Shown here: positions 1 through 64,000 of the stretch, piece by piece
How positions within the stretch are numbered: the stretch's first letter is position 1
How the letters are laid out: each line of letters opens with the position of its first letter
Source of the DNA: an uncultured Gammaproteobacteria bacterium
Lineage (GTDB): Bacteria > Pseudomonadota > Gammaproteobacteria > GCA-001735895
DNA length: 64,000 bases
Direction: 5' to 3'
NCBI GenBank assembly: GCA_963835795.1
Contig: CAWIHJ010000087.1
Location: forward strand, 735-64,734
Position numbers and translations under genes: made by a program
The notes under the pieces: generated by a model
What the model saw: the letters and a program-made list of their open reading frames with translations, nothing else
Database searches by the model: none
What the model was told of the DNA's origin: nothing

Positions 1-3000
1 TAATACGCTTCAATTTACTTTCAGACATGTCGATAACTCATTGATTAAACTATTAAAAAGGATTCATACCTCTGTAATATGCTATAGGGCTAACTAATTT
101 ATCGAGTTATTAATAATGATTCAAATTCAAGATCTGTGATTTTGAGTAACATGACCGCGAAAAGTGCCACTGGATTCGAAACACGGTGTTTCATCGCTTT
201 TCAGATATTTAACCACCTGATTTCAGGACATTTTCAGGGCCCGCTTATACTTGTTGCATGGTTAGGATCAGATGAGAAAGCATGCTTTATACCTGCCTTG
301 ATCGACGATTGTCGTGCCCAGTTGCGGTACTGAAGGCGCGTTGGTTTGTCTAAACCGCTGGCCTGTGGGCTCTGGAGCACCCCATACGGTGACGCGCTCG
401 TGGGACGGCGTCTGCTATTGCTGATGCTGAGTATTGGTGCGACAGTCATGCTGAATGTCATCCGCCTGCTGCGATCGCCTGGTAAGCGGCGCGGGTACAG
501 TCTCGCCGCCGATTACACGCTTCCTGCCGATATCGAGAAAAATGGCGCCTTCTCGAGCTGCGCCGGTGGAGAAGCCGGTTTACACCTGTAACGCCATAAC
601 CATCGGCAATGACGATACCGTCACCGAGCAGTGATGTCACGCTGACCATCAACGGTAATCTCATCATCGGCAAGGATGTCGTGCTCGGCATCGGTGGGTT
701 TGTTTTTAATGGACGTCGACGGCAATGTCGATATCGACAAGGATACGGTCATTTCAGCCAATCTTACCGCAACCGGCGATCTCAGCGTCGCAAGGGATGT
801 AAGTTTCACCGGTGATATCCGACGTCGACGGTGACATCGATATTGACAAGGAACACCTAATTCTACGGTGACATTACCGCGGGTGGCGACATGACGCATC
901 GACAAGGATGGAGTGGTGAGGTGGATGTAATGGACTCGGGGTACGTCGATATTGGTAATGATACGATTGTCATCGGCGACTGCTGATCCGACGCATCCCC
1001 AGTGTATCGGTGGAGGCGGTGCCGCCGTCTGTACCACGACACAGAATCGCCAGTGATGGTGAAGAATTCCTCGGAGTATCTGGGGCAGTACTGACAGCAA
1101 TATCGCGGTCGGCAAGGATGGTGATCTATCAATATGATGGCAGTAACTGGAGCAAGGACAGTTTTGTTGCAGGTGAACAGTTAAACCATGTCGAAGTCGT
1201 CAATTCGAACCTCGCTTTCGCAGTCGGCAAGAAAGGCGAGGTGCTGGAGTACTCGACGGCGCAAACTCGGAACCAATTGCCGGCGCCGGTAAACGAGGTC
1301 TTTTCGGTGTCTGGGCAATTTCCGCCAAACTCTGGGTTGCCGGCAAGAAGGCCGCCTTGTATCGCTGGGATGGCTCCAGCTGGACCGATAATGTCCGCGG
1401 TGGGCGAGGCCAACGTGGACAACAACAAGGAATTGCTGAAGTCTGGGGCGATGCGAGTAGTTTTTATGCCGTCGAGAAGGATGTGATCTTTACCGTTATG
1501 CCCGGTGGTCCTGGAGCAACTCACCGCCTGCAGCAGCAGCTTCAACATCGAGGCCCTGGGGATGTCGGGGCGACGGCGGAAACGTTTACATCGGTGAGCT
1601 ACTTGAGGCCGAAGAACGGCCTCAGGTACGGAATGCGACGAATGACAAATTCGGTGCAGTAGCAGGCAGCCACCGATGTAAACGTTACCGGCCCCGTCGC
1701 CCCAGACATCCAGGGCCTCGATGTTGAAGCTGCTGCTGCAGGCAGTCGGCTTGCTCCAGGGACCACCGGGACGGGCATAACGGTAAAGATCGCCGTCCTT
1801 CTCGACGGCATAAAAACTACTCGCATCGCCCCAGACTTCCAGCAATTCCTTGTTGTTGTCCACGTTGGCCTGGCCCGCACCGGACATATCGGTCCAGCTG
1901 GAGCCATCCCAGCGATACAAGGCGGCCTTCTTGCCGGCAACCCAGACTTCGTTGGCGGAAATTGCCCAGACACCAAAAAGTTCCTCGTTTACCGGCGCCG
2001 GCAACTGGTTCCAGTTTGCGCCGTCGTACTCCAGCACCTCGCCTTTCTTGCCGACTGCGAAAGCGAGGTTCGAATTGACGACTTCGACATCGTTTAACTG
2101 TTCACCTGCAACAAAACTGTCCTTGCTCCAGTTACTGCCATCATATTGATAGATACCGCCGTCCTTGCCGACCGCGATGACATTGCTGTCGCTGCTGCCG
2201 GATACTCCGAGGAATTCTTCACCATCACTGGCGATCTGTGTCGTGGTACAGACGGCGGCACCGCCTCCACCGATACACTGGGGATGCGTCGGATCGCAGT
2301 CGCCGATGACAATCGTATCATTACCAATATCGAGCGTGCCCCCTGCCATTACATCACCATTCACCACTCCATCCTTGTCGATAGTAATGTCGCCACCCGC
2401 GGTAATGTCACCGTAGAATTGAGCATCCTTGTCAATATCGATGTCACCGTCGACGTCGATATCACCGGTGAAACTTACATCCTTTGCGACGCTGAGATCG
2501 CCGGTTGCGGTAAGATTGGCTGAAATGACCGTATCCTTGTCGATATCGACATTGCCGTCGACGTCCAGATTAAAAACAAACCCGCCGATGCCGAGCACGA
2601 CATCCTTGCCGATGATGAGATTACCGTTGATGGTCAGCGTGACATCACTGCTCAGGGTGACGGTATCGTCATTGCCGATGGTTATGGCGTTACAGGTGTA
2701 AACCGGGCCTCCACCGGCGCAGCTCGAGAAGGCGCCATTACCGATATCGGCAGGAAGCGTGTAATCGGCGGCGAGGCTGCTACCCGCGCTTACCAGGGCG
2801 ATAACCAGCAGGCAGTAACGAATCAAATTCAGCATGACTGTCGCCGATCTACCGGCGTCGGCGATAGCAGACGCCGTCCAGCGAGCGCGTCACCGTATGG
2901 GGCTGCCAGAGCCCACAGGCCAGCGGGTTTAGACAAACCAACGCGCTTTCAGTACCGCAACTGGGCACAGACAATCGTCGATCAAGGCAGGTATAAAGCA

Positions 3001-3290
3001 TGCTTTCTCATCTGATCCTAACCATGCAACAAGTATAAGCGGGCCCTGGAAAATGTCCTGAAAATCAGGTGGTTAAATATCTGAAAAGCGATGAAACACC
3101 GTGTTTTTTCGATAGATGGGCGCTTTTTCGCGGTCATGTTTACTCAAAATCACAGATCTTGAATTTGAATCATTATTAATAACTCGATAAATTAGTCTCC
3201 CTATAGCATATTTGTACAGAGGTATGAATCCTTTTTAATAGTTTAATCAATGAGTTATCGACATGTCTGAAAGTAAAGTAAAACATATTA
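1..3290. repeat. Large imperfect inverted repeat (fold-back): 1-~1596 mirrors ~1671-3290 around a ~75-nt loop; probable sequencing/assembly artefact
   Basis: Bases 1-110 match the reverse complement of ~3181-3290, and AACGTTTACATCGGTG (1581-1596) mirrors CACCGATGTAAACGTT (1671-1686). The left arm has many indels that fragment the ORF that is intact in the right arm. Confidence 0.93.
1671..2835 (-). CDS. Secreted protein with ~18-aa beta-helix (bactofilin-like) repeats followed by beta-propeller repeats; 3'-truncated at the fold-back (possibly the N-terminus of an MshQ/DUF6701-like adhesin)
   Basis: Signal peptide MLNLIRYCLLVIALVSAGSSLA; repeats TGDLSVAKDVSFTGDIDV / DGDIDIDKDAQFYGDITA / GGDITIDKDGVVNGDVMA; blades such as LFGVWAISANEVWVAGKKAALYRWDGSSW. 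Residues after ...GNVYIGG in the 568-aa ORF derive from the loop and mirrored arm. Confidence 0.7.
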
Positions 3291-3691
3291 CCGCTTCCGA
3301 GGCCTACGCCTTGATCCAGAAAGAACCGAGCACCGCGTTTATCGATGTACGCTCCGACATGGAGTACCTGTTCATCGGCCATCCGGCAGGGGCGGTCAGC
3401 ATCCCCTGGATTGATGAGCCCGATTTCGTCATCAACCCGAATTTCGAACGCGAGGTGCGCAAATTGATTCTCGGTGGAGTTATCACATCTTCCGAACACG
3501 ATAGCGTTCCCGTGGTACTGATCTGTCGCAGTGGGAATCGTTCGGAAGAAGCGGGCAAACTGCTTATCGAGCATGGCTTTCGACACGTGTATAACGTCGA
3601 ACACGGATTCGAAGGTGAGCTGGACGAGAAACATCACCGCAGCACCTTAAGTGGCTGGCGCCACGATGGTCTGCCCTGGGAGCAATGCTGA
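3263..3691 (+). CDS. Rhodanese-like sulfurtransferase domain protein
   Basis: FIDVRS..EY..GHP.GAV.IPW, active-site loop LICRSGNRS, C-terminal GW...GLPW. Confidence 0.9.
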   Translation: MSESKVKHITASEAYALIQKEPSTAFIDVRSDMEYLFIGHPAGAVSIPWIDEPDFVINPNFEREVRKLILGGVITSSEHDSVPVVLICRSGNRSEEAGKLLIEHGFRHVYNVEHGFEGELDEKHHRSTLSGWRHDGLPWEQC

Positions 3692-3749
3692 CACGGATCG
3701 CCAGCGGGCACTTTATCTCCCGCTCCCAACTCCGCTATCCCTGCATCCT

Positions 3750-4205
3750 CGCTGTCATACCTGCACCCCAATACTCGTCATTCCCGCGCCCCTTTTTCGT
3801 CATCCCCGCGCCCCTTTTTCGTCATCCCCGCGAAAGCGGGGATCTTTCAACTACGCCGTTGTCATAAGATTCCTGCCTGCGCAGGAATGACGGAAAACCG
3901 TGCCGTCATCGCACTATTTATTCGTCATTCCCGCGCCCCATTACTCGTCATCCCCGCGCCCCAATACTCGTCATTCCCGCGCCCCAATACTCGTCATCCC
4001 CGCGCCCCTTTTTCGTCATCCCCGCGAAAGCGGGGATCTTTCAACAACGCCGTTGTCATAAGATTCCTGCCTGCGCAGGAATGACGGAAAACCGTGCCGT
4101 CATCGCGCCTACTTTTCGTCATTCCCGCGCAGGCGGGAATCTTATGACGGTGGCGTCGTTGCAATGTTCCGATACGTCGGACCGCTGCCTACGCAGGAAC
4201 GACAG
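3750..4205. repeat. Cluster of REP/dRS3-like palindromic repeats (CGTCATYCCCGCG...GCGGGRATC / GATTCCTGCCTGCGCAGGAATGACG) with ~23-bp tandem half-units and a duplicated module
   Basis: About nine CGTCAT(T/C)CCCGCG copies. Block ~3820-3912 is repeated nearly exactly at ~4014-4106. Lies between convergent genes. Confidence 0.9.
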
Positions 4206-4218
4206 TGTGGGAGACCGC

Positions 4219-5610
4219 TCAGAAAGTCATGCGGTTGTAGGCATCGAGTGCGGCCACCTTGTAGGCTTCGGCGAGCGTGGGATAGTTGAAGACGGTTTGC
4301 ACGAAGTAATCCAGCGTGCCACCCAGCGAAATGACCGCCTGGCCGATGTGTACCAGCTCGGTAGCCCCTTCACCAATAATGTGTACGCCAAGCAGTTTCT
4401 GCGTTTCAATCGAGAACAGCATTTTCAGCATGCCCTCGCGCAGCCCGATGATCTGGCCACGCGCGGTTTCGCGAAAACGCGCAATGCCCACTTCATAAGC
4501 AATGCCGCGCGCATTGCATTCCTGTTCGGTGAGCCCGACCATGCTGATCTCGGGAACCGCATAAATACCGTAGGGAAACAATTCCGGCTGGCTTGCGACA
4601 TCGGCGCCGAAGGCATGACAGGTCGCGTGTCTGCCCTGCTCCATTGACGTCGATGCCAGGCTCGGGAAACCGATGACATCACCCGCGGCGTAGATATGCG
4701 GTTGCACGGTTTGATAGTCATCGTTGACCGGGATACGCCCGCGATTGTCGACCTCGATACCCACCTTATCCAGCGACAGATCATCGGTGACCCCCTGGCG
4801 CCCTGCGGCAAACAACACGGTATCCACCGCGAGGCTTTTGCCACTCTTGAATTTGCACACGACCTTGCCATTGTCAAACTTGTTGATGGTGCTGATCTGG
4901 TCGTCGAGGCGCACCTGGATATTGCAGTCACGCAGATGGTGGATCAGTTCGTCGATGATTTCGCGGTCGACGAAGCCAAGCAGGAAGTCATTGGTTTCAA
5001 GCACCGTGACCTCGATGTCCAGCGCCTTGAATATGGTCGCGTACTCGAGGCCTATAACGCCTCCGCCAACCACCAGCATTTTCTTTGGTATGCGTTTCAG
5101 ATGGAGAATTTCGTCACTGTCCATGATCGATTCGCCGTCAAACGGAACCGAATCGGGACGCCGCGTCTTGGTGCCAACGCAAATGACGAAGTAGTCCGCG
5201 GTGAAATCGTGTAGCCCTCCTTCGTTGTCTTCGACACAGATCGACTTTTCACCGGTAAAGCGGGCATGGCCGTGTTGAGTATCGACGCCGTTGCGCATCA
5301 ACTGATGCTGGATAATCTCGATCTCGTGGCCGAGCGTAGTCGTCAGGCGTTGTTTCAGATCATCGGCGGTAATATTGTCCTTGACCTTGTAGCTGCGCCC
5401 GTAAATGCCGCGTTGACGCCAACCCGACAGGAACAACACGGTCTCACGCAGGGTCTTGCTGGGAATCGTGCCGGTGTGCACCGTCACCCCGCCAACCACT
5501 TCATTTTTCTCGATCAACAAAACACGTTTGCCGACTTTCGCGGCCTGAATGGCAGCACGCTTACCCGCGGGTCCGCTGCCGATTACTATCATGTCGTAAT
5601 GTAAATTCAA
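4219..5610 (-). CDS. sthA: Soluble pyridine nucleotide transhydrogenase
   Basis: GSGPAG FAD motif, GG.VHTGTIPSKTLRE (no redox CxxxxC), GDVIGFPSLASTSMEQGR, FNYPTLAEAYKVAALD. Confidence 0.93.
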   Translation of the reverse strand: MNLHYDMIVIGSGPAGKRAAIQAAKVGKRVLLIEKNEVVGGVTVHTGTIPSKTLRETVLFLSGWRQRGIYGRSYKVKDNITADDLKQRLTTTLGHEIEIIQHQLMRNGVDTQHGHARFTGEKSICVEDNEGGLHDFTADYFVICVGTKTRRPDSVPFDGESIMDSDEILHLKRIPKKMLVVGGGVIGLEYATIFKALDIEVTVLETNDFLLGFVDREIIDELIHHLRDCNIQVRLDDQISTINKFDNGKVVCKFKSGKSLAVDTVLFAAGRQGVTDDLSLDKVGIEVDNRGRIPVNDDYQTVQPHIYAAGDVIGFPSLASTSMEQGRHATCHAFGADVASQPELFPYGIYAVPEISMVGLTEQECNARGIAYEVGIARFRETARGQIIGLREGMLKMLFSIETQKLLGVHIIGEGATELVHIGQAVISLGGTLDYFVQTVFNYPTLAEAYKVAALDAYNRMTF

Positions 5611-5705
5611 AACTGATCTCCTCGGCTAGCTACCTGTCCAAACCGGTATGACGTCGGGGTGGCGCGCTGAAGCATCGCCAGGTTTTTTGCAGAATTGTAG
5701 CGCCT

Positions 5706-5739
5706 GGTAGTGACTACACCAAGGTATTGACTACACCAA
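5706..5739. promoter_or_regulatory. 17-bp tandem direct repeat upstream of sthA, possible regulator site
   Basis: GGTAGTGACTACACCAA followed by GGTATTGACTACACCAA (1 mismatch); an inverted GGTGTAG half-site lies near 5768. Confidence 0.35.
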
Positions 5740-5815
5740 TCCGAAACAATTCGAATTCAGCCCATCGGTGTAGCTGAAATCTAACCGGACTCAACCGACA
5801 GCGAGCGAACTATAT

Positions 5816-7444
5816 CTAATTCTGTTCTTCGAGTCGTCGAATTTCCTCTCTCAGTCCACCCACACTGCGTGGCACCGGAGAAGCCTTGCGCAACACTGCC
5901 GGCAGGGCAGATTTGGCATTACTGGCTTCCACCCTGCTCGGGTACTCACCATAAACAACGCTGTACACCTTGCGGTTTCCGGTATAGGTGGCAAATATTC
6001 TCATCCTCGAGACATCGACCCCCTGGCGCGCAAGTGACTCGACGTAATGGTAATAATTCCGGAGATCAAAATTTTCCTGCCTGAGCACCATGAGTTGCAA
6101 GGTGCCGATACTACGATCGCGCCCGGCAATCCATTCGAGCGAAGTTTGCAGGTCCTGTCGAAGGCGCTCGGCATCGCTGGTCGATTGCGCAAGCGCGTTG
6201 TGATTTTCCGCTGGCGTTACTGGCTCGGACTCAGCTGGCGCCGAGCTTGATACGGCCTCGTTTTCAATGACGTTCTTTGCTGCTTCCACCGGTGCTTCAT
6301 CGCTCACCTCCACCGTGCCTGCCGGCACATCACCGGCTAGCGGCTCGCTATCCGCAGGCTCACCGTCAACAGTAGCTACAATGGCCTCCTCCGCTTCACC
6401 GTTGATACCCGCATCGGCTTCAGCTGCCATCGTCAGCGTAGCACCTGCTGCTGGCAATGCGTCGGGGGCGTTTTCATCGCCCGCGCCACTGGGTTTCAAA
6501 GTGGTCGCTTGCGGTGTCGTATCTCCCGCTGCGTCTAGCGCAGATTCAACAACGTCATCGTCGCTTACGGCATTCACTGCGACGACAGGCGGATCACTCT
6601 GCAACGACTCCACTACAGGTTCCCCCTGCGACGTTGCCTCGATCTCGGCGGATGGCTGTGCGTTAACGCCAGCTTCGTTCAGCGTAACCGCTTGCCCGGC
6701 ATTGCGGGTCTGGCTACCCAGGAAATACCAGCTCACCCCGGCTATCACGGCAACAACCACCAGAAGAGCGACGATTACCCGGCTGCCCTGCCGAATCGAC
6801 TCGCTGTCATTCATCGGTCCACTGCTGATCTGATCGCCAGCGCGTTCGGCGATCTCAATAATTTTACCGACATTCCCCTTCGTCATAGCCAGTTGATTGC
6901 GCAACAACGAAGGAATCACAAGCTTGCCGATGGGGCGATCGGGAAACAGGTAAAACCCCAGGAACGCCTCGGTTTCATCCCCGCTAAACGGCATTTGCTG
7001 GAAGCTTTGCACCCGCACCTGGTACTGCTGCGCTAGTTGCCTTAGTTCGTTAAAAAATTCGCTACTGGCGGCAATGATCAAGTTGAGCTGTTTGTCGACG
7101 CCATCGGTCGACCAGTTTAAAAACAATTGATGACGGGATTTCTTGAGCGCCTTTTCAAAGTGATCGGCAACGATAATATCGCCAGGCTCCGCCTTGATGA
7201 ACGTCTTTTCGATCAGCTCGCTGGAGTCCACCAGCGCCCCGTCACCTTCGGCTCCCGCTTGCAAATCAATCCAGCGAATTTTACTGTCCGCCAGTCGATT
7301 GCGCGCCAGCTCCTCGAGCAGTCGCGTCTTGCCCACACCCTGGTCACCATAGATCAGGTAGAGGCCCGCATTCGCTTTCAGCTCACGGACGAAATCCTCC
7401 AACAGGTTGGCGGTCTGGCGGGTCAGGAAAAAAGATTTACTCAC
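5816..7444 (-). CDS. AAA/P-loop ATPase - TM helix - acidic linker - SPOR-like domain protein (ExeA/DamX-like)
   Basis: Walker A GDQGVGKT, hydrophobic helix IVALLVVVAVIAGVSWYFL, Ala/Glu-rich linker, C-terminal YSVVYGEYPSRVEASNAKSALP. Confidence 0.75.
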   Translation of the reverse strand: MSKSFFLTRQTANLLEDFVRELKANAGLYLIYGDQGVGKTRLLEELARNRLADSKIRWIDLQAGAEGDGALVDSSELIEKTFIKAEPGDIIVADHFEKALKKSRHQLFLNWSTDGVDKQLNLIIAASSEFFNELRQLAQQYQVRVQSFQQMPFSGDETEAFLGFYLFPDRPIGKLVIPSLLRNQLAMTKGNVGKIIEIAERAGDQISSGPMNDSESIRQGSRVIVALLVVVAVIAGVSWYFLGSQTRNAGQAVTLNEAGVNAQPSAEIEATSQGEPVVESLQSDPPVVAVNAVSDDDVVESALDAAGDTTPQATTLKPSGAGDENAPDALPAAGATLTMAAEADAGINGEAEEAIVATVDGEPADSEPLAGDVPAGTVEVSDEAPVEAAKNVIENEAVSSSAPAESEPVTPAENHNALAQSTSDAERLRQDLQTSLEWIAGRDRSIGTLQLMVLRQENFDLRNYYHYVESLARQGVDVSRMRIFATYTGNRKVYSVVYGEYPSRVEASNAKSALPAVLRKASPVPRSVGGLREEIRRLEEQN

Positions 7445-7541
7445 GGGTTCTTTATAGTATTTATTGAGGTAAATTTACCACCGTCGTTTATACTTCCTGT
7501 AATAACAGCCATTAACATCATCTATTCCATACGGAGCGGTT

Positions 7542-8354
7542 TTGCCCCAACCAAAATACGACTACAGCGATCTGATCGCGGTGCAGGATATTATCCGGGT
7601 AGCGACCGAAAACTGTTTGTCAGTCTACTACACCCGCTCGACTGCCGACTACAAGAGTGATGGATCAATCGTCACCGATGCCGATTTAATGATGCAGCGC
7701 GAGTTGACCTTTGAACTCGCCGAGCGCTATCCCGACGTGGGCATGCTGGGCGAAGAAATCTGCGCAACACAACAACGCGAAGTCTTGTCGGGTAGCCGTG
7801 ATTTCTGGTGTCTTGATCCGATCGACGGCACCACAAACTTTCACGCCACCATGCCATTGTTCTCGGTTTCACTGGGCTTGATCAGGGACGGTGAAGTCGT
7901 GCTGGGTGTCGTTTACGACCCCAATCGCGGGGAATTTTTCGGTGCGATCCGCGATCAGGGCCTGTGGATCAATGGCGAAGCGCTGGTGCGCCCCCAGCAG
8001 CCAGAACGCCTCGGTGATTGCATTGCCTTTGTCGATTTCAAACGCCTGAACGACAGCATTAGCGCCAGACTGGCGCAGCAGCAGCCCTACAAGTCACAAC
8101 GAAATATCGGCACCTGCGCGCTGGAATGGGCATGGCTCGCCGCCGGGCGGGCTCACCTTCTGGTGCATGGCAGTGAACGTATCTGGGACTATTCCGCTGG
8201 CGAATTGCTGAACCGTGAGGGCGGTGGTTGCAGCGAAACCTTTGCAGGTGAGCCGGTCTATCAACAATCACTGGAACCGCGATCGGTGATCGCGACGAGT
8301 AACGGCAGCTTGTTTACGGCATGGAAGTCAATCATTCGCGAAACCGACCAGTAG
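7542..8354 (+). CDS. Inositol monophosphatase family protein
   Basis: VTDAD, LGEE, WCLDPIDGTTNF and WDYSAG motifs. Confidence 0.9.
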   Translation: MPQPKYDYSDLIAVQDIIRVATENCLSVYYTRSTADYKSDGSIVTDADLMMQRELTFELAERYPDVGMLGEEICATQQREVLSGSRDFWCLDPIDGTTNFHATMPLFSVSLGLIRDGEVVLGVVYDPNRGEFFGAIRDQGLWINGEALVRPQQPERLGDCIAFVDFKRLNDSISARLAQQQPYKSQRNIGTCALEWAWLAAGRAHLLVHGSERIWDYSAGELLNREGGGCSETFAGEPVYQQSLEPRSVIATSNGSLFTAWKSIIRETDQ

Positions 8355-9295
8355 TCGAACGACTCACAGTCTGCAGCTTACTGCTGATTGCGTGCACTGC
8401 GGCGCAGGCCGAAACCTTTAGCGTACTCAGTCAGAACATGAACCGCCTGTTCGACGACATCGACGACGGCAATCAGGAACAGGTTCTGTCGAGCAAACAT
8501 TTCCGTGATCGCATCGATCGCGCCGTTGACAAGATCGCCGACGACTTCGCCCTGCCCCAGGTCATCGCCTTGCAGGAAGTCGAAAATCTGAATGTACTGC
8601 AGCAAATTGCCGACGGGATTCATCGACGCCACGCCATCGACTACCGGGCGATTCTGCATCCCGGTCAGGATATCTCCGCGATCAACCTGGGATTCCTCGT
8701 GCAATCCAGCGTGACCATTCGTAAGTCGCAGCAATTGTTTCGTGAACAGCGACTCAAATCCACTGCGAGCCCCCTGTTCTCACGCCCCCCGCTGCTGCTC
8801 GATGCCTGCTACCGCAATCGCTGCCTGTCGCTGATAAACCTGCACCTGCGCTCGATGCGCGGCATAGACAGTGCCGACGAGGGCAAGCGTGTCGCGCGTA
8901 AACGCCTGCAGCAGGCGCAGACCCTGGCGCGCTGGATCAATCAGCAGCAACGCAACAAACCCGACGCATGGCTGATGCTGCTGGGTGACTTTAATGCGCT
9001 GACCCCCGCCGATCGCCACGTCGACGTGGCCGGCATCATTCGCGGTAGCCCGGACAACTCGCGAACTCGCCTGGTATCTGCTGATCTGGTCGATCCCGAC
9101 CTGGTCGACCTGACTCGACAGATACCCCGGCATCGACGTTATTCGTATATCTTTCGGCAAAGGAAACAACAACTCGACTACATCTACGTCAACCAGCCGC
9201 TTGCGGCAGTGCGCAGCAGCGTCGAATTCGGCCGCATTGACTATGCGTTCTCCGATCACGCCGGACTGCTGGCCAGGTTTCACTGGTCGAATTAG
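8321..9295 (+). CDS. Exported endonuclease/exonuclease/phosphatase family protein (start uncertain)
   Basis: SQNMNRLFD, IALQEVE, LLGDFN, LDYIYV and SDH motifs; signal-like LLLIACTAAQA. Confidence 0.85.
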   Translation: MEVNHSRNRPVVERLTVCSLLLIACTAAQAETFSVLSQNMNRLFDDIDDGNQEQVLSSKHFRDRIDRAVDKIADDFALPQVIALQEVENLNVLQQIADGIHRRHAIDYRAILHPGQDISAINLGFLVQSSVTIRKSQQLFREQRLKSTASPLFSRPPLLLDACYRNRCLSLINLHLRSMRGIDSADEGKRVARKRLQQAQTLARWINQQQRNKPDAWLMLLGDFNALTPADRHVDVAGIIRGSPDNSRTRLVSADLVDPDLVDLTRQIPRHRRYSYIFRQRKQQLDYIYVNQPLAAVRSSVEFGRIDYAFSDHAGLLARFHWSN

Positions 9296-9308
9296 GCCGG
9301 CAGGGAAT

Positions 9309-10400
9309 CTACTGCTGACTGTGCGCCTGCGCCAGGTATTCGGCTGATTGCATTTCCAGCAGGCGGCTGGCGGTGCGTTCGAACTCGAAGCTGAGCCGCT
9401 TTCCCAGGTAGAGTTGATCGGGGCTCGTGGCGGCGCTGCAGATCAGTTTGACGTGATGGTCGTAGAGCACATCGATCAGTAACACGAAGCGACGCGCGAC
9501 ATCGTCGTCGGCCTGGCTCATCTGGCGAATGTCGGTGACGATCACGGTATTGAAAAAGCGCGCCAGTTCGAGGTAATCGTTCTGGCTGCGCGTGGTATCG
9601 CAAAGCTCGGAAAAACTGAACCAGACCGTATCGCCTGCACAGAACTGGCAGGCAAGACTGCGGCCGTTGACGATGAGGTCGCGTTGCTGGTCCTGCATCG
9701 GGGTGACGTGCTGCTCGAGATAATCACGAATGCGCAGCTCGGTCGCCGCATCGTGTGGAATGGCATACAGATCGGTCTGCTGCAGAAAGCGCAGTCGATA
9801 ATCCTGCCCGCCATCGATGTTGACCACCTGGCAATGTTGTTGAAGCAGATCGATGGCCGGCAAAAAACGCGCGCGTTGCAAGCCATCACGGTACAGATCG
9901 GCAGGCGCTGCGTTGGACGTGGTTACCAGCACCACGCCCTCGGCAAACAGGGTTTCCAGTAATCCAGCCATGATCATCGCGTCGCCGATATCGATAATGA
10001 CAAACTCATCCAGGCAAAGCACCCGAGTGGTCGCAGCGATGTCCCTGGCGATGGCTTGCAATGGCTGTTCGAGATTCTTTTTCTGGCGCAGCGCGGAATG
10101 CACCTGGTTCATGAAGCTGTGGAAATGAATTCGCTGGCAACGCGTTTGCGCCATTGCCGACTGGTAAAACAAGTCCATCAACAAGGTCTTGCCGCGTCCA
10201 ACGCCACCCCAGAAATAGAGACCCGCAATTTTCGCTGGCGGTGCCCGACGCCCAAACCAGGCACGCCAACCCCGTCTGGATTGCGAGCGGATCAGTTGCG
10301 CATACAACTGATCCAGCAGGCCAACGGCCTGCTGCTGGGCCGGGTCGCAGGTAAATCCGGGTTGTGCGACCAGTTCCAGGTATTTTTGTGACGGCTTCAC
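9309..10400 (-). CDS. zapE: Cell division AFG1-family ATPase ZapE
   Basis: GLYFWGGVGRGKTLLMDLF, HFHSFM, LCLDEF, TSNAAPADLY, ARRFVLLIDVLYD, FERTASRLLEMQS. Confidence 0.93.
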   Translation of the reverse strand: MKPSQKYLELVAQPGFTCDPAQQQAVGLLDQLYAQLIRSQSRRGWRAWFGRRAPPAKIAGLYFWGGVGRGKTLLMDLFYQSAMAQTRCQRIHFHSFMNQVHSALRQKKNLEQPLQAIARDIAATTRVLCLDEFVIIDIGDAMIMAGLLETLFAEGVVLVTTSNAAPADLYRDGLQRARFLPAIDLLQQHCQVVNIDGGQDYRLRFLQQTDLYAIPHDAATELRIRDYLEQHVTPMQDQQRDLIVNGRSLACQFCAGDTVWFSFSELCDTTRSQNDYLELARFFNTVIVTDIRQMSQADDDVARRFVLLIDVLYDHHVKLICSAATSPDQLYLGKRLSFEFERTASRLLEMQSAEYLAQAHSQQ

Positions 10401-10676
10401 GGGATTAAACGGTGCTCATCGGTACAATTTGGAAAAACGGCGACAATTTTGAGTAATTTCAGTAAATTTTATTAATATTTGGTTCTTTTTCAGTGTCTTA
10501 CCAAGCTTTTTTAATGTTTGTTGCTAATATAAGGTTAAGACTATCTGATCGGTTTAAAATTAATATCAATCAGGATATACTTTTTCAGTCGAACAAATAC
10601 CCGGTGTGGATTAATTAGGGCCAATTGGTATTTATTCTGCTGATTACAACAGGTAAACGTGCGACGATCCATACAA

Positions 10677-11030
10677 ATGGCAATTGATAACCGAGTCATC
10701 AACCCTGCACTTGCTCAACAGATGTTTCGCAAAAGCGAAATGTTGAAGCGCAAGCGTGCGGGTGAGCCCGCTGCAATTGAGTCTTTTCCGCGCGTGGTCA
10801 AAACCATTACCGGGTTGTGGCGCTATTCGGAAGGCAAGAATTATCTCGAAGAGCTGATCGTGGTTGAAGGCGGCAAGCGCCGCGCCGGTTTTCCGGTTGA
10901 AGTGCAGGACGAACTGATGTTTCTCTACCAGATGCTGCTTGATCAGCATCGTATTCTGAGCCTGCGTGGCCAGAAGATTACCGCCAACAAGCCGCCCGGC
11001 ACCAAGTTCACCATGGGCAAGTCCGACTGA
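10677..11030 (+). CDS. Conserved hypothetical protein
   Basis: Compact ORF after an AT-rich intergenic region; FPRVV...LW...YLEELIV...R.GFP.EV..EL pattern. Confidence 0.65.
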   Translation: MAIDNRVINPALAQQMFRKSEMLKRKRAGEPAAIESFPRVVKTITGLWRYSEGKNYLEELIVVEGGKRRAGFPVEVQDELMFLYQMLLDQHRILSLRGQKITANKPPGTKFTMGKSD

Positions 11031-11117
11031 GCTCATCGCGCCAGACTAAACCGGCGCCGCTTTAAGCCATCCGTTTCCTCATCCGACCGGGCATACCTGC
11101 CCGTTAACGACAAGCGT

Positions 11118-12468
11118 CTACAATTCTCTGCCCGCCTGCCATTCGCGCAAGCGAATCACGCCACGGGCGCCCAGCGTCATGAACGGCTCCGGAAACAACC
11201 GGCTCGGCAATGCTTGCGCTTGATAGTCCGGCACCAGTCCAGGTTCATCCAGGTTAGCGGCAGCTTCGGCGGCAACGATACCGGCTACCAGGCCCGCGCG
11301 TGGCACCCAGTCCATTCTGGCAACAGGCACTGAACAACCCCGGCTGCAGTTCGCCGAGCGCCCAGACTTCGTTACGGCTAAGGCAAAGGCGGCCCGACCA
11401 GCAATATTCCATTTCCATGCGTGGCAACATCGGGAAACGTGCCTGGAAAGTGCGCCGATGATCGGCGGCAATGTCCTGCAGTCGATTCGACGGCAAGCGC
11501 AACGATGCTTCGTAGGTGCAGCGGTTACGAATCACCAGTCGCGTGCCGCCGTCGGAGCTGTCGATACGCCGCAAGGTCGAGCCGATTGGATCCGCCGGGG
11601 TAAAACCCCAGTTGGGTACTCCCCCAAGTGCGTCGATTTCAGCGTCGTCGAGTTTGCGCGTCATCGAACCGTAGAGGTTGATGTGCATCAGGCGGCGCCT
11701 GAAAAACCCGAAGCTTTCAATGAGGCCGTTGACCGCAAGAATGACGCGCTGCGCGCTTACCGAACCCTGTTTCGGTTCGCACCAGCCATCGATCCGCTTT
11801 GCGCTCGAGCGACTCTACGGCGGAATTTTCATACAGTTCAACGCGGTCGTGGTGGCACAGCGATGCGGCGAAGCTGCGCACAAAAAGGGCCGGTTGAATG
11901 ATCGCTGTGCCCGGGTGTGCGCAAGCCTCCCTGGTAATAGTCAGTACCACAGACCGCCTGCATGGCACTGGCATCCAGCAGATCGAAAGGTTCGCCGAGT
12001 TGGTCGAGGTGATGCGCGTAGGACGCATTGTGTCGATTGCCCACGTCGCTGGCCGCCGCGTTGATCTTGCCACGCACGGCGAAGGCGTCGTCGGGGAAAT
12101 TCATGCGTCCGAGCAAGTTCGCCAGCAAAGGCAATCGCCGCACGATTCATGCGAATGTTGCGCTTGTCTGCAGAATCGTCACCGGCATAACTGCCACTGG
12201 CAAGCGCGTGCGGCAAATCGATCATGAATCCGGAATTACGCCCTGCGGGGCCGCTGGCAACCTGCTGTGCTTCGACGATGACTATGCGCGCATCTGCGTC
12301 GATCTGGCGCAAGCGACGCGCAGCCGCAAGGCCGGCGAAACCGGCGCCGACCACCAGGTAATCACAATGAATATCCTGCGCGAGTGGAGGCTCGGGCTCA
12401 CGCGCGGGCAAAATAGCGTCCCAGCCGCTGCGCCCGAGATCAGCGGGTTTGGAATCAACCTTGATCAC
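11118..12468 (-). CDS. FAD-dependent oxidoreductase (DAO/PuuB-like), broken by several frameshifts
   Basis: Fragments in successive frames: DYLVVGAGFAGLAAA..GPAGRNSGFMIDLPH; HINLYGSMTR..WGFTPADPIGSTLRR..WSGRLCLSRN..CCQNGLG; FPEPFMTLGARGVIRLREWQAGREL*. Confidence 0.8.
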
Positions 12469-12473
12469 GGCGG

Positions 12474-13980
12474 TCAGGCGACCGGGTCGGCGTGATGTCG
12501 ATCGGCTGAGATCGATCCAGATGGTCTTCAGCTCGGTGTACTGGTCGTGGGCGTGCAGCGAATTATCGCGACCACCGAAACCGGATTGTTTGTAACCACC
12601 GAATGGCGTGGTGATGTCACCTTCGCCGTAACAGTTGATGGTCACCGTCCCCGCGCGGATTTCGCGTGCGGCGCGCAACGCCTGCTTACCGTTGGCGCTG
12701 AACAGGCTGGCGGCCAGGCCGTAATCGGTCTGGTTGGCAACGGCGATTGCCTCGTCGGTTGAACGCACGGTGATCACCGCCAGCACCGGCCCGAAAATTT
12801 CTTCCTGCGCCAGTTTGTCGCCCGCTTTGACCCCATCGATAATGGTTGGCAGCACGTAACAGCCCTGCTCGGTTTTGCCGCCAATGATCACCTTGCCTTT
12901 TTTCAGGTAAGCGCTCACTTTTTTGAAGTGTTCCTTGTCAACCAGCGCGCCGAGGTGATGGGCCGGGTCGAGCGGATCACCGGTTTTCCAGTCACGGGTA
13001 CGCGCGATGATGTGTTGCATCAACTCGTCTTTCACGGCTTCGTGAACAATCAGGCGTGAAGTGGCAGAACAGTTTTCGCCCATGTTCCAGAATGCGCCAT
13101 TGACGATATGACTCAGCCACCAGGTCGAGGTCCTCGGCATCGTCGAGCACCACGGCCGGGTTCTTGCCACCGCATTCGAGGACGATTTTCTTCAGGTTGG
13201 ATTCGGCCGAGTAATGCAAAAAGCGACGTCCGGTTTCGGTAGAGCCGGTAAACGACAACATGTCGATGCCCGGATGACGCCCCATCGGCTCGCCCACATC
13301 GGGGCCCATGCCCGGAACCACGTTCGAGTACGCCCCGCGGCAAACCCGCTTCGCAGGCAAGCTCGGCGATGCGCAGCGCGGTCAGGCTGGTCTGCTCGGC
13401 GGGTTTCAGTACCACGCAGTTACCCGCAGCGAGCGCCGGCGCAATCTTCCAGGCCATCATCAACATCGGAAAATTCCACGGCAATACGCAACCCACCACG
13501 CCGACCGGCTCGCGCACTATCATCGCCATGGCGTCATCGCCAACCGGTGCAGACTGATCGTAGATCTTGTCGACCGCTTCGGCATGCCAGATCAGGCAGT
13601 GAATGGTTTCTTCCAGGTCGATGCTGGCGCAATCTCTCACCGGCTTGCCGGAATCGATGCTTTCCATTACCGCGAGTTCGTGGCCGTTGCGCCGCATCAA
13701 CCTGGCGAGCCGAATCAGTACCTGCTTGCGATCACCGGGATGCAAGCGGCTCCAGCGACCGTCATCGAAGGCTTCACGCGCCTTGCTGACGGCAAGGTTG
13801 ACGTCTTTTTCGCCACAGGCCGCTATTTTGGCGATCGTCTTGCCAGTCGCGGGATTGATCGATGCGAATGTCTTTCTGGATTTCGCCGGTTGATACTTGC
13901 CGTCGATAAAGGCATTGCACGGCAGGCTCAGCTCGGCGGCGATGGCCTGGTATTCAGCCATGGGTGAGTATGTCGATCAT
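12474..13980 (-). CDS. Aldehyde dehydrogenase (PuuC-like family), multiple frameshifts
   Basis: PWNFP, KPAEQTSL, FTGSTETG, LECGGKNP, catalytic GENCSATSR, EEIFGPV and PFGGYKQSG spread over 3-4 frames; ATG at 13980 overlaps the upstream stop. Confidence 0.85.
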
Positions 13981-14891
13981 TGTCCCTTACCTTCTTTGAT
14001 GTCTGCAAAAGTGGTGTTCATCACGCGGATCACCTGTTCCAGTGAGCGCTTGTCGTCTTTATTCAGCGGTTGCAATGGTTTGCGCGGTGGCCCAGCCGGC
14101 AAGTTACGCGCAGTCATACCGTGCTTCACGCACTGCACAAACTTGCCGCCCTGTTCGAGTACCGCCATCAACGGCAGCATCGCCGACATGATACGACGGC
14201 CCTTGTCAAAATCGCCTTCGACGGCACAGGCCCGGTACAGCGCAATGTGAATTTCGGGTGCAAAATTGGAGCCGGCGCAAACCCAGGAACGCGCACCCCA
14301 GGCAAAGAATTCCAGCGCCTGGTCATCCATGCCACAGGACATCTGGATGTGCGGGTATTGACGCGCCAGCAGGTGAATGCGATTCGGATCGCCGGAACTC
14401 TCCTTGATGGCGCAGAAATTGGGCGAGCGCCCGACCCGGTCGAGATACTCTTCGCCCATCATCGCGCCCATGCGCCCCGGGTAGTTGTAAAGCAAAATCG
14501 GCAGGTTGGCGACCCGGTCGATGGCCAGCGCATGCAGTGCATTTTCGCGTTCGGTCGGGATCGAATACGGTGGCGTGGCCACCAGCAGTGCATCGGCGCC
14601 CACCGCCACCGCAGCCTTCGCGTACTCGATCGATTCCTCGGTGCGAAACGCGCCGGTACCGACGATGTAGCTACAGCGTCCGTGAATTTGTTTGTGCATG
14701 AACTTCATCAAATCGAAGCGCTCATCCATCGTCTGCGCGTAGTATTCGCCCGTGGTACCGGCACAGATCAGGCCGTGCACACCGGCATCGATGAGGAACT
14801 CGATGACTTCGGCCAGACGCTCGTAGTCGATACTGAAATCGTCCCGGTATGGCGTAATCACCGGGGTATAAATACCTTCAAATTTCATCAC
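13977..14891 (-). CDS. Dihydrodipicolinate synthase family aldolase/lyase (probably not DapA)
   Basis: GTTGE, LYNYPGR, Schiff-base IKESSGD; catabolic gene context. Confidence 0.88.
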   Translation of the reverse strand: MMKFEGIYTPVITPYRDDFSIDYERLAEVIEFLIDAGVHGLICAGTTGEYYAQTMDERFDLMKFMHKQIHGRCSYIVGTGAFRTEESIEYAKAAVAVGADALLVATPPYSIPTERENALHALAIDRVANLPILLYNYPGRMGAMMGEEYLDRVGRSPNFCAIKESSGDPNRIHLLARQYPHIQMSCGMDDQALEFFAWGARSWVCAGSNFAPEIHIALYRACAVEGDFDKGRRIMSAMLPLMAVLEQGGKFVQCVKHGMTARNLPAGPPRKPLQPLNKDDKRSLEQVIRVMNTTFADIKEGKGQ

Positions 14892-14900
14892 TTGCCTGCT

Positions 14901-15581
14901 TCAGGAGTTGACCGCTGCCATCTCGAAGGCAAGCGGGTCGGGTTTAACAAAGTAGTCAATCAAATCGCGCGACAAGGCCCAGTGTTCGACGATCAGATCG
15001 ACGATGCGCTGGCTGTCGCCGGCCTCGATGGCGCTGATCATTTCCTCGTGATGTTCGAGCGCACTGAACATGCGCGGCTCCATCTCGGGATCGCGCGGCC
15101 GATAAAACGTCTGGCTGATGCGCGCGTGATCGATGAGCAGGCGATCATAGCTCGGCTTGAGATAAGGGTTGTCCGCCATCTCTCCCATCAACGCGTGGAA
15201 GCACTGGTTCCAGTAGACCATGTCACCGCTGACGCCGGAATCGATCGCGGCGCGAAACTTTTTCTGGATGTCGCGCATCTGCTGTATTTGCCCGGGTTTG
15301 GCATTGACAGCCGCCAGGCGCCCGATCGCCGCGTAAATCATCGGCGCCGTTACAAAGAAATCGCGCATCACCTTGTGACTCATCGAGGAGACGTAGGCGC
15401 CACGATTGTTGATGATATCGACACAACCCTCGCCCGCCAGCGCACGCAGCACTTCGCGTAACGGTGTACGTGAAATCTTGTAGCGTTTGCACAGGCTGGC
15501 TTCTTCAAGCGCGGAGCCTGGTTCCAGGCTCATGGTGAGGATGCGCTTTTTCAGATCGTTATATATGAATGCCTTGTCCAT
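14901..15581 (-). CDS. GntR/FadR-family transcriptional regulator (FCD domain)
   Basis: L.PG..LEE..L...Y.ISRTPLRE HTH; N..FH and EH..M..AI motifs. Confidence 0.9.
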   Translation of the reverse strand: MDKAFIYNDLKKRILTMSLEPGSALEEASLCKRYKISRTPLREVLRALAGEGCVDIINNRGAYVSSMSHKVMRDFFVTAPMIYAAIGRLAAVNAKPGQIQQMRDIQKKFRAAIDSGVSGDMVYWNQCFHALMGEMADNPYLKPSYDRLLIDHARISQTFYRPRDPEMEPRMFSALEHHEEMISAIEAGDSQRIVDLIVEHWALSRDLIDYFVKPDPLAFEMAAVNS

Positions 15582-15598
15582 CGGTCCGCTGCATATTT

Positions 15599-15621
15599 AA
15601 TGTATACAGATTGTATACATT
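15599..15621. promoter_or_regulatory. Perfect inverted repeat, probable GntR/FadR operator
   Basis: AATGTATACA-GAT-TGTATACATT, 18 bp upstream of the gntR start. Confidence 0.7.
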
Positions 15622-15820
15622 ATTTTGGACCGCGCAACCAGGTCGATAAAAAAAATTAATCAATCGAAGCAAAGCTGCCACCCATCCCTGTCCATCAAGG
15701 CAGGACATTCGTTGATGGGCGTCAGGCAATCGCTAAAAAACCCACTCAGCGGGCTTGAGTTGTGATGAATTACCACGTTAACTACTCCCCTTTATCTGCA
15801 CGCAAATCCGTGATTACCCG

Positions 15821-17494
15821 ATGATCAAGAGCGACAATTACCGCGGAGATATCTTTGGCGGTATCACCACCGCCGTGGTGGCGTTGCCACTGGCGCTCGC
15901 CTTCGGTGTATCCTCGGGTGCCGGTGCTCTCGCCGGCCTTTATGCCGCAATCTTCGGCGGCGCATTTGCGGCACTGTTCGGCGGCACCCGCGTACAGATC
16001 ACCGGACCTACCGGGCCGATGACGGTGGTGATGGCACTGGTCGTACTCCATTTCCAGGGAAATTTGTCGGCCGCATTCAGCGTGGTGATCCTGGCCGGCA
16101 TTTTCCAGATTCTGTTCGGCAAATTTGGTTTCGGGCGCTATATCAAGCTGGTACCTCAACCCGTGGTGTCCGGGTTCATGAGCGGCATCGGCGTGATCAT
16201 CATCATACTGCAACTGCCGCCCTTGCTCGGCCTCGCCGGGGTTAGTGGTTCTTCGCTGGCAATACTGGGCGCGCTGCCGCAAATGCTGGCCCGGCTCGAT
16301 GGCGCCACCCTGGTGCTGGGCTTACTGGTACTTGGCATCATGTTCTTTACCCCGGCAAAGGTCAGCAAGTACCTGCCTACACCACTCATTGCCCTGTTGG
16401 TCGGCACCCTGGTGGCGGCGCTAATGTCGCTCGAAATTCCCGTAATTGGCGCAATACCCACCGGCGCACCGGAATTTGGCATTCCCGAAATCAGCGCCGA
16501 CGAAATCCCGTACATCATCCGTTTCGCGCTGGTGCTCGCCTTTCTCGGATCGATCGATTCGCTATTGACGTCGATCGTCGCCGACAGCATGACGCGCACT
16601 ACCCACGACTCCAATCGAGAACTGATCGGCCAGGGTATCGGTAATATCGCCAGTGGCCTGTTTTCCGGGCTACCCGGCGCAGGTGCGACCATGCGCACCA
16701 TGGTCAACCTGCGCGCCGGCGGCAATTCGCCACTCAGTGGCGTGGTGCACTCGTTGCTGTTGCTGCTGATCGTGCTCGGTTTCGGTCAGTCGGTCAGCCA
16801 CATTCCACTCGCGGTTCTCGCTGGAATATTACTCAAGGTGGGTATCGACATCATCGACTGGCACTACCTCAGGCGCATCTTCAAGGCGCCACGCGCCGGG
16901 GTCGTCATCATGCTCTCGACCCTGCTGTTGACCGTACTGGTAGACCTGATAACCGCTTTCGCGGTCGGCTTCATCATGGCATCGGTGCTATTCGTTGCGC
17001 GCATGGCGGACGCCCAGCTTAAAAACTCAAAATTCGCCTATAGCGCCGATCAGCTCGAAAACCTGACCCCCGAGGAAGCCAAAATCATGGATCGCAGCAG
17101 CGGTCGTATCGTGCTGTTTCACGTCGAAGGTCCCCTCAGCTTCGGTTCCGCGCGCGAAGTAGCGCGCCTGTTGCAGTCCAACATGGAAAAGGAAGTGCTC
17201 GCTATCGACTTGCGCGATGTGCCGTTTATCGACAGTTCGGCTTCGGCAGCGCTAGACGAAGTGATTCAACGCCTGGCCAGCGAAGGCGACCGGGTCCTGT
17301 TGTTCGGCGCGCGCGAACCCGTCATAAACATACTGCGACAAACCGGCGTGCTCGAGCGCCTGGGCGAAGAAAACTTGCTGTCACAGCGAATCGATGCGTT
17401 GCGCCAGGCGGCGACCATTCTGGGTTCTGCCGACTCGGGTCCGGCGCCTGATCCGCGCGCGCCAATTGGAAAGAGCGGAAGCAATGACACATAA
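15821..17494 (+). CDS. SulP/SLC26 family anion transporter with STAS domain (BicA-like)
   Basis: GDIFGGITTAVVALPLALAFG, QITGPTGPM, ELIGQGIGN, GAGATMRT, STAS GPLSFGSA..VPFIDSSA. Confidence 0.92.
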   Translation: MIKSDNYRGDIFGGITTAVVALPLALAFGVSSGAGALAGLYAAIFGGAFAALFGGTRVQITGPTGPMTVVMALVVLHFQGNLSAAFSVVILAGIFQILFGKFGFGRYIKLVPQPVVSGFMSGIGVIIIILQLPPLLGLAGVSGSSLAILGALPQMLARLDGATLVLGLLVLGIMFFTPAKVSKYLPTPLIALLVGTLVAALMSLEIPVIGAIPTGAPEFGIPEISADEIPYIIRFALVLAFLGSIDSLLTSIVADSMTRTTHDSNRELIGQGIGNIASGLFSGLPGAGATMRTMVNLRAGGNSPLSGVVHSLLLLLIVLGFGQSVSHIPLAVLAGILLKVGIDIIDWHYLRRIFKAPRAGVVIMLSTLLLTVLVDLITAFAVGFIMASVLFVARMADAQLKNSKFAYSADQLENLTPEEAKIMDRSSGRIVLFHVEGPLSFGSAREVARLLQSNMEKEVLAIDLRDVPFIDSSASAALDEVIQRLASEGDRVLLFGAREPVINILRQTGVLERLGEENLLSQRIDALRQAATILGSADSGPAPDPRAPIGKSGSNDT

Positions 17495-17534
17495 TTTGTT
17501 CATCGTCACTGTACAGGCCTGCCGGGAGTAGATC

Positions 17535-17909
17535 ATGTCAAAAGCGAAACGCGCTGACCTGCGCGAGCGTTACATGCAAGGCTGGTACCAGATGGATATC
17601 GACGCCCTGCTGGCAACCACCACCGCGGATTTTATTTTCGACGACCCGGCCGAACCCCAGCCGGTAACCCGCGACATGCTGCCTGGCTACATGCAACGCT
17701 GGGACGAGCGCATGCGCGCACTGGGAGGGGACAACCAGTGGCGCCTGAGCCATCGACAGCGCCGCGACGAAAACGACATGCTGACCGAATGGGAGTGGTG
17801 GGAAGTGGTTGGCACGCAGGCGCAAGGCGCCGCGATAGTACTGACAACTGACGCGGGCGTCGTGCTGGAGCGCATCACTTATTTCGATCGCAATATCCGC
17901 CATCCCTGA
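17535..17909 (+). CDS. SnoaL/NTF2-like protein
   Basis: Y..GW...DIDALLA..TADFIFDDP pattern, 124 aa, GGAG RBS. Confidence 0.7.
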   Translation: MSKAKRADLRERYMQGWYQMDIDALLATTTADFIFDDPAEPQPVTRDMLPGYMQRWDERMRALGGDNQWRLSHRQRRDENDMLTEWEWWEVVGTQAQGAAIVLTTDAGVVLERITYFDRNIRHP

Positions 17910-17928
17910 CGACTGACGCAACCGGGCG

Positions 17929-18612
17929 TCAACGCCGCAGCAAGGCCATCCAACGCCAGAAGTTGAGCAGCGATGCCAGCGAAGCGGCAACGTAGGTCCA
18001 CGCCGCGGCACGCAGAATCGAACGCGCCGCCGGTATCTGTTGTTTCGACAGGTAGCCGCTGGACAACAACGGCAAGGCTTTTTTGAAACTGGCGTCGATT
18101 TCAACCGGCAGCGTCAGCAAGTGCATTACCACCGCGAAACCCATGACCAGGATTCCCCCGGCGATATTAAAGATCGCGGCCGAAGGCAATCGCGTTATCA
18201 ATACACTGAACGGCGCCGCGAACAGCAGAAACGAACCGAGGCGCTGCGCGAAGATCGAAACCGAGGCGAGCCGTGTACGCAACAGGAACATCGGTTCTGC
18301 CGCCGCGTGCTGGTAGGCATGCCCGCATTCATGCGCTGCTACGGTAATTGCCGTCAAGGTTTTAGCATCGAATTTGTCGCGCGTGAGCCGCACCGCTCGA
18401 TCGTTCGGATCGTAATGGTCGCCGAGCTCGGTGACCTCGACTTTCACCATCTGCAAATCGCAACGATCCAGCAGGTGGCGCGCCAACTCGGATGCCGTGC
18501 CCGGAAAATTTGCTTCGGATACCCGGTTGTGTTGATCGAGCACCCGACGCACCCAGAACTGCGGACCCAGCACGACAATAATTGCCAGCAACAGAAGTGC
18601 CACGTATATCAT
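17929..18612 (-). CDS. Putative neutral zinc metallopeptidase (YugP-like, membrane)
   Basis: DHYDP, VAAHECGHAYQH (HExxH), TLPVEIDAS, AAAWTYVA. Confidence 0.88.
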   Translation of the reverse strand: MIYVALLLLAIIVVLGPQFWVRRVLDQHNRVSEANFPGTASELARHLLDRCDLQMVKVEVTELGDHYDPNDRAVRLTRDKFDAKTLTAITVAAHECGHAYQHAAAEPMFLLRTRLASVSIFAQRLGSFLLFAAPFSVLITRLPSAAIFNIAGGILVMGFAVVMHLLTLPVEIDASFKKALPLLSSGYLSKQQIPAARSILRAAAWTYVAASLASLLNFWRWMALLRR

Positions 18613-18816
18613 GGTTGAATAGACTAAACGCTGGTAAGCGGTATTGCCAGTCATTCACCCTCACCCGCTTACCCGGCTCAACCTGCGATTCCCGTCTTGT
18701 CGGCAGCCGATTATTGGATTATCGTCGCGCTAACCCGGCCTCAGGCCAGGCTATTCTAATTTTGCGGCATTGCGCGGCTGGCGAAACCGCTGCTGACTAT
18801 TTTAAAGGACACATCC

Positions 18817-19530
18817 ATGGCTAACAGCGAACACCCCTTTTACATCATCGGACACCGCGGTGCGGCCGGTGAACGACTGGAAAACAGTCTCGACGGCTTC
18901 AAGCACGCATTGACGCTCGAAATCGATGCCATCGAACTCGACATTCACCAGCATTCCTCGGAACTCTGGGTATTTCACGATTACCAGCTGCAGCGGCTGA
19001 CCACCAGTAGCGGGCTATTTGCAGATCACCCCGACCCCGCCAGCATTCAATTGAACAACGGCGAGGCGATACCCCGCCTGCAACAGGTACTCGATCTCTA
19101 CTGGGGCAAGATGCCGGTAAATATCGAGATCAAAGGGGTGACGAATCCCGACTTGCTGCTCGAACTGCTGGCAGCCCAGCCCCCGTTGCCGCCCGAGGCG
19201 CCTGGCCTGCCGTGGATATTGATATCGTCGTTCAATCACCAGGCCTTGCTTGCGTTGCGACAACTGGATTGTCCCTGGCCACTGGCGCCGCTCAGTAGCG
19301 GCATCCCCCTGCAGTTTGACGTAGAGATTCAGCAGATCAAACCTTACTCCTGGAATTTTAACGACCATAACCTCGATTTCGCACAGGTTCGCTATTTGCA
19401 GGACCAGGGCGTGGCCTCGCTGGTTTACACGGTGAATGACCCGGAACGCGCGCAGTATCTAATGCAAAACGGAATTGCCGGGATATTTACCGACTTTCCC
19501 ACCGAAATGATCAAACTCAAGGCACGATGA
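18817..19530 (+). CDS. Glycerophosphodiester phosphodiesterase
   Basis: IIGHRGA..ENSL, IELDIH, VFHD, NIEIK, ISSFN, YTVND, GIFTDFP. Confidence 0.9.
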   Translation: MANSEHPFYIIGHRGAAGERLENSLDGFKHALTLEIDAIELDIHQHSSELWVFHDYQLQRLTTSSGLFADHPDPASIQLNNGEAIPRLQQVLDLYWGKMPVNIEIKGVTNPDLLLELLAAQPPLPPEAPGLPWILISSFNHQALLALRQLDCPWPLAPLSSGIPLQFDVEIQQIKPYSWNFNDHNLDFAQVRYLQDQGVASLVYTVNDPERAQYLMQNGIAGIFTDFPTEMIKLKAR

Positions 19531-19600
19531 ATGCGGCAATGCCTGCCGATCGCGCGCGTTCTGCGCTATCGCTGCGACTGCGCTGATGTACAATGCGCGC

Positions 19601-20431
19601 ATGGCTGAACTGGGACGATACAACACGCTGAAAATCATCCGCCGAGTCGATATCGGCGCCTATGTCGATGGTGGCGAACTGGGTGACATCCTGCTGCCGC
19701 GCAAATACGTGACCGACGCGATGCAGGTAGGCGATCAACTCGAATTGTTTGTTTACAACGACTCCGAGGACCGCTTCGTCGCCACGACGCTGCAGCCGAA
19801 GGCGCAGGTCGGCGAATGCGCCTACCTCAAGGTCGTCAGCACCAACCGCTACGGCGCGTTCATGGACTGGGGCTTGCCCAAGGATTTGCTGGTGCCGCGC
19901 AGTGAGCAGCAAAAGCCGATGCAGGAAGGTTACTCCTACATGGTGTACCCGTTCGTCGACCGCTCGACCCAGCGTATCGCCGGCTCTACCCGGCTCGAGC
20001 AGCAGCTGTCACTCGAAGCCGACCACTTCCGCGCCGGGCAGCCTGTGCAACTGCAGATCTACGCCAAAAGCGACCTCGGATTCAAGGCGGTGGTCGACGG
20101 ACTCTACCTCGGCCAGCTCTACGACAACGAGACCTTCCAGCACCTGCACTTTGGCGAAGCGCTGCCGGGTTACATCAAGCGCATGCGCAGCGACGGTCGC
20201 ATCGACCTGATGCTGTCGAAACCGTCACCGCAACAACGCGATCAGCTCGGCGACGCCATCATCGAGCATTTGCGCAGCCACGACGGTGTCTCGAAGTTGA
20301 CCGACAAAAGCCCACCCGACGACATTTACCAGACCTATGGCGTCAGCAAGGCGAACTACAAGAAAGCCCTCGGCCGCCTGTATAAACTTCGCCGTATTCT
20401 CATCGAAAAACACCAGGTCAAACTGCTGTGA
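19601..20431 (+). CDS. CvfB/YitL-family S1 RNA-binding protein
   Basis: GRYNTL..GAYVDGG..ILLP, GAFMDWGLPKDLLVP, C-terminal winged helix DKSPP..I..YGVSK..YKKALG.LYK. Confidence 0.88.
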   Translation: MAELGRYNTLKIIRRVDIGAYVDGGELGDILLPRKYVTDAMQVGDQLELFVYNDSEDRFVATTLQPKAQVGECAYLKVVSTNRYGAFMDWGLPKDLLVPRSEQQKPMQEGYSYMVYPFVDRSTQRIAGSTRLEQQLSLEADHFRAGQPVQLQIYAKSDLGFKAVVDGLYLGQLYDNETFQHLHFGEALPGYIKRMRSDGRIDLMLSKPSPQQRDQLGDAIIEHLRSHDGVSKLTDKSPPDDIYQTYGVSKANYKKALGRLYKLRRILIEKHQVKLL

Positions 20432-20472
20432 GGAAGATGCAGATCACCTCGACGTCGCTGCCGTGTTCGATC

Positions 20473-20490
20473 TTGTCATCAAAATGTAAC
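20473..20490 (+). promoter_or_regulatory. Pho box upstream of phoB
   Basis: TTGTCAT-CAAA-ATGTAAC matches the CTGTCAT-N4-CTGTCAT direct-repeat consensus. Confidence 0.75.
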
Positions 20491-20533
20491 AACCGCGGCC
20501 CAGGCTGAGACGGTTGTCTGCGCGGATTAAAGT

Positions 20534-21222
20534 ATGAATATTCTGGTTGTTGAAGACGATCGTGACATCCGCGAGATGGTTTGCCAGTCGCTGGCGCAAA
20601 ACGATTTTCTTACCATTGGCTGCCGCGACGTGCAGGAGGCCAAGCAGTCATTGCCGAGCAGAATCCGGATTGCCTGGTGGTCGACTGGATGTTGCCAGAC
20701 GGCTCCGGGGTCGAACTGATCCGCTGGATGCGACGCCAGCATCAATACCAGCAAATCCCGGTCTTGATGCTGACCGCGCGTGCGCAGGAAAGCGATATGA
20801 TTACCGGGCTGGACTCCGGTGCGGACGACTACCTGACCAAGCCGATGTCATTGCGAGAACTCAATGCGCGCGTCAAGGCACTGCTGCGCCGTCCGCCTGT
20901 CTACCAGGAGCAAAATGACATCGTGCAGGTTGGGCCGCTGAGCCTGAATTCCCGCACCCACGAGATCTTTGTCAACGAGGCACCGGTTGAATTAACCAAG
21001 ACGGAATTCAAACTGTTAAAGCTGTTTATGGGAAATTCCAAAAAAGTATTCAGTCGCGAGCAGATACTGGACGCGGTCTGGGGCGTCAATGTCTACCTCG
21101 GTGATCGCACCGTTGACGTGCATATTCTACGGCTGCGCAAATTGCTGAAAGCGCATGGCGTCGACGGCATGATTGAAACCGTCCGCGGAACCGGTTACCG
21201 GATTTCCCCTGAAACCGGCTAA
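20534..21222 (+). CDS. phoB: Phosphate regulon response regulator PhoB (one frameshift near 20646, likely sequencing error)
   Basis: ILVVEDD in one frame, then DWMLPDGSG..GADDYLTKP..DRTVDVHILRLRK..IETVRGTGY in the next; sits next to phoR/pst. Confidence 0.88.
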
Positions 21223-21240
21223 TCGGGGCCTGATCGCGTC

Positions 21241-22572
21241 ATGTCAAATATCTGGTCGACTGAAGCCTGGGCGATTGTCATCGCTTCCTGCGTGCTGATC
21301 CTGACAGGGGTATTGAGCGGCGAGTGGTTCATCGCCAGCCTGATCACGCTGGGATGTTATATCGCGTGGTTATACCAACGGCTGCTTAAGCTGGAACAAT
21401 GGATCAGGAAAGGCACTCGCACCAGCCAGGTCTACGAAGACCAGGGTTTCGTCGGCATCATCATCCGCCAGCTCTACCAGCAAAAGAAAACGTACAACCA
21501 GCGAAAGCGCCGAACCAAGCGCATCCTGCGTCGATTGAAGCAGAATATTTCGGCACTCCCTGACGCCACGGTGCTGCTCAATAGTGAATTCCAGATCGAG
21601 TGGTGTAACGAACCGGCCAGCTACCTGCTTAATCTGCGCTCGCCCCAGGATCTGGGTTATAAAATCAATAACATGATACGTGATCCGGTGTTCATGGCTT
21701 ACCTGAAGAATCCGGGCGACCGGGAATATATCGAAATCCAGTCTCCGATGGACGAAGACATAAGTATTCAGATCAAATTGGTATCGTTTAGTGGGAACAA
21801 GTTGCTGATGATCGCTAGAAATATAAGCGACCAGAAACAGCTGCAGAAGAGTTTGAAAAACTTCGTCGCCAATGCCTCGCATGAGCTGAAGTCTCCGATG
21901 ACGGTTATTTCGGGGCACCTGGAAATGCTCGAAGCCGAAGATAACCTGAGCGATACCGGTAAACGTTCGCTGCATACGGCACAGCGTCAGACCGAGCGTA
22001 TGAAAGAATTGATCCAGGGGCTGTTGCTGCTATCGCAGGTAGAAAGCTATCGCCTGGCAGCGGATGAAGGAGACCAGATTTCGGTCCCAGAGTTGATGGT
22101 CAACGTCGTGGCAGCACTCGAAAAATATTCAGATAAAGAACGCGTTCAGCTGGATTATGCGGACGACCTGATGTTACTGGGGGTTAAGGTCGAGATCGAG
22201 GGAATCTGTATCAACCTGGTAGAGAACGCGCTCAAATATACTGCTCCCGGCACAGTCATCCGGGTTAACTGGGAAGAAAATTTACGCGGTGAATACGTGT
22301 TCAGCGTCGAGGACCAGGGACCCGGCATCGAAGCGGAAGATATCTCAAAGATTAGCAAACGCTATTATCGTGGCGCAAAAAGCAGGGCCGAGACTACCGG
22401 TTCAGGGCTTGGCCTCGCAATCGTGCAGCATGCGGCGAGTAAGCATGGGGCGATATTCAAGATCGAAAGCGAGCCCGATAACGGCAGCCGCTTTAGCGTA
22501 ACTTTCCCCAGTTATCGCTGCATTCACGAACAAAAGCAGGTTGCCCGGGTCATTCGCCTGACCGACTACTAG
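21241..22572 (+). CDS. phoR: Phosphate regulon sensor kinase PhoR
   Basis: N-terminal TM helices, PAS-like ALPDA..IEWCN, H-box FVANASHELKSP, NLVENALKY, DQGPGI, GSGLGLAIV. Confidence 0.9.
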   Translation: MSNIWSTEAWAIVIASCVLILTGVLSGEWFIASLITLGCYIAWLYQRLLKLEQWIRKGTRTSQVYEDQGFVGIIIRQLYQQKKTYNQRKRRTKRILRRLKQNISALPDATVLLNSEFQIEWCNEPASYLLNLRSPQDLGYKINNMIRDPVFMAYLKNPGDREYIEIQSPMDEDISIQIKLVSFSGNKLLMIARNISDQKQLQKSLKNFVANASHELKSPMTVISGHLEMLEAEDNLSDTGKRSLHTAQRQTERMKELIQGLLLLSQVESYRLAADEGDQISVPELMVNVVAALEKYSDKERVQLDYADDLMLLGVKVEIEGICINLVENALKYTAPGTVIRVNWEENLRGEYVFSVEDQGPGIEAEDISKISKRYYRGAKSRAETTGSGLGLAIVQHAASKHGAIFKIESEPDNGSRFSVTFPSYRCIHEQKQVARVIRLTDY

Positions 22573-22697
22573 GACGCCTTTGTAGCGACGCAGCGGCAAG
22601 TTGGGAATGGTTCCTGACTTACCATCAACTGGATTAAATCTCGCGGCGGATTGACGAATTCCAGGATTTGTTGCCGATCATCATGGTTTTTAGAGTT

Positions 22698-22715
22698 TTG
22701 TAACATGAATGTCAT
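22698..22715 (+). promoter_or_regulatory. Pho box upstream of pstS
   Basis: TTGTAAC-ATGA-ATGTCAT, 11-bp-period direct repeat about 130 bp upstream of pstS. Confidence 0.7.
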
Positions 22716-22845
22716 ATTTATTGGCTTTAATGACATGGCTCGATTAGCGATGGTTTTAGCAAGCTCGGAATATTTATTAATCCGTTAGCGGCTTTCGCTT
22801 AATAATAAAACTATACCGAAAATCCATAGATAGAGGTCAGAGAAC

Positions 22846-23745
22846 ATGAAAGTTGGATATATCGTCGCATTCTCAGTGGTAACCGCCATTAGCATCAGTG
22901 GCCCGAGCCTGGCAGCAAATACCCTGATCCAGAACAAGGGCTCCGATACCCTGGTCAACGTGGCCCAGGCCTGGGCCGAAGAATATCCATCTGTAAATCC
23001 CGATGTTACGGTTGCGGTATCGGGCGGTGGCTCAGGAACCGGCATCGCGGCGATGATTAACGGTACCGTGGATATCGCCAACGCCAGCCGCAAGATGAAG
23101 GATAAAGAGTTACAAAAGGCCAAGGAATCGGGTCAGGACCCGGTTGAATTCGTGGTCGGTTTTGACGCCCTGGCCGTATTTATCCATGAAAACAATCCAG
23201 CCAAGACTTTTACTTTTAACCAGCTTGGCAAAATCTTCGGGCGCGGTGGCGATGCCACCAAGTGGTCCGACCTGGGACTCAGCGTGCCCGGTTGTAACAG
23301 TGATGAAATCGTTGTCGTCAGCCGGCAGAACAACTCAGGCACCTACGCTTATTTCAAGAGCTCGGTATTGAAAAGCGCCGCCGCAGCCGGTGTGATCTCA
23401 AAGGGCAGTTTTCGCCAGGGTACCCTGGACATGCACGGTTCCAAGGACGTGGTCGACCTGGTGGAGAAAACTCCCTGCGCGATTGGCTACAGTGGACTGG
23501 CTTATGCGACCGAACATTTGAAACTAGTCTGTATCGCAAAAGTAGAGGGAGAAGCCTGCATAATTCCAAGCGTCAAGACCGCCAGTGACCGCAGCTACCC
23601 AATCGCTCGCCCCCTGTTTATGTACACCAACGGTCAACCCAAAGGCGCGATTAAAGGTTACATGGACTGGATCCTGTCGGATGCAGGCCAATGTATTATG
23701 AAAAAGAAAGGTTACGCTACTGTCCGAGATGTCAGTTGCTCATAA
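22846..23745 (+). CDS. pstS: Phosphate ABC transporter substrate-binding protein
   Basis: Signal peptide, KGSDTL, GGGSGTGI, DIANASR, SRQNNSGT, YPIARPLFMY. Confidence 0.92.
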   Translation: MKVGYIVAFSVVTAISISGPSLAANTLIQNKGSDTLVNVAQAWAEEYPSVNPDVTVAVSGGGSGTGIAAMINGTVDIANASRKMKDKELQKAKESGQDPVEFVVGFDALAVFIHENNPAKTFTFNQLGKIFGRGGDATKWSDLGLSVPGCNSDEIVVVSRQNNSGTYAYFKSSVLKSAAAAGVISKGSFRQGTLDMHGSKDVVDLVEKTPCAIGYSGLAYATEHLKLVCIAKVEGEACIIPSVKTASDRSYPIARPLFMYTNGQPKGAIKGYMDWILSDAGQCIMKKKGYATVRDVSCS

Positions 23746-23783
23746 GGAGTTCTCTCCAATTAAACAGTTGCCGGTGAAAAGTT

Positions 23784-24863
23784 ATGTCTCATCTTGAAGA
23801 ACGCCTGGAACATGATTTAAACGAAATTCGTGATCAGATTGCAACCATGGGCTCCAGCGTTGAACAGGCGCTCGCAGGCGCATTTCGTGCCCTGCACGAG
23901 GGCGATGACAAACTTGCTTTCACCACAATCCTGTCCGACCTGCCGATAAACCGCCTGATGCGTAAGATCGATCGGACCTGTCACGCCTTTATCGCCGTGC
24001 ACCTGCCAAGCGCGGGGCATTTGCGATTTATCTCATCGGTTATTCGCGGCAATATCATACTCGAACGGATTGGCGACTACGCGGTAACCATTGCGCGCGA
24101 GTCGGTGCAGCTGGGTGATGTTCCGGAGGGCTATATGTCGACCGAACTGAAAAACATCAGCGACGAGGCCGTATCGGTTCTGAGTGAATCCATCAGTGCT
24201 TTCAATTCGTCGAATGCCGAACGCGCCCGGGCCGCGATAACCATGGCCGGGAAGGTCGAGCGCGAGATGGATGGCATTTATGCCGAACTGCTGGACAGCG
24301 CCGAGAAGAAGGGTGGCTGTAACCGCAATAGCATGATTTATCTCATCATTTTCACCCAGCTGAAGCGCATTTCCGACCAGGCAAAGAACCTTGCGGAAGA
24401 GGCCATTTTTATCGAAACCGGTGAGACCAAGAAACCGAAAGTCTACCGCATTCTGTTTCTCGATGAAGACAACAGCTGCCTCGGCCCGATGGCGGAGTTG
24501 ATTGCCAGCAAGATTTATCCCGACGCTGGCCAATATACGAGCGCCGGGGTTCACCCGGCCGACAGCCTGAATGCGAACATGGTGGCGTTCATGGAAACAC
24601 GCGGCTTTAATCTATCCAGTCTCGCGCCGCAAAAACTGGATTCGAGCCGTGAGTCGCTGTCGCAATACCATGTCATTGTCGGGCTGCATAAAAAAGTGCT
24701 CAAGACCGTGGTCAAGATACCGTTCCGCACGTCGGCGCTTAACTGGAAAGATGTCAAGGTTCCGCAAAATGATGACGTGGAAGCCTGGGAAACCTTGCAT
24801 AAGACCCTGGGGCTTCACATCAAGGAGTTGCTAACCCTGTTACGTGGCGACGAGGCCATGTGA
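23784..24863 (+). CDS. phoU: PhoU fused to a C-terminal degenerate LMW-PTP/ArsC-like domain
   Basis: PhoU repeats (..LERIGDYAVTIA; ..KRISDQAKNLAEE), then RILFLDEDNSCLGPMAE..SAGVHPA..M..RGFNLS (LMWPc fold with CX5R lost). Confidence 0.85.
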   Translation: MSHLEERLEHDLNEIRDQIATMGSSVEQALAGAFRALHEGDDKLAFTTILSDLPINRLMRKIDRTCHAFIAVHLPSAGHLRFISSVIRGNIILERIGDYAVTIARESVQLGDVPEGYMSTELKNISDEAVSVLSESISAFNSSNAERARAAITMAGKVEREMDGIYAELLDSAEKKGGCNRNSMIYLIIFTQLKRISDQAKNLAEEAIFIETGETKKPKVYRILFLDEDNSCLGPMAELIASKIYPDAGQYTSAGVHPADSLNANMVAFMETRGFNLSSLAPQKLDSSRESLSQYHVIVGLHKKVLKTVVKIPFRTSALNWKDVKVPQNDDVEAWETLHKTLGLHIKELLTLLRGDEAM

Positions 24864-24864
24864 G

Positions 24865-25797
24865 ATGGGTCAGTTGTCCGGACAGCAGGCGCGAAACCTG
24901 CCAGACATCAATCAGCGTAATGCTGACTGGTATATCGATAAAATAGTCCAGTATCTGGTTTTCCTGAGCGGTATATCCGCGATTATCCTGATTGTCGGCA
25001 TCTTCGTTTTCGTAACTGTCGAAGGTTTCGGCTTCCTGCTCGAAGATTTCAGTTTCAAGGAGTTTTTCCTGTCGCAGTGGTGGGAACCGACGGACGACGA
25101 TGAGCCCACTTACGGTATCCTGGCGTTGATTGCCGGTACCGCCAGCGTCACCGGCCTCGCGATGCTGGTGGCGATTCCGTTTTCTCTCGGCAGCGCCGTT
25201 TTCGTTGCCGAGTTTGCCACCGGCAAGACGCGCGAAACCCTGAAGGTTCTGATCGAGCTGCTGGCAGCGATCCCCTCGGTGGTCTGGGGTTTCATCGGAC
25301 TGTCGATCATGAACCCTCTGATCATAGACATCTTCGACGTCCCGGTGGGGCTGAATATCCTCAATGCCGGGATCATACTCGGATTGATGGCAGCCCCGAT
25401 CATGACCTCGATCTGCGAAGATGCGCTGAAGGCAGTGCCGGATCGCTATCGCGAGGCGGCGGAAGCCCTAGGTGGAACCCGTTGGCAGGTGATTTACAAA
25501 ACCGTGTTGCCGGCCGCCAAAAACGGTTTGCTGGGCGGCGTGCTGCTGGGCGTCGGTCGGGGTTTCGGCGAAACCATGGCGGTGCTGATGGCGACCGGGC
25601 ACGCGATCAACATGCCCGACAGCGTATTCGATTCGGTGCGTGCACTTACCGCGACGATCGCCGCGGAACTGGGCGAAACCGCGGTTGGATCACCGCACTA
25701 CCAGGCATTGTTCACGATCGGAATCTTTCTGTTCATGATCACCTTCATCATCAACCTGACTGCAGACCTCATTGTCCGCGGCATACGTCAGAGCTAG
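24865..25797 (+). CDS. pstC: Phosphate ABC transporter permease PstC
   Basis: ELLAAIPSVVWG, EDALKAVP..REAAEALG, GRGFGETMAVLM. Confidence 0.93.
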   Translation: MGQLSGQQARNLPDINQRNADWYIDKIVQYLVFLSGISAIILIVGIFVFVTVEGFGFLLEDFSFKEFFLSQWWEPTDDDEPTYGILALIAGTASVTGLAMLVAIPFSLGSAVFVAEFATGKTRETLKVLIELLAAIPSVVWGFIGLSIMNPLIIDIFDVPVGLNILNAGIILGLMAAPIMTSICEDALKAVPDRYREAAEALGGTRWQVIYKTVLPAAKNGLLGGVLLGVGRGFGETMAVLMATGHAINMPDSVFDSVRALTATIAAELGETAVGSPHYQALFTIGIFLFMITFIINLTADLIVRGIRQS

Positions 25798-25805
25798 GCA
25801 AAATT

Positions 25806-26702
25806 ATGGCCACTACAGCTATCATCCAAAACCAGTTCCTTGAAACCGATCTTAACGTCCGCGCCAAGCGCACCGAGACCCTGTTTCGTATCCTGTTCAT
25901 GATGATGGCGGGCCTACTGATATTACCGGTGTTGGTCATATTGACCACCCTGATCGTCAAGGGTAGCAGCATGATTTCCCTCGAATTCCTGTTCGGCAAT
26001 CCGACCAATGGCATGACCGAAGGAGGTATCTTCCCTGCCCTGCTCGGCACCATCTGGCTGGTTGGCGTGGCGCTGGTGATATCGGTTCCGGTGGGCGTCG
26101 CGGCAGCGGTGTACCTCAGTGAGTATGCACCGAATAACTGGTTCACGCGCGCCATCAACCTCGCGATTATCAACCTCGCAGGTGTGCCCTCGATCGTGCA
26201 TGCGCTATTTGGCGTTGGCGCCTTCGTGATCTTTTTTGGTTTCGGCACCAGCATTCTGGCTGCCAGCATGACGCTCGCAGTCATGACGCTGCCGGTCGTC
26301 ATCGTGGCGACCCGCGAATCCCTACAGGCCGTGCCGCATGCCTTCCGGGAAGCCTGCTGGAACATGGGTGCCACGCGCTGGCAAACCATTCGGCGCGTGG
26401 TATTGCCTAATTCAGTCAGCGGTATTCTGACCGGTGTCATTCTCGAGGTTTCGCGCACCACGGGTGAAACCGCACCGATCATGTTCACCGGGGCCGCGTT
26501 CTTTATCCCGGTGTTACCCGAGAGCGTGTTCGATCAAACCATGGCCCTGTCCCTGCATTTGTTCGTGGTTGCAACCCAGGTACCCGGTGTCCCCGACGCG
26601 TTACCCTACGGTGTCGCGCTGGTCCTGATCTCGATGGTTTTGCTGATGAACAGCGCCTCGATTGCGTTGCGTATGCACCTGCGCGGGAAGAAAAAATGGT
26701 AA
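25806..26702 (+). CDS. pstA: Phosphate ABC transporter permease PstA
   Basis: GGIFPALLGT, AVYLSEYA, LAGVPSIV, REACWNMGATRWQ, GETAPI. Confidence 0.93.
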   Translation: MATTAIIQNQFLETDLNVRAKRTETLFRILFMMMAGLLILPVLVILTTLIVKGSSMISLEFLFGNPTNGMTEGGIFPALLGTIWLVGVALVISVPVGVAAAVYLSEYAPNNWFTRAINLAIINLAGVPSIVHALFGVGAFVIFFGFGTSILAASMTLAVMTLPVVIVATRESLQAVPHAFREACWNMGATRWQTIRRVVLPNSVSGILTGVILEVSRTTGETAPIMFTGAAFFIPVLPESVFDQTMALSLHLFVVATQVPGVPDALPYGVALVLISMVLLMNSASIALRMHLRGKKKW

Positions 26703-27499
26703 CCGCGACGCCAAACATGGCAAAGGTTGCGGATACTCGGGAATCCGCGGTCAAGCTCGAGGTTCGTGACGTCGCGATCCGCTACGGCGCGGACACGGCG
26801 ATTTCAGGGATTACCCTGGACGTCAGGGAAAACGAGATTTTCGGTATTATCGGCCCGGCCAACGCCGGCAAGACATCATTCCTCAAAGCCCTGAACCGGA
26901 TGAATGATTTCAATACGAATATGTCTGTCGACGGCGAGATTCTGTTTGAAGGCACAAATATCCGTGACGTGCGCAATGTGTATGCGCTGCGCAGTCGCAT
27001 CGGGGTTGTTTTCCCGCTACCCGTAGGGCTGCCGCTCACCGTTTACGAAAACGTCGCTTTTGTTCCGCGTTTGCGAGGGATTCGAGAGAAAGCCGAACTC
27101 AATGTCATCGTCGAGCGTTGTCTGACCCGTGCGGCCCTGTGGGACGAAGTCAAGGATCGACTGGACTCGCTAGGTAGCCTGTTATCCGGTGGCCAGCAGC
27201 AGCGATTGACGATCGCGCGGGCACTGTCGCAAGAGCCGGAACTGCTGATGCTGGACGAGTTTTCAATCGCGGTAGACCCGGTTACAACGATGCGCATCGA
27301 AGACGTACTTAAGGAACTGAAATCGGAAATGAGCATTATCCTGGTGACCAACCTGGTGCAACAGGCGCGTCGCCTTGCCGATCGCACCGCATTCTTCCTC
27401 AGCGGGGAATGCGTCGAGATCGGCGAAACCGGGGCGATGTTTTCCGGCCAGGTAAAAGATTCGCGTACCGGTGATTACATTGAAGGCCGCTTCGGGTGA
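26696..27499 (+). CDS. pstB: Phosphate ABC ATPase, copy 1 (degenerate Q-loop and H-switch, intact LSGGQ)
   Basis: GPANAGKT, LNRM, VFPLP, AALWDEVKDRL, LSGGQQQRL, MLDEFSIAVDP, VTNL. Confidence 0.85.
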   Translation: MVTATPNMAKVADTRESAVKLEVRDVAIRYGADTAISGITLDVRENEIFGIIGPANAGKTSFLKALNRMNDFNTNMSVDGEILFEGTNIRDVRNVYALRSRIGVVFPLPVGLPLTVYENVAFVPRLRGIREKAELNVIVERCLTRAALWDEVKDRLDSLGSLLSGGQQQRLTIARALSQEPELLMLDEFSIAVDPVTTMRIEDVLKELKSEMSIILVTNLVQQARRLADRTAFFLSGECVEIGETGAMFSGQVKDSRTGDYIEGRFG

Positions 27500-28314
27500 T
27501 GGACGCTGAAATCGATATGAACACCGAGCAAAGCGAGGTCGAAACGAACTCAGAACTGGCGATCCGTACGGCAGACCTGAATCTCTGGTACGGCACATTC
27601 CAGGCACTTTACGACGTCAACCTCGAGATCAAGCAAGGCAGGGTCACGTCGTTGATTGGGCCTTCTGGCTGCGGCAAATCCACTTTTTTACGCAGCGTAA
27701 ACCGGATTAACGAACGCCTTGGATACGTGAGCATTAATGGCTCCATCGACGTGTTCGGCAATAATATTTACGCGCCGGAAGTGGAGTTGGTCCAGGTGCG
27801 CAAACAAGTTGGCATGGTATTTCAACGACCCAATCCGCTGCCAACATCGATCCGCGAGAATATCCTGTTCGGCCACAAACTGCATAATCGGGACAGGAAA
27901 TACAGCCGCGACGACGAGGACGAGATTGTTGAGGATTCACTACGCCAGGTATTACTCTGGGACAAGGTGAAGGATCATCTGAAACGCAGGGCGACCGAAT
28001 TATCCCTGGAAGAGCAGCAAAAATTATGTATCGCACGCCTGCTGCCGGTTAAGCCGCTCGTGCTATTAATGGACGAACCCTGCTCTGCGCTCGATCCTAA
28101 AGGAACCGCTGCGGTCGAGGAACTGATCTGGGAGTTGCGCGGCAAATACTCGATTCTGGTCGTGACCCACAACATGGCCCAGGCCCGCCGCGCCAGCGAG
28201 GAGTGTATTTTCATGCTGATGGGCAAGGTTATCGAGCACACCGATACCGCTGATATGTTCGTTACTCCGATCCACCAGGAAACGGCGGATTATATTGAAG
28301 GCCGATACGGGTAG
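27496..28314 (+). CDS. pstB: Phosphate ABC ATPase, copy 2 (intact Walker A/B, Q-loop, H-switch; degenerate signature)
   Basis: GPSGCGKST, MVFQRPNP, LSLEEQQKL, MDEPCSALDP, VTHNMAQA, YIEGRYG. Confidence 0.88.
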   Translation: MMDAEIDMNTEQSEVETNSELAIRTADLNLWYGTFQALYDVNLEIKQGRVTSLIGPSGCGKSTFLRSVNRINERLGYVSINGSIDVFGNNIYAPEVELVQVRKQVGMVFQRPNPLPTSIRENILFGHKLHNRDRKYSRDDEDEIVEDSLRQVLLWDKVKDHLKRRATELSLEEQQKLCIARLLPVKPLVLLMDEPCSALDPKGTAAVEELIWELRGKYSILVVTHNMAQARRASEECIFMLMGKVIEHTDTADMFVTPIHQETADYIEGRYG

Positions 28315-28534
28315 TCGCTGATACTTTAGCAGTCCTTCCCGTAAGTTCGACAACATTAATCTACGCTGGCAAAATGAAGTTCGTCATTAGCGCCGATACC
28401 GCGGGCCATTTCTAATTACACCTTGAACCCTTGCGTAATTAAATCGCTGCATTTCTACCTTTTAATATCCCGGGTTGACGATTAAAATAGCCCGATTACT
28501 TTGAATTTACCCAGCCCTGTAGTTCTGGAGGTAC

Positions 28535-29752
28535 GTGGCTAAAACACTTGTAGAAGACCTTGAGGACAAGACCCGCATACCGTTCCTGAGAGGTATCCTG
28601 ATTCGTAGCCTGCAGGATTCAGCCGTCGCATTTGAAGAAGCCTCCCAGATTGCGACCGATATCCGTAAAGAGCTTGCCGACACCGAATTGATTTCGACGA
28701 CAAATCTGGGCCAGATAGTGCTGGACCGCCTTAAATCGATGGGCAACGAGAATAGCGCCGTTCGATACGAAAATCGTAATATCCCGCTCACCATTCAGGT
28801 CGAGCATCAAGATGGGCGCATGTCGCCATTTTCCCGGCAAGAGTTTCGGCACAGTCTCGAGACCATAGGCCTGAAACCGAGAGAAGCGGATTCCATAGTC
28901 CTGATCCTACTGGAGCACCTGGGAAACAAATCGATCGAAACAGTTAGATCCAATCAACTGGCGATGTTGATCTATCGTTACCTGCGCCAGTCAAGCAAAC
29001 TCGGTCCTGCCGTTGCACATCGCTGGCTGGTATGGCACGACTTTGTCAATAGCGGCCGGGAATTGATCTATCTCATCGGCGGTACCGCCGGTTGTGGCAA
29101 AAGCTCCACTGCCAATATGCTGGCCAGCCGGCTCCAGATTGTGAGCACCCAGTCCACTGACATGCTGCGCGAAGTTATGCGCACCATGATTCCCGAAAAG
29201 ATGATGCCCGTGCTGCACCAATCGTCCTTTACCGCATGGCAGGGCTTGTCTGGGCCGCTGCAAAAGAATGGTGAGGTATCGGAAGCACTGTTGGTGCAGG
29301 GTTACCGCAGCCAGGCCGATTTACTTTCGCTAGCAATCGAGGCCGTGATCGATCGGGCAACACGTGAACACGTTTCGCTGGTGCTGGAAGGCGTGCACAT
29401 ACACCCTGCTTTCATGGAACGGCTGCAGGCCGAAACCGATGTCGTGGTGATACCCATCATGCTGGGTGTGTTGAAACGCAATCATTTGCAACAAAGAATC
29501 AAGCGCCGCAGCACCAATTTGCCGGACCGGGGAGCCAGGAATTACCTACAGCATTTCAATGAAATCTGGCGCTTGCAATCCTACCTGCTGTCCGAGGCCG
29601 ACCGCGCCAATATTCACATTGTAGTGAATGAAAGCAGGGACAAGACATTCACTGAAATTATGCGTTTTACGATTGCCACCCTGGCCAGGACCTTCGATAA
29701 CACCCCGGAAAAGGTTTTCGGTGTTAAAGCCTTCGTCGACGACAGGGATTAA
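28535..29752 (+). CDS. ATP-cone-containing 2-phosphoglycerate kinase-like P-loop kinase
   Basis: Two ATP-cone-like segments (PFLRGILIRSL; PFSRQEFRHSL), then LIGGTAGCGKSS..LASRL..STDMLREVMR..LHQSSF..VLEGVHIHP..Y..HFNEIW.LQ.YL; GGAGG RBS. Confidence 0.8.
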   Translation: MAKTLVEDLEDKTRIPFLRGILIRSLQDSAVAFEEASQIATDIRKELADTELISTTNLGQIVLDRLKSMGNENSAVRYENRNIPLTIQVEHQDGRMSPFSRQEFRHSLETIGLKPREADSIVLILLEHLGNKSIETVRSNQLAMLIYRYLRQSSKLGPAVAHRWLVWHDFVNSGRELIYLIGGTAGCGKSSTANMLASRLQIVSTQSTDMLREVMRTMIPEKMMPVLHQSSFTAWQGLSGPLQKNGEVSEALLVQGYRSQADLLSLAIEAVIDRATREHVSLVLEGVHIHPAFMERLQAETDVVVIPIMLGVLKRNHLQQRIKRRSTNLPDRGARNYLQHFNEIWRLQSYLLSEADRANIHIVVNESRDKTFTEIMRFTIATLARTFDNTPEKVFGVKAFVDDRD

Positions 29753-29800
29753 AGAAAACAGGATTCGCCCAGGGTAAGGCGCAAGGTCATCCGGGGGCAG

Positions 29801-30445
29801 TCAGGAATTTGAACCCGGGTTGAAAGGTATCTTGATGACACGATCACGCACAAACCCTGAAGGCTTGCCAAGTTCCTTGTAACGTAGGCAATTTTTACCC
29901 TTGAACAGGAAATCTCCGATATAGCGGAATGATATTCGTCGCGCCAGATTGTCCGCGTACTCCAGTCCGAGAAAATGACAAATAAGACCTCTGATCACTC
30001 CGGCGTGTGCGACAACGAGTGCGGACTGCTCTGGATGTGCCTCGACCAGTGCCAACACATAACGAACACTGCGTTGCTGCATCTGACGAAAACTCTCGCC
30101 GTTCGGATAAACCATGTCAGGATTCTTCTTGTGCTGGGGGTAATTATCGATAATCCATGACTTTCGTTTTTGCTGAAATTCCCCGTAGTTGACCTCGTTC
30201 AATTCGGCCGAGCTATCGACGGTTGATATACCCAGAACGCGGGCATGCAATTTCGCCGTCTGCCGGGAGCGCTCCAGGTCACTCGAATAAACCGCGTCGA
30301 AGTCGACCCCCTGTTCGGTCAAAAGCGCGTCGACGAAATCGAAATCGGCCTTCCAGTCCTGGCAGGGAGGTGAATCTCCCCAGCCCAGGACCCTGCCGTC
30401 ATCGTTGGTTTGAGTCTTATAGTGTCGGATAAGAATAATGCGCAT
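29801..30445 (-). CDS. Histidine phosphatase (phosphoglycerate mutase) family protein
   Basis: ILIRHYKT (RHG variant), YSSDLERSRQTA, LNEVNYGEF, PNGES, VVAHAGVIR. Confidence 0.85.
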   Translation of the reverse strand: MRIILIRHYKTQTNDDGRVLGWGDSPPCQDWKADFDFVDALLTEQGVDFDAVYSSDLERSRQTAKLHARVLGISTVDSSAELNEVNYGEFQQKRKSWIIDNYPQHKKNPDMVYPNGESFRQMQQRSVRYVLALVEAHPEQSALVVAHAGVIRGLICHFLGLEYADNLARRISFRYIGDFLFKGKNCLRYKELGKPSGFVRDRVIKIPFNPGSNS

Positions 30446-30534
30446 TCTCGCAGCATAGACATTTAGTCCGGCATTGGAAAGCCCACTTGACGGTTAACCA
30501 GGGACTATGCTCCCCGTTAACGCCAGGATCAGAG

Positions 30535-31146
30535 TCAGCCGGGGTAACGTGCCTCGAGTCCCCGGTAGACATCGTCACGAAACCGGGCACTGTCGCTGTC
30601 AAGGGAGGTCAGCAATTCTGCCAGGTGCTCATTGTCTTCCCTGCCATCCCAGGTCTTGATATAGCTGCCGTCCTTGTAGCCGTGATCCTGGCGGAAAAAG
30701 TTTAAAACATTCTTGCCAACATAAGTTCGATAGAGCTGGTCGAAGTCCATTTCGATGAGCGCCATGATGTTGGCAAAATCCGAAAAATGCATCGATTGTT
30801 GTGCAATCGTCGATTGCGCCATGATCTCGATCGCGCTGCGGATGTCTTCGCATTGGCGAGGTTCGGATAACTCGGTCTCGATACGTGCAGCGGCGGCAGC
30901 GTTATCGCTTTCCAGTAACAGGTAATCGCTCATCGCGAAATGCAGAATATCGACCAGCTCCAGTCGCACCTGCTCAAGATCGGGTTGCTGGTGCTTCCAC
31001 CACTTCCAGCCGTAGTGATCGAGCATCTCCGCACACTCGGTCCAGATCGCCCGGTACCAGGCATTGCCGGCGTTGCGCCAGTCCGGATTGACGCGCGCAT
31101 TCATCGCATCCTGCATTTCCAGCATGATCAGCAATTGTGTCTTCAT
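30535..31146 (-). CDS. Dimeric all-alpha dUTP diphosphatase
   Basis: WKWWK, LELVDILHF, YVGKNVLNFFRQDHGYKDGSY.K.WDGREDNE. Confidence 0.9.
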   Translation of the reverse strand: MKTQLLIMLEMQDAMNARVNPDWRNAGNAWYRAIWTECAEMLDHYGWKWWKHQQPDLEQVRLELVDILHFAMSDYLLLESDNAAAAARIETELSEPRQCEDIRSAIEIMAQSTIAQQSMHFSDFANIMALIEMDFDQLYRTYVGKNVLNFFRQDHGYKDGSYIKTWDGREDNEHLAELLTSLDSDSARFRDDVYRGLEARYPG

Positions 31147-31179
31147 CGAGTTAACTCACAATATTCAATGTCAGCCACG

Positions 31180-33036
31180 TTACATACCGTATAACGCCGG
31201 CAACAGAAAGGTCAGTATCAGCCACATCAGCAGCACCAGGGGTAAACCGACGCGCACAAAATCCGTGAAGCGATAGTTTCCGGCATTCATCACCAGCAGA
31301 TTGGTCTGGTAAGCCATCGGCGTGGCGAAGCTCATGTTGGCGCCGAACAGCACCGCCAGCACGAAGGGTTCCGGGGGCTGGCCCAGTTGCTGGGCAATGC
31401 CGATCGCGATCGGCGTGCCGATAACCGCGGCCGCATTATTGGACACCACGTTGGTGAGTAGCGCCATCATCACCAGCAGGCCGCTCAAGATAAAGGTTGG
31501 CGACAGGCCTGCGGTGACATCGACGTAGGCACTGGCAATCATCAGGGCGCCGCCGGTCTCGACCATCGCAGTCCCCATCGCGAGGCTGGTGGCGATGATC
31601 AGGATCACCGGCGCGCTCAGTGCGCGCGTGGTGTCGTACCACTTGAGACAGCCGGTCACCAACAACAACAGAACCCCGCACAGGGCGCTGACTGCAATCG
31701 GCAGCAGGCCAAACGCGGCGGTTACAATGATCCCCAGCATGATCACTACCGCGAGCGGCGCCTTCGCCGAAATGGGTAGCGCCGATTTGGCATCCAGCAC
31801 CAGCAGGTTACGGCTCGATTTAAGTCGATCAATGTTGCTGATCGAACCCTGAACCAGCAGCACGTCACCCGAGTGCAGGCGCGTTTCCTCGGTGTGCTCG
31901 GTTCCCTGGCTGTTCGCCCATTTATTGGAACGAAACATCGCCAGTACCATCAACTGGTAGCGCTCACGGAAACGGATGTTGGCCAGGGTGCGCCCGTCCA
32001 GCGTCGAGCCCGGCACCACCACTACCTCGGCAATCTGCTGCGTCGAATCCTGCAGCGGGTGTTCTTCGTCGACCGGCACATCACCCGAGAACAGACTGGC
32101 ACCCAGTATCGTTTCCAGTTCCTTGAGGCGATCCGGCGTACTCTTGACGATGATGCGATCGCCGCTGCGCAGCACCAGGTCGGGCATCGGTATCAGCTTG
32201 TTCTTCTTTTCGCCGCGCACGATATGCACCACTTCCAGGTTGCCACCGCACAGCGCAATCAGTTCGGACAACTCTTTTTGGTTGGCCACGCTGTTATCGT
32301 CGATGCGTAATTGCGCGGTAAACAGGCGCGGCGACGTCGTCGGCAGGCGTGCATCGCGGTGCGGCAGCAGCAATGGCGCAATCAACCACAGGTAAAGAAT
32401 GGCGACACTGCCCGCGATCAGCGCCGGCACGATAAAATCAAACATGCCGAACTGACGCATGCCGAGATCGGCGGCAACGGCAACCACCAGCAGGTTGGTC
32501 GAAGTGCCGATAGTGGTGGCCATACCGCCGACCGAGGTCGCCAGTCCCATCGGCATCAGCGTCGCGGATGCTGGCGTACCGGTCTTCAGCGATACGCTGA
32601 TCAGGATGGGCAGCAGCAGGATTACCACCGGCGTGTTGTTGACGAAGGCGCTCAGGACCGCGCCCAGCACCAGCGTAAACAGGAAGGTCAATTTCGGGGC
32701 CTGAGTCCAGTGCCGCGCAAGCCAGCGCCCGACGGGTTCCAGCGCACCGGTGCGCACCAGCGCCTGGCCGGCAATCATCAACGAGCATACCGCCACCAGC
32801 GCCTGGTGACCGAAGCCGAGAAACAGGTCGCTCGCCTGCAATAGTCCACCGCTGCCCCGGTAAGGAAATAATTCAAACAACAGCGTCAGCATCACCAGGA
32901 TCGACAGGCTGGAGGTCGCCAGCGGCACACGCTCGCTGGCAAACAGCACGAGCGCCAGAACCACCAGGGCCATCACCGCGTAGGCATGAAAATCAGAGCT
33001 GGTTACCATCGCATCCATGGCCGGGGAGTTTAACAT
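31180..33036 (-). CDS. SLC13/DASS-family permease with TrkA-C domains
   Basis: SAFVNNTPVV, TIGTSTNLLV, two RCK_C-like segments, TNVVSNNAAA, SFATPMAYQTN. Confidence 0.9.
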   Translation of the reverse strand: MLNSPAMDAMVTSSDFHAYAVMALVVLALVLFASERVPLATSSLSILVMLTLLFELFPYRGSGGLLQASDLFLGFGHQALVAVCSLMIAGQALVRTGALEPVGRWLARHWTQAPKLTFLFTLVLGAVLSAFVNNTPVVILLLPILISVSLKTGTPASATLMPMGLATSVGGMATTIGTSTNLLVVAVAADLGMRQFGMFDFIVPALIAGSVAILYLWLIAPLLLPHRDARLPTTSPRLFTAQLRIDDNSVANQKELSELIALCGGNLEVVHIVRGEKKNKLIPMPDLVLRSGDRIIVKSTPDRLKELETILGASLFSGDVPVDEEHPLQDSTQQIAEVVVVPGSTLDGRTLANIRFRERYQLMVLAMFRSNKWANSQGTEHTEETRLHSGDVLLVQGSISNIDRLKSSRNLLVLDAKSALPISAKAPLAVVIMLGIIVTAAFGLLPIAVSALCGVLLLLVTGCLKWYDTTRALSAPVILIIATSLAMGTAMVETGGALMIASAYVDVTAGLSPTFILSGLLVMMALLTNVVSNNAAAVIGTPIAIGIAQQLGQPPEPFVLAVLFGANMSFATPMAYQTNLLVMNAGNYRFTDFVRVGLPLVLLMWLILTFLLPALYGM

Positions 33037-33079
33037 CGTCGATTCAGTGTAAGCGTTAAAATAACGCGTTAGCTGCGCT

Positions 33080-34561
33080 TTATTCCGGGCGCAGGTGCGG
33101 GAACAATATGACGTCCCGAATACTGGCCGAATCGGTCAGCAGCATGACCAGGCGATCGATACCGATGCCCTCTCCCGCCGCCGGCGGCATCCCGTATTCC
33201 AGCGCGCGAATGTAGTCTGCGTCGTAATGCATCGCTTCTTCGTCACCCGCCTCCTTGTCCTGCACCTGGCGCTGGAAACGCGCTGCCTGCTCTTCGGGAT
33301 CATTGAGCTCCGAAAAGCCATTGGCGAGCTCGCGCCCGCCGACAAAAAACTCGAAGCGATCGGTAATGAACGGGTCCTCGTCGTTGCAACGCGACAGCGG
33401 CGAAACCTCGGTCGGGTATGCGGTAATGAAGGTCGGTTGCTTGAGCTGCTCTTCGGCGGTCTTTTCGAAAATTTCGATTTGCAGCTTGCCCGCACCCCAA
33501 CTGTTTTCGCAGTGAATGCCGAGATCGGCCGCCGCCTTGCGACAATAATCGAGGTCGCGCAGTTGCGCGGGATCGAGGCCAGGGTTGTATTGAATAACGG
33601 CATCGACAACGCTCTGGCGCGCAAACGGTTGCTCGAAATCAAAACTCTCCCCCTGGTACTGCAACTGCATCGAGCCTGTGACCTGCTGTAACAACTTGCG
33701 CACCATGTCTTCGGTCAGGTCCATAAAAGTTTCGTAGTTGGCGTAGGCCTGGTAGAACTCGAGCATGGTAAATTCGGGGTTATGCCGGGTCGACAGGCCC
33801 TCGTTACGAAAATTGCGGTTGATCTCGAACACCTGCTCGATACCGCCCACTACCAGGCGCTTGAGATACAGCTCGGGCGCAATGCGCAGGTACAACTCCA
33901 TGTCCAGCGCGTTGTGGTGGGTGACGAACGGTTTGGCGGCAGCACCACCCGGGATGACTTGCATCATCGGCGTCTCGACCTCGATAAACCCTGCTTCGAT
34001 CATGTAGTTGCGAATAAACTGCACCGCCTGGCTGCGCATCGAAAACACGCGGCGCGACTCTTCGTTCATGATCAGATCGACGTAACGTTGCCGATACTTG
34101 AGCTCCTGGTCGGCGAGACCGTGAAACTTTTCCGGCAGCGGGCGCAACGATTTGGTCAGCAGTTCTATGCTGGCGACCTTGATACTCAATTCACCGGTGT
34201 TGGTCTTGAAGAGCTGTCCGCTAACACCAAAAAAATCACCGATATCGCCATGCTTGAAGGCTTCGAGGGCGTCACTGCCTATCGCATCGCCGCGCACGAA
34301 TATCTGCATTCGGCCCGACATGTCCTGCAGGTCAGCAAACACCACCTTGCCCTTGTCGCGTTGCAACATCATGCGCCCGGCGAGCTGCACCTGCAGCGCC
34401 AGCTCCTCCAGTTCCGGCTTACTCGAATCACCGTACTGCGCGTGCAATTCTCCGGCCAGGTGACGGCGTTCGAAATGATTCGGGTAAGCCTGACCCTGCT
34501 GCCTCAACTGCGCGAGCTTTTCGCGGCGTTGCTCAATATAGCGATTGTCATCGTCCATCAT
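33080..34561 (-). CDS. lysS: Lysine--tRNA ligase (class II)
   Basis: [49 protein letters not shown]. Confidence 0.97.
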
Positions 34562-34596
34562 TCAGTTCCAAATTACGTATGGTCTAGGCGGTAAAT

Positions 34597-34725
34597 TAAG
34601 GTAACGCTCAGAGTGTCTGTGTGGCGGTCGCCGAAGCGGCGCGACTCCGCGTTGCGTTTCTTGCAAGGGCCGGGCATTAGCTGCGAAACGCGCCTTGCCA
34701 AAATGCGTGGCTGAGCATTACCTTA
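34597..34725. mobile_element. 129-bp MITE-like element with 15-bp terminal inverted repeats between prfB and lysS
   Basis: TAAGGTAACGCTCAG (34597-34611) and CTGAGCATTACCTTA (34711-34725), 1 mismatch, TA ends, internal dyad symmetry, no ORF. Confidence 0.6.
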
Positions 34726-35833
34726 TTTCCGCTTGGGCCCTGCACCGCTTTTCAGGCTGGCTTCGATAAATTGATCGAGGTCACCGTCCAGCACCGCCTG
34801 GGTGTTACCGGTCTCAACCCCGGTGCGTAAATCCTTGATGCGCGACTGGTCGAGCACATAGGAGCGAATTTGACTCCCCCAGCCGATATCGGATTTCAGG
34901 TCTTCGATGCCTTGCGCCTTGGCGTTGCGCATCTGCACCTCGAGTTCGTAGAGCTTGGCCTTCAGCTGTTTCATCGCCGTCGCCTTGTTCTTGTGCTGCG
35001 AGCGATCGTTCTGGCACTGTACCACCACATTGGTCGGCAGGTGGGTAATACGCACTGCAGATTCGGTGCGGTTGACGTGTTGCCCGCCGGCACCGCTGGC
35101 GCGGTAGACATCGATGCGTAAATCCGAAGGATCGATATCGATATCGATATCGTCGTCGATTTCCGGGGATACGAAAGCCGAGGCGAACGAGGTGTGCCGC
35201 CGACTGCCCGAATCGAACGGCGATTTCCGCACCAGCCGGTGCACCCCGGTTTCGGTACGTAGCCAGCCAAACGCGTAAGGGCCTTCGAAACGCACGGTAG
35301 CACTCTTGATGCCGGCGACGTCACCGTCCGACACTTCGATTAATTCGGTTTTGAAGCCCCTGGCTTCTCCCCAACGCAGATACATGCGCAACAACATCTC
35401 GGCCCAGTCCTGTGCCTCGGTGCCGCCGGCACCCGATTGAATATCGAGAAATGCGTTATTTTCATCCATCTCTCCGGAAAACATCCGCCGAAACTCGAGT
35501 TCGGCAACCGTCTTTTCGATGGCATCCAGATCGGCAATCACTTCGTTGACGGTTTCGGCATCTTCCTCAACGGTTGCGAGTTCGAGTAATTCAGCGGCAT
35601 CATCAAGGGCCTGCAGCGCGCTGCCAAGGCCATTGACTACCGTTTCCAGCGCTGCCTTGTCCTTACCTAACTGCTGTGCGCGTGGAGGATCGGTCCACAC
35701 TTGCGGATTTTCCAGCTCGAGTAAAACCTCTTCGAGTTGCTCACGCTTTTGATCGTAGTCAAAGATACCCCCGGAGCGATTCCACCCTGGATATCAGGTC
35801 ATCGATTCGCTGCGAAATCTGATTCGTCTCCAC
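34723..35833 (-). CDS. prfB: Peptide chain release factor 2 with programmed +1 frameshift
   Basis: GTG at 35833, 24 codons ending CGG GGG TAT CTT TGA C; the +1 frame continues DYDQKRE..; SPF and GGQ motifs present. Confidence 0.96.
35758..35773 (-). promoter_or_regulatory. prfB +1 frameshift site with internal Shine-Dalgarno-like GGGGG
   Basis: Minus strand reads CGGGGGTATCTTTGAC. Confidence 0.92.
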
Positions 35834-35968
35834 CGTGATTGCCTATCGTCGAAAAAACGCGCATTCTACCCGATCTAAGGCGATAATATCACCCGCTTTG
35901 CACTGTTTTTCCTCTGCGTCATAGGCTAAAATATGCCGCCAAATTTCCTCACGATGAGATAACCTATA

Positions 35969-36706
35969 GTGTCCCAAGATGTAGATGTCCAACTGAAGGT
36001 CTGGAAAGACCTGGCGATCAGCAAACAAATTTTAATGGGAGCCGCAACCGATGCGCTGGGGCTCCATTCCGAATGCACCACCGACGAGCTCAAGACTGCG
36101 CTCAACGAAGCCATCAAACGTGCGCGTGATGCTGACATCACTATCCAGGAAACTCGCGCGCAGGCGGATCAACAGGTTGCCGAGTTCCGCGAACGCGCCG
36201 AGACGGCCGAAAAAGCGCGCATCGAGGCCGAAGAGCAAGTCGCAGCAGCCATCGAGGCTCGCACGACTGCAGAAAGGCAACTGGCTGCCGGCAAGGCAGA
36301 CAACGCCGACGCACTGAAAAAAATCCGCGCCGAAGTCACCGACAAGCAAAACAAGTTAAAGGCCATCTCCAAGTCGCTGGCAGATACACCCGAAAACGTC
36401 GTTCGCAAGCTGAAAACGCTGAAGAAACAGAAACTTGACGAAGCCAAGCTGCGAACCCAGGCCGAAACCCGCCTGCAGAAGATGCGCAAGGAAAAATCAA
36501 CGCTTGAAGCCGAACTTGAAGCGCAGAAAGCAACGCTCGCGAGCGTATCCAAGCTACTCGGCCAGGTGAAAGCCATGCGCGAGGCCTGTGTGCAGGCCAG
36601 GGACACCATCAAGGGCCTCTCCGACAAGAAAAAGGATCAGCTCAAATTGCCGGAATTCGACGAGACCGCTTTCGAAGAACTGGAAAAAGCCCTGTCCGAG
36701 AAGTAA
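35969..36706 (+). CDS. Long coiled-coil hypothetical protein
   Basis: 245 aa, A/E/K/L-rich heptad character, very few Pro/Gly, no recognisable catalytic motif. Confidence 0.8.
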   Translation: MSQDVDVQLKVWKDLAISKQILMGAATDALGLHSECTTDELKTALNEAIKRARDADITIQETRAQADQQVAEFRERAETAEKARIEAEEQVAAAIEARTTAERQLAAGKADNADALKKIRAEVTDKQNKLKAISKSLADTPENVVRKLKTLKKQKLDEAKLRTQAETRLQKMRKEKSTLEAELEAQKATLASVSKLLGQVKAMREACVQARDTIKGLSDKKKDQLKLPEFDETAFEELEKALSEK

Positions 36707-36742
36707 TCGCGAACGCCCGCCAGAGAACCACTGATCTACTGG

Positions 36743-36935
36743 TTAATCCGGTAACAGTGGCGGCGCATCTACCGAGACGAAGGTTTCCGGGAAAAACCAT
36801 TGAAGCGGGTCGCCGCCGAATTGCTGTAAGCGCCCGTCTGACCGATCTCGATCCAGTCCCCCTCTTCTGCATCCACCGGCAGGTAAAATGGCGCCGGCAG
36901 AATATCCAGGTTGTCGCAGGTTGGCCCGAGGATGG
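36743..36935 (-). pseudogene. Isolated C-terminal remnant of a fold-type III PLP (ornithine/lysine) decarboxylase
   Basis: ILGPTCDNLDILP..EEGDWIEIGQTGAYS..TRFNGF then (shifted frame) FPETFVSVDAPPLLPD*; the N-terminal barrel domain is absent. Confidence 0.75.
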
Positions 36936-36991
36936 GAAGCAGGATCAGTATAGTACTCACAGGCAATTGCACCCGGCACAGGCTCCAGAGC

Positions 36992-37996
36992 TCATTGCCG
37001 CCAGTGCAGCAAACTGCCCGGTCGGCGCCAGAGTTTGAAGCGCGCCCCCGGTTTTAACTCGAAGTCGACCCGGTATCCACCCCGCAACCACAGGGGCGCC
37101 GGTCTCCGCTGCAGTATTTTCACCACCGGCGCCAGCAACTGCTGTTCTATATCCAGCAACAAATCATCGAGTTGGCTATCGCTCCCGGATTTAAGCAATT
37201 GCAACAGGCGTAAATCAACAATCACGGCAGGATCCAGCGCGTCGACCTGCTGCAGTTTCGCCCGCGATGCCACGGACAATCCGAGGTTCCCGGCAAAGCG
37301 GTTTAACAGTTCATCGTCGCAGTACCAGGCGGGCTGTGCGCCTGGCAAAGGTCGCGGCCCTGCTCCCCAGGCCCACAGGCTGTTAATCGACAGTTCACCA
37401 CGGAGCTGGCGCTCCGCGTTTAGCGGGTGCTGGTGCATGAACATCTGGAATTCATTGATCAACCGATACCAGGGTAATACCTGGCGCGATTGCTCGACAA
37501 AGGGACCGACACTCTTGCCCATGACCGACAGCGGATGCGGGTAATGGGTCGGCGGATCGAAATCTTGCAGGCGCAGCAAGTAGAGGCCATCGGCAATAGA
37601 AGTTATATCGCAATCTACATGAAATAAGTCTTGCAAATCATTGATTATAATGTCTATTTCATGAATATTTTCCTGCGTTTTCGGTATCGGGACTGCAACG
37701 GCACCGTGTAGGTCCGCTTGCAGGTGAATGCCTTCCATCAACATCAGGCGTTCAGGAACCTCGTCGTCCGGGGCAAAAGCCGCCGCCATTGCCAGTCCCG
37801 CGGGCCGGCCAGGCTGGCGCATCCCCAACGCGTTTGCGATCAGGTCATCGAGGCTGTAGTCGAAGTTTTCGCGCGTGGTTGCCCTGCCCAGTATGCGATT
37901 CAGGTACGGGAGTTTGCGATTGATAAATTCAGGATCGAGCTCTTCCAGCGGCAGATCGAACAAACCGGGCAAGAGGATATGTACACCGGAGGTCAT
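36992..37996 (-). CDS. RpfE-type / phosphoglycerate-mutase-like conserved protein
   Basis: W.RLINEFQMFMHQHPLNAERQLRGELSINSLWAWGAG family motif. Confidence 0.7.
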   Translation of the reverse strand: MTSGVHILLPGLFDLPLEELDPEFINRKLPYLNRILGRATTRENFDYSLDDLIANALGMRQPGRPAGLAMAAAFAPDDEVPERLMLMEGIHLQADLHGAVAVPIPKTQENIHEIDIIINDLQDLFHVDCDITSIADGLYLLRLQDFDPPTHYPHPLSVMGKSVGPFVEQSRQVLPWYRLINEFQMFMHQHPLNAERQLRGELSINSLWAWGAGPRPLPGAQPAWYCDDELLNRFAGNLGLSVASRAKLQQVDALDPAVIVDLRLLQLLKSGSDSQLDDLLLDIEQQLLAPVVKILQRRPAPLWLRGGYRVDFELKPGARFKLWRRPGSLLHWRQ

Positions 37997-40620
37997 ACCA
38001 CCGGGTCAGACAGGCTGGTGGTCAGCAATTCGTTCAAATCGTTGGACATATCGTCGCTGGCCAACATGACTTCGACCTGGGTCTTCATCAACTGCTCCTG
38101 TTGCGCCGCCAGTTTGCGCCAGTGCATGAACGGATTGGCGAGACGCGCGGCAACATGCGGGTTGATCGCATCCAGTTGCAATATTTTCTGCGCCGCGAGC
38201 GCGTAGCCCGCGCCGTCCTGCTGGTGAAATGCACTCGAATTGGCCAGCATCGCGCCGAGCAGGGAGCGCGCTCGATTGGGATTGGTCAGCGAATAGGCCG
38301 GATGGTCGAACAGGGGTTTGATCTGCTCGAGCGCATTTTCCACCTGGGTGGAGCCGAGTACGCTAAACCACTTGTCGATCACCAGTGCGTTGTCCTTCCA
38401 TTGCCGGTAGAACTGCGACACGATGCGATCGCGCAAGGGGTGGCGGCAATGCACCACGACCTGCAGGCAGGCAATCTGGTCAGTCATGTTATCGGCCTGG
38501 TCGAATTGGCTGGCACACAGGTCAAAATAATCGTCCCGCTCGAGGTGCAGCAGATAACCCAGGCAAATGTTTTTCAGCCGTCTGCGCGCCATGGCATCCG
38601 GGTTTAGTTGATATGGACCCGTGTCGCTACAATCCCGGTAATGCGCCAGCAGCCGCGCTTCGTTGCCACCAGCAAGCGCCAGTTTGAGGGCTTCGCGCGC
38701 GCCGCGCACCCGATGTACATCCACGCGCTCGAGCATTTCACCGATGTATTTTTCACTCGGCAACACCAGCATTTCGGCCACCAGCGCACGCTCAGGAATT
38801 TCACCCGCAAGCAAGTCAGCAAAGGCATCGACAAGGGGCTGCGCCAATTCGGACCAGCTATCATCTGACTCGGCTTCGATCATAGCCAGTAGAATGCGGC
38901 TGGCGAGCTGCTGGCCCGCCTCCCATCGATTAAAGGCATCGCTGTCGCAAACCATCAGGCGCGCGAGTTCGGCGTCGCTCTGGTCGGTGGTCACAATCAC
39001 CGGCGCCGAGAATCCGCGAAACGCCGATATCATCACCCCTTTCGGCATATTGGCGAAGCTGAGCCGGGTCTGTGGTTCGCGAAAATCAATGATCTGTTCC
39101 AGCTGGCCGTCGGCACCCATGGGTAGCGGTGCGCCATCGCGTGCGAACAGCGCCAGGCGCATCGGTATGTGAAATGGCCGGTTCAACTCGCCACGCGTGG
39201 TGCCAGCGTTTTGCGTCACCTGCAGGCTCAGTGTCTGCTTCGACTCATCGTATTCCCGGCGAATATCAATACGCGGTGTACCCGCCTGTTCATACCAGCG
39301 CTGAAAATGGCTTAAATCGATCCCCGAGGCATCCTGCATGGCCATGCGGAAATCGTCGGTGGTGACGGCTTCACCATCGTGACGCGCAAAGTAAAGATCC
39401 ATCCCCTTGCGGAAATTTTCCTTGCCCAGCAGGCAATGCATCATGCGCACCACTTCGGCGCCCTTGTTATACACCGTGGCGGTATAGAAGTTGTTGATCT
39501 CCTGGTAGGAAGCGGGTCGCACCGGGTGCGCCATCGGGCCGGCATCCTCGCTGAATTGATGATTGCGCAAAACGCGCACATCGGTGATGCGTTGAATCGC
39601 CCTGGAGAACATGTCAGCGCTGAATTCCTGGTCGCGAAACACCGTCAACCCTTCCTTCAGGCTCAATTGAAACCAGTCCCGGCAGGTAACCCGGTTGCCG
39701 GTCCAGTTATGGAAGTACTCGTGCGCGATCACGCCTTCGATGCCGAGGTAATCGTCGTCGGTCGCCGTTTCGGCCTTGGCCAGCACGTACTTGGTATTGA
39801 ATACATTGAGCCCCTTGTTTTCCATCGCACCCATGTTGAAATCATCGACCGCAACGATCATGTACAGGTCGAGGTCGTATTCCAGCCCATACACTTCCTC
39901 GTCCCAGCGCATCGCCTTTTGCAGCGAAATGAGCGCGTGCTCGCACTTGTCACTATTGTGATGCTCGGTAAAGATCTGCAGCTGTACCTGCCTGCCCGAA
40001 GCGGTTTGAAACTGGTCCTCGATACAGGCCAGGTCACCGGCTACCAGCGCAAACAGGTAACAGGGCTTCGGATACGGGTCCTGCCAGCGCACCCAGTGTC
40101 GTTCACCCTCGACTCCACTGTCCTCGCAGTTACCGTTCGACAGCAACAGCGGGCAGGATGCGCGCAGCGCATGAATCTCGGTGGTGAACACCGACATCAC
40201 GTCCGGACGATCGAGGTAATAGGTGATGTAGCGAAAACCTTCGGCTTCACATTGAGTGCAAAAGGTGCCATTGGACAGGTAAAGACCTTCCAGGCGCGTA
40301 TTCGCCTCGGCATTGATCTCCACTTCACAGCGAATTTCGAAGCGCTCCGGCAGGTTGGCAAGGGTCAAACTCTCGGCATCCACTCGATACTCATCAGCGC
40401 CGAGCAGGCGGCCATCCAGGCGCAATTCCAGCAACTTCATTTCGATCCCGTCGAGCACCAGTTCAGCCGCTGGGTCGCTGCTGATACGATGCATCTGCAA
40501 ACGACTGCACACGCGCGTGCGGCTGGCATCCAGGTGAAACTCCAGGTGGGTTTCGGAAATCCCGAAATCGGGTGGCTGATAATCCTTCAAATGTTTGCGC
40601 AGGTGCTGATCGGTCTTCAT
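37993..40620 (-). CDS. pepN: Aminopeptidase N
   Basis: CTQCEAEGFR, MGAMENKGLN, HEYFHNW..SLKEG, YNKGAEV, NPNRARSL. Confidence 0.96.
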   Translation of the reverse strand: MKTDQHLRKHLKDYQPPDFGISETHLEFHLDASRTRVCSRLQMHRISSDPAAELVLDGIEMKLLELRLDGRLLGADEYRVDAESLTLANLPERFEIRCEVEINAEANTRLEGLYLSNGTFCTQCEAEGFRYITYYLDRPDVMSVFTTEIHALRASCPLLLSNGNCEDSGVEGERHWVRWQDPYPKPCYLFALVAGDLACIEDQFQTASGRQVQLQIFTEHHNSDKCEHALISLQKAMRWDEEVYGLEYDLDLYMIVAVDDFNMGAMENKGLNVFNTKYVLAKAETATDDDYLGIEGVIAHEYFHNWTGNRVTCRDWFQLSLKEGLTVFRDQEFSADMFSRAIQRITDVRVLRNHQFSEDAGPMAHPVRPASYQEINNFYTATVYNKGAEVVRMMHCLLGKENFRKGMDLYFARHDGEAVTTDDFRMAMQDASGIDLSHFQRWYEQAGTPRIDIRREYDESKQTLSLQVTQNAGTTRGELNRPFHIPMRLALFARDGAPLPMGADGQLEQIIDFREPQTRLSFANMPKGVMISAFRGFSAPVIVTTDQSDAELARLMVCDSDAFNRWEAGQQLASRILLAMIEAESDDSWSELAQPLVDAFADLLAGEIPERALVAEMLVLPSEKYIGEMLERVDVHRVRGAREALKLALAGGNEARLLAHYRDCSDTGPYQLNPDAMARRRLKNICLGYLLHLERDDYFDLCASQFDQADNMTDQIACLQVVVHCRHPLRDRIVSQFYRQWKDNALVIDKWFSVLGSTQVENALEQIKPLFDHPAYSLTNPNRARSLLGAMLANSSAFHQQDGAGYALAAQKILQLDAINPHVAARLANPFMHWRKLAAQQEQLMKTQVEVMLASDDMSNDLNELLTTSLSDPVV

Positions 40621-40725
40621 ACTTCAAGCCTTAGAAATAGTCGCGTAAGTGTACCGCATTATCTATTGTCGCCGGGCTAATTGAGGTATCATTCGCGGCA
40701 TTTTTCATACCCTGGAGAATCAACA

Positions 40726-41158
40726 ATGGCTGTCGAACGAACTCTTTCGATCATCAAGCCCGACGCGGTCGCCAAGAACGTGATCGGTGAAATTTACAAA
40801 CGCTTCGAAAGCGCTGGACTGCGCATCGTCGGCGCCCGCATGGAGCACCTGAGCGCGGAAAAAGCCGGTGAATTTTACGCAGTGCACAAGGAGCGCCCGT
40901 TTTACCAGGACCTGGTCGACTTCATGACCTCGGGTCCGGTCATGGTGCAGGTACTCGAAGGCGAGGATGCGATCGCCAAAAACCGCGAAGTGATGGGCGC
41001 AACCAATCCGGCCGACGCCGCGCCCGGCACCATTCGCGCGGATTTCGCGCAAACCGTCGATGAGAATGCCGTGCATGGCTCGGACGGCGTCGGATACCGC
41101 ACGCGTCGAGATCGAATTCTTCTTCGGTAGCGACGGCGTCTGCCCGCGCACTCGATAA
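40726..41158 (+). CDS. ndk: Nucleoside diphosphate kinase (frameshift near 41092, likely sequencing error)
   Basis: [30 protein letters not shown]; the alternate frame gives [21 protein letters not shown]. Confidence 0.93.
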
Positions 41159-41305
41159 CCTCTAGCCAGCAACGGCGCGACTCTAAGCGCTGTTGCTGGT
41201 TTCATTTCGGGCGGCGCAGCGATTCCTGACTGTTAGCTAAAAAACTACTCGAAAGTGTCGGCAGGCGTATAATCGGCAGCCCGGTAACGATTGTGAGGTT
41301 CCACG

Positions 41306-41896
41306 ATGAATACCAGCTACCCGATTTTGACCCCCGAGCTACTGGCGCCCGGTTCTACCCTGAAGCAACTCCAGTCAACAGTATCCGACCCGATAATAGC
41401 CGGCGACCGCGCTGAACGCGTGTACACCGACCTTACCCAGGTCCGACCATTCACGGTCAGCCCGACTACTGCCATCGACCAGGTCAACGACAAGATGATC
41501 GCCTGCGCTGTGCGCCTGCTGTTCGTTGTCGACAGCGAGGAAAATTTGCATGGCCTGGTCACTTACTCGGACCTGTTTGGCGACAAGCCTGTGCGCTACA
41601 TCCAGGAACACGGCGGCAAGCGCAACGATATTCTCGCCCAGGACATCATGACGCCACTGCTGCAACTGGAAGCCCTGCGCATTGCTGATGTGCAAAAAGC
41701 CAGCGTCGGCAATATCATCGAAACCATCAAGGCCGCCGGGCGTCAGCACTTGCTGGTCTGCGCCAGCGGCGATGACGGTCGGCAGACGATTGTCGGATTG
41801 TTTTCCTCGACGCATATCGAGAAGCTGGTCGGCATCAAGATTGAACTGTCGCCGCGCGCACAAAATTTCGCCGACCTGGAACGCGCGCTGAGTTGA
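41306..41896 (+). CDS. CBS-domain pair protein
   Basis: VRLLFVVD..LHGLVTYSDL, DIMTP, HLLV..IVGLFS. Confidence 0.82.
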   Translation: MNTSYPILTPELLAPGSTLKQLQSTVSDPIIAGDRAERVYTDLTQVRPFTVSPTTAIDQVNDKMIACAVRLLFVVDSEENLHGLVTYSDLFGDKPVRYIQEHGGKRNDILAQDIMTPLLQLEALRIADVQKASVGNIIETIKAAGRQHLLVCASGDDGRQTIVGLFSSTHIEKLVGIKIELSPRAQNFADLERALS

Positions 41897-41901
41897 GCGG
41901 G

Positions 41902-42702
41902 TCAGGCAGTCTGGCTTACCTGCTGCGCCCACCACTGCGGCAAATCGGCGATTGAATCCAGTAGCGCGTAGGGCTTGATCACACCATCCAGGTCGGTTTC
42001 GCGGAATTTGCCCGTTCTGACCTGCAGACCACGGATGCCCTGATCCTGGGCAGCACCGATATCGGCAGCGATGTCATCGCCGATCATAAAACAATCCTCG
42101 GCAGCGCATTGCAGACGCGCAAGCGATGCTTCGAAAAATGCCGCTGCCGGTTTGCCCATCACGATTGCCTTGCAGGCAGCAGCAGTTTCCAGCGCGCTGA
42201 CGAACGGCGCCACATCGAGCAGCAAGCCGTCCTGCCCGCGCCAGTAGCGCGTCATCCCCAACGCAATCAAGCGCGGTCGGTGCTCCTGCATTAACAGGCG
42301 AAACGCGTGGTTCAGCCGTTGAAAATCCCAGGACTCACCGAGATCACCAACCACGACCGCCTCGACGCTTGCCTCGGAATGTGCCGCAAGGATATCGAAT
42401 TCAGTCAACTCCCCAAGCGCATCGTCACTGACAAAAGCAGCGATCCTGTCGATTCGCTCACGCTTGAGGTATTCGACAGCGGCGACGATCGGCGTCATCA
42501 ACTCGTCGAGTCCCAGGGTGAATCCGAAAGCGTCGAACTTCTGTAATAACGCGGCACGCGAGCGCGAGCTGGTATTGGTGACGTAGAGGTGGGGAATGTC
42601 CTGTTGCTGGATCCAGCTCAAGGTGCGCAGCGAACCCGCAATTATCTGCTCGCCCTGGTAGAGAACTCCGTCCAGATCGATGAGCAACCCGTGTTTGGCC
42701 AC
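41902..42702 (-). CDS. HAD-IIA hydrolase (LHPP/HDHD2-like)
   Basis: LLIDLDGVL, YVTNT, MGKPA..FF, MIGDDIAADIGAAQ..VRTGKFR. Confidence 0.88.
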   Translation of the reverse strand: MAKHGLLIDLDGVLYQGEQIIAGSLRTLSWIQQQDIPHLYVTNTSSRSRAALLQKFDAFGFTLGLDELMTPIVAAVEYLKRERIDRIAAFVSDDALGELTEFDILAAHSEASVEAVVVGDLGESWDFQRLNHAFRLLMQEHRPRLIALGMTRYWRGQDGLLLDVAPFVSALETAAACKAIVMGKPAAAFFEASLARLQCAAEDCFMIGDDIAADIGAAQDQGIRGLQVRTGKFRETDLDGVIKPYALLDSIADLPQWWAQQVSQTA

Positions 42703-42766
42703 ATCGGCCTCCTGTCATGCCATAACCACGACCGCCAGACCATCCCTGGCCTGTGGTTCACGCCTT

Positions 42767-43327
42767 CTATGGAAAAGTTTCCGAGGTAAATTTCTGAATC
42801 CGGTACTGTCCCATGACAACCCAGCGCGGTGCAGCCTTACCGGTGCCGGCGAGTTGCAGGCCGGGATGCGCCGCAATGACTTTTGCGAGGCTGGTTTCCT
42901 GCTGCGGATCGACGTCGACGATGAACACGTGCTTGCCCTTGCGCAACTGGGCCTCGAAGCGTTTGAAATCCTGATTCGGCACCTGAATACCGTACAGGCC
43001 TCCGGACCAGGCGCAAAAACCGAGCAATACCAGTGCCAGGAATATGAACGGCATCCAGGTGTAGCTATCGGGCCAGTCACTGAGCACCGTGACCAACAAC
43101 ACCAGTGCCGCCAGCAGCACACCGATCCAGGTGCCGACCAGGGTTCCATGAATCAGATCTTTCTTGAAAACGGATTCGATATTGTGCAGGTGGTCGTGGG
43201 TTTCGACGGCGGCGTCATCGCGGCTAAAGACGTGGATTTGAGGGCGGTGCACCCCCCTTGATTCGAGTTCCTGCTCGATGCGATCGAGATCGTCCAGATC
43301 ATCGCTTACATAAAAATGCCTTTTCAT
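42767..43327 (-). CDS. Conserved two-TM membrane protein (often annotated NAD/FAD-utilizing enzyme)
   Basis: MKRHFYVSDDLDDL..E.EL..G..QIHV, two TM helices, GFCAWSGGL.G..PN..F.RF. Confidence 0.75.
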   Translation of the reverse strand: MKRHFYVSDDLDDLDRIEQELESRGVHRPQIHVFSRDDAAVETHDHLHNIESVFKKDLIHGTLVGTWIGVLLAALVLLVTVLSDWPDSYTWMPFIFLALVLLGFCAWSGGLYGIQVPNQDFKRFEAQLRKGKHVFIVDVDPQQETSLAKVIAAHPGLQLAGTGKAAPRWVVMGQYRIQKFTSETFP

Positions 43328-43495
43328 GCGTATATCCCCGTAGTACGAGATGCGAATCAGAATACGCCTGTCCTCGGCCAGTAGCAAGCAATCCAGCCCG
43401 TTGTAGAACCCGACAGAACGCGCTTTCCTCCTGTTAGCCGCTACTTTTTATGCTAATGTTTGCTGCTGTCCGCAATTGTATTAGCCGGCCTGAAC

Positions 43496-44609
43496 ATGAG
43501 AATCGAAGACGACAGCAAACTCGACTACAAAGACGTTTTGATTCGCCCCAAACGCAGCACCCTGGGAAGCCGCAAGGACGTCGAACTGGAACGCGAATTC
43601 ACTTTTCGTAATTACCAGGCGAATGGCGACGAGCATTATCGCGGCATTCCGATCATGGCCTCCAACATGGACGGTGTTGGCACGTTCAACATGGCCGATG
43701 CCCTCGCCGCACTTGGCCTGTTCACCTGCCTGGTGAAGAATTATGACGCCAGTGAACTGATCGAATTTTTCGGTGCCGGCGATCGCTGCACGCCGCGAGA
43801 ACGTGGCCTATTCAACCGGCATCACCCAGCAGGATTTCAAAAAGTTCGAAGCCGTCTATCAACAGACCGCCAGCAAGCTGAAATACGTCTGCGTCGACGT
43901 GGCCAACGGTTACTCCGAGCGCTTTTCCGAGTTTATCAAGCAATTGCGCCACGCCTATCCGGCCATCGTCATCATCGCCGGTAATGTCGTCACCGGTGAA
44001 ATGACCGAGGAGCTCATCTTGAGCGGTGCCGATATCGTCAAGGTAGGCATTGGTCCCGGCAGCGTCTGCACCACACGTCTGCAGACCGGCGTTGGTTTTC
44101 CGCAGCTCTCGGCGGTGATCGAATGCGCCGATGCGGCGCATGGCCTCGGCGGCCACATCATCGCCGATGGCGGTTGCACCTGTCCCGGTGATCTGGCCAA
44201 GGCCTTTGCCGCCGGCGCGGATTACGTCATGCTCGGCGGCATGCTCGCCGGTCACGATGAGGGCGGTGGCGACATCATTACACGCTACTTTAAAACCGGC
44301 GAAGTGCGCAAAACAGACGCTGGATACGAAGACCTCGTCGAGGAACGCAAGTTCGTCAACTTCTACGGCATGAGTTCGCTCGCCGCCAACGACAAGCACT
44401 TCGGCGGGCTCAAGGAATACCGCTCGTCCGAAGGCCGTGAAATCCAGGTGCCCTATCGCGGCAAGATCGAGAACACCATCCAGGACTTGCTCGGCGGCGT
44501 GCGCAGCACCTGCACCTACGCCGGGGCGAAGAAACTCAAATGGCTGAGCAAGTGCACCACCTTCGTCAAAACCGGCCAGCAGTTCAACTCGGTCTACGCC
44601 GACAAGTGA
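43496..44609 (+). CDS. guaC: GMP reductase (frameshift near 43783, likely sequencing error)
   Basis: [58 protein letters not shown]. Confidence 0.93.
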
Positions 44610-44630
44610 CGCCAGAGCGCTACGCGGCGG

Positions 44631-44760
44631 GGTCATCCCGCTCAAAGGGTCCTGCAACCGCCGGTGGATCTTAATCGAAGGCGACTTCTCCGTTCATAAG
44701 ATTCCCGCTTGCGCGGGAATGACGACATTGAGGCATTCCGATACATCGGGAATGACGGGA
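44631..44760. repeat. GTCATTCCCGCG-family palindromic repeat copies between convergent genes
   Basis: GATTCCCGCTTGCGCGGGAATGACG and ATTCCGATACATCGGGAATGACG. Confidence 0.8.
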
Positions 44761-44769
44761 TTATTAACG

Positions 44770-46902
44770 TCAGGAGCCGCGGCGCCAGCTGTGGAATTTG
44801 GCGACCCATTCGAGCAGGCGTTCGGGCACGTGGGCGCGCTTCCATTCGCCGGCGGCGTACTTGTTGGCTTCGGCCAGCGTCGGGTAGATGTGGATCGTGC
44901 CCAGTATCTTGTTGAGCCCGAGGCCGTGGCGCATCGCCAGCACGTATTCGGCAATCAGGTCACCGGCGTGTTCACCGACGATGGTGACGCCGAGAATGCG
45001 GTCCTTGCCGGGCACGGTGAGCACCTTGACGAAGCCGTGCGCCTCGCTGTCGGCGATCGCGCGATCGAGATCGTCGATGCCGTAGCGAGTGACCTCGTAG
45101 GCGATACCCTGTTCGCGCGCGTCGCTTTCATTGAGACCGACCCGCGCGATCTCGGGCTCGGTGAAGGTCGCCCAGGGAATCACCGAGTAATCGACCTTGA
45201 AGCGCCGCACTATCCCGAACAGCGAATTCACCGAGGTATACCAGGCCTGGTGCGCGGCGACGTGGGTAAACTGGTAGGGACCGGTGACGTCGCCGCAGGC
45301 GTAAATGGTCGGTATGTTGGTTTGCAGGTATTCGTTCACCTCGATGCTGCGATTTTTACGCAAGCGCACACCGATTTCTTCCAGCCCGAAACCGCTGGTG
45401 CGCGGCGCCCGGCCCACCGCGACGATCAGGCAATCGAACTCGATCTCGACGCTACCCGCTTCCCCCTCGGCAACGACATGGCTCATGCCATCGCGGCGAA
45501 AAAAACGTTTCGCCGCGTGTCCGGTTAACACCCGAACACCTTCTGCAACGAATTTTTCCTCTACCAGCCTGGAAATTTCTTCGTCTTCGCGCAGCAGCAG
45601 GCGCGGCAGCATCTCCAGCTGGGTGACCGCAACCCCGAGGCGCGCAAATGCCTGGGTCAATTCGCAGCCGATTGGACCACCGCCGAGTACCACCAGCTTC
45701 TCCGGTTTCCTGCGCATCTCCCACAAGTTATCCGAGGTGTAGTACTCGACCTGGTCGAGCCCCTCGATCGGCGGCACAAACGGACTCCCGCCGGTGGCGA
45801 CCACGATGTTGGGTGTGCGAATCGTTTGACCGTTCACCTCGACGGTCCAGGGCGAAGTAATGCGCGCCTCCCCTTGCACTACGTCAACACCCAGCCCGCT
45901 GTAACGCTCGATCGAGTCGTGCGGTTCAATGTCGCGTATCACCCGCTGGATGCGCTCCATGACCTCGGCAAAATCAAACTCGGCACTGGCGCTGTGAATG
46001 CCAAACTCCTGGCTGCGCGCGACATGTGACAACAGCTTGGCCGAACGCAGAATCGCCTTCGACGGCACGCAACCGTAGTTCAGACAATCACCGCCCATCT
46101 TGTGTTTTTCGATCAGGGTCACCTTCGCCTTGACCGCAGCCGCGATGTACGCGGTCACCAGGCCGGCAGACCCGGCACCGATGACCACCAGGTTGGTGTC
46201 AAATGCCGCCGGCTTGTCGAAGCCTTTCAACGCCTTGCGGCTGGCGATCAAGGTGACGATCTTGCGGCCGATAAACGGCAATATGGCGAGCAGCAAAAAG
46301 GAAACGATGATGCCGGCACTGAAGATACCGCTGGCGGATTCGATTTGCGCCAGTTGCGTACCCGCATTGACGTAGACCACGGTGCCGGCAAACATGCCGA
46401 GCTGGCTGACCCAGAAGAACGTCCACAGCCGCAGGCTGGTCAGACCCATCACCAGGTTGATGACGAAAAAAGGAAACGCCGGTACCAGGCGTAAAGCAAA
46501 CAGGTAAAACGGGCCGTCCTTGTCGATACCATTGTTGATTGACGTGAGCGAGTTAGCAAAGCGCGATTGCACGGTTTCACGAAACAGGTAACGCGACACC
46601 AGGAAAGCGATCGATGCGCCGATGGTGCTGGCAAAGGAAACCAGCACTACCCCGGTTACCAGGCCAAACACGGCACCGCCCGCGAGCGTCAACACCGCGG
46701 CGCCCGGCAAGGACGCGCCGGTGATAATCACGTACAGCAGAAAGTATACGAACAACGTAAGAAAACGGTGTTCGGCGTAGAACTGGTCGATCGATTGCTG
46801 CTGTGCCTTGACGTAATCGAGGGTCAGGTACTGACCCAGATCAAAGATAAAAAACAGGGCGACGATGACCAGCAACGCCAACACCAGAATTATTTTTTTC
46901 AT
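44770..46902 (-). CDS. DedA/TVP38 (SNARE-associated) membrane domain fused to a MerA/Lpd-like pyridine nucleotide-disulfide oxidoreductase
   Basis: N-terminal LPGAAVLTL..LRLVPAFPF; then GAGSAG, GGDCLNYGCVPSK, GGGPIG, HIYPTLAE; no C-terminal Cys-Cys. Confidence 0.9.
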   Translation of the reverse strand: MKKIILVLALLVIVALFFIFDLGQYLTLDYVKAQQQSIDQFYAEHRFLTLFVYFLLYVIITGASLPGAAVLTLAGGAVFGLVTGVVLVSFASTIGASIAFLVSRYLFRETVQSRFANSLTSINNGIDKDGPFYLFALRLVPAFPFFVINLVMGLTSLRLWTFFWVSQLGMFAGTVVYVNAGTQLAQIESASGIFSAGIIVSFLLLAILPFIGRKIVTLIASRKALKGFDKPAAFDTNLVVIGAGSAGLVTAYIAAAVKAKVTLIEKHKMGGDCLNYGCVPSKAILRSAKLLSHVARSQEFGIHSASAEFDFAEVMERIQRVIRDIEPHDSIERYSGLGVDVVQGEARITSPWTVEVNGQTIRTPNIVVATGGSPFVPPIEGLDQVEYYTSDNLWEMRRKPEKLVVLGGGPIGCELTQAFARLGVAVTQLEMLPRLLLREDEEISRLVEEKFVAEGVRVLTGHAAKRFFRRDGMSHVVAEGEAGSVEIEFDCLIVAVGRAPRTSGFGLEEIGVRLRKNRSIEVNEYLQTNIPTIYACGDVTGPYQFTHVAAHQAWYTSVNSLFGIVRRFKVDYSVIPWATFTEPEIARVGLNESDAREQGIAYEVTRYGIDDLDRAIADSEAHGFVKVLTVPGKDRILGVTIVGEHAGDLIAEYVLAMRHGLGLNKILGTIHIYPTLAEANKYAAGEWKRAHVPERLLEWVAKFHSWRRGS

Positions 46903-46956
46903 GTCTGGATTTCCGGGAAGCTAGCCTTTATTGGGATCAGCTTTCAAATGATTAGT

Positions 46957-48072
46957 TCATTTACCGCAGTAAGTTTCGGCCCATTGCAGAAACTCGATTT
47001 CCGGGCCTTCGAAAAGGATTTCCGGGTTCTTGCTTTCGATCTGGTAACGGTACATGGGATCGTAATACTGTTCGAGCAAAATTTGTATTCCGGGATAAAA
47101 CGCGCTGACATCGCCACGCTCAAAGTAACTGTGCAAGGCCGCGGCGAAACATTCGTGCACCTGCCGATAGCGATCCCCGCCCAAACGTTTCTGTATCCGC
47201 TGCAGGTTGCCCAGCACGAAGCGCTCGAATTCAGACTCCGCCGAAGCACCATAGGCCTGTTGAAATTGTGGCCAGTGTTGTTCGATATAGTCTTCACCGA
47301 TCATGCGGATACGCGTTTCGGTTGCGACCGTCAAAATCGCCCTTGGCGCCTTCAGCATGACGGCATACAGGCAGTCCGGGATACCGATACGCCCGATGCG
47401 TCGCCCCTCGTCTTCGACCAGCAGCGCACGCCCGGGAAACGCATGTCGATGCCGCAGCATCTCGATCGACACCTGGTTTTCCCAGTCGATAACCGCGGGC
47501 TGCCGATCGAGGGCATCGCCCCCAAAGGCGGAACCGCGGTGATTGGCAAGTCCTTCAAAATCGACGTGGTGACGGGTTTTCAGCAACACCCGGGTCTTGC
47601 CAACGCCGGTGAGCCCGGATACGCAGACCAGCGGTATCGTTGCGGCGGAAAGTTCAAGTGCCTCTATGAGAAAGCGTCGCATTGCCTTGTAGCCACCCGG
47701 CACCAGCGGGTAGTCGACGCCCTGCTCGCGCAGCCATTGCTGCGTCGTACGCGAACGCAGACCACCGCGGAAACAATACAGATAACCTTCCGGGTGAGCC
47801 GCACAAAATTCCTGCCAGGCCCCCAGGCGTGCAAGGCGAATGTCGGCTGTGGCCAGTTCAAGCCCGAGCCGAATGGCTTCATCCTGGCCCGCGTTCTTGT
47901 AGCGCTTGCCGATAAGATCACGCTGCGCGTCATCGAGTAACGGGATGTTGGTGGCGTTGGGAAAGGCACCCTTGCCAAATTCCACAGGCGCGCGCACATC
48001 CAGCAGCGGTATATTGTCGATAAACAGTTGCTGGTAGTCAGTGCTGTCGCTGCGGGTCAGCGTTGCCGTCAT
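46957..48072 (-). CDS. mnmH: tRNA 2-selenouridine(34) synthase
   Basis: Rhodanese domain DVRAPVEF..YCFRGGLRS plus P-loop GLTGVGKT, LANHRGSAFG, EDEGRRIG, YYDPMY. Confidence 0.92.
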   Translation of the reverse strand: MTATLTRSDSTDYQQLFIDNIPLLDVRAPVEFGKGAFPNATNIPLLDDAQRDLIGKRYKNAGQDEAIRLGLELATADIRLARLGAWQEFCAAHPEGYLYCFRGGLRSRTTQQWLREQGVDYPLVPGGYKAMRRFLIEALELSAATIPLVCVSGLTGVGKTRVLLKTRHHVDFEGLANHRGSAFGGDALDRQPAVIDWENQVSIEMLRHRHAFPGRALLVEDEGRRIGRIGIPDCLYAVMLKAPRAILTVATETRIRMIGEDYIEQHWPQFQQAYGASAESEFERFVLGNLQRIQKRLGGDRYRQVHECFAAALHSYFERGDVSAFYPGIQILLEQYYDPMYRYQIESKNPEILFEGPEIEFLQWAETYCGK

Positions 48073-50267
48073 TGCTTCGCTCCATGCCTGATTTCCCAGC
48101 ACTGGTGCATCTTCGGATTGCGTTTGAAATCTTCGCTGACGGTTGCCTGGGTGATATCGCTCACCGCGAAGCTGGCGGTGATCTCCGGTGCTAGCTTGAA
48201 GCCGCGTCGATTGGTGGAAAACAGCAGTAAACCGCCGTCCTTCAGCAAAGCCATCGAACGCTGAATCAGATCAGCATGATCACGCTGCACATCGAGTGTC
48301 TGCTGCATCTTGCGCGAATTGGAAAACGATGGCGGATCCAGGAAGATCAGATCGAAATCAGCCTGCAGCTCGTGGCGCGCGGGATGTTGCAGCAATTCGA
48401 CGACGTCGGCGCGCAACAACCGGTAGCGCTGCTCATCGTCAAGCCCATTGATCAAATGGTTTTCACCTGCCCATTTCAGGTAGCTGGCCGACATATCGAC
48501 ATTCACTACCGAAGCTGCTCCGCCGAGTGCTGCGAGCACTCCAACGGTCGCCGTGTAACAAAACAGGTTGAGTACACGCTTGTTCTGCGCTTGTTGATAA
48601 ATCCTGTCGCGAATCATGCGGTGATCCAGAAAAAGTCCCGAATCCAGGTAATCGCTGAGGTTGATCAGCAGTGCTGCGGCGGCTTCGCGCACCTGGAAAA
48701 ATTCCCCGCGGTTGTCCTGCTTCTGATACTGATCGCTACCTCGTTGACGGCTCCGGGTCTTGCTGAACAGGCGATCCGCCGACACCTCGAATACCTCGCT
48801 CACCACGCGTTGCGCAAGGGCGACGCGTTTGGCGGCCAGGTCGGCATCGATGCTGGCCGGCGCCTGGTATTCCTGCAGGTGATACCAGTCCTGTCCAGCA
48901 GCGACATCGCTTTGATAACGATCCAGCGAAAAAGCAAACTCGGGAAGATCGGCGTCGTAGATCCGGTAACAACTAACGTCATTGCGTCGCGCCCAGCGCT
49001 GCAGGTGCCTGGCATTTTTTTGCAGGCGGTTGCGCAGCGGTATCGCGGTCGGTTCATCAACCGCGACTGGTGGCAATTCGCAGGCAACCGGAATGTTCGC
49101 GTCCAGCGTGGCAAACTGGGCAAACACACACTCGATCGGGCCATTACGTACATCCTTGCGCTGCAAACGCTGCAATTGAAAGCGATGCAACAAATCAGGG
49201 TTCGCCGAAATGACCGCCAGGCGTGCCGGCCCAAGGCGTTGCAGGCTGGCGCCGAGATCAGCGTACAGCTCGGCCAGCCCGTGCTCCGACTGCATGCGTT
49301 TTTCATACGGCGGGTTGCAGATCACCAGGGTATCAGTGGCTGCCGGCAAATTGAGGTCACTCACCTGCTGGTGCGAAAACTGGATCAGGTGTTCAACATC
49401 GGCCCGGGCTGCGTTGTCCCTCGCGATTTGCAGCGCATTGGCATCGTAATCGCTCGCATATATCTCGACGTCAGGCTCGACCACAATGGCTTCACGCGCA
49501 GCTTGCAGATGCGTTTGCCACAGTGGCGCCTGGTGCGCGCGCCAACCGAGAAAGCCGAAGTAAGAACGCTTCAGGCCAGGCGCGATATTGGCCGCCATCA
49601 TCGCCGCCTCGATGACAAAGGTGCCCGAGCCACACATTGGGTCGACCAGGCGTCGCGGCTGGCCTGCTGTTCCCTGTGCGGCGGTGCCATCCCAACCAGC
49701 CTGTATCAACAACGCCGCGGCCAGGTGTTCTTTCAAAGGGGCGCCACTGTGTTGCAGACGATATCCGCGGCGATGCAAGCTATCGCCCGACAGGTCGAGG
49801 CTGATCGTCGCCTGATTTTGGTGAATATTGACGTGTAGCTGGATATCGGGCTGTTGTTTGGCGACGTTGGGCCGGTCACCACAGCGATCACGAAACTGGT
49901 CGACAATGGCATCTTTTACGCGCAAGGCAGCGTAGTGTCCGTGTGTCAGCTTCGAATTCGACAGCGTCGCCGATACCGCGATACTTGAGCCAACCTCCAT
50001 TTGCTCACTCCAGTCAATCGCCGAAACCGCGTTGTATAACTGCGCCTCGTCTTCGATACGTGCCCGAGCAAGCTCACAAAACACCCGGTTCGCCAGCCTG
50101 GAATGCAGACACAGCCGATAAACCACATCGACGCCGGCGTTGATGGCCACTCCACCGTAGCGCTTTTCCAGAACCGCATCGCTGCCGCCAAGCAAATCGC
50201 GCAGCTCGTGGAACAGCAGCGTTTCAAAGCCCTTATGGCCCGTAATGAATAGATTGTATGCTTGCAT
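48069..50267 (-). CDS. rlmL: Bifunctional 23S rRNA methyltransferase RlmKL
   Basis: THUMP region, LHRRGYR..APLKE, DPMCGSGT, NPPY; second domain YLDSGLFLDHR, LNLFCYT, DPPSFSNS. Confidence 0.93.
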   Translation of the reverse strand: MQAYNLFITGHKGFETLLFHELRDLLGGSDAVLEKRYGGVAINAGVDVVYRLCLHSRLANRVFCELARARIEDEAQLYNAVSAIDWSEQMEVGSSIAVSATLSNSKLTHGHYAALRVKDAIVDQFRDRCGDRPNVAKQQPDIQLHVNIHQNQATISLDLSGDSLHRRGYRLQHSGAPLKEHLAAALLIQAGWDGTAAQGTAGQPRRLVDPMCGSGTFVIEAAMMAANIAPGLKRSYFGFLGWRAHQAPLWQTHLQAAREAIVVEPDVEIYASDYDANALQIARDNAARADVEHLIQFSHQQVSDLNLPAATDTLVICNPPYEKRMQSEHGLAELYADLGASLQRLGPARLAVISANPDLLHRFQLQRLQRKDVRNGPIECVFAQFATLDANIPVACELPPVAVDEPTAIPLRNRLQKNARHLQRWARRNDVSCYRIYDADLPEFAFSLDRYQSDVAAGQDWYHLQEYQAPASIDADLAAKRVALAQRVVSEVFEVSADRLFSKTRSRQRGSDQYQKQDNRGEFFQVREAAAALLINLSDYLDSGLFLDHRMIRDRIYQQAQNKRVLNLFCYTATVGVLAALGGAASVVNVDMSASYLKWAGENHLINGLDDEQRYRLLRADVVELLQHPARHELQADFDLIFLDPPSFSNSRKMQQTLDVQRDHADLIQRSMALLKDGGLLLFSTNRRGFKLAPEITASFAVSDITQATVSEDFKRNPKMHQCWEIRHGAKQ

Positions 50268-50415
50268 TTAAGGTTGGCAGGGATGCCGCTGGTGGGCGAT
50301 TTTACGCCTTCCGTCAGAAATCTGGTGAATTCTCATTTATATGAACTTAGTCGCATGATTTACCAGCAAAATTGGCCTATATTATGCCTCTATCCTGCTC
50401 AATTACCCAGCGCGC

Positions 50416-52407
50416 ATGACCGACACCAATCTTCCGCAAGTTCCTGATTTGGCTAAGGGTCACGATGTTTTTGCCGAAGTGGCCGGCCTCAGTAAAAAAC
50501 TGATCAGCGAAATGCTGGTGCGCATGATTGAAAGCGCAGAAGATTACCACAACTGGAGCCTGTCTGACGAAGATGGTGCGCGCATGATCAAGTTGATCAA
50601 GCACAAGCAGCGCATTATCTGCTCCTCCTTTTCATTCCAGCACAATCGGCATTTTGCCGATTTCAAATCGTCCGACGGTTCCGCAAACACCGAATCCGGA
50701 GTGCATGACTGGCAGCGCTTTGGGCTGTCGGGTGCCAACGACTCTGCCGAGATCTCTGAACTCGAAGCCATTACCACGCGCTATCACGAAGCCTTCAAGG
50801 AATTCGATCGCTGTATCCTGAAGCGCTTGCAAACCTGTGTCCGACGCTCGCGCGCAAGCATTTACGACAATCCATTGCAGGTCAAACGTTTGATCGAATC
50901 CTTTCGATACGCGATTAACAGCCTCAATCTTGAACTCAGTTACAAGCTTGCCCTGTATCGGCTGTTTGCCGACCGCTTCATCGAATCGCTCGGCCCGCTA
51001 TACCGGCGCATCGATCAACTGTTAATCGACCAGGGTATGGCGCCGGAGATTGGAGCGGCACGCATTCATTTGCGCAACTCCGAAGGCTTGAGTGAGTCCA
51101 GTTCGGCGCTGAAGCTGGATCAAAGTGCCTGCAAGTTGCTGCTGGTCCAGCAGTTCAAGGAAAAATCGCGCGTTTCCAACAGCAGTAGTCACAATTACTT
51201 CCCCGATCTGAAACAGCAGTTTTCAAGCTACGGCATTAACGACTATGACGAGCAGATCGATCAGCTCAACCTGATTTTCAAACTGATCTTCGAAGACGAA
51301 GATTTGCCATCGCCGGTTAAACAGCAACTGGCGCGTTTACAGATTTACGTATTCATTACGGCAATCCAGGAAGACGGTTTTCTGCGTCGCTCGAGCAATC
51401 CGGCACGGCGCCTGCTCGATGGCATCGTCAGCAGCGAAGTCGAAATTGCCGGCCACAACGACAGTGAATTTTCCGGGGTGCGCTTTATCCGCGAGCACAT
51501 CGACAACATGGCCAGCCTGCAGTTCATCACGGTAGACCACTACTCGCAAATGCTCGACGGCTACCAGACCTTCGTTAAGGAGAACGGGATGGCGATTCGA
51601 CGCCAGCGCAAACTCGAAGCCACGCGCAAGGTTTTGCCACTGGTCAAGGAACGCCTCGCGGAAATTACCCAGCCATTGCGTATCCAGGGCACTCCAATGA
51701 TTCTCTTCGAGAAAGTCTGGTTACCCTTGCTGGTGCAAATCGCCCTGCAGAAAGGCATGGATTCCGACCCCTGGCATAAATCCATCGCCATGGTGCAAAA
51801 GCAGGTCTGGTCGCTGATTCCCAAGACGAACCCGCAGGAGCAGTCAGACTTAATCGAAGTGCTGCCACAGGTGGCGCATTCCCTGCACCGCGCGATGCGC
51901 AGCCTGAAACTGGCGGAACCCCTGCAACAGTCGTTACGCGATTTTCTCAAGCTGGAACAACAAAATGTGGCCGAGCAAACCGCGCGCAATATCATCGCGG
52001 CCAAGCGCAAAACCCGTTCGCTGGCGGCACAATCCTTCGCCTCGGAGGACGATACCAGCGAATTCGATGCGATGATGGAAACCGGCGTCTTCCAGATTCC
52101 GACCGACATGTTGAATGCCTTCAAATCGGCCAAACCTGAACCCGCGAAGAAAATCGATCAGGTTGCAGCGCTGACCGTTGGTGAATGGGTGAATTACGGC
52201 AGGGATCAGGATCGCAAACTGGTCAAGCTGGCGTGGAAATCCGAAGATGCGTCGCTGTTCATTTTTGTCGATCGCGACGGTAAACGGGTGTGTGAAGTGG
52301 ATTCGGTAAAACTGGAGCACCAGTTTCAATCGGGTGAGTTTTCGCTGATCGGCGCCAAAACAGTCGATGCCACGAAATCCCAGTCCAGTTTTATGAAAAC
52401 CCTTTAG
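50416..52407 (+). CDS. DUF1631-family protein
   Basis: IFEDEDLP..K..LARLQ..F....NPARRLL; C-terminal VGEWV..KLAW..FIFVDRDG.R. Confidence 0.7.
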   Translation: MTDTNLPQVPDLAKGHDVFAEVAGLSKKLISEMLVRMIESAEDYHNWSLSDEDGARMIKLIKHKQRIICSSFSFQHNRHFADFKSSDGSANTESGVHDWQRFGLSGANDSAEISELEAITTRYHEAFKEFDRCILKRLQTCVRRSRASIYDNPLQVKRLIESFRYAINSLNLELSYKLALYRLFADRFIESLGPLYRRIDQLLIDQGMAPEIGAARIHLRNSEGLSESSSALKLDQSACKLLLVQQFKEKSRVSNSSSHNYFPDLKQQFSSYGINDYDEQIDQLNLIFKLIFEDEDLPSPVKQQLARLQIYVFITAIQEDGFLRRSSNPARRLLDGIVSSEVEIAGHNDSEFSGVRFIREHIDNMASLQFITVDHYSQMLDGYQTFVKENGMAIRRQRKLEATRKVLPLVKERLAEITQPLRIQGTPMILFEKVWLPLLVQIALQKGMDSDPWHKSIAMVQKQVWSLIPKTNPQEQSDLIEVLPQVAHSLHRAMRSLKLAEPLQQSLRDFLKLEQQNVAEQTARNIIAAKRKTRSLAAQSFASEDDTSEFDAMMETGVFQIPTDMLNAFKSAKPEPAKKIDQVAALTVGEWVNYGRDQDRKLVKLAWKSEDASLFIFVDRDGKRVCEVDSVKLEHQFQSGEFSLIGAKTVDATKSQSSFMKTL

Positions 52408-52442
52408 CTCTCAGACCCAACGAGCGCAATACCCAGGTTCGA

Positions 52443-53697
52443 TTAAACGCCCAGCAACAATCGCGCCGGATCTTCCAGCACATTCTTGATGGTTACCAGA
52501 AACTGCACCGCTTCCTTGCCGTCGACGATCCGATGATCGTAACTCAAGGCCAGGTACATCATCGGCCGCACCACGATTTCGCCATCGATAACCACCGCGC
52601 GCTGCATAATCGAGTGCATGCCGAGAATGGCTGACTGCGGCGGGTTCAGAATCGGCGTCGACAACATCGAACCGAAGATCCCACCGTTAGTGATGCTGAA
52701 AGTACCCCCGGTCAACTCCTCGATGCCCAGCTTGCCGTCGCGCGCGCGTAGCCCCAGGTCACGGATAGTTTTTTCAATATCGGCATAACTCATCTGATCG
52801 ACATCCCGCAGAACGGGTACTACCAGTCCGCGCTCGGAACTCACCGCGATTCCGATGTCAAAATAATCGTGATAAACGATGTCTTTGCCATCGACCGATG
52901 CATTCACCGCCGGGAAGCGCTTCAGGGCTTCTACCGACGCAGCGGTAAAAAAGGACATCATTCCCAGCTTTACGCCATGCGCCTTTTCGAATGCGTCGCG
53001 GTAGGCGGCGCGGGAATCCATCAGTGGTTTCAGGTTGACTTCATTGAAAGTGGTCAACATCGCGGCGGTGTTCTGGGCTTCCTTGAGACGCTCGGCGATC
53101 TTGGCGCGCAAGCGACTCATCGGCACGCGACGATCGTTGCGCCCGCCGGCGGGAATGGGTGCTGCTGCCGGGGTCGCCGCTTTGGCTGGTGCTGCCGCAG
53201 GAGCATCGTCTGGCGCCGGCGCAGATTGCGCTCGCCAGGTGTTTTTCCACATCGCTTTTCAGAACCGCGCCTTTCTTGCCGGTTCCCTTGATGTCGTCGA
53301 CCTTGAGATTATTTTCGTTCAGCAGTTTGCGCACCGCAGGGCTGGCCTTGCCACTAGCGGAACTCTCGGCATCGACCTCTGCTTCTTCTTCTTCGGCAGG
53401 TGCTGCTGCTTCTTCTTCGGCAGGTGCTGCTTCGTCGCTGTCGCCCGCGCCTGCTGCCGCCTCTGTATTGATCACCCCGAGCACATCGCCATTTTTAACC
53501 ACGGCGCCGCTTTCATGGGCAATCGATTCAAGCACGCCGGCTTTACTGGCGACAATTTCGAGTACCACCTTGTCGGTTTCCAGATCGACGATATTCTCGT
53601 CAACCGCAACGCTGTCGCCGACCTTCTTGTGCCAGTCTCCCAGGGTGCCCTCGGTGACGGATTCTGGTAGCTGGGGTACCTTGATTTCAACCTGCAT
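52443..53697 (-). CDS. sucB: 2-oxoglutarate dehydrogenase E2 (frameshift near 53232)
   Basis: Lipoyl [37 protein letters not shown]. Confidence 0.94.
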
Positions 53698-53732
53698 TGT
53701 GTGCTCCAGTGGTATTTAAGTTTTTAATTGGA

Positions 53733-56560
53733 TTATTCGAGTTTATCCGAGTATTCGGCTTCAAAGGCTTCCTTGACCAGCTTTTCTTCCTGCTGGAGGT
53801 GCAACGCCATGTAACCGACCGCCGGCGATGCCGCCGATATTCGACCCGAGTATTGGACCCGCAGCGGCGTGAAGATTTCATTCAGGCGGCTCTTGAATTC
53901 ACGGAACATTCCCTGGTTGCGCGGTTCATCCTGGCACCAGACGACATTTTCCAGCGCCGGATAGCGAGCATAAATATCGCTCAGATCCTGCTTCGGAAAC
54001 GGGTACAGTTGCTCGACCCGCACGATCGCAGTGCTGTCGTCGTAGCTTGCCTCACGCGATTCGTAGAGCTTGTAGTAAATCTTGCCGCTGCACAGAATCA
54101 GGCGTTTCACCGCGGCATCATCGATATCATCGATTTCGGGAATCACTTTCAGGAACTCGCCTTCACTGTAGGCGTCCAGCGTCGATACCGCACGCTCGTG
54201 ACGCAACAGGCTCTTGGGGCTCAGCACGATTAACGGTTTGCGGAAATTGCACATCATCTGCGTGCGCAACAGGTGGAAGATCTGTGCCGGCAGAGTCGGC
54301 TGCACGACGCGCATGTTGTGTTGCGCACAGAGTTCCAGGTAGCGTTCGATACGCGCCGAGGAATGCTCTGGCCCCTGTCCTTCGTAACCGTGTGGCAACA
54401 GCATTACCAGTCCACTGAGCCGGCTCCATTTCATTTCACCCGAACTGATGAACTGATCGATGACCACCTGGGCGCCGTTGGCGAAGTCACCAAACTGCGC
54501 TTCCCAGATCACCAGGGTTTTCGGATCGGTCGACGAATAACCATACTCGAAGCCGAGCACGGCCTCCTCGGAGAGAAACGAATTGATGACCTCGAAGCGC
54601 GGTTGCGGATCGGCAATGTGTTTCAGCGGCTTATAGATCTGGCCGGTCTCCTGGTGATGCAGCGCCGCGTGCCGATGGAAAAAGGTACCACGCTCGCTGT
54701 CCTGGCCGGACAATCGAATGTTGTAACCATCGTCCAGCAAAGTGGCGTAGGCCAGGTTCTCGGCAAAACCCCAGTCACCGGGGAGTTCACCGTCCATCAT
54801 TTTCTGCCGGTTTTCCATGATCTTGGCCACTCGAGGGTGCAGCTTGAAACCTTTCGGCAGCGTCAGGATGCTGTTACCCAGTTGCTGAATCTTTTCCGCC
54901 GTAACCGCGGTTCCCGGGGTGATATTGACGTCACCGTCATGCAATCCTGCCCAGTCGCGTGCGGTTGTCGGTTCCAGCCCGGAAATTACATTCAACGCAA
55001 CCGCGCCGCCCTCTTCCAGCGCGCGCCGGTAGTCGGCAATCATCTCGTCCACTTTCTCGCGCGTGGTAAAGCCTTCCTTGATCAAACGTTCGGCGTGCAG
55101 ATCAACCAGGCGCGGGTGTTTGCGAATCGCCTGGTACATCAACGGCTGGGTAACCGCCGGTTCGTCGGCCTCGTTGTGACCATAGCGTCGGTAGCACACC
55201 ATGTCGATGACAACGTCCTGCTGAAAGGTCTCACGATACTTGATGGCGATCTCGGCGATAAACACGCAGGCCTCTGGATCGTCGCCATTTACATGAAAAA
55301 TAGGTGCCTGCACAATGCGTGCGACCTCGGTGCAATACAGTGACGATCGCAGATCGCGTGGATTACTGGTGGTAAAACCGATCTGGTTATTGACGATGAT
55401 GTGAATCGTACCACCGGTCTTGTAACCGCGCGTTTTACACATATTGAAGGTTTCCATGACGACACCCTGGCCGGCAAAGGCCGAGTCGCCGTGAATCAGT
55501 ACGGGTAATACGTCACGCGTAGTGCGATCCGGGAAGCGCCGCTGACGGGCGCGCACCGAACCTTCAACTACCGGATCAACGATTTCGAGGTGCGACGGAT
55601 TGAACGCCAGCGCGAGGTGCATCGGTCCGGAATCGGTATAAATATCGGAAGAAAACCCCTGGTGATACTTGACGTCGTAGTTATACCGTTCGTCCATGTC
55701 GACATTGCCTTCGAATTCGTCGAACAGATCGCTCGGCATCTTGCCGAATATGTTGGTGAGCACGTTGAGTCGCCCGCGATGCGCCATGCCGATGACCACT
55801 TCGTGAGTACTGGTCACACCCGCCTGCTGGACCACGCGGTCGAGGATCGGAATCAGCGACTCGCCACCTTCGAGCGAAAAACGCTTTTGCCCGATGTAGC
55901 GGGTGTGCAGGTATTTTTCCAGGTTCTCCGCGGCGATGATGCGATCGAAGATACGATTGCGACGCCCTTCTCTGAAATCCGGTGTCGCCAGCGAGGTTTC
56001 GATCTGCACCTGGATCCAGCGTTTCTGAGCGCGATCCTCGATGTGCATGTATTCCAGGCCAATCGTACCGCAATAGGTTTTTTCGAGTCGTTCGATGATG
56101 TCGCGCAACGGCGCTTCGTCGACCCCGAACAACGAACCCGTCTTGAACACGGTATCGAGATCAGCTTCGCCGAGGTCGTTGCCCTGCAGGGTCATTTCCG
56201 GAATTATCCGGCATCTGGCGCAAGCCCCAGCGGGTCGAGGTCGGCCTTTTGATGCCCCTTGACGCGATAGGCGTTGATCAATTGCAGCACCCTGACCTGC
56301 TTGGCCTCGTGCTCATTCGACACCGCATCGCTCACACCGTTACCGCGGCGCTTGTTCAACACCGCCAATTTCATTTGCGCCTGGATTTCCAGGTGATCCT
56401 GGTCCGGGGTCAGTTCGCCATTTTTGAGCTCGGCAAACCAGTTACGCCAATTTTCGTCAACGCTGTCGGCATCGTGCAGATATCTCGAGTAAAGTTCCTC
56501 GATGAATGCAGCGTTACTTCCATGAAGATAACTTTGTTGCTGCATCTTCTTCATGCTCAT
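53733..56560 (-). CDS. sucA: 2-oxoglutarate dehydrogenase E1 (frameshift near 56200)
   Basis: N-terminal NAAFIEELY..LINAYR.KGH..LDPL in one frame; KRFSLEG, GMAHRGRLN, HGDSAFAGQG, WEAQFGDF in the next. Confidence 0.95.
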
Positions 56561-56786
56561 GATTGCTTACCTGTGGGCTTGATCGTGGGTCGATGAATTA
56601 ACAATTATTCGCAACATAATAGCGGAACTGGCTGTATTAAAAAGCAATTTATTCGGCGACGCTGTCGTTTGCAGGCCTCGTTAATGCAGCAATACTAATT
56701 GATTCGCCAATTTGATGGCAAATGAAGGTGTTTTTAATTCCAGCGGCGCTGGTAGAATACGCCCTTTTCCGGGCTGGAAGGCTTGT

Positions 56787-58459
<1,673 letters not shown>

Positions 58460-58460
<1 letters not shown>

Positions 58461-59300
58461 TGAGCGATCTGGACAAATTGTTCAAGCGCCTCGATCTGCT
58501 GCTCGACCGCGTCGAAACCCTGCTGCCCGGCAAGCTCGAAATCGACACCAAACCTGGATTCAGCGCCTATCGCTGGTCAAACGGCGGGCTCCACGGCATT
58601 GACCAGATCGACCTGGTCGACAAGGCCGAGTTGCTCCACCTGGAACGCCAGCAAAACCTGTTGTTGCGCAACACGGCACAATTTCTCGACGGCAAAGCCT
58701 GCTAACAATGCGCTGCTGTGGGGCGCGCGCGGCACCGGCAAATCGTCCCTGATCAAGGCGCAGTTGACCGAATTCATGGATCGCGGCCTGTGCATCGTCG
58801 AAATCCCCAAGGCGGCGACCGGCGAACTGTTCGATATCATTCACCAGCTGGCCGATGATGGGCGTAAATTCATCATCTACCTGGACGATTTATCCTTTGA
58901 GGCCAACGACGATTCCTACAAGGCGCTGAAAGCCTGTCTCGAAGGTTCGCTGCAACCGCAACCCGACAACGTCGTCATCTATGCCACTTCGAATCGACGC
59001 CACCTGATGCCAGAGTCGATGCAGGACAACCTCGACAGCCGCATGGTCGAAGGTCAGTTGCACCCGAGCGACAGCATCGAGGAAAAGATTTCGCTCTCCG
59101 ACCGCTTCGGCCTGTGGCTATCCTTCCACCCATTTACCCAGGATCAGTATCTCGCGGTGGTGGAGCAGACTCTGCGTGCCCGCAACTTCGAAATGAACGA
59201 AGACGCGCGCCTCGAGGCGGTGCGCTACGCCACCCAGCGCGGTTCACGCAGCGGGCGCATCGCGGTACAGTTCGCCGCCTATTGGGCAAGCCTGAAGTAA
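58460..59300 (+). CDS. DUF815-family AAA+ ATPase (frameshift near 58698)
   Basis: PANNALLWGARGTGKSS, YLDDLSF, YATSNRRHL, EEKISLSDRFGLWL, RSGR.A.QF. Confidence 0.88.
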
Positions 59301-59355
59301 GCTCGCCGTTACCTGAACTCAATATCCCGATAAGTCGAAGCGGCGCGCACCATAC

Positions 59356-59557
59356 CGTCATTCGGCGTAGGCGATAGCATTTTGATAGCGCCATTGTCAT
59401 GAGATTCCGGCGTACGCAGGAATGACTTCCTAAACCCGTCGTCCCCACCCCTTTTCGTCATCCCCGCGCAAGCGGGGATCTTACGATGCGCCATTGTTGC
59501 AAGATTCCAGCCTGCGCCGGTCCGACGTATCGGGCGGTCCGACGATTCGGAATGACG
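59356..59557. repeat. GTCATYCCCGCG-family palindromic repeat cluster between convergent genes
   Basis: CGTCATCCCCGCGCAAGCGGGGATC, GATTCCGGCGTACGCAGGAATGAC, CCGACGTATCGG, GGAATGACG. Confidence 0.8.
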
Positions 59558-59573
59558 GAAAGGCGGTCAGGGC

Positions 59574-61055
59574 TCAGCGCATGACGAAAGGGTTCGCCAT
59601 GGGTTCGGTCGAGGTATTGATCCATACGGTTTTGGTGCGCGTGTAATCGTAGATCGTATCGATGCCACTCTCGCGTCCGGGACCGCTGTTCTTGAAACCG
59701 CCGAACGGTGCAATCGGCGATACCGCGCGATAGGTATTGACCCAGACGATACCCGAGTGAATCGCATCGGATACGCGTAACGCGCGCGCGACGTTCGAAG
59801 TGAACACCCCGGAACCAAGGCCGAATTCCGAATTGTTGGCCATTTCGATGCCCTCTTCCTCGGTTTCAAAACTGAGTGCCGACAGGATCGGGCCGAACAT
59901 TTCTTCGCGTACCGTACGGATGTCCTGGTGCGGGCAATCGAGTATCGTCGGCGTGTAATACCAGCCCGTATCGAAACCTTCGGGACGTTTGCCACCGTAC
60001 AGCAGCGTCGCGCCTTCGCGCACGGCATCTTCCACCGACTCGCTGATGTGATCGAGTTGGGCACGCGTACACAGCGGCCCGACCTGGGTTTCATCGGCCA
60101 GCGGATCACCGATACAGATCTGCCCGGCGCGCTCGACCAGCTTGTCAAGAATCTGCTGGCGGATACCGGACTGGATAATCACCCGCGAACCCGCCACACA
60201 GCTTTGCCCGGTCGCGCCGAAATTGCCGGCGATGATACCGTTGACCGCGCCTTCGATGTCGGCGTCATCAAACACCAGAATCGGTGACTTGCCGCCGAGT
60301 TCCAGCGATACCACGGCAAAATTCTCGGCACTGTTACGCACGATATGACGGGCGGTTTGTGGTCCACCGGTAAACGCCACTCGCGCCACATCCGGATGAC
60401 TGGTCAACAGTCGTCCACAGGGCTCACCATAACCGGTAATCACATTAACTACGCCGGGCGGAAATCCGGCTTCCTCGACGATGCGCGCAAATTCGAACAT
60501 CGGCGCAGGCGCCATCTCCGAAGCCTTCAGCACCACCGTGTTACCGGCGGCAAGCGCCGGACCGAGCTTGGTGGCGGTGAGGAACATCTGTGCGTTCCAC
60601 GGCACTACCGCCGCAACCACGCCAATTGGCACGCGCCTGGTAAACACGTGCATATCCGGTTTATCAATCGGTAGCGTAGCGCCCTGAATCTTGTCAGCCA
60701 GGCCCGCGTAATAGTAATAGTAGTCCGCCACGTAACCGGATTGCGCGCGCGTTTCCTTGGCCAGCTTGCCGCTGTCGATGGTTTCGATTTCACCCAGCAT
60801 GGCTGCATTTTCGGCAACCAGGTCACCGAGACGGTGTAACATCTTGCCACGCTGGGTGGCGTTCATCTGCGCCCAGGGCCCGGAAGTCAGTGCGCGACTG
60901 GCAGCCGCTACCGCTCGATTCACCTCGGCTTCACCTGCGATGGCGGCGGTCGCCCAGACTTCACCGGTCGCCGGGTTGATGGATTCGAGGCGGGCACCAT
61001 CAGTTGCATCAACCCATTCCCCATCGATATACATTTGGTAGTGTTTCATTCGCAT
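59574..61055 (-). CDS. Aldehyde dehydrogenase family protein
   Basis: PWNAQ, FTGG, LELGGKSP, GQSCVAGSR, EEMFGP, PFGGFKNSG. Confidence 0.92.
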   Translation of the reverse strand: MRMKHYQMYIDGEWVDATDGARLESINPATGEVWATAAIAGEAEVNRAVAAASRALTSGPWAQMNATQRGKMLHRLGDLVAENAAMLGEIETIDSGKLAKETRAQSGYVADYYYYYAGLADKIQGATLPIDKPDMHVFTRRVPIGVVAAVVPWNAQMFLTATKLGPALAAGNTVVLKASEMAPAPMFEFARIVEEAGFPPGVVNVITGYGEPCGRLLTSHPDVARVAFTGGPQTARHIVRNSAENFAVVSLELGGKSPILVFDDADIEGAVNGIIAGNFGATGQSCVAGSRVIIQSGIRQQILDKLVERAGQICIGDPLADETQVGPLCTRAQLDHISESVEDAVREGATLLYGGKRPEGFDTGWYYTPTILDCPHQDIRTVREEMFGPILSALSFETEEEGIEMANNSEFGLGSGVFTSNVARALRVSDAIHSGIVWVNTYRAVSPIAPFGGFKNSGPGRESGIDTIYDYTRTKTVWINTSTEPMANPFVMR

Positions 61056-61169
61056 ATTCCGCTGATCAATATGGCGCAAAGACTAGCGTTAAATGCGTTT
61101 TGATAAAAGCGAAAAAGGGTAAATGAAGGTAACATGCGCGCTGACTCTGGCCTCTGGATTCGATTCAAC

Positions 61170-61880
61170 ATGGCAAATCTGCTGCCCTTGCAACAACCCA
61201 ACCCGAAAGCGGAAGCAGCACTGCTGCGTCATCGCCAGGCTATTGAACGTACGCTGGTCAACCACGACTACGCCTACGACAGCGACGCCCTGCTCGATCT
61301 CAAAATGAAATGGATGGCGGCCGAATGTGAAATGGTACTGGACGTCGGTCAATCAACGCGCGAGCGCTGCGAGCTGTTCGCAAACGATCGTATCGAAACC
61401 ATGGAAGTCAATCGCAGCGAACCGCTCGCCGACATTATCGACGATATTTGTGCACCGAATCGCCTGCAGCCAGGGCGCTACGATGGCATGGTCTGCCTGT
61501 CAGTTCTCGAACACGTCTACGACCCGTTTGCCGCCATGCGCCACATGCACAATCTGTTACAACCGAATGGCTATCTGCTGTTGCACCTGCCATTTCTGTT
61601 CCGCTACCACGCACCGGCTAACCTGCAATTTACCGACAGCTATCGCTTCAGCCGCGATGGCCTGGCCTGGATGCTGCGCGATTTTTCGGAAGTCACCCTG
61701 TACTCCGTACGCGGGCCCTGGTCGGCGATCTTCAATCTGCATAAACCCTGGAAAAAAAGCATCGAAAAACGTTTTGGCATGGGGCCTGCCCGCTGGGTGG
61801 ATAAACTCGCGCTGAAGCTGCGGCGACGCCCTACCAGCGAGTTGCAGGTATCCGGTTACTACGCCTGGGCCAGAAAGTAG
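61170..61880 (+). CDS. Class I SAM-dependent methyltransferase domain protein
   Basis: VLDVGQ, YDGMVCLSVLEHVYDP..LLQPNGYL..PF..YH..D.YRF. Confidence 0.78.
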   Translation: MANLLPLQQPNPKAEAALLRHRQAIERTLVNHDYAYDSDALLDLKMKWMAAECEMVLDVGQSTRERCELFANDRIETMEVNRSEPLADIIDDICAPNRLQPGRYDGMVCLSVLEHVYDPFAAMRHMHNLLQPNGYLLLHLPFLFRYHAPANLQFTDSYRFSRDGLAWMLRDFSEVTLYSVRGPWSAIFNLHKPWKKSIEKRFGMGPARWVDKLALKLRRRPTSELQVSGYYAWARK

Positions 61881-61890
61881 ACGAGATAAC

Positions 61891-61922
61891 CCTCACAAGT
61901 TGTTATTACAGTGAGGTTTTTT
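61891..61922 (+). terminator. Possible intrinsic terminator
   Basis: CCTCAC-14nt-GTGAGG followed by TTTTTT just after the methyltransferase stop. Confidence 0.35.
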
Positions 61923-62024
61923 ATCTGATACGACAATAGTGAAACTTGAATTGTGGCGCGACCTCGTGCCAATCTTTACCAATTGACCGCAGTAGGCGTC
62001 GAATCAGCGTTTGGAGCAAGACTC

Positions 62025-62492
62025 TTGGACCTCGCAGAAGAAACTGATTTACTTCGAAAAATTCCGATGTTTGCCAAGATGGAAACCTCGAAGCTTAAAT
62101 TGCTGGCCTTTGCCAGCGAGATGGTTTTCTTCGAGGATGGCGATATTGTTTTCAACAGTGGTGATACGGCTGACTACGCATACGTCATCATGGAAGGCGC
62201 GGTTGATGTCATCACTGAAACCGATAAAGGACCGGTGGTGTCGGTGACCCTGTCGCAGAACCAGTTGGTTGGCGAACTCGGTGTACTCAACAACACGCCA
62301 CGGATCGCAACGCTGATTGCAAACGGTAATTTACGCGCGATGAAGATCACCGCGGAAATGTTTTTTCGCATTTTGCGCGAAAATTCCGAGGTAGCACTGG
62401 ACGTGATTCGCATGCTCAGCGATAAACTGACCCGCACCCACGAACAGGTCGAACTGTTACAGAAACGAGCGAATCAGGAGGACCAGGAATAG
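62025..62492 (+). CDS. Stand-alone cyclic nucleotide-binding domain protein
   Basis: TTG start after GGAG; LLRKIPMF..F..GD.AD.AYVIMEG.VDV..VGELGVLNNTPRIAT (phosphate-binding cassette); no HTH. Confidence 0.88.
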   Translation: MDLAEETDLLRKIPMFAKMETSKLKLLAFASEMVFFEDGDIVFNSGDTADYAYVIMEGAVDVITETDKGPVVSVTLSQNQLVGELGVLNNTPRIATLIANGNLRAMKITAEMFFRILRENSEVALDVIRMLSDKLTRTHEQVELLQKRANQEDQE

Positions 62493-63149
62493 GTGGCTGG
62501 CGAATCCGAGCTTCTGACTCGACTCGGTCGTTTCCAGGCACTTTGGCAACGTAACCTGATCGCTGGCGCTGCGGACGACAGCAGCGCAATTCACCAACGG
62601 CTGCTTAGCGGTTACCAGGAATCACATCGGCACTATCACTCACTGACCCACATCGAGCACTGCCTCGGCATGTTCGATCAATGCAAGGCACTGGTGGAAA
62701 ATCCTGACTGGCTGGAAATCGCCATCTGGTTTCACGATGTCATCCTGGAATGCGGCAAGCGTGACAACGAAGCCTTGAGCGCGCAGCTGTACCTGGAGCT
62801 ATCGGCAGGTGCTCAATGCGACGACATGCGCAACACCATCCATGGTCTGATTATGGCGACCTTGCACGATGGCGGATCCCTGGATTTTGCCGACAGCATC
62901 TACATGGTGGATATCGATTTGTCGAGCTTCGGCCTGCCCTGGGATGATTTCCTGCGGGATAGTCTCAATCTGCGCGCGGAAAATCCTCATCTTTGCGACG
63001 CAGACTATCAACTCAACCAGACCGGGTTTCAGCGTGGGCTGTTAGCGCGGCCGCGCTTTTACCTGTCCGATTTTTTCTACACGCGTTTTGAACAGCAGGC
63101 GCGCACCAACCTGGCACGTTATTTCGACTACCTGGACAATCCAGCTTAA
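62493..63149 (+). CDS. Predicted metal-dependent HD-superfamily phosphohydrolase
   Basis: Y.E.HRHYHSLTHI, AIWFHDVI, DNEALSA, H..VDIDLS, LRAE, ARTNL; GTG directly abuts the upstream TAG. Confidence 0.85.
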   Translation: MAGESELLTRLGRFQALWQRNLIAGAADDSSAIHQRLLSGYQESHRHYHSLTHIEHCLGMFDQCKALVENPDWLEIAIWFHDVILECGKRDNEALSAQLYLELSAGAQCDDMRNTIHGLIMATLHDGGSLDFADSIYMVDIDLSSFGLPWDDFLRDSLNLRAENPHLCDADYQLNQTGFQRGLLARPRFYLSDFFYTRFEQQARTNLARYFDYLDNPA

Positions 63150-64000
63150 GCCTCTGCGCTGGGCAATAATCCACTCGATCTTGCCTCAACCGTGAAGATT
63201 CGTACTGGCCGATTCAAGCCGCGCACCGCTACCTCGCCCAGTTCGCGAAACTCAAACTCTTCACCCGCAATCGCATCGCGAGTGCTCTGCGAAACGATGA
63301 TGCGCGTGCCGTAGTCCTTGTTGAGTTGTTCGAGGCGCGCCGTTAGATTGACGTTGTCGCCATGCACCGTGTAGCCAACGCGATCGCCCGAACCAACCAG
63401 GCCACCCACCACGCTGCCAGTGTTAATCCCCACGCGCGTATTAAACGCACTGCCCTCGCCGAACTCGACACCTTGCAAAACTGATTGAATTGACAGCGCT
63501 GCGCGCACCGCGTTGGCCGCGTGATCGGCGTCTGGTCTCGGCAGGTTAAAGGTCGCCAGCACTGCGTCACCCTGAAACTGGCTGATCGAACCACCGTAGT
63601 GGCTAATTGGCTCGGCGATCAAGCTAAAGTATCGGTTCAGGGCTTCGATCAACTGTTCCGGCGGCAGGGTTTCGCTAATCGACGTAAAGCCCTCGATGTC
63701 GGTGAACAAAATGCTGCAGTCGCTGACCTCTCCCTTGCCGGTAATCGCACCCTCTTCCGACTGGGTTACCTGTGCCGCCACTTCCTCGGGTACAAAACGC
63801 GATAAATCACGCGCCGCGCTACCCTCGATAACGGACTCGAACAACAGGTTACGGGCCCGATGCAACGCCAATGCGAGGACTCCGGTGACCATTAATATCG
63901 ACAGGATCTTGTCAAATTCGGCGCCGATCAAGATGCTGTTTGACGTCATGTATTCGACGTAGTCGCGCGTTATCATATTATCTGCCGGATCCTGCAGCAC
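63146..64000 (-). CDS. Membrane class III adenylate/guanylate cyclase (5' end outside window)
   Basis: LSRFVP, ILFTDIEGFT, QFQGDAVLATF, RVGINTG, YTVHGDNVNLTARLEQLNK. Confidence 0.92.
   Translation of the reverse strand: MLQDPADNMITRDYVEYMTSNSILIGAEFDKILSILMVTGVLALALHRARNLLFESVIEGSAARDLSRFVPEEVAAQVTQSEEGAITGKGEVSDCSILFTDIEGFTSISETLPPEQLIEALNRYFSLIAEPISHYGGSISQFQGDAVLATFNLPRPDADHAANAVRAALSIQSVLQGVEFGEGSAFNTRVGINTGSVVGGLVGSGDRVGYTVHGDNVNLTARLEQLNKDYGTRIIVSQSTRDAIAGEEFEFRELGEVAVRGLNRPVRIFTVEARSSGLLPSAEA

Follow-up and report, generated by a model that had tools for sequence, protein, structure and literature searches.

A conserved Pst subtype with complementary motif losses in two PstB proteins, a PhoU fusion and an associated kinase/phosphatase pair

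Background

PhoU serves as the bridge between the Pst phosphate transporter and the PAS domain of PhoR, as described in three reports (PMC13577022, PMC9239213, PMC11389368). The ATPase domains of ABC transporters work in pairs, and each nucleotide site combines Walker A and B, the Q-loop and the H-loop of one domain with the signature motif of its partner (PMC7756269). A 2-phosphoglycerate kinase operates in the archaeal cyclic 2,3-diphosphoglycerate pathway (PMC10690619, 10.1101/2025.02.21.639460). The cassette described here is a conserved and apparently undescribed subtype of the high-affinity phosphate uptake system.

Organization of the locus

The window, that is, the whole 64-kb stretch of DNA that was analysed, carries phoB-phoR, pstS, a phoU gene fused to an LMWPc/ArsC-like domain, pstC, pstA, pstB1, pstB2, a kinase gene and a phosphatase gene, in that order. 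Assignments are based on open reading frames and on Pfam and NCBIfam models.

20474..20490, + strand: Pho-box-like direct repeat before phoB; exact TGTMAYN5TGTMAY match
20534..21222, + strand: phoB response regulator, interrupted near 20650 by a 1-base gap; TIGR02154
21241..22572, + strand: phoR sensor histidine kinase; Pfam PhoR N-terminal domain, HisKA and HATPase_c; TIGR02966
22699..22715, + strand: Pho-box-like direct repeat before pstS; exact TGTMAYN5TGTMAY match
22846..23745, + strand: pstS periplasmic phosphate-binding protein; TIGR02136
23784..24863, + strand: phoU with C-terminal LMWPc/ArsC-like domain; PF01895, PF01451, TIGR02135
24426-24863, + strand: extra domain of the fusion (about residues 215-359; PhoU about 1-214); PF01451
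24844..25797, + strand: pstC permease, start overlapping the end of phoU; TIGR02138
about 25806..26702, + strand: pstA permease, start inferred; TIGR00974
26696..27499, + strand: pstB1, ATPase subunit with degenerate catalytic side; TIGR00972, motifs
27496..28314, + strand: pstB2, ATPase subunit with degenerate signature; TIGR00972, motifs
28535..29752, + strand: ATP-cone P-loop kinase of the 2-phosphoglycerate-kinase family; NF003259, ATP-cone domain
29801..30445, - strand: branch 1 histidine phosphatase whose gene converges on that of the kinase; PF00300 (His_Phos_1)

Every gene named in the original prediction for this region was recovered in its place by the reading frames and models. This includes two arrangements that had been singled out: phoU (23784-24863) lies between pstS and pstC rather than last, and the kinase gene (28535-29752, plus strand) faces that of the histidine phosphatase (29801-30445, minus strand). 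The start of pstA was set at the ATG at 25806, inside an open reading frame spanning 25482-26702.

The pattern TGTMAYN5TGTMAY has exactly two matches in the 64 kb (at 20474 and 22699) compared to 0.05 expected, and none of 100 shuffled sequences gave two. These sole matches lie before phoB and pstS, where Pho boxes had been proposed. The kinase and phosphatase genes have no upstream match, even with one mismatch allowed. A phoB gene is present as anticipated, with TIGR02154 as the best match (247 bits) to its C-terminal 213 amino acids, but its N-terminus resides in another frame. Alignment with five relatives places a 1-base gap near 20650, and because this frameshift interrupts the gene in the assembly, the organism may lack an intact regulator. 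The extra base is present in contigs of runs X1 and X2 and absent in X3. The top NCBIfam match for PhoR is TIGR02966, at 308 bits and thus under its cut-off of 334.

A conserved family of cassettes

Among loci long enough to display the genes, pstS is found immediately 5' of the phoU fusion in 72 of 72 cases. The order pstC-pstA-pstB1-pstB2 is kept 3' of the fusion in 61 of 63, and the two loci that depart from it both have runs of N right after pstC. Hosts include Gammaproteobacteria, Accumulibacter, Acidobacteriota, Rhodothermales and one Planctomycete. Cassettes of this kind make up a family; the one in the window is not isolated. Four of its proteins exceed the curated NCBIfam cut-offs for their families: PhoU (TIGR02135, scores given below), PstS (TIGR02136, 231.4 bits; cut-off 206.6), PstC (TIGR02138, 279 bits; cut-off 196.45) and PstA (TIGR00974, 260 bits; cut-off 193.45).

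In the window's genus, the variant alone is found in five genomes, canonical pstB and phoU alone in five, and both in two, although these and the other presence/absence contrasts in this work overstate independence, since many of the compared genomes are kin. At a threshold of 240 bits, the window's own genome shows no further PstB-like gene, and its sole other PhoU belongs to a fusion with a Na/Pi-cotransporter. Because some genomes of the genus have the variant only and this genome has no other PstB-like gene at that threshold, the variant can stand in for a canonical Pst system. The block from phoB to a CitMHS gene is syntenic in the genus.

Complementary losses in PstB1 and PstB2

PstB (TIGR00972) is the best family for both ATPase subunits, which score 278 bits (PstB1) and 312 bits (PstB2) under a cut-off of 343.2 and share 34% identity. 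In a PstB tree, PstB1 sequences form one clade with 100% support and a long stem, PstB2 sequences form another with 96% support, and both fall inside PstB.

The original prediction of a half-dead PstB pair is borne out by losses that are complementary and without exception. In 66 of 66 PstB1 sequences, both the Gln of the Q-loop and the His of the H-loop are missing, while LSGGQQQRL is kept in all. The window's copy has Pro and Asn, respectively, at these two positions, with Walker A, Walker B and LSGGQ intact. Conversely, PstB2 carries the signature LSLE[EQA]QQKL in 65 of 65 sequences (LSLEEQQK in the window, where LSGGQ is expected), and its Walker A, Q-loop, Walker B and H-loop motifs are all canonical. 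All motifs are present in 14 canonical PstB proteins from relatives.

Given these complementary losses, one consensus ATP site could be assembled by a heterodimer only. We infer that PstB1 and PstB2 form such a heterodimer, with catalytic asymmetry between its sites. PstB1 retains the Walker A Lys/Thr and Walker B Asp-Glu residues, and ATP hydrolysis at its site may therefore persist.

A PhoU fusion with a degenerate ArsC-like domain

The fusion protein matches PhoU models (PF01895, 84.5 bits; TIGR02135, 133.3 bits, cut-off 130.25) as well as LMWPc (PF01451, 31.0 bits, cut-off 23.2). The P-loop of the extra domain has Asp for the catalytic Cys and Leu for Arg in the window sequence. Asp occupies the catalytic position in every aligned sequence of A1 (17 of 17), A3 (15 of 15) and A6 (26 of 26), and neither the P-loop Arg nor the redox cysteines found downstream in ArsC appear in the alignment. 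ArsC proteins are the nearest solved relatives (E ~3e-11), and the profile spans nearly whole ArsC chains. A search with the domain alone returned 268 clusters, mostly of proteins of about 355 amino acids, in which it is almost always the C-terminus of a PhoU.

This part of the protein had been described as a pseudo-phosphatase domain. The dead catalytic site stands, but the domain has closer kin in thioredoxin-type ArsC arsenate reductases than in tyrosine phosphatases. Its role on PhoU is probably non-catalytic, judging from the residues that it has lost.

Kinase and phosphatase genes that accompany the cassette

The best NCBIfam match of the kinase is 2-phosphoglycerate kinase (NF003259), with 255.8 bits under a cut-off of 343. 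The family also includes a mevalonate-3-phosphate kinase model (mevalonate-3-phosphate 5-kinase) that the protein matches, and these two observations together make its substrate uncertain. An ATP-cone domain spans residues 88-168, and the N-terminus holds a second, weaker ATP-cone-like segment (about residues 6-79) that adds to the earlier description. Walker A, QSTD and EGVH motifs are kept across 15 homologues. In L062 and G053, the kinase is fused to an archaeal-type (cofactor-independent) phosphoglycerate mutase. The phosphatase matches PF00300 with 112.8 bits, and its nearest solved relatives are CobC, PhoE, dPGM and FBPase-2.

Of 50 cassette genomes, 47 have a kinase homologue, as do four of five additional ones, compared to 6 of 200 in a class sample of as many gammaproteobacterial families, where two of the six positive genomes themselves carry the cassette. 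The kinase was not detected in the remaining three of the 50 or in the Accumulibacter genome. Phosphatase orthologues occur in 28 of the 50 cassette genomes and in none of the 200; in the other 22, none was found at the threshold used. In 12 of these 28 genomes, no more than 5 kb separates the phosphatase gene from a kinase homologue. The fusion, the gene order and the PstB degeneracy are found together in all sufficiently long loci. Combined with the kinase and phosphatase counts, this supports the proposal that the non-canonical parts co-occur as one system, in other genomes as well as in the window.

The kinase gene resides within 10 kb of the cassette in 15 of 37 fully flanked loci, with varying position and orientation. 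In distant lineages it lies 5' or 3' of the cassette, on either strand and 1-10 kb away, and in other genomes the distance is 11-41 kb. Within the window's genus, it is found in seven of seven variant genomes, in none of five canonical-only genomes and in one genome with a deletion scar. G202 has its pst genes deleted and retains the kinase/phosphatase pair. In four variant-free genomes, the kinase gene adjoins pstCAB-phoU, or Pit, PhoU_div, PPK2, PPX, CHAD or His_Phos_1 genes. The kinase is not specific to this Pst variant, since in these genomes it sits beside other phosphate-homeostasis genes.

Proposed mechanism and alternatives

The region probably specifies a subtype of Pho-regulated high-affinity phosphate ABC importer that is distinct and has spread horizontally; it would combine a heterodimeric motor, a regulatory PhoU fusion and a tied kinase/phosphatase pair. 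PstS would hand phosphate to PstC/PstA, and the motor would be an obligate PstB1/PstB2 heterodimer with one consensus and one degenerate ATP site. Walker A, Q-loop, Walker B and H-loop of PstB2 would form the consensus site with LSGGQ of PstB1. The degenerate site would consist of the PstB1 pocket, which lacks Gln and His, and LSLEEQQK of PstB2; it probably binds ATP and hydrolyses it poorly. PhoU would be made within the operon and do its usual job of coupling the transporter to PhoR/PhoB, with the ArsC/LMWPc-like C-terminus in a binding or regulatory rather than an enzymatic role. One ATP site and the extra domain may serve in sensing instead of catalysis, linked to a metabolite cycle, as the original prediction suggested. 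The kinase and phosphatase are probably functionally tied to the cassette and to phosphate homeostasis generally. The kinase most likely acts on a phosphoglycerate, and the pair would then make and remove a bisphosphorylated glycerate, for example, 2,3-bisphosphoglycerate.

PstB1 and PstB2 could instead be partly redundant, alternative ATPases that are each homodimeric, as proposed for tandem pstB genes in Firmicutes. Enterococcus faecalis has such a tandem, and surplus PstB2 can substitute for PstB1 there, as described in PMC12096839. However, both E. faecalis paralogues retain Walker A and LSGGQ as well as the H-loop, whereas the losses here are complementary and invariant. A PstB2 homodimer would hold two sites with a degenerate signature and a PstB1 homodimer two sites without Gln and His, such that one full site is restored by the heterodimer only. 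The two genes are also invariably adjacent, and their coding regions share 4 bases in the window. Redundant homodimers are therefore quite improbable. Even less probable is a cassette for the import or handling of a different oxyanion (for instance, arsenate or phosphite), with the ArsC-like domain signalling an arsenic function. Arsenate is a phosphate analogue, and arsenate reductases are the closest solved relatives of the extra domain. Against this stand PstS, PstC and PstA scores above curated phosphate-transporter cut-offs, the accompanying Pho boxes and phoBR, and a domain stripped of nucleophile Cys, Arg and redox cysteines. In several genomes, no Pst-like system other than the variant was found, and a Pfam scan of neighbouring open reading frames at 18817-33036 revealed no ars gene.

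Two further alternatives concern the kinase. Synteny of the whole block in the window's genus means that adjacency there could simply be inherited, and the kinase gene lacks an upstream Pho box, as would be expected if kinase and phosphatase were mere passengers on the same mobile block, functionally unconnected to phosphate uptake. This explanation is unlikely given the varied placement of the kinase gene in distant lineages and the contrast between cassette genomes and background. Moreover, kinase genes without a cassette still lie amid phosphate and polyphosphate genes, and the pair outlasted the pst genes in G202. There is a somewhat better, though still minor, chance that the kinase serves phosphate homeostasis with a substrate other than phosphoglycerate: inositol or another polyol phosphate, a polyphosphate-related compound or a protein. 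Its sub-cut-off score and its match to the mevalonate-3-phosphate 5-kinase model leave room for this, the substrate pocket has no informative solved structure, and plant relatives of the family are reported to affect phytate and total phosphorus. In contrast, the fusion to a cofactor-independent phosphoglycerate mutase in two lineages and the presence of phosphoglycerate mutases in the superfamily of the partner phosphatase favour a phosphoglycerate.

Comparison with known systems

The canonical PstSCAB-PhoU/PhoBR system of E. coli and Salmonella uses the same PstS, PstC, PstA, PstB, PhoU, PhoR and PhoB families and Pho boxes. It has one pstB where the variant has two diverged genes with complementary catalytic-motif loss, and its phoU comes last rather than between pstS and pstC. 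The PhoU described here also bears an extra 145-residue dead ArsC-like domain, and both PstB proteins fall under the curated PstB score. Tandem pstB1/pstB2 genes of E. faecalis are likewise adjacent in a pst operon and have non-equivalent roles (PMC12096839). That pair is about 60% identical and keeps Walker A and LSGGQ as well as the H-loop in both proteins, compared to 34% identity here and different motifs missing from each.

Heterodimeric exporters of the TM287/288, TAP1/2 and CFTR class likewise have one consensus and one degenerate site. As in the variant, the degenerate site joins an impaired H-loop side to the partner's degenerate signature (both points from PMC7756269). Those proteins belong to the type I exporters and have their transmembrane domains fused, whereas in the variant, a binding-protein-dependent importer, the ATPase subunits are separate; the variant also retains the Walker B Glu and has lost the Q-loop Gln instead. 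A full-text literature search found no described Pst system with one degenerate nucleotide site.

The extra PhoU domain shares the fold of thioredoxin-coupled ArsC and LMW phosphatases, with an LMWPc score above cut-off and a near full-length ArsC match. It differs from ArsC in having Asp for the nucleophile Cys, in lacking the P-loop Arg and redox cysteines, and in occurring almost only as a PhoU C-terminus. For the kinase domain, archaeal 2-phosphoglycerate kinase is the best-matching family, with a score under the curated cut-off, but the setting here is bacterial and mesophilic, with phosphate-transport genes as context. The 6-phosphofructo-2-kinase/fructose-2,6-bisphosphatase pair governs how much of a bisphosphorylated signal metabolite is present. 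It too joins a P-loop kinase to a histidine phosphatase of the same superfamily, and FBPase-2 is among the relatives of the phosphatase found here. In the variant, the two activities would reside in separate genes, and the kinase belongs to a different family and carries ATP-cone domains; the likeness lies in logic, not in descent.

Gene organization and Pho boxes

The gene list of the original prediction is borne out by an open reading frame listing and by family scans of the window. The genes are as follows, with profile scores given against the cut-off of the profile.

20534-21222, + strand, phoB (open reading frame and family scan; frame broken in the assembly)
21241-22572, + strand, phoR (open reading frame and family scan)
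22846-23745, + strand, pstS (TIGR02136, 231.4 versus 206.6)
23784-24863, + strand, phoU fusion, 359 residues with an extra C-terminal domain (TIGR02135, 133.3 versus 130.25)
24844-25797, + strand, pstC (TIGR02138, 279 versus 196.45)
about 25806-26702, + strand, pstA (TIGR00974, 260 versus 193.45)
26696-27499, + strand, pstB1 (TIGR00972, 278.4 versus 343.2)
27496-28314, + strand, pstB2 (TIGR00972, 312.0 versus 343.2)
28535-29752, + strand, ATP-cone P-loop kinase (NF003259, 255.8 versus 343)
29801-30445, minus strand, histidine phosphatase, convergent with the kinase gene (PF00300, 112.8 versus 21.7)

PstS, PstC, PstA and PhoU exceed curated NCBIfam cut-offs. PstB1 and PstB2 score under the PstB equivalog cut-off, but each matches PstB better than any other family and falls inside the PstB clade. 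From phoU to pstB2 the coding regions abut or overlap. The Pho-box pattern has exactly two matches in the 64-kb window, one 5' of phoB and one 5' of pstS, against 0.05 expected, and no shuffle reached two. When one mismatch is allowed there are 4 matches against 1.81 expected. No Pho box lies 5' of the kinase gene in the window, either as the exact pattern or with one mismatch, and a scan for promoters and terminators gave a number of sites not above that in shuffles.

The first approximately 40 codons of phoB are read from an ATG at 20534 and the remainder is in another frame. Alignment with five relatives places a single missing base near 20650 (window 20640-20660). An extra C follows position 20650 in the contigs from two public sediment runs; a third run spans the site and lacks it. 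These contigs also differ from the window elsewhere, so they represent relatives rather than the same strain. On another contig of the window's genome (locus L095, G000:C50:22000-38000), three genes in a 16-kb stretch are each divided between reading frames, namely those for a TPP enzyme, a quinolinate phosphoribosyltransferase and a Na/Pi-cotransporter-PhoU fusion (about 2372-3981, 5821-6649 and 7293-8618 of the locus). Indel errors thus seem to be common in this assembly. The break in phoB is either a real variant or an error of this kind.

Upstream of the cassette are genes for GDPD and CvfB (18817-20431); the downstream side (30535-33036) carries a gene of the dimeric-dUTPase family and one for a CitMHS permease with TrkA_C domains. 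These neighbors are syntenic only in close relatives of the window (loci L007-L015, L116 and L117) and are therefore outside the conserved cassette. The phoBR genes are found upstream of the cassette only in close relatives, and elsewhere are downstream or outside the locus.

Distribution of the cassette

Full-length relatives of the fusion protein extend to identities as low as 52% among the 120 clusters listed from a large protein collection, some of which are named simply PhoU in their source annotations. A scan of one genome per species recovered 80 loci with full-length fusion matches at 42-85% identity. The cassette counts reported here rest on these 80 loci and not on the scan total of 541 confirmed stretches, which may include ordinary PhoU because the peptide patterns used sit in the PhoU part of the protein.

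In all 72 loci with room to show it, pstS is immediately 5' of the fusion gene, and pstC, pstA, pstB1 and pstB2 follow it in order in 61 of 63. In both exceptions, pstC is directly followed by runs of N (L014, 11898-11997; L022, 12303-12324), and pstA, pstB1 and pstB2 were not found in these two loci. The fusion cassette is a conserved family. By record title, its hosts include uncultured Gammaproteobacteria, Candidatus Thiodiazotropha, tubeworm symbionts, Sedimenticolaceae, Chromatiaceae, Halioglobus and Arenicellales. Further hosts are Accumulibacter, Acidobacteriota (Vicinamibacteria and Thermoanaerobaculia), Rhodothermales and one Planctomycetaceae genome.

The variant can take the place of the ordinary Pst system. 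A survey of the genus, covering 18 other species and the window's genome, found the variant alone in five genomes (the window's own counted), an ordinary adjacent pstB-phoU pair alone in five, both systems in two and neither in seven. The fusion gene was not found in two of the surveyed genomes, where contigs end inside the cassette. No PstB-like gene scoring above 240 bits was found in the window's genome (79% complete) other than those of the cassette, and the sole other PhoU domain there is part of a Na/Pi-cotransporter fusion. When one genome was taken from each of 200 other gammaproteobacterial families, the PstB1 type occurred in only two.

The species with neither system include genomes that are 97% (G205), 94% (G216) and 92% (G210 and G218) complete. 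In a Halioglobus metagenome-assembled genome (L027, 1656-16464), the kinase and phosphatase genes are flanked by an ordinary pstSCAB operon (minus strand) and the variant cassette (plus strand), and an ordinary phoU-phoR-phoB set then follows.

An asymmetric pair of PstB ATPases

PstB1 and PstB2 are 34% identical and depart from the consensus in complementary ways. In all 66 PstB1 sequences the Q-loop Gln is replaced by Pro and the H-loop His by Asn, while Walker A, a perfect LSGGQQQRL signature and the Walker B Asp-Glu are kept, so that the catalytic Glu is not among the losses. All 65 PstB2 sequences have a canonical Walker A, Q-loop, Walker B and H-loop, and carry the degenerate signature LSLE[EQA]QQKL. 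All of these motifs are intact in 14 ordinary PstB proteins from related genomes, a set from which two mis-picked open reading frames were dropped.

According to PMC7756269, one domain contributes its Walker A and B motifs, Q-loop and H-loop to a nucleotide site, and its partner contributes the signature. With sites composed as described there, the impaired catalytic side of PstB1 and the degenerate signature of PstB2 fall in the same site. A PstB1/PstB2 heterodimer would thus have one consensus and one degenerate site, and a homodimer of either protein would have no intact site.

In a quick maximum-likelihood tree, PstB1 and PstB2 each form one well-supported clade on a long stem inside PstB. 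The two clades have similar internal branching, which points to a single origin of the pair and to spread of the cassette as a whole, including across phyla.

A PhoU protein with an ArsC-like appendage

The fusion protein is a PhoU by its N-terminal part, which retains both PhoU repeats, matching PF01895 in two stretches, and exceeds the TIGR02135 equivalog cut-off. Across 26 sequences there is no variation at the acidic motif residues E94, D98 and D198. The additional C-terminal domain is assigned to LMWPc in Pfam (PF01451, 31.0 versus a cut-off of 23.2). A profile of this domain finds thioredoxin-type ArsC arsenate reductases as its best match (E about 3e-11) and tyrosine phosphatases weakly. 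The top ESM Atlas matches are also LMWPc/ArsC clusters, at 0.84-0.86, which is the level of a lead.

Low molecular weight phosphatases and ArsC share the catalytic P-loop motif CX5R(S/T). In the PhoU appendage Asp occupies the position of the nucleophilic Cys in 17 of 17, 15 of 15 and 26 of 26 sequences in three alignments (A1, A3 and A6, respectively). The P-loop Arg is absent. No Cys aligns with the redox cysteine pair of ArsC in the ArsC alignment, and none is conserved there in A6. A search with the domain alone matched only 268 clusters among 1.84 billion cluster representatives. Among the 150 matches listed, most are at residues about 213-360 of proteins of approximately 355 residues; most of the others are shorter proteins that may be fragments. 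To judge from the dead P-loop and from matches that lie mostly at the C terminus of PhoU, the extra domain is probably a dedicated, non-catalytic PhoU appendage.

A HAD-like or receiver-like P-loop (hhhhDxDxS) was considered for this region and rejected, since the wider family keeps the first Asp only and the second position varies.

A kinase and a phosphatase that accompany the cassette

The kinase has an ATP-cone (PF03477) at residues 88-168, preceded by a weaker cone-like segment and followed by a P-loop kinase core. The best family for the core is 2-phosphoglycerate kinase, with scores below the curated cut-offs (NF003259, 255.8 versus 343; NF008994, 221.9 versus 603). All 15 homologues aligned share Walker A and two other motifs, and no solved structure was found to match the kinase beyond the P-loop. 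The phosphatase belongs to branch 1 of the histidine phosphatases, as indicated by its PF00300 match and an Arg-His at residues 7-8 of the translation. It falls short of the CobC (alpha-ribazole phosphatase) equivalog (TIGR03162, 96.4 versus 162.9).

A kinase homologue lies within 10 kb of the cassette in 15 of the 37 loci with full flanks (23 of 80 overall), in varying position and orientation, and the phosphatase in 7 of the 37. Whole-genome searches found the kinase in 47 of 50 cassette genomes (those of loci L016-L067 without L022 and L054) and in four of five further ones, at distances of 11.5, 14, 41 and 490 kb; it is absent from the Accumulibacter genome. Only six of the 200 class-sample genomes have it, among them both cassette carriers, one of which is the same genome as L067. 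Orthologues of the phosphatase (47-63% identity) are present in 28 of the 50 cassette genomes versus none of the 200, and by their listed coordinates 12 of the 28 are within 5 kb of a kinase homologue. Because related genomes are not independent, these contrasts are descriptive and do not constitute a test.

Within the genus, the kinase is present in all seven genomes with the variant, in none of the five with the ordinary system alone, and in one more, G202. There (L118, G202:C127, 848-3223), an intact kinase-phosphatase pair is directly preceded by part of phoB and the final 21 codons of pstB2. The pst cassette appears to have been deleted from this genome and the pair retained.

Nine kinase matches contain one in-frame stop (genomes G224, G230, G232, G235, G236, G243, G246, G255 and G260). 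These may be natural stops read through at the end of the alignment, or broken genes.

The four class-sample genomes with a kinase and no variant (L112, L113, L114 and L115) reveal other contexts for this protein. In one, the kinase gene directly follows pstC-pstA-pstB-phoU, with CHAD and His_Phos_1 genes near. In another it adjoins PPK2, PhoU_div, a Pit-type transporter, a His_Phos_1 gene and CHAD, and in a third it has a Pit/PhoU_div pair on one side and PPX on the other. The fourth genome encodes the kinase as a fusion to an archaeal-type cofactor-independent phosphoglycerate mutase, and PPX, Pit and PhoU_div adjoin it. A Vicinamibacteria locus encodes the same fusion just past pstB2, in the opposite orientation. 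The two fusions are:

L062:14634-17108, - strand, kinase-phosphoglycerate mutase fusion, 824 residues
L114:3062-5614, + strand, kinase-phosphoglycerate mutase fusion, 850 residues

The neighbors in the variant-free genomes argue that the kinase belongs to phosphate and polyphosphate homeostasis generally. Given the mutase fusion and the relationship of the partner phosphatase to phosphoglycerate mutases, the substrate is most likely a phosphoglycerate.

Proposed mechanism and relation to known systems

The original prediction guessed at a sensing layer within a variant Pho/Pst system. The mechanism favored here, on the basis of sequence logic and gene context, would have four elements. The PstB pair would have a single catalytic ATP site, and its second site would hold ATP in a structural or regulatory role. 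The extra domain of PhoU would be a binding module, and a metabolite cycle of the bisphosphoglycerate type would be linked to the system.

In a more specific scheme, which we rate as improbable, the dead ArsC-like domain would serve PhoU as the receptor of a phosphometabolite inside the cell, for example 2,3-bisphosphoglycerate. The ATP-cone kinase and the histidine phosphatase would adjust the level of this compound to energy and phosphorus status. Its binding would act with the ATP-holding degenerate site of PstB1/PstB2 to gate both transport and PhoR signaling. If the scheme is true, a long-sought cytoplasmic signal of phosphorus status would be encoded beside its sensor in a natural system.

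According to a 2024 study (PMC11389368), the signal read by Pst-PhoU-PhoR is an intracellular one that has yet to be identified. For the study of phosphorus-status sensing by this complex, the variant provides three natural handles. The two sites of its predicted ATPase dimer are genetically separated, so that roles in transport and in signaling could be mutated independently. It has a PhoU with an added domain of a ligand-binding type, and a kinase/phosphatase pair that tends to be present where the system is. The consistent place of the kinase among Pit, PhoU_div, PPK2, PPX and CHAD is a testable assignment to phosphate homeostasis. As the hosts include, by record title, sulfur-oxidizing symbionts, sediment bacteria and Accumulibacter, the variant may also bear on phosphorus cycling.

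A full-text literature search did not find the combination of a putatively obligate asymmetric PstB pair in an importer, an internal phoU with a dead ArsC-like domain and a tracking kinase/phosphatase pair. Nor did it find a paper on PhoU fused to LMWPc/ArsC, on a PstB pair with a degenerate site, or on any bacterial homologue of the ATP-cone 2-phosphoglycerate kinase, whether tied to Pst or in another bacterial role. Each part comes from a family already described, and the system as a whole is clearly of the Pst/PhoU kind. Tandem pstB genes also occur in Enterococcus faecalis, but there, according to PMC12096839, both proteins keep Walker A, LSGGQ and the H-loop. For the accompanying pair, the bifunctional enzyme that controls the level of fructose-2,6-bisphosphate offers an analogy only, as it likewise combines a P-loop kinase with a histidine phosphatase.
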